Positions 1 through 20,774 of a DNA stretch of 20,774 bases are shown one piece after another (within the stretch, counting starts at the first letter, position 1; every line of letters begins with the position of its first letter). The DNA comes from an uncultured virus (IMG/VR IMGVR_UViG_2657245648_000004) (Duplodnaviria; Heunggongvirae; Uroviricota; Caudoviricetes): the IMG/VR virus record IMGVR_UViG_2657245648_000004, one strand, 5' to 3'. The translations under genes and the position numbers were made by a program. The notes beneath the pieces were generated by a model. That model was given only the letters and a program-made list of their open reading frames with translations, did not search any database and was not told the DNA's origin.

Positions 1-80
1 GCATCTGGTGATGGCTGGTCCACATTGAAATATTCAACATTTTGCACTAACTCTTGAAGGGTTTGCGGTTGCTTTGTCAT
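1..80 (-). CDS. 5' part of a hypothetical head-region phage protein (MTKQPQTLQELVQNVEYFNVDQPSPD...), runs off the window edge
   Basis: Manual translation; ATG at 80 preceded by SD-like TGAGGT; frame open to position 1. Confidence 0.7.
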   Translation of the reverse strand, partial: MTKQPQTLQELVQNVEYFNVDQPSPD

Positions 81-93
81 GATGACCTCACAT

Positions 94-115
94 AAAAAAA
101 GCACCCGAAGGTGCT
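94..115 (-). terminator. Rho-independent terminator
   Basis: Minus strand AGCACC-UUCG-GGUGC followed by U7. Confidence 0.85.
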
Positions 116-129
116 ATGGTTGAAGTTTT

Positions 130-237
130 TTAGCGTTTCCGCTTTAAGTAATCTTTAAAATGTTTTTTTCTTTGCCAGTAGATAAGCCCACTGACAATTA
201 AAATTGATACAAAGATAAATTCTGGACTAATACTCAT
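130..237 (-). CDS. 35-aa small membrane protein (MSISPEFIFVSILIVSGLIYWQRKKHFKDYLKRKR)
   Basis: Not in ORF track; manual translation; SD TAAGGA before ATG; single hydrophobic segment plus basic tail; followed by terminator. Confidence 0.65.
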   Translation of the reverse strand: MSISPEFIFVSILIVSGLIYWQRKKHFKDYLKRKR

Positions 238-272
238 AATCCTTACCTATTAAAAATCTACATAAACTTTCG

Positions 273-503
273 CTACGTTTCCTTTACTTGAGTTGGTCTT
301 GGCTCATCGCTTACCAAGCGAATACCATTAACACCATAAGCTTCGAAAGTTACTGTTATTGTGGCTGGTCCATCACTAGCATTACTGTTCATCTGTACTG
401 CTCTTTGACCAGCTAATGGCAAACCAGTTTCTTCATCACAAATAACTAAGTAACCTTTTAAGGTTGGGTGACGCTTAAGCACTAAATGTCTTGATTCACT
501 CAT
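273..503 (-). CDS. Hypothetical phage protein
   Basis: ATGA overlap with the minor head gene; 76 aa. Confidence 0.75.
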   Translation of the reverse strand: MSESRHLVLKRHPTLKGYLVICDEETGLPLAGQRAVQMNSNASDGPATITVTFEAYGVNGIRLVSDEPRPTQVKET

Positions 504-1606
504 AAGCCCAAATCCTTAAATATTTGTTCATCTAACATTCGAAGTTGGTCCAGTGTATAAAGTCTCCCATCTGGATCGAAGAACTTATCAAATTCAAATT
601 TCCCTTCTTTAAAGAGCTTGAAACGCTTAGGCCCTAACCATTCTTTCTGAAAGAAGTCATCTGTCTTCTTAAAGAACTCTTTAAATGTTGTATTTGCATC
701 CAGTTGGCCGATAAGTTGGCTTCTCTCGTCCTTAGGGATGTCTTTAACTCTTCGCTCATCCATCACAAATGGGCGCTCTCCCACTAATCGCCCATCTTTC
801 TCAACTGGTACTAAGATGCTGCGACAATTAGGATGTAACGGCGGTATCCGTTTTGCTGGGTCGTTTATTTCCCAAACGGTACCATCCAGTGAGGCGCAAA
901 GTTTTGATGTTCTACCATCCAACGTTGCAACCAATCGAACATATTCAAAGCCTATCTGGTTGAAGCTATTTAGATATGCTTGATTGGCTACATGACTTCT
1001 AACCGTTCTTACCGTCCGATCGATATCAGACTTACTGCTGGTTAAGATGCCATCTTCATAATTGAGGCGCTTAGTCCCACCAATGCGCTGAACAATTTCT
1101 TGATTCGTTTTACCTGAGCTAATCCCATCTCGAATAGCATATTCAACCTTTTGACGGGCGCTTTCAGCCAACTTAGTTAAAAGGTCATCGACCAAGGCTC
1201 CGCCAACTAAAGGAACCTTTTTAGCCGCCTTATAAAGCTTGTCACCATTAGGCTGTTTAATCTTTCCGCCGTACAACTTCGCTGTGTAATTAGCCTCATA
1301 TACCGCTAATGCTGTAGCTGAAACAGCAAATGCTTCAGGTAATGAAGTATTTATTACCGTAAACCACTGAGAGATTAGGTCCCGAATCTCTTTGAGGTTT
1401 GTAGTTGTATATTGACCACTAGCAAGTGCTGCTTTTTCAGAATCACTCAACTCATCTAACAAATCTCTAAGTTTTGCCAGCATTACAGCCGATTCATCAT
1501 GAAAAATCTTTAGTAAATCATTCACTGACTGAGAAGAAACCCGGTATAAATAAGCCTGGTGTTGTGTAAGCACTTCAATCAATGATTTTTCGATATTTGA
1601 AGCCAT
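500..1606 (-). CDS. Minor head/head morphogenesis protein (SPP1 gp7 / Mu gpF family)
   Basis: ATLDGRTSKLC...PPLHPNCRS motif; immediately downstream of portal. Confidence 0.93.
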   Translation of the reverse strand: MASNIEKSLIEVLTQHQAYLYRVSSQSVNDLLKIFHDESAVMLAKLRDLLDELSDSEKAALASGQYTTTNLKEIRDLISQWFTVINTSLPEAFAVSATALAVYEANYTAKLYGGKIKQPNGDKLYKAAKKVPLVGGALVDDLLTKLAESARQKVEYAIRDGISSGKTNQEIVQRIGGTKRLNYEDGILTSSKSDIDRTVRTVRSHVANQAYLNSFNQIGFEYVRLVATLDGRTSKLCASLDGTVWEINDPAKRIPPLHPNCRSILVPVEKDGRLVGERPFVMDERRVKDIPKDERSQLIGQLDANTTFKEFFKKTDDFFQKEWLGPKRFKLFKEGKFEFDKFFDPDGRLYTLDQLRMLDEQIFKDLGL

Positions 1607-1614
1607 TTAACACC

Positions 1615-2955
1615 TCATAGTGGACCGCTATCCTTCTCACTTTCTATCCGCTTTAACTCTTCCTGATAATCATGACCAGGTAATTTTCCTGTAGCGATAT
1701 ACTCCCAATATGTTTGGAATGAATTTTTTCCAGAAATAGCACCCTCATAAAGTTGCTTGGCCAAATTAATGTCATATTTCTGAACAATAAATTCAGGCTC
1801 TACAGTAAAGGTGTATTTTGAAGGATCTAGCTTTAGCCACTGTGCAGCATATTTAATAGCTTGCTCAATTGCTTCAGCTGCACACATTACAATGCTGTGC
1901 AAACTCGCATGCTGGTCATCCTGACGTGCACGGCGAGCTTCACCTGATTCTTGAGTATTGGTATCGATAACTTTTGCACCTGCTTCAAGTGCTGCGTTCT
2001 TTTGCGCTTCCATTTCTTTTTTTGTAAGCTCAATCCCATTACCCGAAATTTCCAAGTAACCACACTGAGATTCACCTGGTAGATCCCATACAGCCATAAC
2101 CCCAGTAACACTAATATCAGTATCATCATCTAAACCATTAATCCAAGGTTGAGGGTGTGCTGTATGGTGAAGTGACTGGAAGTAGTCAGCACTAAGCTGG
2201 TAATACTTAAGTGCAGCTTTGGCCATTGTTAGTAATGGTACTGTGCCAACTTGTGGGGAGTTATCGTTGGTACCGCAAAAGACAAATGGTGTAAAAGCAA
2301 GTTTATTACCGCCAAGATCTGGTGTTTTATCTTCTTCAGTAGAGCCATCAAACAAACGAACTGTTAAAGCACCTTCCCGCATAGCTAAAACGCGGTGGAC
2401 CGTCTTTGTATCGTGCCCGAACTCATCTTCGCTATTATCAAATTGCTCCTCAAGCACTAACAGTTTTAGATCCTTTCGACCACCAATGCTATTTTCCTTC
2501 CAGTTAATAATGGATAACGCATCATATAGAGCGAAGTATGGAACACCGTTAGCATCTACATCGACAAGCAAGCCACAGCGGCCATATTCGAGTAACTCTA
2601 GGCAAATACGAATAAAGAGCTGTTTTAATCCAAATCCGTCATTTGTAGCATTCTCTACCAAACCTTTTAGTAGAGAACTTTCAATTACGATGTTAGGTTC
2701 AAGCTTTGAAACCAAACCAATCATCGTACGCAGCGAGTCCTGAACCCATAATGGATACTGAGCACGGCTTAGATAAGCCTTGTAGATCTCCCCTGTAGTA
2801 TCACCCTGCTTTTCAGCCTCAATCATCCCTGCTGATTTAGGGAGATACTTGGTTTGTGCTTGTTTGATTTCCTCTTCACCAGCAACGGCATCGCGCATAA
2901 TCAACCAGGCTTTTTGCGCAGCAAGATACTGCGGATGTTTATCAGTAACTGCCAT
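1615..2955 (-). CDS. Portal protein (DUF4055-type)
   Basis: 446 aa between TerL and minor head; YLPK...Y..YL.RA N-terminus and Y..SADY...LH motif typical of DUF4055 portals. Confidence 0.88.
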   Translation of the reverse strand: MAVTDKHPQYLAAQKAWLIMRDAVAGEEEIKQAQTKYLPKSAGMIEAEKQGDTTGEIYKAYLSRAQYPLWVQDSLRTMIGLVSKLEPNIVIESSLLKGLVENATNDGFGLKQLFIRICLELLEYGRCGLLVDVDANGVPYFALYDALSIINWKENSIGGRKDLKLLVLEEQFDNSEDEFGHDTKTVHRVLAMREGALTVRLFDGSTEEDKTPDLGGNKLAFTPFVFCGTNDNSPQVGTVPLLTMAKAALKYYQLSADYFQSLHHTAHPQPWINGLDDDTDISVTGVMAVWDLPGESQCGYLEISGNGIELTKKEMEAQKNAALEAGAKVIDTNTQESGEARRARQDDQHASLHSIVMCAAEAIEQAIKYAAQWLKLDPSKYTFTVEPEFIVQKYDINLAKQLYEGAISGKNSFQTYWEYIATGKLPGHDYQEELKRIESEKDSGPL

Positions 2956-2966
2956 AAAAAAACACC

Positions 2967-2990
2967 AAAAAAAAGCACCTGAAGAGGTGC
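2967..2990 (-). terminator. Rho-independent terminator between terL and portal
   Basis: Minus strand GCACCU-CUUC-AGGUGC followed by U8. Confidence 0.75.
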
Positions 2991-2995
2991 GTTGT

Positions 2996-4288
2996 TTAAT
3001 GAGAATAACCAGCGATTGTGCGCCGTTTAAATACTTTCTGAATGATGATCGGGAACCGTTTAGCTATTGGGTAGCCACCAGCATCACCCACATGGTCCAA
3101 GCCAGCGCTTTTATCTGGCATTCCAAAATCATCATAAACTTGCTGTTCTAAAGTGGCCGTAAAGTTAGGACATTTGTTTGTGTTCACTTTTAGGTGTCGT
3201 TCACCGTCCGCATTAAGGATCTGTGCATTCACAGCATTAATTCGATCTTTAATGCTTGGGTTTACACCATTCACTTCAACCTTAAAACCATTTTTCTTTA
3301 AAATTGCATGATCAGATTCACTGAAGTTCTTTGATGAGGTCGCTTGACCTGAAGCATCAGGAACCACCGTAATATCATGCTCAGGAAAACGCTCTATAAT
3401 CAACTGACACATAGTCGGTGTATCCCTTACACCCACCAATTCATCTAAAGCTCTTGGTTTCCCTTCCCTTATGACATAAACAACTGCAGCCATTTTTAGA
3501 ACGTTAAAGTCCATTCCAATGAGTAACGGCTCACCTTCCTTAATTTCTTCGTCCGTGTGATTTTTAACTCGATCAAAGTCCGGGTAAACAGCGCCACTCG
3601 TTAAGTTGACAAATTGCCCTCTCAGATAAGCTGAAATCAATTGTGGAGGATATGACTCATAAAGGGATGAAATATAATCATCTGGAAGGTTAGCTTCATT
3701 GTCATAGGTTGAAGCCTGAATCATTCCATATAACTTTCGCTTAGCCGGTGTTTTATTTGCCTCTTTAACGAATTGTTCGTAGGTAAATTTAAAGCCTTCA
3801 GGTGTTGTGGCAACATCAATACCATTGAGCAAACCAGCTTGCTTATAACGCATACGTGCGATGATCTTACGCCAAGCCTGTTGTGCTTTGACTTTGGCCA
3901 TCACATCAAGCTCATCAATCAAAGCATGGCCAATTTTAAAACCTACAATGGTTGCTGGTTTCTCCATAGATCGACAGATGATTGTTGTTCGATACTGACG
4001 TCCATAATAGATATCCACCTCTTTATTGGTTTCATAGACCTTAGTTTTCAGTCCCCAATCGAAAGCAACTTCATCAATGGTTGGAAAGAAAATATCCCGA
4101 ATCTGCGGGTAAGTTGGAGCAAAATAACCTAAAGGCACCTTGGGAAACTCCCAAGCTTTATTACACAAACTAGAGCAACCGACCCAAGTCTTACCAGATC
4201 CAAAGCCCGCCACAAATGCACGAAACTTTTTCTCCATCTGTAAAAAATTAGCCTGAGGTACATTCAGCGTCGGATTGATGTTCGGCAT
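2996..4288 (-). CDS. terL: Terminase large subunit
   Basis: Walker A GFGSGKT, Walker B LIDE, nuclease GMDFN and DHVGDA. Start placed at MPNINP (4288); ORF track extends to 4303. Confidence 0.95.
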   Translation of the reverse strand: MPNINPTLNVPQANFLQMEKKFRAFVAGFGSGKTWVGCSSLCNKAWEFPKVPLGYFAPTYPQIRDIFFPTIDEVAFDWGLKTKVYETNKEVDIYYGRQYRTTIICRSMEKPATIVGFKIGHALIDELDVMAKVKAQQAWRKIIARMRYKQAGLLNGIDVATTPEGFKFTYEQFVKEANKTPAKRKLYGMIQASTYDNEANLPDDYISSLYESYPPQLISAYLRGQFVNLTSGAVYPDFDRVKNHTDEEIKEGEPLLIGMDFNVLKMAAVVYVIREGKPRALDELVGVRDTPTMCQLIIERFPEHDITVVPDASGQATSSKNFSESDHAILKKNGFKVEVNGVNPSIKDRINAVNAQILNADGERHLKVNTNKCPNFTATLEQQVYDDFGMPDKSAGLDHVGDAGGYPIAKRFPIIIQKVFKRRTIAGYSH

Positions 4289-4763
4289 CTTTTTTACTCG
4301 CATCTACAACTTGAATGGTCACCTTAACTGGTGTTGGATCATCTTCCCCTTCGCCCTCTCTCAACTTCTCAATTTCAAGCTGTTTCAACTCAAGAGTTAA
4401 AAGCATCAGGTCATGGCCTTGCATTTCTTCCCGGACTTGTTTAATAACTCCTTGCTTCATCAACCTGTTATTTTTCCAGCCCTCATAAATATTCTGGAGT
4501 TCCCTTAGGCGATAGGCTTTATTGGCCAGGGGAATGTCATATACATTCTTTTGGAAATCTGCCCTGGTCTTATTAAACAAAGTAATAAGTTTCTTACTTA
4601 AGTTTTTCCCCGTTGCTTTTGTTGGGTCATACGCCTCACATTGTCTTCGGTCAATTTCTATGCCAAATCTTTGTTTGACAGCATCCGCTACTTGTTGAGG
4701 GGTATCAAAGCAGGCAAGAGACTGAACTATAAAGATTTTCACAGGCTCTTTAAGCGCCGCCAT
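4248..4763 (-). CDS. terS: Terminase small subunit (DUF2280 family)
   Basis: MAALKEPVKIFIVQSLACFDTP..VADAVK and IPLANKAYRLREL motifs; overlaps terL; SD GGGGAG before ATG 4763. Confidence 0.85.
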   Translation of the reverse strand: MAALKEPVKIFIVQSLACFDTPQQVADAVKQRFGIEIDRRQCEAYDPTKATGKNLSKKLITLFNKTRADFQKNVYDIPLANKAYRLRELQNIYEGWKNNRLMKQGVIKQVREEMQGHDLMLLTLELKQLEIEKLREGEGEDDPTPVKVTIQVVDASKKDAEHQSDAECTSG

Positions 4764-4801
4764 ACTCCCCCCTTCGTCCAACTACGTCCAACAACATAGG
4801 C

Positions 4802-4823
4802 AAAAAAAAGAGCCGCTAGGCTC
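4802..4823 (-). terminator. Rho-independent terminator after the metallopeptidase gene
   Basis: Minus strand GAGCC-UAGC-GGCUC followed by U8. Confidence 0.75.
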
Positions 4824-5460
4824 AGTTGATTACACAATTTCCGCAGCATCTTGAAATATCTAAATCTGAAACAAACGGCGGATTCTTCGTAGCTTCAACT
4901 AAACGTTTTACGCTCTTACTTGGTCCCCACCGTTTGACAACACCAATGAACTCTTCGACATCGTGCCCAGCCAAATAGTGCTTAGGTAATCCTGTAGAAC
5001 TACTGAAGAGCATTTCTCCATCCTCATCTCGCTCTACGCCAATGTGATAAAGTTCATGCTCAATCAAAGCACAAAACTCGGTATCGTTTGCCTTATCGCA
5101 AAACCCACCATCGATGGTAATTAAATAGGTCGGTACAAATCCGAACCAATCTACCATTTGTTGTTCTTGTCTTGCTTTACGCCAGCCACCGACGTTAAAC
5201 ATAACTTTTTCACATTGCCCAAGTACCATTGCGTGTTTGCTTTTATATGCTGAAGAAGCCCAGGCAAAAGCTAAAAACTCATCTTGATCATGAAGTATTT
5301 CCGCAATGTGGTCATGATCAGGGTTGTGAAGTGGACCACCGATTGTAAGAAAGTTTGCTATAACCCATGCTCTTAATTCTGGTGCCGGTATTAAACGAAT
5401 AGCTTTCTCATTTTCCGATTGATCAAGAAAGTCCGTTGGAGGGAATGGTCTGATCTCCAT
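4822..5460 (-). CDS. Putative phage metallopeptidase
   Basis: HELYH (HEXXH) plus HDVEEF motif; this family commonly lies just upstream of terS. Confidence 0.85.
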   Translation of the reverse strand: MEIRPFPPTDFLDQSENEKAIRLIPAPELRAWVIANFLTIGGPLHNPDHDHIAEILHDQDEFLAFAWASSAYKSKHAMVLGQCEKVMFNVGGWRKARQEQQMVDWFGFVPTYLITIDGGFCDKANDTEFCALIEHELYHIGVERDEDGEMLFSSSTGLPKHYLAGHDVEEFIGVVKRWGPSKSVKRLVEATKNPPFVSDLDISRCCGNCVIN

Positions 5461-5890
5461 TAAATATTTGCCTCTTTAAATTTTCGAGCCACTGACTAGC
5501 AAAATGAGCTTGGATCTGCAAAGGGCCTGATTCATTGATTTTGAATCTAGCTGCAGATTCCAATCGAACAATCGTATACCCCATATCATGAGCTGCATCC
5601 TCACGATCTAAGTCATAAGAAATTTGTTTTCTTTTTCTTCCCGCTGACCAAGGGCCGCCAGCAATATCAACTAAAATTTTGTACTCAATTAAATAAAAAT
5701 CAAAGCGCCAATGTTTTGTTGTTTTAAACTGGAAGTTCTTTTCATATTTGATTTTTAAAATATCTAAAGCCTTTGTAAATTCTTCTTCTGCTTTTAAATA
5801 TTTCTCGGTGGCTTTAGGTAATGGCCGGCTTTTGGATTTCGTTTTAATCTCCTTTTTTCTTGTTAGGCCAAAGTAATCTTTAATGTCCAT
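5423..5890 (-). CDS. PD-(D/E)xK-like (DUF559/Vsr-like) nuclease-fold protein, possibly degenerate
   Basis: WRFDFYL...KILVDIAGGPW...GYTIVR pattern resembling DUF559-type RFDF..i.vE.dG. Confidence 0.6.
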   Translation of the reverse strand: MDIKDYFGLTRKKEIKTKSKSRPLPKATEKYLKAEEEFTKALDILKIKYEKNFQFKTTKHWRFDFYLIEYKILVDIAGGPWSAGRKRKQISYDLDREDAAHDMGYTIVRLESAARFKINESGPLQIQAHFASQWLENLKRQIFNGDQTIPSNGLS

Positions 5891-6053
5891 ATAAGGCGGT
5901 CCGTAAATTTTTGACCTGTGTTTTTAAACGAAGAATTATTCTATCGATAACTAACATCTCATCACGGCTTAGACCTGTACGCGACAAGTTTTGATAACGC
6001 TCCAATTCTAAGGAAACTTTATCAAGGTTTTTTTTACCTTCGTTTTTATCCAT
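5880..6053 (-). CDS. 57-aa hypothetical protein (MDKNEGKKNLDKVSLELERYQNLSRTGLSRDEMLVIDRIILRLKTQVKNLRTALYGH)
   Basis: Not in ORF track; fills the gap exactly and overlaps the next start; helical pattern. Confidence 0.7.
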   Translation of the reverse strand: MDKNEGKKNLDKVSLELERYQNLSRTGLSRDEMLVIDRIILRLKTQVKNLRTALYGH

Positions 6054-6060
6054 ATACTGC

Positions 6061-6258
6061 TCACTTATGTTTGTTTAGACGACGAGCAATAAGGCGTTTC
6101 TTCTTTTGGCTTAATTTATTGGGCTTGCTTTTCACACTATTTAATTTATTTACAAATGGTGAAGCTTCACCCATAGCAGCAGCCATAGCTGTTAAAGCAC
6201 TAAAATTAAAAGCCATTAATCCTGTTGCTGCAGCTAACATTAATCGACGCATACGCAT
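6061..6258 (-). CDS. Small hypothetical protein, Ala-rich hydrophobic N-half and basic C-tail
   Basis: SD GGAG before ATG; co-oriented with the late operon. Confidence 0.7.
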   Translation of the reverse strand: MRMRRLMLAAATGLMAFNFSALTAMAAAMGEASPFVNKLNSVKSKPNKLSQKKKRLIARRLNKHK

Positions 6259-6270
6259 TTATATGTCTCC

Positions 6271-6310
6271 AAAAGAAAAAGCCCCTCCAATAACCATATT
6301 TTAGAGGGGC
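6271..6310 (-). terminator. Rho-independent terminator downstream of the methylase
   Basis: Minus strand GCCCCUCUAA...UUGGAGGGGC followed by UUUUUCUUUU. Confidence 0.75.
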
Positions 6311-6358
6311 CGTTTGTGCCGTATTTATCACGGCAAACTTACAAACCAAATTATGAAA

Positions 6359-7129
6359 TTAGTAATTCATAATTATTAGTTCATTGCTTTTCTTACTCTT
6401 GGCTGCCGAATCACGACCAATAGAGTAATTAATTGAAGTAACTGCAAAATTAAAACCCTTAAAGATTTCACGAATCTTTTCATGGTCATTAATTGAAAGC
6501 ATTACCTTCCCTTTGGAGTTCTTCATTTTTTCAGAGAGCAATTCATATTGGTCAATAGGAAAATCCACGCCATAACCAGCAGTATCTAAATACGGCGGAT
6601 CCGCGTAAAAGAAAGTATGTTCCCGGTCATATTTATCAAAGCAAACATCCCATGACAAATTTTCAATATAGACCCCATTCAACCGCAAATGTGCTGCACT
6701 CAAATACTCCTCAATCCTTAAAAGATTTAAGGACCTGCCAGTTGTGTTATAACCAAAAGTTTGACCAGAAACTTTCCCACCAAATGCATGCTGCTGAAGA
6801 TAATAAAATCTTGCTGCACGCTGAATATCTGTAAGAGTGTCTGGTACTTTCAGTTTTTCCCATTCAAAAATCTGGCGGCTAGATATGCACCATTTAAATT
6901 GCCTTACAAACTCTTCTAAATGATTTTGAACAACTCGATAAAGGTTTACGAGCTCACCATTTAGATCATTTATAACTTCTGTCTTTGCCTGGTCTTCTCT
7001 TAAGAAAAATAGAGCAGCTCCACCGCAAAACAATTCCACATAACACGAATGCTCCGGGAATTTACTCAACAAATCCTTAGCTAAACGGGTTTTACCACCT
7101 TGCCATGGAATTATTGGCTTTGATTTCAT
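6359..7129 (-). CDS. DNA N6-adenine methyltransferase, D12/Dam family (alpha order); target unknown
   Basis: PWQGGK (motif X), ELFCGGAA (motif I), EVIND, DPPY (motif IV). Start at MKSKP (7129) with SD CAGGA. Confidence 0.93.
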   Translation of the reverse strand: MKSKPIIPWQGGKTRLAKDLLSKFPEHSCYVELFCGGAALFFLREDQAKTEVINDLNGELVNLYRVVQNHLEEFVRQFKWCISSRQIFEWEKLKVPDTLTDIQRAARFYYLQQHAFGGKVSGQTFGYNTTGRSLNLLRIEEYLSAAHLRLNGVYIENLSWDVCFDKYDREHTFFYADPPYLDTAGYGVDFPIDQYELLSEKMKNSKGKVMLSINDHEKIREIFKGFNFAVTSINYSIGRDSAAKSKKSNELIIMNY

Positions 7130-7160
7130 AAAAATTTTCCTGTGCAAAAGCTTACATTTT

Positions 7161-7169
7161 TGATAGCCT
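7161..7169 (+). promoter_or_regulatory. Candidate extended -10 promoter for an antisense RNA to the methylase leader
   Basis: TG-A-TAGCCT; TGTGCA lies 17 bp upstream of the -10. Confidence 0.4.
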
Positions 7170-7175
7170 TCACCG

Positions 7176-7313
7176 GTCGTGTGCACGATAGGCTGGGCTT
7201 GCTTTTGACAGGCTAAGGCTGTCAGGAGGTCGAGGTACTGTTACCGCAGTACTTCGTCCCCAGTTTTACTCGATACAAAAAACTCGGTCTCCATTTGGAA
7301 CCGAGTTTTTTTT
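7176..7313 (+). ncRNA. Candidate structured antisense sRNA in the methylase leader
   Basis: Hairpins 7177-7188, 7206-7224, 7231-7256; closing stem 7193-7197/7259-7263; G.U pairs favour the + strand; ends in hairpin plus U8. Confidence 0.5.
7277..7313. terminator. Bidirectional terminator hairpin, repeat copy 1
   Basis: A6-CTCGGTCTCCATTTGGAACCGAG-T8. Confidence 0.8.
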
Positions 7314-7315
7314 AT

Positions 7316-7546
7316 TTATTTATTTTCTAATGCAGTTACACGCGTCTGAACTGCATTTAAGCCATTATTCAAAGTAGTGATTGAACTCCCCTGGCTTGTA
7401 TTCACCCCTTCAACACTCGTAACTCGGGTTGTCAAAGCATTAACTGCTGAAGCATCAGCTTTGTTGCTAACAGTTCCTTGAAGAGCTGTTACTTTTGTTT
7501 TAAGAGCATTAATTTCATTCTCTAATTCTGCGTTTGTCATAGTCAT
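7316..7546 (-). CDS. 76-aa coiled-coil protein resembling tail-fibre/tail-tip coiled-coil repeats
   Basis: Heptads throughout; KADASAVNALTTRVTSVEG..TSQGSSITTL motif; SD AGGA. Confidence 0.75.
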   Translation of the reverse strand: MTMTNAELENEINALKTKVTALQGTVSNKADASAVNALTTRVTSVEGVNTSQGSSITTLNNGLNAVQTRVTALENK

Positions 7547-7577
7547 GCTGTTTTTCCTAGAAGCAATATTAAAAAAT

Positions 7578-7612
7578 AAAAAAACTCGGTCTCCGTATGG
7601 ATCCGAGCTTTT
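7578..7612. terminator. Terminator hairpin, repeat copy 2 (direct repeat of 7277-7313)
   Basis: A7-CTCGGTCTCCGTATGGATCCGAG-CTTTT; 4 mismatches to copy 1 over 33 nt. Confidence 0.7.
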
Positions 7613-7623
7613 ATGAGGGCAAT

Positions 7624-7653
7624 AAAAAAGCCCACCTATTTAGATGAGCTTTT
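7624..7653 (-). terminator. tR'-like terminator downstream of the late promoter
   Basis: Minus strand GCUCAUCUA-AA-UAGGUGGGC followed by U6. Confidence 0.75.
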
Positions 7654-7685
7654 AAATTCATTTTGGTCTAATTTATACTTCGACC

Positions 7686-7726
7686 AATTTAATAAAACTA
7701 TACCGTAATTAACGAAAAAGTGGAAA
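7686..7726 (-). promoter_or_regulatory. pR'-like late promoter with possible sigma-dependent pause element
   Basis: Minus strand TTTCCA-18-TATAGT (-10 at 7697-7702), then TAAATT near +1; directly after the Q-position gene. Confidence 0.5.
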
Positions 7727-8293
7727 CTAATTTCTTACCTCATTTAAAGTTTCTTCCTTATAACGCTTAGCAATTTTCGTAGCTTTTTTAATTTCTTCTT
7801 CTAATGCAGTTACCATTAATTTTTCGTACCGCTTCCATGTTTGACGATACACCTCAGGATTCATCTGAAAACTTCTAATGCCGGCATAAACTAAGCGCCC
7901 TGGATCTTTATGTCCGTTCTCCAGCTCTGGATCTAAAGCATAGTCAATAACAATACGGGCAATTAACCAGGCTAAATGATAAATAGCGATTCCTTCTGGC
8001 TCTCTTCTTTTATCCTTTTTGGCTCCATCCATCATGATTTTCGCCAGGTGATTCCTAACGTACTCATAATCCTGTTGTGATTTTCCTTCGGTCATAATGA
8101 CCATTGCAACCGATTTTGTAAGTTGATCACCCATAGCAGCTACCACCCCTAATTTATCTTGAAAGTCTATTGACCTCCCATCTGTACACCTAACATTCGC
8201 AGCCCCATAAGATGGTGATTTAAGACTTCCGCCACTTACGAACCATTCAAAAATTTGAAATCTTGACCAATCCATTACCACTAGAGACTGCAT
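7727..8293 (-). CDS. Probable late antitermination (Q-position) regulator
   Basis: Last early-right gene before a promoter and terminator stack. Function inferred from position; no Q motif recognised. Confidence 0.5.
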   Translation of the reverse strand: MQSLVVMDWSRFQIFEWFVSGGSLKSPSYGAANVRCTDGRSIDFQDKLGVVAAMGDQLTKSVAMVIMTEGKSQQDYEYVRNHLAKIMMDGAKKDKRREPEGIAIYHLAWLIARIVIDYALDPELENGHKDPGRLVYAGIRSFQMNPEVYRQTWKRYEKLMVTALEEEIKKATKIAKRYKEETLNEVRN

Positions 8294-8303
8294 ATTCACC
8301 ACC

Positions 8304-8588
8304 TTAATTATTCAAATGCTTTTGGAACTCACTGAAAAGTAGTTCCTCGATTGGTTCATCAACACTTAATTCATGATCAAGAGACCAAGGATTTATATAA
8401 ACTGTATCCCCACACATAACGGCGAGCTTTCCCTTAAACTGACAACCAGAAAATTCCTGACCGTATTTACCTGCATACAGCACAGCCAAAGCATCAAACT
8501 CATCTGTACTCAAAAATGCATTCATATTTATTTTCAATATGAAAAATTTCTTATCTACAGTCCAACCTACTGTTTCAATGTCGCTCAT
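8304..8588 (-). CDS. Hypothetical phage protein
   Basis: SD GAGGAG; co-oriented; 94 aa. Confidence 0.75.
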   Translation of the reverse strand: MSDIETVGWTVDKKFFILKINMNAFLSTDEFDALAVLYAGKYGQEFSGCQFKGKLAVMCGDTVYINPWSLDHELSVDEPIEELLFSEFQKHLNN

Positions 8589-8597
8589 AAACTCTCC

Positions 8598-9008
8598 TCA
8601 AACCTCTCTAACATCAATACCGTGCACCGTCTTCATCAGGTGTTTCTTGTTGCGATAACTTGGCAGCTTTCTAGTAGCAATAGATTTAACGTCCTCAACG
8701 ATGTATTCGCCATTGATGAGGTAATAAGTAAAATCCGCAAAATATCTAAGCGCTGGCTTTGTGCGTTTCTCCCCCTCTATCTTTGTTCTAGGTGCCAATT
8801 CAAATTTTGTATGATGCTCTAAACCAAAGATTTCACCGCGTTGTTGCAATGCTTTAAGTTCGATATACCGCTTGTATTCTTTGGTGCTATCAAAAGTCAT
8901 TCCATCTAATTGAACTTTCGAGGCATTAAACTTATTACGACCCTTCTTAGCTTTGTGGCCATTTGGAAACTTTGAGTGATAGTCAGCTAAGCTCATGGAT
9001 GTCATCAA
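8598..9008 (-). CDS. DUF1064 family PD-(D/E)xK nuclease (resolvase-like)
   Basis: NKFNA..VQLDGMTFDS.KE, YFADF.Y, VEDVK motifs. Confidence 0.9.
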   Translation of the reverse strand: MMTSMSLADYHSKFPNGHKAKKGRNKFNASKVQLDGMTFDSTKEYKRYIELKALQQRGEIFGLEHHTKFELAPRTKIEGEKRTKPALRYFADFTYYLINGEYIVEDVKSIATRKLPSYRNKKHLMKTVHGIDVREV

Positions 9009-9328
9009 GCACTTCCCTTATTTAAACGATCCAATTCATTAGCAAAATGGCTATACATCTGAGACTTTTCAAAATCTCTAATACGACCTAATTCGTGTGC
9101 TTCAGCTCTATATTTTTGAGCCAAATCACTTAATGAGTTTTTGAGCCTATTCAACTCCCCTTGCTGACCAATGCTCGTTTGAGCCATATCCACTAAAGCG
9201 CAGATATTCAAGGGATGAGCAACCACATCTACAAATGGTCCATAATGTCTATTACATGCATGAATCGCATCTTCAGCAGCTCTACGGATGAGCACCAACT
9301 GCCTTTGTGATAACTTGGGCTCACTCAT
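9005..9328 (-). CDS. Hypothetical phage protein
   Basis: Coupled to both neighbours by short overlaps. Confidence 0.75.
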   Translation of the reverse strand: MSEPKLSQRQLVLIRRAAEDAIHACNRHYGPFVDVVAHPLNICALVDMAQTSIGQQGELNRLKNSLSDLAQKYRAEAHELGRIRDFEKSQMYSHFANELDRLNKGSA

Positions 9329-9518
9329 GATTTACACCTGCCTCGCTCACTTCATCATTGCCTAGTAAAGGTGTCATGACACCATCAGGCCATTTAAAGC
9401 AAGTGATCCAACTTTTATCCCATTTTGCCCAAACACCATATTTACTTACTCGGTAATACACTCCAGCTTGCCAATGTGTTGCACCTTCTGGGCGCTGTTT
9501 TGATATTTCTTCAAGCAT
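9321..9518 (-). CDS. Hypothetical Trp-rich phage protein (PEGATHW module)
   Basis: Overlaps neighbours; PEGATHW motif is common in phage accessory proteins. Confidence 0.7.
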   Translation of the reverse strand: MLEEISKQRPEGATHWQAGVYYRVSKYGVWAKWDKSWITCFKWPDGVMTPLLGNDEVSEAGVNHE

Positions 9519-9927
9519 GGCTTGCTCCGTATATTGATTCGTAATTTGATAAATGACCTTCTACAAGCTTGATACGATCATGGAGATTGGGAAATTGAGG
9601 TCTCAGCTTTAACATTCCATACATACTTTCCACATGGCCATAAGCATCATCAATTTTTCCTGAGTACCATTCGTTTAAGTAATCAACTGATTCAACAAGG
9701 CGTTTTAGGTCTTTAATAATTACTGGTTCAAAGCCACGTTTTTTAAAATATTCCCCATTGTTTTCAGTCAAGTTCCAGCACTCATGTATTCCATTGTGGA
9801 ATTGAAAGTCAGGTTTTTCTCGAAAGTAATATCCACCCCAATAGCTTTCAGCATTACCTGGTGCAGAATTGATTATTTTGGTTGCTGCTTGAATCCCATT
9901 GTCACGAATAAACTTAGACGCTTGCAT
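9511..9927 (-). CDS. Hypothetical phage protein
   Basis: Start at MQASK (9927) with SD GAGGGG. Confidence 0.78.
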   Translation of the reverse strand: MQASKFIRDNGIQAATKIINSAPGNAESYWGGYYFREKPDFQFHNGIHECWNLTENNGEYFKKRGFEPVIIKDLKRLVESVDYLNEWYSGKIDDAYGHVESMYGMLKLRPQFPNLHDRIKLVEGHLSNYESIYGASHA

Positions 9928-10618
9928 GAATATCCCCTCCCTCACCTAACTGTCTAACTGCTTTAACGAAAGTGTTTAGCTTCAGATCACGTTGTAATTT
10001 TCGGATTTGATTTTCCTGCTCAGCATTCTTTTGCTCTAATCGTATGTAATTACGCTGCATGTAAAGGATCTGCTCTGGATCCTGTAGGCGAGCTAAAGCC
10101 ATGGTTAAAAGATTCATTTCGTTCTGAATGTTTCGTACTTCAAAAGCTAAAGACTTAAAGTTCTCTTCAACTTTTTCATGATCGAAATGACTTTTATTTT
10201 TATTGGACCATTTGCAGAAATATTTGATTTTTGGTGCAGATAAAACCCCTGCAATTACTTTACAAATTCCCTTTTCACTAACGTAAATAAGACCCCATTT
10301 TTCAGGCAGTTCCTCAGGCTTAATTAAACCAGTGGGGCAAATGTAATAACGGTATTTGCCCATACCCATTTCAGGATTTAAACGATGAGGTTTAGAACGG
10401 TCAGCCAAGAAATCTGCCCGACTTGTTTTCGCCTCGAGTAGAAAAGTTCCTATCCCATGCGAATGAATGCCATGACGTACACCAAAAACATCAGGGTTTT
10501 CGCCATAACAGGACGCTTCAATTATTGTGAAATGACAACCATGGCCATTAGCGGATTCAGGGCGTTTTAGAAATTTTGCGCCGATTTCACAAAGCTGGCG
10601 GTGTGTTAGTTTGCTCAT
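9914..10618 (-). CDS. PD-(D/E)xK nuclease-fold protein (MmcB-like)
   Basis: ENPDV...LLEAKTSRADFLAD..K and YYICP...PEELP..WGLI motifs; ATGA overlap with the upstream gene. Confidence 0.7.
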   Translation of the reverse strand: MSKLTHRQLCEIGAKFLKRPESANGHGCHFTIIEASCYGENPDVFGVRHGIHSHGIGTFLLEAKTSRADFLADRSKPHRLNPEMGMGKYRYYICPTGLIKPEELPEKWGLIYVSEKGICKVIAGVLSAPKIKYFCKWSNKNKSHFDHEKVEENFKSLAFEVRNIQNEMNLLTMALARLQDPEQILYMQRNYIRLEQKNAEQENQIRKLQRDLKLNTFVKAVRQLGEGGDIHASV

Positions 10619-11088
10619 TGGCCACACCCCTTAACTACTGCACATCCCAATAACAAACAAAGAAAGAAAAAAGTTTTATTGATTGCTTTTGATTCATCAT
10701 GTCCATCAATTTTTTGTGAGGCTTTGCTTTGCTGATCTTCAGGCTCTTGGATCTCAATATCAGAGACCAAACAGCAAAATGGTCGACCGTCATCTAAACG
10801 TCCAAACACCCGGTTATCTTCAAAAAGATCGACGGTGCCATTACCCACAAAGCGAATACTGTCCTGTCCCTTGTCTGGTACATGAGTGAAATCCACATGC
10901 ACACGTGTACCCTTGCTTAGTTCTGCTGCTTTAACTGTATTGCGTATTTTTTCGATGTCGTCTTCGCTTTTAACCAGGGCATAATGCTTATCAAAAAAAC
11001 TGTCGCGTTCGATGTACATACAAGAATCAAATTCCTGAAGCACCTCTTTTAATTTTTGAATTCCACTAGCTGTGTTCAAGGTAATCAT
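10615..11088 (-). CDS. Hypothetical phage protein with C-terminal hydrophobic segment
   Basis: ATGA coupling to rep; C-terminal FFFLCLLLGCAVV. Confidence 0.75.
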   Translation of the reverse strand: MITLNTASGIQKLKEVLQEFDSCMYIERDSFFDKHYALVKSEDDIEKIRNTVKAAELSKGTRVHVDFTHVPDKGQDSIRFVGNGTVDLFEDNRVFGRLDDGRPFCCLVSDIEIQEPEDQQSKASQKIDGHDESKAINKTFFFLCLLLGCAVVKGCGQ

Positions 11089-12191
11089 GCAGCCCCCTTG
11101 GTTGGGTTTTTAAAGCCCATTTCGATTAAATATGGAATGAACGGTTTTTGTTTCTCGGGATCCGCAAGTAAATTTGCAATACGCTTGCCCACGTCTTGCC
11201 AAGATTCACCTGGCTGCGTGTATTTTTCTGGCAAATTCGGATGCAAAGCTAAACGGCGAGCAAAAGCAAAAAGTTGTTTATCTGAAGCAAAAGTTATTAC
11301 TTCAGGCAATGTGTTTTCAGGAATGAATTGATGGTCATTTGAGTTTTTGTTTTCAAAAGTACGAGGTGCCGGTGTTTTCATCTTTGCGTATTTAGCGCGT
11401 GCTTTAAGCATCCACTCTGCAAAGAATTTAATCATGTCGCTATCAGAATGATTACGCCCCTCATTGAATCCCTTGAAAGCTTTCAGCTCTCTCTCAAACC
11501 AAGAGGCATTAAAAATCTCGTCGGTATTGATTGACGGATTGATAGAACAAATTTCTAATTTCAAATTTTCCAAAACAAACCATGTATTTTTTTTATTTTG
11601 ATAAGTTGGTTTTGATAGTGTGTTTTGTGTGTTAAAAATTTTAACTAGCAGGGGTAAAAAATTTTTACTAGCAGTAGTTAAATTTTTTAACTGGCTAGGG
11701 TTTTCAAGGTAGTTAAAATTTTTAACTAGCAAGCGTGATTTTTGAGGGAAATTTAAACAGAGATTTTTACTCTTTTTGCCCTTAGTTAATTTTTTGGGTG
11801 CAGGTTTCTGGTAGTTAAAATTTTTAACTAGCTGACCATTAAACAAACTAAAAGATTGAACAAGAACTGAGCTTTTATTTGGGAAATTAATGTACTCACC
11901 AACAAAATAATTATCAATTAATGAGTAAACATTCCCGTATACAGATTGGGCATGCTTTCTTACTAAACCAACTTTGACAAGCTCTTTTGTAAATCTAACA
12001 ACTGTAGGATGACTTTTTCCTGACAACTCCTCTAATTGAGTAATAGAAAGCGCATCACACTCTTTTGCCCAGCCACGTGTTTTACGGTTAATAATTAAAT
12101 AGATCTTCACTGATGCATCTGAGATTTTACTCATTGCCTCATCAACAAACGCATTTGCCACCTGAAATGAATTAGGGACATATTTACTCAT
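11085..12191 (-). CDS. Phage replication initiator (lambda O-like, N-terminal wHTH)
   Basis: RKTRGW.K..D.LS..QL.ELSG HTH; internal iteron cluster; position after the immunity region. Confidence 0.88.
   Translation of the reverse strand: MSKYVPNSFQVANAFVDEAMSKISDASVKIYLIINRKTRGWAKECDALSITQLEELSGKSHPTVVRFTKELVKVGLVRKHAQSVYGNVYSLIDNYFVGEYINFPNKSSVLVQSFSLFNGQLVKNFNYQKPAPKKLTKGKKSKNLCLNFPQKSRLLVKNFNYLENPSQLKNLTTASKNFLPLLVKIFNTQNTLSKPTYQNKKNTWFVLENLKLEICSINPSINTDEIFNASWFERELKAFKGFNEGRNHSDSDMIKFFAEWMLKARAKYAKMKTPAPRTFENKNSNDHQFIPENTLPEVITFASDKQLFAFARRLALHPNLPEKYTQPGESWQDVGKRIANLLADPEKQKPFIPYLIEMGFKNPTKGAA
11631..11832. repeat. Replication origin iterons: five 19-bp copies of GTTAAAATTTTTAACTAGC consensus
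   Basis: Copies at 11631, 11654, 11677, 11712 and 11814; palindromic core TAGTTAAAA-T-TTTTAACTA. Confidence 0.85.
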
Positions 12192-13042
12192 GCTGCAACC
12201 TCCAGCACTGGAATACGTTTTCTTTTAGAGCGCGTATTTGAAAACTTTGAAACAAGATCCTGGTATTCATACAAAAGTGAATAATTTGGATGTATACCGG
12301 TTAGATCTGGGAGAGTGCGCAAACTAGCATGCATTGAATACCCAGTGATTTCTTCAACTAGGCACATCAATGCATAAATTTGAGGATTTTTAACTGCACC
12401 GTGAACAAGGTCTTTTGGGCTACCCATAATGCATGTGATGCAACTTAATCGATCATTATCCTGATATGCCCAGTGAGGTATCTGACCAGCATTTTTAATG
12501 GTTTTAAAAACTTCACTGGTTGTTAATGAATGGATTGGCAAATAGTCATACCAGGTACGGCCTGCTTTACCATTTTCTGATGCAATCTTAAATATCTGCT
12601 GCTTCGCTCGGTTACTGGACTCTTCAGCTCTTAAGCCAACACAATTAACGATACGATCAAAGCCATTAGCTTTTGCATAACGGCGTATCTCTCGAGTAAT
12701 TGGACCTCGTTTTAAATCACTAGTGCATTGACGATACTTAGGTGAAGGAAATGAAGGAACTTCTGGCCGTTCTGAATAACGTTTTAGAACCATATCAAGA
12801 AAAGATTTTTTAGCTTTAGCTACGATAAAAGGAACCCCAGCTATTTCAGCTTGTTCACGGGCGAGTTCCAATGCACCAGGCCACTCCATAAAACCTAGAC
12901 TGGCATGCACTACCAGAATTTGCTCCTTAGGAACAAACTCCAGCAGCTTAATCATCATGGCTTGGCTATCCTTCCCGCCACTATGATTAACAACAAAAAG
13001 CGCTTTTAATTTAATTTCGTCAAATACTCTTAATGGAGTCAT
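12188..13042 (-). CDS. Phosphoadenosine phosphosulfate (PAPS) reductase family / PP-loop protein
   Basis: HSGGKDS PP-loop, R.CT..LK, GLRAEES..R, RLSCITC. Confidence 0.88.
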   Translation of the reverse strand: MTPLRVFDEIKLKALFVVNHSGGKDSQAMMIKLLEFVPKEQILVVHASLGFMEWPGALELAREQAEIAGVPFIVAKAKKSFLDMVLKRYSERPEVPSFPSPKYRQCTSDLKRGPITREIRRYAKANGFDRIVNCVGLRAEESSNRAKQQIFKIASENGKAGRTWYDYLPIHSLTTSEVFKTIKNAGQIPHWAYQDNDRLSCITCIMGSPKDLVHGAVKNPQIYALMCLVEEITGYSMHASLRTLPDLTGIHPNYSLLYEYQDLVSKFSNTRSKRKRIPVLEVAA

Positions 13043-13254
13043 GTGGTAACTCCTTCTTTGTATTTTCTGCGCTTATATCGCATGTCATAACAAGCTTTAC
13101 ATGCAGCACAAAAAGCCGGTGCACCATTTTTTTTGGTATGACCTTTACGCCAGAAGAACTCTTCATCCATTGGGTAATATTCTTTGCAATGAATACAAAG
13201 TTTTTCGGTACCTAATTCGGTCTGAATCGTTTTTGGCAAAGGAGCATTAGTCAT
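13039..13254 (-). CDS. Small zinc-finger protein
   Basis: CIHC...CKAC; ATGA coupling on both sides. Confidence 0.75.
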   Translation of the reverse strand: MTNAPLPKTIQTELGTEKLCIHCKEYYPMDEEFFWRKGHTKKNGAPAFCAACKACYDMRYKRRKYKEGVTT

Positions 13255-13577
13255 TTAGGCTCCCCTTCATCCAAAATCTGAATAAAGCTACCCAAGTATC
13301 GGATCCGCTTTGCTCGATAAAGGCTCGAGATGATTACCCCTGCGTGATAAAGATTAATCCCATGCACACCGTGTTGATTCACAAGAGCTTGCATAAATTC
13401 ATCACGTGTAACTGCCGCATTTTTTATATCGCGGTTTCCACGAGCTAAATTTTCCTGACGTTTTTTTAGCAACCCAGCCAAAGTTATTAAAGCTGGCTCA
13501 TGCCAACTTTGGTAACTCTGCTGACGTTTCTGCTCTAACAATTTGTCTTTATTCGACTGATTTGATAAATTAGACAT
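13251..13577 (-). CDS. Hypothetical phage protein (possible winged-helix)
   Basis: SD AAGGGA; coupled to the downstream gene. Confidence 0.75.
   Translation of the reverse strand: MSNLSNQSNKDKLLEQKRQQSYQSWHEPALITLAGLLKKRQENLARGNRDIKNAAVTRDEFMQALVNQHGVHGINLYHAGVIISSLYRAKRIRYLGSFIQILDEGEPK
13543..13571 (+). promoter_or_regulatory. Candidate antisense (pOOP-like) promoter
   Basis: TTGTCT-17bp-TAAATT with TG extension at 13563-13564. Confidence 0.5.
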
Positions 13578-13637
13578 GTTCTTTGATCCCTTCGATTAAT
13601 GAACACTTAAAGCTCGATCTCGCACATCGGGCTTTTT
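13578..13637 (+). ncRNA. Candidate OOP-like antisense RNA (~60 nt)
   Basis: Promoter above plus a + strand terminator AAAGCUCGAU-CUCGCAC-AUCGGGCUUU-UU (13609-13637). Confidence 0.5.
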
Positions 13638-13901
13638 ATTTGTTTGGAATACGGAAAAAATACTTTTAAAGAAACTCATGTATTCAATTGAATGCATTGT
13701 ATTCTTTGATTTTTTTAGCTCTTCAATAGATGATTGGCCCAAGTCAACTTCGATCTTTAGTTCAATGGCCTCTCTAATCCACTTAGCTCTAGCACCACCC
13801 GCCAATTCATCCACAAGTTCTTGCACTTCGATTGGCACTCTTGTCGACATTGGTGCTAATAATTTTTTGCTTGTCTTTGAATGCGTATTTAAGTTTTGCA
13901 T
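13596..13901 (-). CDS. CII-position regulator with ribbon-helix-helix-like segment
   Basis: MSTRVP.EVQELVDELA...RAKWIREAIE RHH-like pattern; SD AAGGA before ATG 13901. Confidence 0.65.
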   Translation of the reverse strand: MQNLNTHSKTSKKLLAPMSTRVPIEVQELVDELAGGARAKWIREAIELKIEVDLGQSSIEELKKSKNTMHSIEYMSFFKSIFSVFQTNKKPDVRDRALSVH

Positions 13902-14021
13902 AGGTTTTCCTTTGCTTCTTGTTGGTGCAGACACTCAAAATCTGCTGTTGGAAATAAGTCATTACAACGGACTTTCCCCTTACTTTTTTGGTCTAATTCA
14001 AACAAATATTGATCACTGGTT

Positions 14022-14270
14022 TTATGTTTCTGAAAAAATGTCTGGTCTTAGATCTGTAAGAGGCACTTCTCCGCCACTCTGGTTGGAGATTTTCTTTGAC
14101 AAAATAGGTGAAACGCTGCCGCCATATGCAATTTGCAATAAGTTTCCTTTGGTAGTTCCACACTTTTCTGCAAATGCTTGAACTTCGGTATCCGAGCCAA
14201 GTTTTTTCATGTAAGCCAATAAACTGCCTACTTGAGTTTTGATACGTGCAGCATCTTGAACAGAAGTCAT
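14022..14270 (-). CDS. cro: Cro-like HTH repressor (YdaS family-like)
   Basis: FAEKCGTT..NL.QIAYG HTH and DLRPDIF C-terminus; divergent from cI. Confidence 0.85.
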   Translation of the reverse strand: MTSVQDAARIKTQVGSLLAYMKKLGSDTEVQAFAEKCGTTKGNLLQIAYGGSVSPILSKKISNQSGGEVPLTDLRPDIFSET

Positions 14271-14298
14271 AAATTGGGTCCTAAAGTTGCTTTTTTAT

Positions 14299-14327
14299 AA
14301 TTTAGTATTTTACTAAGTTGATTGCAA
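14299..14327 (-). promoter_or_regulatory. PR promoter
   Basis: Minus strand TTGCAA-17bp-TAAATT, with an operator in the spacer. Confidence 0.7.
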
Positions 14328-14374
14328 GCTTCGTTTAGTATTTTACGCATTTATTTTTTTAGTATTTTACTATT
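14301..14374. promoter_or_regulatory. OR operators: three 17-bp sites
   Basis: TTTAGTATTTTACTAAG (14301), TTTAGTATTTTACGCAT (14334), TTTAGTATTTTACTATT (14358); palindromic TTAGTA-N3-TACTAA. Confidence 0.8.
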
Positions 14375-14384
14375 TAATTCAGCT

Positions 14385-15158
14385 ATGGATATTTCAGCAA
14401 TACGCAAAGCAAACCTCATTAGGTTGCTTGAAAGTTATAGTACTCAACGTGAGTTTGCAGAGATCGTGGATACCCCCGCCTCTTATATCACTCAAATTAC
14501 ACAAGGTACTCTTGGGAAAAATGGAAAACCGGTTAGCCTGGGAAACACTGTCGCCCGCAGAATTGAAAAGAAGTTAAATCTTTCTCATGGGTATATGGAT
14601 GTTGACCACACAAATGCTCCAAATGTAGTTCCTTTCAATCCTCAGGTAACACCTAAGTCAAATGACTTGCGTATTTCTCCAGTTGAATTTAAATCTTCCT
14701 TTGAAAACAAACATACAATCAGAATTCCTGTGCACAAAAATGTAAGAGCGTCCTGTGGGGATGGTGTAGCAAATTTTCTTGAAGACGTTACAGACTATTT
14801 AGAAGTTGACCCAAATTTTCTTAAATTAATGGGTATTAACATAAAACCTGAAAGGCTAAGAATCATATATTCTTCAGAATACAGTATGTGGCCTACAGTG
14901 ACTCCAGATAGCCCTTTGTTTGTTGATACAACTCCTGTGGACACATCAACAATGATAAGTGGGGATGTGTATGTATTCCTACATAACAGCCTACTTAGAA
15001 TGAAACGTGTATTTGTGAGCTATGGTGATGAAAAGACTGTACGCCTACAAAGTGATAATCCTGATAAGAAAAAATATCCGGATGAAGTAATAACCCGAGA
15101 GCAACTCAATGAGCTAGTGTTTTTAGGTAGATTAGAATTATCCCTGGTCAAACCTTAA
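14385..15158 (+). CDS. cI: CI-like repressor (HTH plus S24 autopeptidase)
   Basis: N-terminal HTH (QREFAE...ASYITQI); Cys-Gly cleavage site (ASCG); catalytic SMWP and MKR. Start at ATG 14385. Confidence 0.92.
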   Translation: MDISAIRKANLIRLLESYSTQREFAEIVDTPASYITQITQGTLGKNGKPVSLGNTVARRIEKKLNLSHGYMDVDHTNAPNVVPFNPQVTPKSNDLRISPVEFKSSFENKHTIRIPVHKNVRASCGDGVANFLEDVTDYLEVDPNFLKLMGINIKPERLRIIYSSEYSMWPTVTPDSPLFVDTTPVDTSTMISGDVYVFLHNSLLRMKRVFVSYGDEKTVRLQSDNPDKKKYPDEVITREQLNELVFLGRLELSLVKP

Positions 15159-15185
15159 TAAGTTTTCAAAATTTTTATCTTATTT

Positions 15186-15212
15186 AACCCACTCTTTAGT
15201 GGGTTTTATTTT
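15186..15212 (+). terminator. cI terminator
   Basis: AACCCACT-CTTT-AGTGGGTT followed by TTATTTT. Confidence 0.75.
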
Positions 15213-15228
15213 GTCTAGCAGAAAGTCG

Positions 15229-15301
15229 TTTAGTATAAGAATAAATTATTTTTAGATTTATACTAAATTTATTGTTGCGTACCATTTAGTTTTTTACTAA
15301 A
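15229..15301. promoter_or_regulatory. OL operators: three sites matching the OR consensus
   Basis: TTTAGTATAAGAATAAA (15229, weak), TTTAGATTTATACTAAA (15251), TTTAGTTTTTTACTAAA (15285). Confidence 0.75.
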
Positions 15302-15303
15302 CT
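15275..15303 (+). promoter_or_regulatory. PL promoter
   Basis: TTGCGT-17bp-TAAACT with an operator in the spacer, mirroring PR. Confidence 0.72.
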
Positions 15304-15320
15304 AAATTTCACCAAGACAA

Positions 15321-15368
15321 TAAAAAAGCACACCGAACCTTCTACCTCTCGATGTGCTTGCTACTGCG
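15321..15368 (-). ncRNA. Candidate antisense RNA to the PL leader (~48 nt)
   Basis: Minus promoter TTGACT-18-CATAAT (15404-15375); minus hairpin GCACAUCGA...UCGGUGUGC plus U6. Confidence 0.45.
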
Positions 15369-15377
15369 AGACCAATT

Positions 15378-15566
15378 ATGAAACAAAACTCTATTTCAAG
15401 TCAAACCTCGGCGCGCTTGTTTCAGCACCCGACTATTGAAGAGCAACGCCCTTCACGCCTAGCCGTTTATAAAGCCAATGCAATTGACTTTATTAAGTTC
15501 ATTATCCTCTCGATCATTCTTTGGGTCGTAATCTCAAACGCAATAGTTTGGATGTTTGGGGGCTAG
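15378..15566 (+). CDS. 62-aa small membrane protein, first gene of the PL operon
   Basis: ATG 15378; C-terminal TM FIKFIILSIILWVVISNAIVWMF. Confidence 0.7.
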   Translation: MKQNSISSQTSARLFQHPTIEEQRPSRLAVYKANAIDFIKFIILSIILWVVISNAIVWMFGG

Positions 15567-15568
15567 TC

Positions 15569-15892
15569 ATGAATAAAAAAAGATTTACTACCCCTTTCCG
15601 CGAATTTATCACTCGCGATGAACAAGGCCGTTATCACGTACGTTTAGGTCCACAGATTTTCTCAACAAATTTAAAGCTTACCGACATTCGTATTGAGAGT
15701 GAGAACGGCAGTAATCCTGTTAGCGAAGCCCTTCTTAAAATCCGGCCTTGGATCCTTCGAAACCTCGAACAGGAAGTTAAAGAACAGCGCAAAAAAGAAC
15801 GTGAAGCAATGTTTTCTAAAGACTGCTTTAAACGCACTCCATATAGCGCAAACCAAAAAATTGCATATAAAAATGCCCGCAATAACGGATAA
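15569..15892 (+). CDS. Hypothetical phage protein
   Basis: Start at MNKKRF (15569); SD GGGGG. Confidence 0.78.
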   Translation: MNKKRFTTPFREFITRDEQGRYHVRLGPQIFSTNLKLTDIRIESENGSNPVSEALLKIRPWILRNLEQEVKEQRKKEREAMFSKDCFKRTPYSANQKIAYKNARNNG

Positions 15893-15906
15893 GTGAGGTA
15901 CTCAAA

Positions 15907-16923
15907 ATGAATGCTGCAATTAGTCCCGATGTAATAGCTAACGCTATACCTGAAAATATTCTCGATCTTCCTGGTCTTGAACGTGTATATCACCACCTCA
16001 CTTTCTTGAAAGTAATTAACGAGCTGGAAGCTCCAAAGAGCCACAACAGTGACTTTGGTGGTTATAAATATCGTTCTGCTGAAGATATTCAAGCTGCATT
16101 AAAGCCTTTGCTTCTGAAGTATAAATGCACAGTTTTCACACGAGAATTTGAGATGCAAGACGGCTTCAAAGTTTATGCATATATCGTTTTTAAAGATCAA
16201 ACATATATGCGTTGTGATTTACCTGGTGTTGCAACTTTTGACTTTGAAAAAGACCTAAATAGCAATAAGAAAATTTCAAAAACACAGCAATTTGCTGCAT
16301 ATCAAAGTTATGCAAAAAAATATGCACTTTCGAATTTACTTCTTATTGATGATTCACAGAACGATCTTGATGCTCTTACTAACCAGAATATTCAGAATGA
16401 GCAACAATTTAGTAACAAGAAGAACTATCAAAATCGTTCAAACAAACAAATGGCATCACAGGCAGACTGTGACCGCGCATTAAAACAAATTGAGGAATTA
16501 CCTTTAAATACCTCACTTGAACAAGCTGAATACATCTTTGATGGTTTACGCCAACAATATCCAAAGTTCGATAAAGAGATTTATGAAGCTGGTTGTGCGA
16601 AGTACAACGCAATCATGCAGCACTTACAAGGCCTTAGTCAGCAGCAATTAACTCAACAAACTGGCAATGCTACCCAGCAACAAACACAAAATACTCAGCA
16701 GCAACGCAACAATAGAGCTCAATCCCCGAATTCCCCAAAGCCAGGTTGCATTTCAAATAAGCAACGTGACGAGCTGCAGGCGTTCATCAATGAACGTGGC
16801 CTAGATATTAAATATGTCTGTGAGTTTATAGGCATCGATACATTGGCGGAAATTCAAGCTGCAAAATTTGACCAGGTAAAAATTGACATCGATAAATTAG
16901 CTAAACAGGAATTGAGTTCATGA
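15907..16923 (+). CDS. erf: ERF family single-strand annealing protein
   Basis: APKS..FGGYKYRSAEDI..ALKPLL and SYAKKYAL..L..IDD..D.D motifs; Q/N-rich linker and helical C-terminal domain. Confidence 0.9.
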   Translation: MNAAISPDVIANAIPENILDLPGLERVYHHLTFLKVINELEAPKSHNSDFGGYKYRSAEDIQAALKPLLLKYKCTVFTREFEMQDGFKVYAYIVFKDQTYMRCDLPGVATFDFEKDLNSNKKISKTQQFAAYQSYAKKYALSNLLLIDDSQNDLDALTNQNIQNEQQFSNKKNYQNRSNKQMASQADCDRALKQIEELPLNTSLEQAEYIFDGLRQQYPKFDKEIYEAGCAKYNAIMQHLQGLSQQQLTQQTGNATQQQTQNTQQQRNNRAQSPNSPKPGCISNKQRDELQAFINERGLDIKYVCEFIGIDTLAEIQAAKFDQVKIDIDKLAKQELSS

Positions 16924-17600
16924 AGGGATTAATTTTAGACACTGAAACTCATGATTTGGAAGGTTATCCAATCGAAATCGCTCATGTTCCAGTTGGTTTT
17001 TTAGAAAATGGCGAGCTGATTGTAGATAAAGAAGCTTGCTTTGATGAGTACTACTCTTGTCCTGAGCCTATTAACTATGGAGCAATGGCAGTACACCATA
17101 TTCTTGAATCAGACATTGCAGATAAGCCTAGTTATGAAACTTTTCGCTTGCCTGAAGGTGTTCAATACATCATTGGCCATAACGTTGATTATGATATTCG
17201 AGCTATCAAACTCGCCGACAAATCAGTTAATGCTCAATCGATTTGTACACTAGCTTTAGCTCGAATGGTTTGGCCAGATGCAGCTCATAACCTATCGGCT
17301 CTTATTTATATGCTTTCGAAAGGTTCATTGAAAGCGCGTGAATCAATTCGAAATGCACATAACGCAAAACAAGACGTTTTGCTAACAGCAGTACTGCTCA
17401 AACAAATATGTAAAGCCCTTGGCATTAAAGATATGCAATCACTTTATCTGTTTTCAGAGCAAGCGCGCATACCTACAAAAATAACTTTTGGCAAACATAA
17501 AGGTATGGCTATCAAAGATCTGCCTGCCGATTACGTTACCTGGTTGTTAAAACAGGATGACTTAGACCCTTACCTCAGCAAAGCACTACTAAAAGGATAA
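16920..17600 (+). CDS. DEDDh 3'-5' exonuclease (ExoX-like, DUF3820-type C-terminus)
   Basis: LDTET, GHNVDYD, AHNAKQDV, FGKHKG....LP..Y..WL. Confidence 0.9.
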   Translation: MKGLILDTETHDLEGYPIEIAHVPVGFLENGELIVDKEACFDEYYSCPEPINYGAMAVHHILESDIADKPSYETFRLPEGVQYIIGHNVDYDIRAIKLADKSVNAQSICTLALARMVWPDAAHNLSALIYMLSKGSLKARESIRNAHNAKQDVLLTAVLLKQICKALGIKDMQSLYLFSEQARIPTKITFGKHKGMAIKDLPADYVTWLLKQDDLDPYLSKALLKG

Positions 17601-17604
17601 AACG

Positions 17605-18939
17605 ATGAATATTTTAAATAATCAAGAAGCTTTTGCAGCTTTGCAAAAAGGTAAAAACTTACTTTGTCGTTATATGGATGGTGACTTTCTAAAACTAGAT
17701 CAGTTCCCAGCGACCGTGTTTGGGATGCCTGACTATGAGTTTTGCATCGATATTGAAAAAATCGAACTTGCTGGTTTCACATTCACAAAGCCGTGCACCT
17801 TGGATGAATTAATGGATGATCAAGAAATTTATGTAATCGATTTTTCTTGTTCAAATATTTATAAAGGTTCATTCAATTCTAAGAGTGACTATGTTTGTAA
17901 ACTTGTTGATAACGGAGTCGTTCAGAGAGATTTAAATAATGCTTCAGACCAACTTAGAGCCTTTCAAAAAGTTCTAGGTGTGGAAATGGGGATTATTATT
18001 AAGACTGTAGATTTTATCGAAACTGGTGTCGACGATAAAAAGTCCGAAGTTAAACAAACTAAAAAACGTACAAGCAAAAAAGACACACCTGTAGACCCTC
18101 AATTATTAGAAGCTGAAAAAGACATAGTGATTGATGGTATTCACTCAAGTAAAACTGAATGTGAAATTGATTCACTTTGCTATGACCTTGAAAAACATAG
18201 TTTCACGCCTGAACAATTAAAAGCTATTGAGAATGCTAAAGATGCAAAATTAGCGGAATTGGCATCAATAAAAGCTGCAGCTGAAAGTGAAAAACACGAG
18301 TTATTTACTCCAGCTGAAGAAGATGCCCAAGCACCTGAATTATCAGTTTTGTGTGAAGCTTTCATTGATGAAATTTCTAATTCGAAAAGCAAAGAAGATT
18401 TAGATTTTATTCGTAGCCGAATTAATTCAAACGGTGCTTTAACAGAAGTTGAAAATGCTGAGCTTTTCACCCGTCTAAATATCAAGGCGAAAACTTTTGA
18501 AAAGGCCGAATCAAATAATGCAGTTGTTGTTGCTGAAGTCAAAAAAACTGAAGAACGTAAACCGATTGAAGAGGAAGAAGGTAAATATCAAAAAAAGCTT
18601 ACTGAACTGAAAAAGCGTGTAGATGAATCAAAGACAGTTGCCGAAGTTAATGCTGTCACTAAGTACACCAACTCTTGGTCTGCTGAACAGCGTGCACCTT
18701 TGTTGCAATATATGCATAAACGCCTCGAGGAGCTAAAAAAAGAGAAACAAGAGAATGAGCCATCTCTTTATATCAAAATCCAAAATGCACCTGACTTAGC
18801 TGCATTAGATGCGTACGAAATTGACATACATAGTTTGGAGCCACTTGCTCAGCCAAAAATGATGCAAGCAGTTATCACTAGAAGAAAAGAACTTGATCAA
18901 ACTAAAAACGATTATTTGATCGATGAGGATCTGCCATGA
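17605..18939 (+). CDS. Hypothetical protein with four tandem helical modules
   Basis: 444-aa ORF; SD AAGGA; repeated I..S/A.T/S..EL..RxxEL-type units. Confidence 0.8.
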   Translation: MNILNNQEAFAALQKGKNLLCRYMDGDFLKLDQFPATVFGMPDYEFCIDIEKIELAGFTFTKPCTLDELMDDQEIYVIDFSCSNIYKGSFNSKSDYVCKLVDNGVVQRDLNNASDQLRAFQKVLGVEMGIIIKTVDFIETGVDDKKSEVKQTKKRTSKKDTPVDPQLLEAEKDIVIDGIHSSKTECEIDSLCYDLEKHSFTPEQLKAIENAKDAKLAELASIKAAAESEKHELFTPAEEDAQAPELSVLCEAFIDEISNSKSKEDLDFIRSRINSNGALTEVENAELFTRLNIKAKTFEKAESNNAVVVAEVKKTEERKPIEEEEGKYQKKLTELKKRVDESKTVAEVNAVTKYTNSWSAEQRAPLLQYMHKRLEELKKEKQENEPSLYIKIQNAPDLAALDAYEIDIHSLEPLAQPKMMQAVITRRKELDQTKNDYLIDEDLP

Positions 18940-19079
18940 AATTTAGATATTCATCATCAAAAAGAACATTAATTGTTATTGGCGATTTCATGAATCATCA
19001 CTTTGACAATGTGAACGCTTCGGAAATTGAACAATGTCTTTATGACGCAATGCTAAAAGAAGGTAGCTGGAGAAAGTAA
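18936..19079 (+). CDS. 47-aa hypothetical protein (MKFRYSSSKRTLIVIGDFMNHHFDNVNASEIEQCLYDAMLKEGSWRK)
   Basis: Not in ORF track; ATGA overlap upstream and TAATG overlap downstream; SD GAGGA. Confidence 0.75.
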   Translation: MKFRYSSSKRTLIVIGDFMNHHFDNVNASEIEQCLYDAMLKEGSWRK

Positions 19080-19282
19080 TGCGAACGGTCGTTAAACGCA
19101 AAAATCTCCAAGCTTTCAAGATTTGGTTAGCCCTTTTGGGCTACCAAGTTAAAGAAATGCAAGACGGCCGGGGCTTCAATTTCCGTTTTAAAAAACAGTA
19201 CGGCATGGTTACCAGAGCATTAACAGGTAATGAACTAGCTTACTCACTCGGTAAAGAATTTGAAGAACATTTGAGGGCTTAG
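19079..19282 (+). CDS. Hypothetical phage protein
   Basis: TAATG coupling; SD GGAG. Confidence 0.75.
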   Translation: MRTVVKRKNLQAFKIWLALLGYQVKEMQDGRGFNFRFKKQYGMVTRALTGNELAYSLGKEFEEHLRA

Positions 19283-19285
19283 GTA

Positions 19286-19861
19286 ATGATTGATTTAAAA
19301 ACTAAACAAGCATTTTGGGCTGAACAATTGCCCATATTTAAAGAAAAATATTGGATTCCTGGACATTTAGATGTGTTGGAATTTGACATGGTGGGAGGTT
19401 GTTTTGATATTGCAGAGAATGTCAAAACCGATCTTAGTGAAGACGATCTTTTTGATATTTACCATCGTGTAAACAGCGGGTGGGCTATGTGGAAAAAAGC
19501 CGTTACTTTCATGGAAGAGAAATCTCAAGCTCAAGCGATGCCAGCACAAAAGTTTTTTAGCCATGATTTTAATGGGGACGGCTTTAAATATCATGACTCT
19601 TTAGAAGAGGCACAAAAAGAAGCTGAATCAAGTCTCGATTGGTATAGGGATCGGGTAGCAGATGGTCACCATGTGGGTGATGATGGTGAATTTTATGAGC
19701 TATGTTACGGCGTTGTTATTGCATCGGCTGGATTTACAGTTGATGACGTAGTGACCGAAGAACATCACAAAAATGATGAGTTTACAAAGTACGAAGTGGG
19801 AACAGAAATCTTAAGTCTTCACTTTAATAAATGTAAAAGCGAATCGGGAGCTGAAGAATGA
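19286..19861 (+). CDS. Modular hypothetical phage protein
   Basis: 191 aa; N-module ending NSGW..W, AQAMP linker, ESGAEE end. Confidence 0.78.
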   Translation: MIDLKTKQAFWAEQLPIFKEKYWIPGHLDVLEFDMVGGCFDIAENVKTDLSEDDLFDIYHRVNSGWAMWKKAVTFMEEKSQAQAMPAQKFFSHDFNGDGFKYHDSLEEAQKEAESSLDWYRDRVADGHHVGDDGEFYELCYGVVIASAGFTVDDVVTEEHHKNDEFTKYEVGTEILSLHFNKCKSESGAEE

Positions 19862-20313
19862 TTGACTTTATTGAAGACGCAGAACGTCAATATGAAATCT
19901 TTTGCAAGCTTGCTGAAGAATATGGATTTCTCGATATTAATGCTGCTAATAGTGGTTTCCGATGCACAGTAAAAAAACCTGAATTTAATGCTGGTTGGAT
20001 TTCATTTACTGGCGGCGTAGCAAGCTGTAGAGATGAGGCTGAAAAATACAAAGCTGAAATCTCAAGATTAAAAGCTGAAATAGACAAAGCTCAGGTGGCT
20101 CAATGGCAACCGATCGACACAGCGCCAAAAGACAGAGCAATCTTACTCCGAAACTATGAAGGAATATTTCAGGGTCAATGGGACCAAGATGAAAAAGGAT
20201 TTCGCCCTCTTTTTATGGACTACCACGGGTGCGGTTGTTGTGGCGGAGGTTGCCCTCAACCAGATCTCTGGATGGAATTGCCACTTGCAAACGAATCAGG
20301 AGCTAATTCATGA
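19858..20313 (+). CDS. Modular phage protein with DUF551-like C-terminal domain
   Basis: WQPIDTAPKD..ILL...P..WM.LP motif. Confidence 0.75.
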   Translation: MIDFIEDAERQYEIFCKLAEEYGFLDINAANSGFRCTVKKPEFNAGWISFTGGVASCRDEAEKYKAEISRLKAEIDKAQVAQWQPIDTAPKDRAILLRNYEGIFQGQWDQDEKGFRPLFMDYHGCGCCGGGCPQPDLWMELPLANESGANS

Positions 20314-20549
20314 AAAAGCTATTACTTGTAGTTTTCCTGCTAGGCGGTTGCTCTTCTTCTAACGATGCCATCAAAGCATTAAAAGCCAATGGATTTAATG
20401 ATATCCAGACACACGGTTATGCATTTTTTGGTTGTGGCCAAGGTGATACTTTTTCCACAAAATTCACAGCAAAAAACCAGCATGGCCAGAAAGTAACAGG
20501 TGTCGTTTGTAGTGACTGGTTGAAAGGCTCAACCATTAGATTTGATTAA
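20310..20549 (+). CDS. Small phage lipoprotein
   Basis: MKK + hydrophobic core + lipobox LGGC; two further Cys; GY..FGC...D.F.T.F.A and GVVCS.W.KGSTIRF motifs. Confidence 0.82.
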   Translation: MKKLLLVVFLLGGCSSSNDAIKALKANGFNDIQTHGYAFFGCGQGDTFSTKFTAKNQHGQKVTGVVCSDWLKGSTIRFD

Positions 20550-20558
20550 GGTGATCTG

Positions 20559-20774
20559 ATGAACGTTATTTTAACTGAAGCTGATTTAGACGTAGCACTA
20601 GAGAATGGTGATTCGTATACAGACATCCTTAACCATGTCGCATTCTTACTTATTGAAAAGGTATTGGTAAAAACGAGAGGTAATAAAACTGAAGCAGCTA
20701 AAATTCTTGGTATGACTAGAGAGACTTTAAATAAAGTTATAAAACGCGTTAAGGCAAAGCGGGAGGAAGCTTAA
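20559..20774 (+). CDS. Fis-like HTH (HTH_8) protein
   Basis: LIEKVLVKTRGNKTEAAKILGMTRETL matches the Fis/NtrC C-terminal HTH. Confidence 0.85.
   Translation: MNVILTEADLDVALENGDSYTDILNHVAFLLIEKVLVKTRGNKTEAAKILGMTRETLNKVIKRVKAKREEA

What the first reader, a model, noticed from the sequence alone, without database searches (positions are those of the whole stretch)
7141..7313. Structured cis-antisense RNA candidate in the leader of the adenine methyltransferase
Seen: the ~150-nt methylase leader is GC-richer than its flanks and folds into a multi-stem structure on the + strand, antisense to the gene. Elements are TCGT-gtgc-ACGA (7177-7188), TGACAG-7-CTGTCA (7206-7224) and CGAGGTACTG-TTACCG-CAGTACTTCG (7231-7256), with the last two enclosed by CTGGG/CCCAG (7193-7197/7259-7263). 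G7234.U7253 and G7192.U7264 pair only in the + RNA. An extended -10 TGATAGCCT (7161) precedes it and a hairpin with U8 (7283-7313) ends it. Inference: a lysogen-expressed sRNA that silences a potentially toxic late-expressed methylase, an RNA-only analogue of Com/mom control in phage Mu. No Com CxxC ORF is present. The stem-loop recalls sRNA-Xcc1/SymR-like elements (recollection, not searched).
Basis: partly seen in the sequence, partly recalled or inferred. Interest (0 to 1): 0.75.

Follow-up and report, generated by a model that had tools for sequence, protein, structure and literature searches.

The report
Structured RNA gene beside phage methylase
Just upstream of a phage DNA-methylase gene, on the opposite strand, lies a small, well-folded RNA gene that turns out to belong to a widespread, apparently undescribed RNA family that accompanies the Com/DNA-modification modules of many phages and probably helps keep those modules switched off until late in infection.

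Summary
The fold is a plus-strand RNA. On 30 distinct relatives, 973 of 985 pair cells are standard on the plus strand and 818 of 985 on the complement. On 42 wider relatives, 32 of 33 pairs show compensatory changes and 0 of 500 shuffles reach this. No Rfam family matches.

The window has no Com ORF. In relatives, however, the same RNA gene sits next to a Com zinc-ribbon gene followed by a DNA methyltransferase. Of 80 com loci in IMG/VR, 45 carry the RNA on the strand opposite com, with its 5' edge 24-53 nt upstream. Hosts include Acinetobacter, Moraxella, Pseudomonas and Burkholderia phages. Mu itself has none. So the RNA normally accompanies Com. It is not an RNA-only substitute, and the window phage is a com-less derivative.

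The most likely function is a divergent, momP2-like promoter that makes a stable RNA complementary to the leader of read-through late transcripts. This would act as a brake on the modification module. That function is inferred. Expression could not be shown, because the RNA-seq contigs carry no strand and the raw-read runs lack the phage.

The parts
7142..7147 (+). -35-like hexamer GTGCAA of the RNA's promoter. It lies inside the conserved block CCTGTGCAAAAGC (7139-7151), which on the minus strand also holds the methylase Shine-Dalgarno (AGGA, 7141-7138).
   Evidence: The block is invariant in 22 of 23 distinct Acinetobacter variants, and the 10 nt after it vary freely. It reads TTGCAA in L168, L204, L206 and L207, 16-18 nt before the -10.
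7161..7169 (+). Extended -10, TG-n-TAGCCT. The predicted start of the RNA is near G7176.
   Evidence: TGnTAGCCT is kept while n varies (A, T, G) and the 6 nt after it vary. Distant relatives keep TGnTAnnnT at the same distance from P1: TGATAGAAT, TGCTAAAAT, TGCTATCCT, TGATACCCT and TGCTAGGAT. No experimental TSS.
7177..7188 (+). P1, the 5'-terminal hairpin TCGT-GTGC-ACGA (R7176.T7189 can extend it). In most relatives it is a perfect DNA palindrome.
   Evidence: Invariant among close relatives. Compensatory changes appear in all 5 pairs across the wide alignment. Of 26 distinct P1 variants, 20 have a self-complementary central 4 nt.
7190..7197 (+). P0 5' strand, the closing helix of the three-way junction. 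It is followed by the conserved junction CTTG (7198-7201).
   Evidence: It pairs with 7259-7266. G7192.U7264 is G.U in 23 of 23. Five of 6 pairs covary in A6.
7202..7228 (+). P2 hairpin: 7202-7211 pairs with 7219-7228, with a variable 7-nt loop.
   Evidence: G.U and U.G pairs at 7204/7226, 7205/7225 and 7208/7222 are possible only on the plus strand. All 10 pairs covary in A6.
7229..7258 (+). P3 hairpin: 7229/7258 and 7231-7241 with 7246-7256. The apical U-G-U[UNNN]G-C-A is conserved.
   Evidence: Eight of 11 pairs have both-side changes already among Acinetobacter variants, and 12 of 12 do in A6.
7259..7266 (+). P0 3' strand.
7277..7313 (.). T2, a two-way intrinsic terminator: A6, stem CTCGGTC/ACCGAG, then T8. 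It would end the plus-strand RNA at about 7306-7313, giving an RNA of about 130-138 nt. It also ends the 76-aa gene on the minus strand.
   Evidence: Folds: -17.9 kcal/mol (plus strand, z -7.1) and -18.4 kcal/mol (minus strand, z -5.7). By eye, 29 of 32 distinct 3' regions have a hairpin plus T run on the plus side. In L194 the A run on the left is missing, so there it works only for the plus strand.
6359..7129 (-). D12-class N6-adenine DNA methyltransferase (256 aa). It is the first gene after the module and sits where relatives have com.
   Evidence: Pfam PF02086, 102.9 bits. Same start context as com in relatives.
7201..7212 (-). Candidate anti-Shine-Dalgarno of the minus-strand leader (CCUGUCAAAAGC). 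It can pair with GCUUUUGCACAGG (7151-7139).
   Evidence: This pairing is in the minimum-energy fold of the minus-strand leader in the window and in the four main-family relatives whose folds were printed (L136, L154, L168, L194). It is not kept in L204 or L206. Prediction only.

Best explanation
Positions 7176-7313 are a small RNA gene on the plus strand. It has a promoter (-35-like GTGCAA, extended -10 TGATAGCCT), a 5' hairpin P1, a three-way junction (P0 closing P2 and P3) and an intrinsic terminator.

It belongs to a wide RNA family, not in Rfam, that lies head-to-head with com genes of phage DNA-modification modules (Com zinc ribbon plus a DNA methyltransferase). In this phage com has been lost, and a Dam-type methylase uses com's ribosome-binding site.

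Shown: the structure, the strand, the conserved promoter-like and terminator signals, and the linkage to com and methyltransferase genes.

Inferred mechanism:
- The promoter is the counterpart of Mu's divergent overlapping promoter momP2. RNA polymerase bound there covers the start region of com or dam.
- The stable RNA it makes is fully complementary to about 100 nt of leader on any transcript that reads through terminators T1 and T2 into the modification gene.
- Together these set a threshold. Leaky read-through in a lysogen or early in infection is blocked or paired and destroyed. Heavy antiterminated late transcription overruns the promoter and titrates the RNA.
For: - Structure and strand. 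On A6, 1306 of 1348 cells are standard on the RNA strand against 1107 of 1348 on the complement, with 214 G.U cells against 15 A.C.
- Promoter footprint: conserved -35 and -10 blocks separated by freely varying spacers, kept in distant relatives.
- Terminator with a plus-side T run.
- Position: all 45 hits in 80 com loci are on the strand opposite com, with the 5' edge 24-53 nt (median 42) before its start.
- Com identity: 9 of 9 tested small ORFs exceed the PF10122 cut-off.
- Downstream genes are D12 or C5 methyltransferases in most loci.
- Late-operon context. The module follows a minus-strand promoter-like site (7726..7697). It also follows a minus-strand-only terminator T1. The next gene upstream is a 191-aa protein with a weak lead to antiterminator Q. 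L152 has a phrog_79 Q-like gene upstream.
- No conserved minus-strand promoter was seen, by eye in the sequences and by the scan, between T2 and the methylase.
- Mu precedent: mom expression is toxic and multiply restrained, and RNA polymerase sits at the divergent overlapping momP2 when activator C is absent (PMC3378877, introduction passage).
Against: - There is no direct evidence of transcription. The two RNA-library contigs that cover 6900-7322 are 1485 and 3614 nt long and carry no strand. The two raw-read runs had 0 reads on the stretch.
- The element is absent from the ATCC 17978 TSS and sRNA tables, so that data set is no test.
- The RNA does not overlap the ribosome-binding site. Repression would have to be indirect, by cleavage of the duplex, promoter occupancy or collision.
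- Pairing of the RNA with the leader would free the Shine-Dalgarno from the predicted anti-SD helix. That would activate and not repress.
- The conserved junction and P3 apical loop, and the palindromic centre of P1, are more than a pure antisense RNA needs.
- In Mu-like and P2-like relatives, com may have its own promoter inside the RNA gene, so the overlap there is unproven.
Confidence: 0.5

Rival explanations
1. The RNA is real but works through a protein or as an activator. One version: it is a second target, decoy or cofactor of Com or of another RNA-binding factor. Another version: it pairs with the leader and opens the anti-SD/SD helix so that com or dam can be translated.
For: - Tight linkage to com in 45 of 80 com loci.
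- Conserved junction CUU and P3 apex U-G-U[UNNN]G-C-A across GC-poor and GC-rich relatives.
- Com is known to bind an RNA hairpin next to a translation-inhibition structure (PMC6483171, abstract and introduction).
- The predicted minus-strand leader sequesters the SD with the complement of P2.
Against: - The window clade keeps the RNA almost unchanged without any com gene.
- The anti-SD pairing is not kept in L204 or L206.
Confidence: 0.2
2. The function lies at the DNA level. The conserved promoter and the P1 palindrome form a switch, with competition or occlusion as at Mu momP1/momP2 and an operator for an activator, a repressor or a methylation-sensitive factor. The transcript itself is a by-product.
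For: - P1 is a DNA palindrome through its centre in 20 of 26 variants, where chance is about 1 in 16. It lies at +1..+14 of the promoter.
- The promoter overlaps the com/dam start region in all lineages.
- Mu has such a divergent promoter.
Against: A by-product would not keep P0, P2 and P3 by compensatory changes (32 of 33 pairs). It would not show a 214:15 excess of G.U over A.C. It would not keep its own terminator.
Confidence: 0.12
3. The functional RNA is the minus-strand 5' leader of the methylase/com mRNA: a cis-regulatory leader, a translation-inhibition structure or an antitermination element.
For: The leader is transcribed in any read-through model. An anti-SD/SD helix is predicted in the window and in the four main-family relatives whose folds were printed.
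Against: - The minus strand folds no better than shuffles (z -0.87 and -1.88).
- 155 to 199 pair cells become A.C mismatches on that strand.
- Substitutions in P2 are compensated within P2 on the plus strand and not with the SD region (L203).
Confidence: 0.06
4. It is a trans-acting phage sRNA with host or phage targets elsewhere, for example anti-defence or superinfection exclusion of relatives. Its place next to com would be only a convenient insertion site.
For: It is an independent gene with its own promoter and terminator. The 5' third is invariant among phages with different neighbours.
Against: - No translation-start region of the 173 ORFs of the provirus pairs better than shuffled RNAs do. 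The best non-self duplex is -44.2 kcal/mol, against -39 to -48.1 for 30 shuffles.
- The fixed position and strand next to com in very different phage types argue for a local role.
- Host targets were not searched.
Confidence: 0.08

Closest known systems
Bacteriophage Mu com-mom operon with its divergent overlapping promoter momP2
   Same: A Com zinc-ribbon gene followed by, and overlapping, a DNA-modification gene. Expression is harmful if premature and restrained at several levels. A promoter points away from com and overlaps its control region (PMC3378877 passage; PMC6483171 abstract and introduction).
   Different: No structured RNA product of momP2 was named in the passages and sections I read. 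Mu's gin-com spacer is only 94 bp and gives no match to either RNA model. The window phage has no com and carries a Dam-type methylase, not mom.
com plus DNA adenine methyltransferase cassettes of Mu-like prophages (FluMu hin1523, Pnm1 nma1821, Hia5; phage B3 ORF47/48)
   Same: A Com homologue with a methyltransferase in mom's place (PMC3299994 passages). The 278-288-aa D12-type enzymes after com in L204-L208 look like this kind. Pseudomonas phage Bise carries the RNA. That Bise is B3-like is my recollection, from no call.
   Different: The passages of that paper that I read mention possible Com binding sites at the 5' end of hin1523 but no RNA gene upstream of com. I did not test FluMu or Pnm1 themselves.
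Cis-encoded antisense RNAs of temperate phages and transposons (P22 sar, lambda OOP and anti-Q RNA, IS10 RNA-OUT). Named from my own knowledge.
   Same: Small, stable, stem-loop RNAs with their own promoter and terminator. They are read opposite to a gene whose untimely expression is harmful.
   Different: Those overlap the coding region or ribosome-binding site of their target, and they are one or two hairpins. This RNA lies wholly upstream of the RBS, has a three-way junction with a conserved junction and apex, and is conserved across unrelated phage types.
   Same: A cis-encoded RNA at the 5' end of a harmful gene. One GC-rich relative (L268) gives a weak match.
   Different: 27.5 bits against a gathering score of 61, E 0.09. 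No match in the window at E<=10. Not a member.

Membership tests
   Zero matches at gathering in the whole window and in six relatives' loci. At E<=10 in 6900-7800 nothing overlaps 7141-7282. The only related hit is SymR in L268, 27.5 bits against 61.
Cis-encoded antisense sRNA | Own promoter on the strand opposite the target gene | tested here: inconclusive
   A conserved -35 / TGnTAnnnT footprint with variable spacers is present in all lineages. No TSS data.
Cis-encoded antisense sRNA | Defined 3' end (terminator) | tested here: met
   T2 hairpin plus T8. A hairpin plus T run is present in 29 of 32 distinct 3' regions by eye. None is obvious in L203-L205.
Cis-encoded antisense sRNA | Overlap with a transcript of the target gene, and an effect on it | not testable with these tools
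   Overlap requires read-through from the upstream late promoter. No strand-resolved reads were available.
Structured non-coding RNA (conserved secondary structure) | Compensatory base changes that keep the helices, on one strand | tested here: met
   (MAFFT alignment, structure found independently by RNAalifold). (model-fitted alignments: 17 of 33 and 32 of 33 pairs, 0 of 500 shuffles). Strand counts.
Mu-type Com/modification module | Com zinc-ribbon ORF (Pfam PF10122) | tested here: not met
   None in the window or the provirus. Present next to the RNA in relatives: 9 of 9 tested ORFs score 26.5-56.2 bits against a cut-off of 22.9.
Mu-type Com/modification module | DNA-modification gene directly downstream | tested here: met
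   D12 methyltransferase at 6359-7129. D12 or C5 methyltransferases follow com in L154, L169, L200, L205-L208 and L210. Other genes follow in L152, L194, L199 and L209.
Mu-type Com/modification module | Translation-inhibition structure over the start signals | tested here: inconclusive
   A predicted anti-SD/SD helix is in the minimum-energy folds of the window and of the four main-family relatives whose folds were printed. It is not conserved in L204 or L206.
Mu-type Com/modification module | Activator (C) site and divergent promoter momP2 | tested here: inconclusive
   A divergent promoter-like element is present. The P1 palindrome at its +1 could be a protein site. No activator was identified.

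The most novel reading that the evidence does not exclude
The RNA is an unrecognised third component of Com/DNA-modification modules across many phage families, and together with its DNA it forms an epigenetic switch. In this reading the palindrome at its +1, whose centre is a restriction-site-like tetranucleotide in 20 of 26 variants, is bound or methylated by a module-encoded or late phage protein. That flips RNA polymerase between the RNA's promoter and the com/methylase direction. The folded RNA, with its conserved junction and apex, binds Com or the leader to lock the module off. A prophage copy could also silence the homologous leader of incoming relatives.
Probability: 0.12. Interest if true: 0.85.

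Novelty: new variant of a known kind. Interest (0 to 1): 0.72.

Why it matters
Com/mom of phage Mu is a textbook case of layered control of a toxic DNA-modification function. Com-plus-methyltransferase cassettes are common in phages and prophages of Acinetobacter, Moraxella, Pseudomonas and Burkholderia.

A covarying, promoter-equipped RNA gene at a fixed position in more than half of the com loci sampled would add an RNA layer to this paradigm. It would give Mu's puzzling divergent promoter a product in other phages. It would also supply a new RNA family for annotation, since at least one phage record calls a protein gene across it (PQ859669).

Timing of phage methylase expression decides whether progeny DNA escapes host restriction, so the element bears on host range in ordinary phage-bacterium experiments.

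Tried and rejected
- tRNA/tmRNA scan of the window: 0 genes.
- Rfam: nothing at gathering. Permissive scans gave only terminator-driven weak hits on the minus strand at 7273-7404 and one sub-threshold SymR hit in a relative.
- Small peptide: the only plus-strand ORF of at least 20 aa touching the region is 24 aa (7142-7216). The 52-aa plus-strand CDS annotated in PQ859669 has no equivalent in the window, so I rejected a coding reading.
Contigs of runs X2 and X6 cover 6900-7322 of a close variant inside contigs of 1485 and 3614 nt. They give no strand and no ends, and DNA carry-over is not excluded. Raw-read runs X21 and X24 laid 0 reads. This is no test either way.
- ATCC 17978 TSS and sRNA supplement (PMC6182133): the P1 motif and the -35 block are absent, and the two -10-motif matches are unrelated loci. 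The AB5075 supplement could not be read.
- Trans targets among 173 start regions of the provirus: none better than shuffles.
- Mu itself and Ralstonia phage RS-AB1: no match with either model.
- Thirty-five of 80 com loci have no hit. Three weak same-strand hits (19 bits, E 0.023) at another position I judged to be chance.
- A link between the central tetranucleotide of P1 and the class of methyltransferase: no simple rule in the Acinetobacter loci. Left unexplained.
- The 191-aa upstream protein as antiterminator Q: only a 25-residue BLASTP match to the Q-like protein of L152 (E 0.002) and an Atlas lead. I kept it as a lead and did not fold it.
- Literature searches that found no description of an RNA gene upstream of com. 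These cover only open PMC and bioRxiv full text, so older Mu papers in subscription journals were not searched.

Full report
**Setting.** The window is part of a 53,290-bp Acinetobacter provirus. Nine isolated Acinetobacter phages (AM106, phi1_092021, Acba_3 and others) carry the same 191 bases at 88-91% identity.

All genes from 273 to 14270 lie on the minus strand. In order of transcription they are:
- a cro-like gene;
- a replication module with a RepO-like gene, a PAPS-reductase-like gene and DUF1064;
- a 191-aa protein (7727-8302);
- a 76-aa coiled-coil gene (7316-7546);
- a D12-class adenine methyltransferase (6359-7129, real start ATG 7129);
- small ORFs, a metallopeptidase, small and large terminase, and portal.

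A CI-like repressor lies on the plus strand from 14322. The finding therefore sits at the head of the late genes.

**Observation.** The region is GC-richer than its flanks (0.53 against 0.34-0.41) and its GC skew is reversed. The plus strand of 7189-7267 folds to -38.2 kcal/mol (z -4.4, 0 of 200 shuffles as good). The minus strand folds to -23.5 kcal/mol (z -1.9). The hairpin at 7283-7313 is a two-way terminator, with A6 on its left and T8 on its right.

**Comparative test among close relatives.**
- Upstream regions of homologous methylases and two motif scans of IMG/VR gave 52 loci with the element. Eight of the 60 loci were chance matches in coding DNA, and I dropped them.
- Twenty-three distinct variants were aligned with MAFFT (A2). 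RNAalifold found P1, a closing helix P0, P2 and P3 without my input.
- Counting my own structure gave 99.3% of cells paired and 9 pairs changed on both sides (8 of them in P3). None of 500 shuffles reached these values, and slid controls gave 37-50% paired.
- The strand is clear. In A2, 738 of 759 cells are standard pairs on the plus strand and 640 of 759 on the complement. G7192.U7264 and U7204.G7226 are wobble pairs in all 23 variants.

**Promoter and terminator.**
- The alignment shows a typical promoter footprint. Reading left to right it has CCTGTGCAAAAGC, 10 variable nt, TGnTAGCCTT with n variable, 6 variable nt, and then P1.
- Distant relatives keep TKGCAA, a spacer of 16-18 nt, and TGnTAnnnT at the same distance from P1.
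- A hairpin followed by a T run on the plus side follows the RNA in 29 of 32 distinct 3' regions, judged by eye.
- In L194 the left A run is missing, so there the terminator serves only the plus strand.
- The other terminator, T1 (7624-7653), forms only on the minus strand.

**Wider family.**
- A covariance model (R1) found the RNA in 5 of 151 sampled genomes of the genus and in 6 of 151 of the family. These included divergent copies scoring 39-78 bits that keep all four helices through compensatory changes.
- On 30 distinct sequences, 17 of 33 pairs covary. The strand count is 973 of 985 against 818 of 985, with 157 G.U cells against 2 A.C.
- These last alignments are fitted to the model, which favours the structure. 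The MAFFT-based result does not have that bias.

**The key finding: Com.** I looked at the gene that starts next to the RNA on the other strand in 61 loci.
- It is the D12 methylase in 46 loci, the window included.
- In 13 loci it is a 48-76-aa CxxC...CxxC protein. Four of these were tested. Five more, from the family-level genomes L206-L210, were tested. All nine exceed the Pfam cut-off for Zn_ribbon_Com, the Mu Com family.
- Two loci have no ORF there: one lies at a contig end and one is a decayed second copy.
- Behind com lie C5 or D12 methyltransferases in most cases and other genes in a few.
- The ribosome-binding block is the same whether com or dam follows. The window type is therefore best read as a module that lost com.

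**Reversing the search.**
- A Com alignment (A5) fetched the 80 best com loci of IMG/VR. R1 without filters hit 29 of the first 40 and 11 of the second 40.
- A broader model (R2, built from A6) added 5 of the 40 misses.
- All 45 hits lie on the strand opposite com, and their 5' edge is 24-53 nt (median 42) before the com match.
- Named phages with the RNA are Moraxella phage Mcat3 (62.5 bits), Pseudomonas phage Bise (29.3 bits) and Burkholderia phage KS5 (52.9 bits with R2).
- Mu and Ralstonia RS-AB1 have none.
- On the 42 distinct rows of the wide alignment, 96.9% of cells pair, against 65.3% in shuffles. Thirty-two of 33 pairs show both-side changes.
- On the same alignment the strand count is 1306 of 1348 against 1107 of 1348, with 214 G.U against 15 A.C.

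**Is it known?** No Rfam family reaches its threshold in the window or in relatives. My six literature searches found no description of an RNA gene upstream of com. These searches cover open full text only. What I read:
- Com binds a hairpin next to a translation-inhibition structure (PMC6483171, abstract and introduction).
- Com homologues pair with adenine methyltransferases in place of mom in FluMu, Pnm1 and B3 (PMC3299994, passages).
- RNA polymerase is recruited to a divergent overlapping promoter, momP2, when activator C is absent (PMC3378877, one introduction passage).
- The KS5 genome paper lists Com and the methylase but, in the passages shown, no RNA (PMC3091744).

**Mechanism.**

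*Shown:* a structured plus-strand RNA with promoter-like and terminator signals, at a fixed place beside com or dam.

*Inferred:* the promoter is the counterpart of momP2.
- RNA polymerase at this promoter would cover 7121-7196, which includes the start region of dam. This extent is my estimate from a typical promoter footprint of -55 to +20, and comes from no call.
- The RNA is complementary to the leader of any transcript that enters dam from upstream.
- Such transcripts must pass T1 and T2. These follow a promoter-like site (7726..7697) and the 191-aa gene.
- I saw no conserved minus-strand promoter between T2 and dam.
- I therefore favour a threshold brake. Leak is blocked or paired and degraded, and full late transcription overruns the promoter.

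*Against a simple brake:*
- The RNA does not cover the ribosome-binding site.
- The minus-strand leader is predicted to hide its own Shine-Dalgarno with the complement of P2. Pairing with the RNA could therefore activate.
- P1 is a DNA palindrome through its centre in 20 of 26 variants.
- The junction and the P3 apex are conserved beyond what antisense pairing needs.

These points keep a protein-linked or switch-like role open.

**Expression.** Expression could not be tested.

**Verdict.** The reading 'RNA-only analogue of Com control' must be changed to 'the RNA partner of Com modules, here left without Com'. It is a new RNA family that adds a layer to a known kind of control. The regulatory direction remains to be shown.

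Noticed in passing
window 7316-7546 (-), with near-duplicate hairpins at 7283-7305 and 7586-7608: A 76-aa coiled-coil gene (PHROG tail-protein repeat) lies between two similar terminators. It is absent from Acba_23 and several IMG/VR relatives, where the RNA gene abuts the second terminator directly. It looks like a deletable insert. Two earlier notes of this scan on other genomes say the same.
   Followed up: partly
window 7624-7726 (-): After the 191-aa gene come a promoter-like site (TTTCCA-18-TATAGT), a small hairpin and a minus-strand-only terminator T1. The layout recalls a lambdoid late promoter with its short terminated transcript. MicC-like and other sRNA models hit it weakly because of the terminator.
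   Followed up: partly
window 7727-8302 (-): The 191-aa protein (phrog_5656, unknown function) stands where L152 has a phrog_79 Q-like antiterminator. It shares only an N-terminal DWS+F..+WF stretch with that protein. The Atlas gives a lead to PF06323 (17% of members of one cluster set, score 0.94).
   Followed up: partly
window 7177-7188 and relatives (alignment A6): The 5' hairpin is a DNA palindrome including its loop. The central 4 nt are self-complementary in 20 of 26 variants (GATC, GTAC, TCGA, ACGT, CGCG, TGCA, AGCT, CCGG). Unexplained.
   Followed up: partly
L201 (A. rudis genome, 4 kb from L200): A second, decayed copy of the RNA (45.7 bits, several broken pairs) has no com or methylase beside it. 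It lies on the same contig and strand as an intact RNA-com-Dam module.
   Followed up: no
L005 (PQ859669) 2550-2708 (+) and 2686-2916 (-): The deposited annotation calls a 52-aa 'hypothetical protein' across the RNA gene. It labels the 76-aa coiled-coil gene 'glycerophosphoryl diester phosphodiesterase' and the metallopeptidase 'transposase'. These are probably annotation artefacts.
   Followed up: no
L214 (Pseudomonas phage Bise) 266-1297: A reverse-transcriptase family gene ends 38 nt from the 3' end of the RNA match in Bise. KS5 also carries a reverse transcriptase elsewhere in its genome (PMC3091744 abstract). Probably coincidence.
   Followed up: no
window 12188-13042 (-): A PAPS-reductase-domain protein (36.3 bits) lies in the replication module next to the RepO-like gene. 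It may be a DNA-modification or nucleotide-metabolism function.
   Followed up: no
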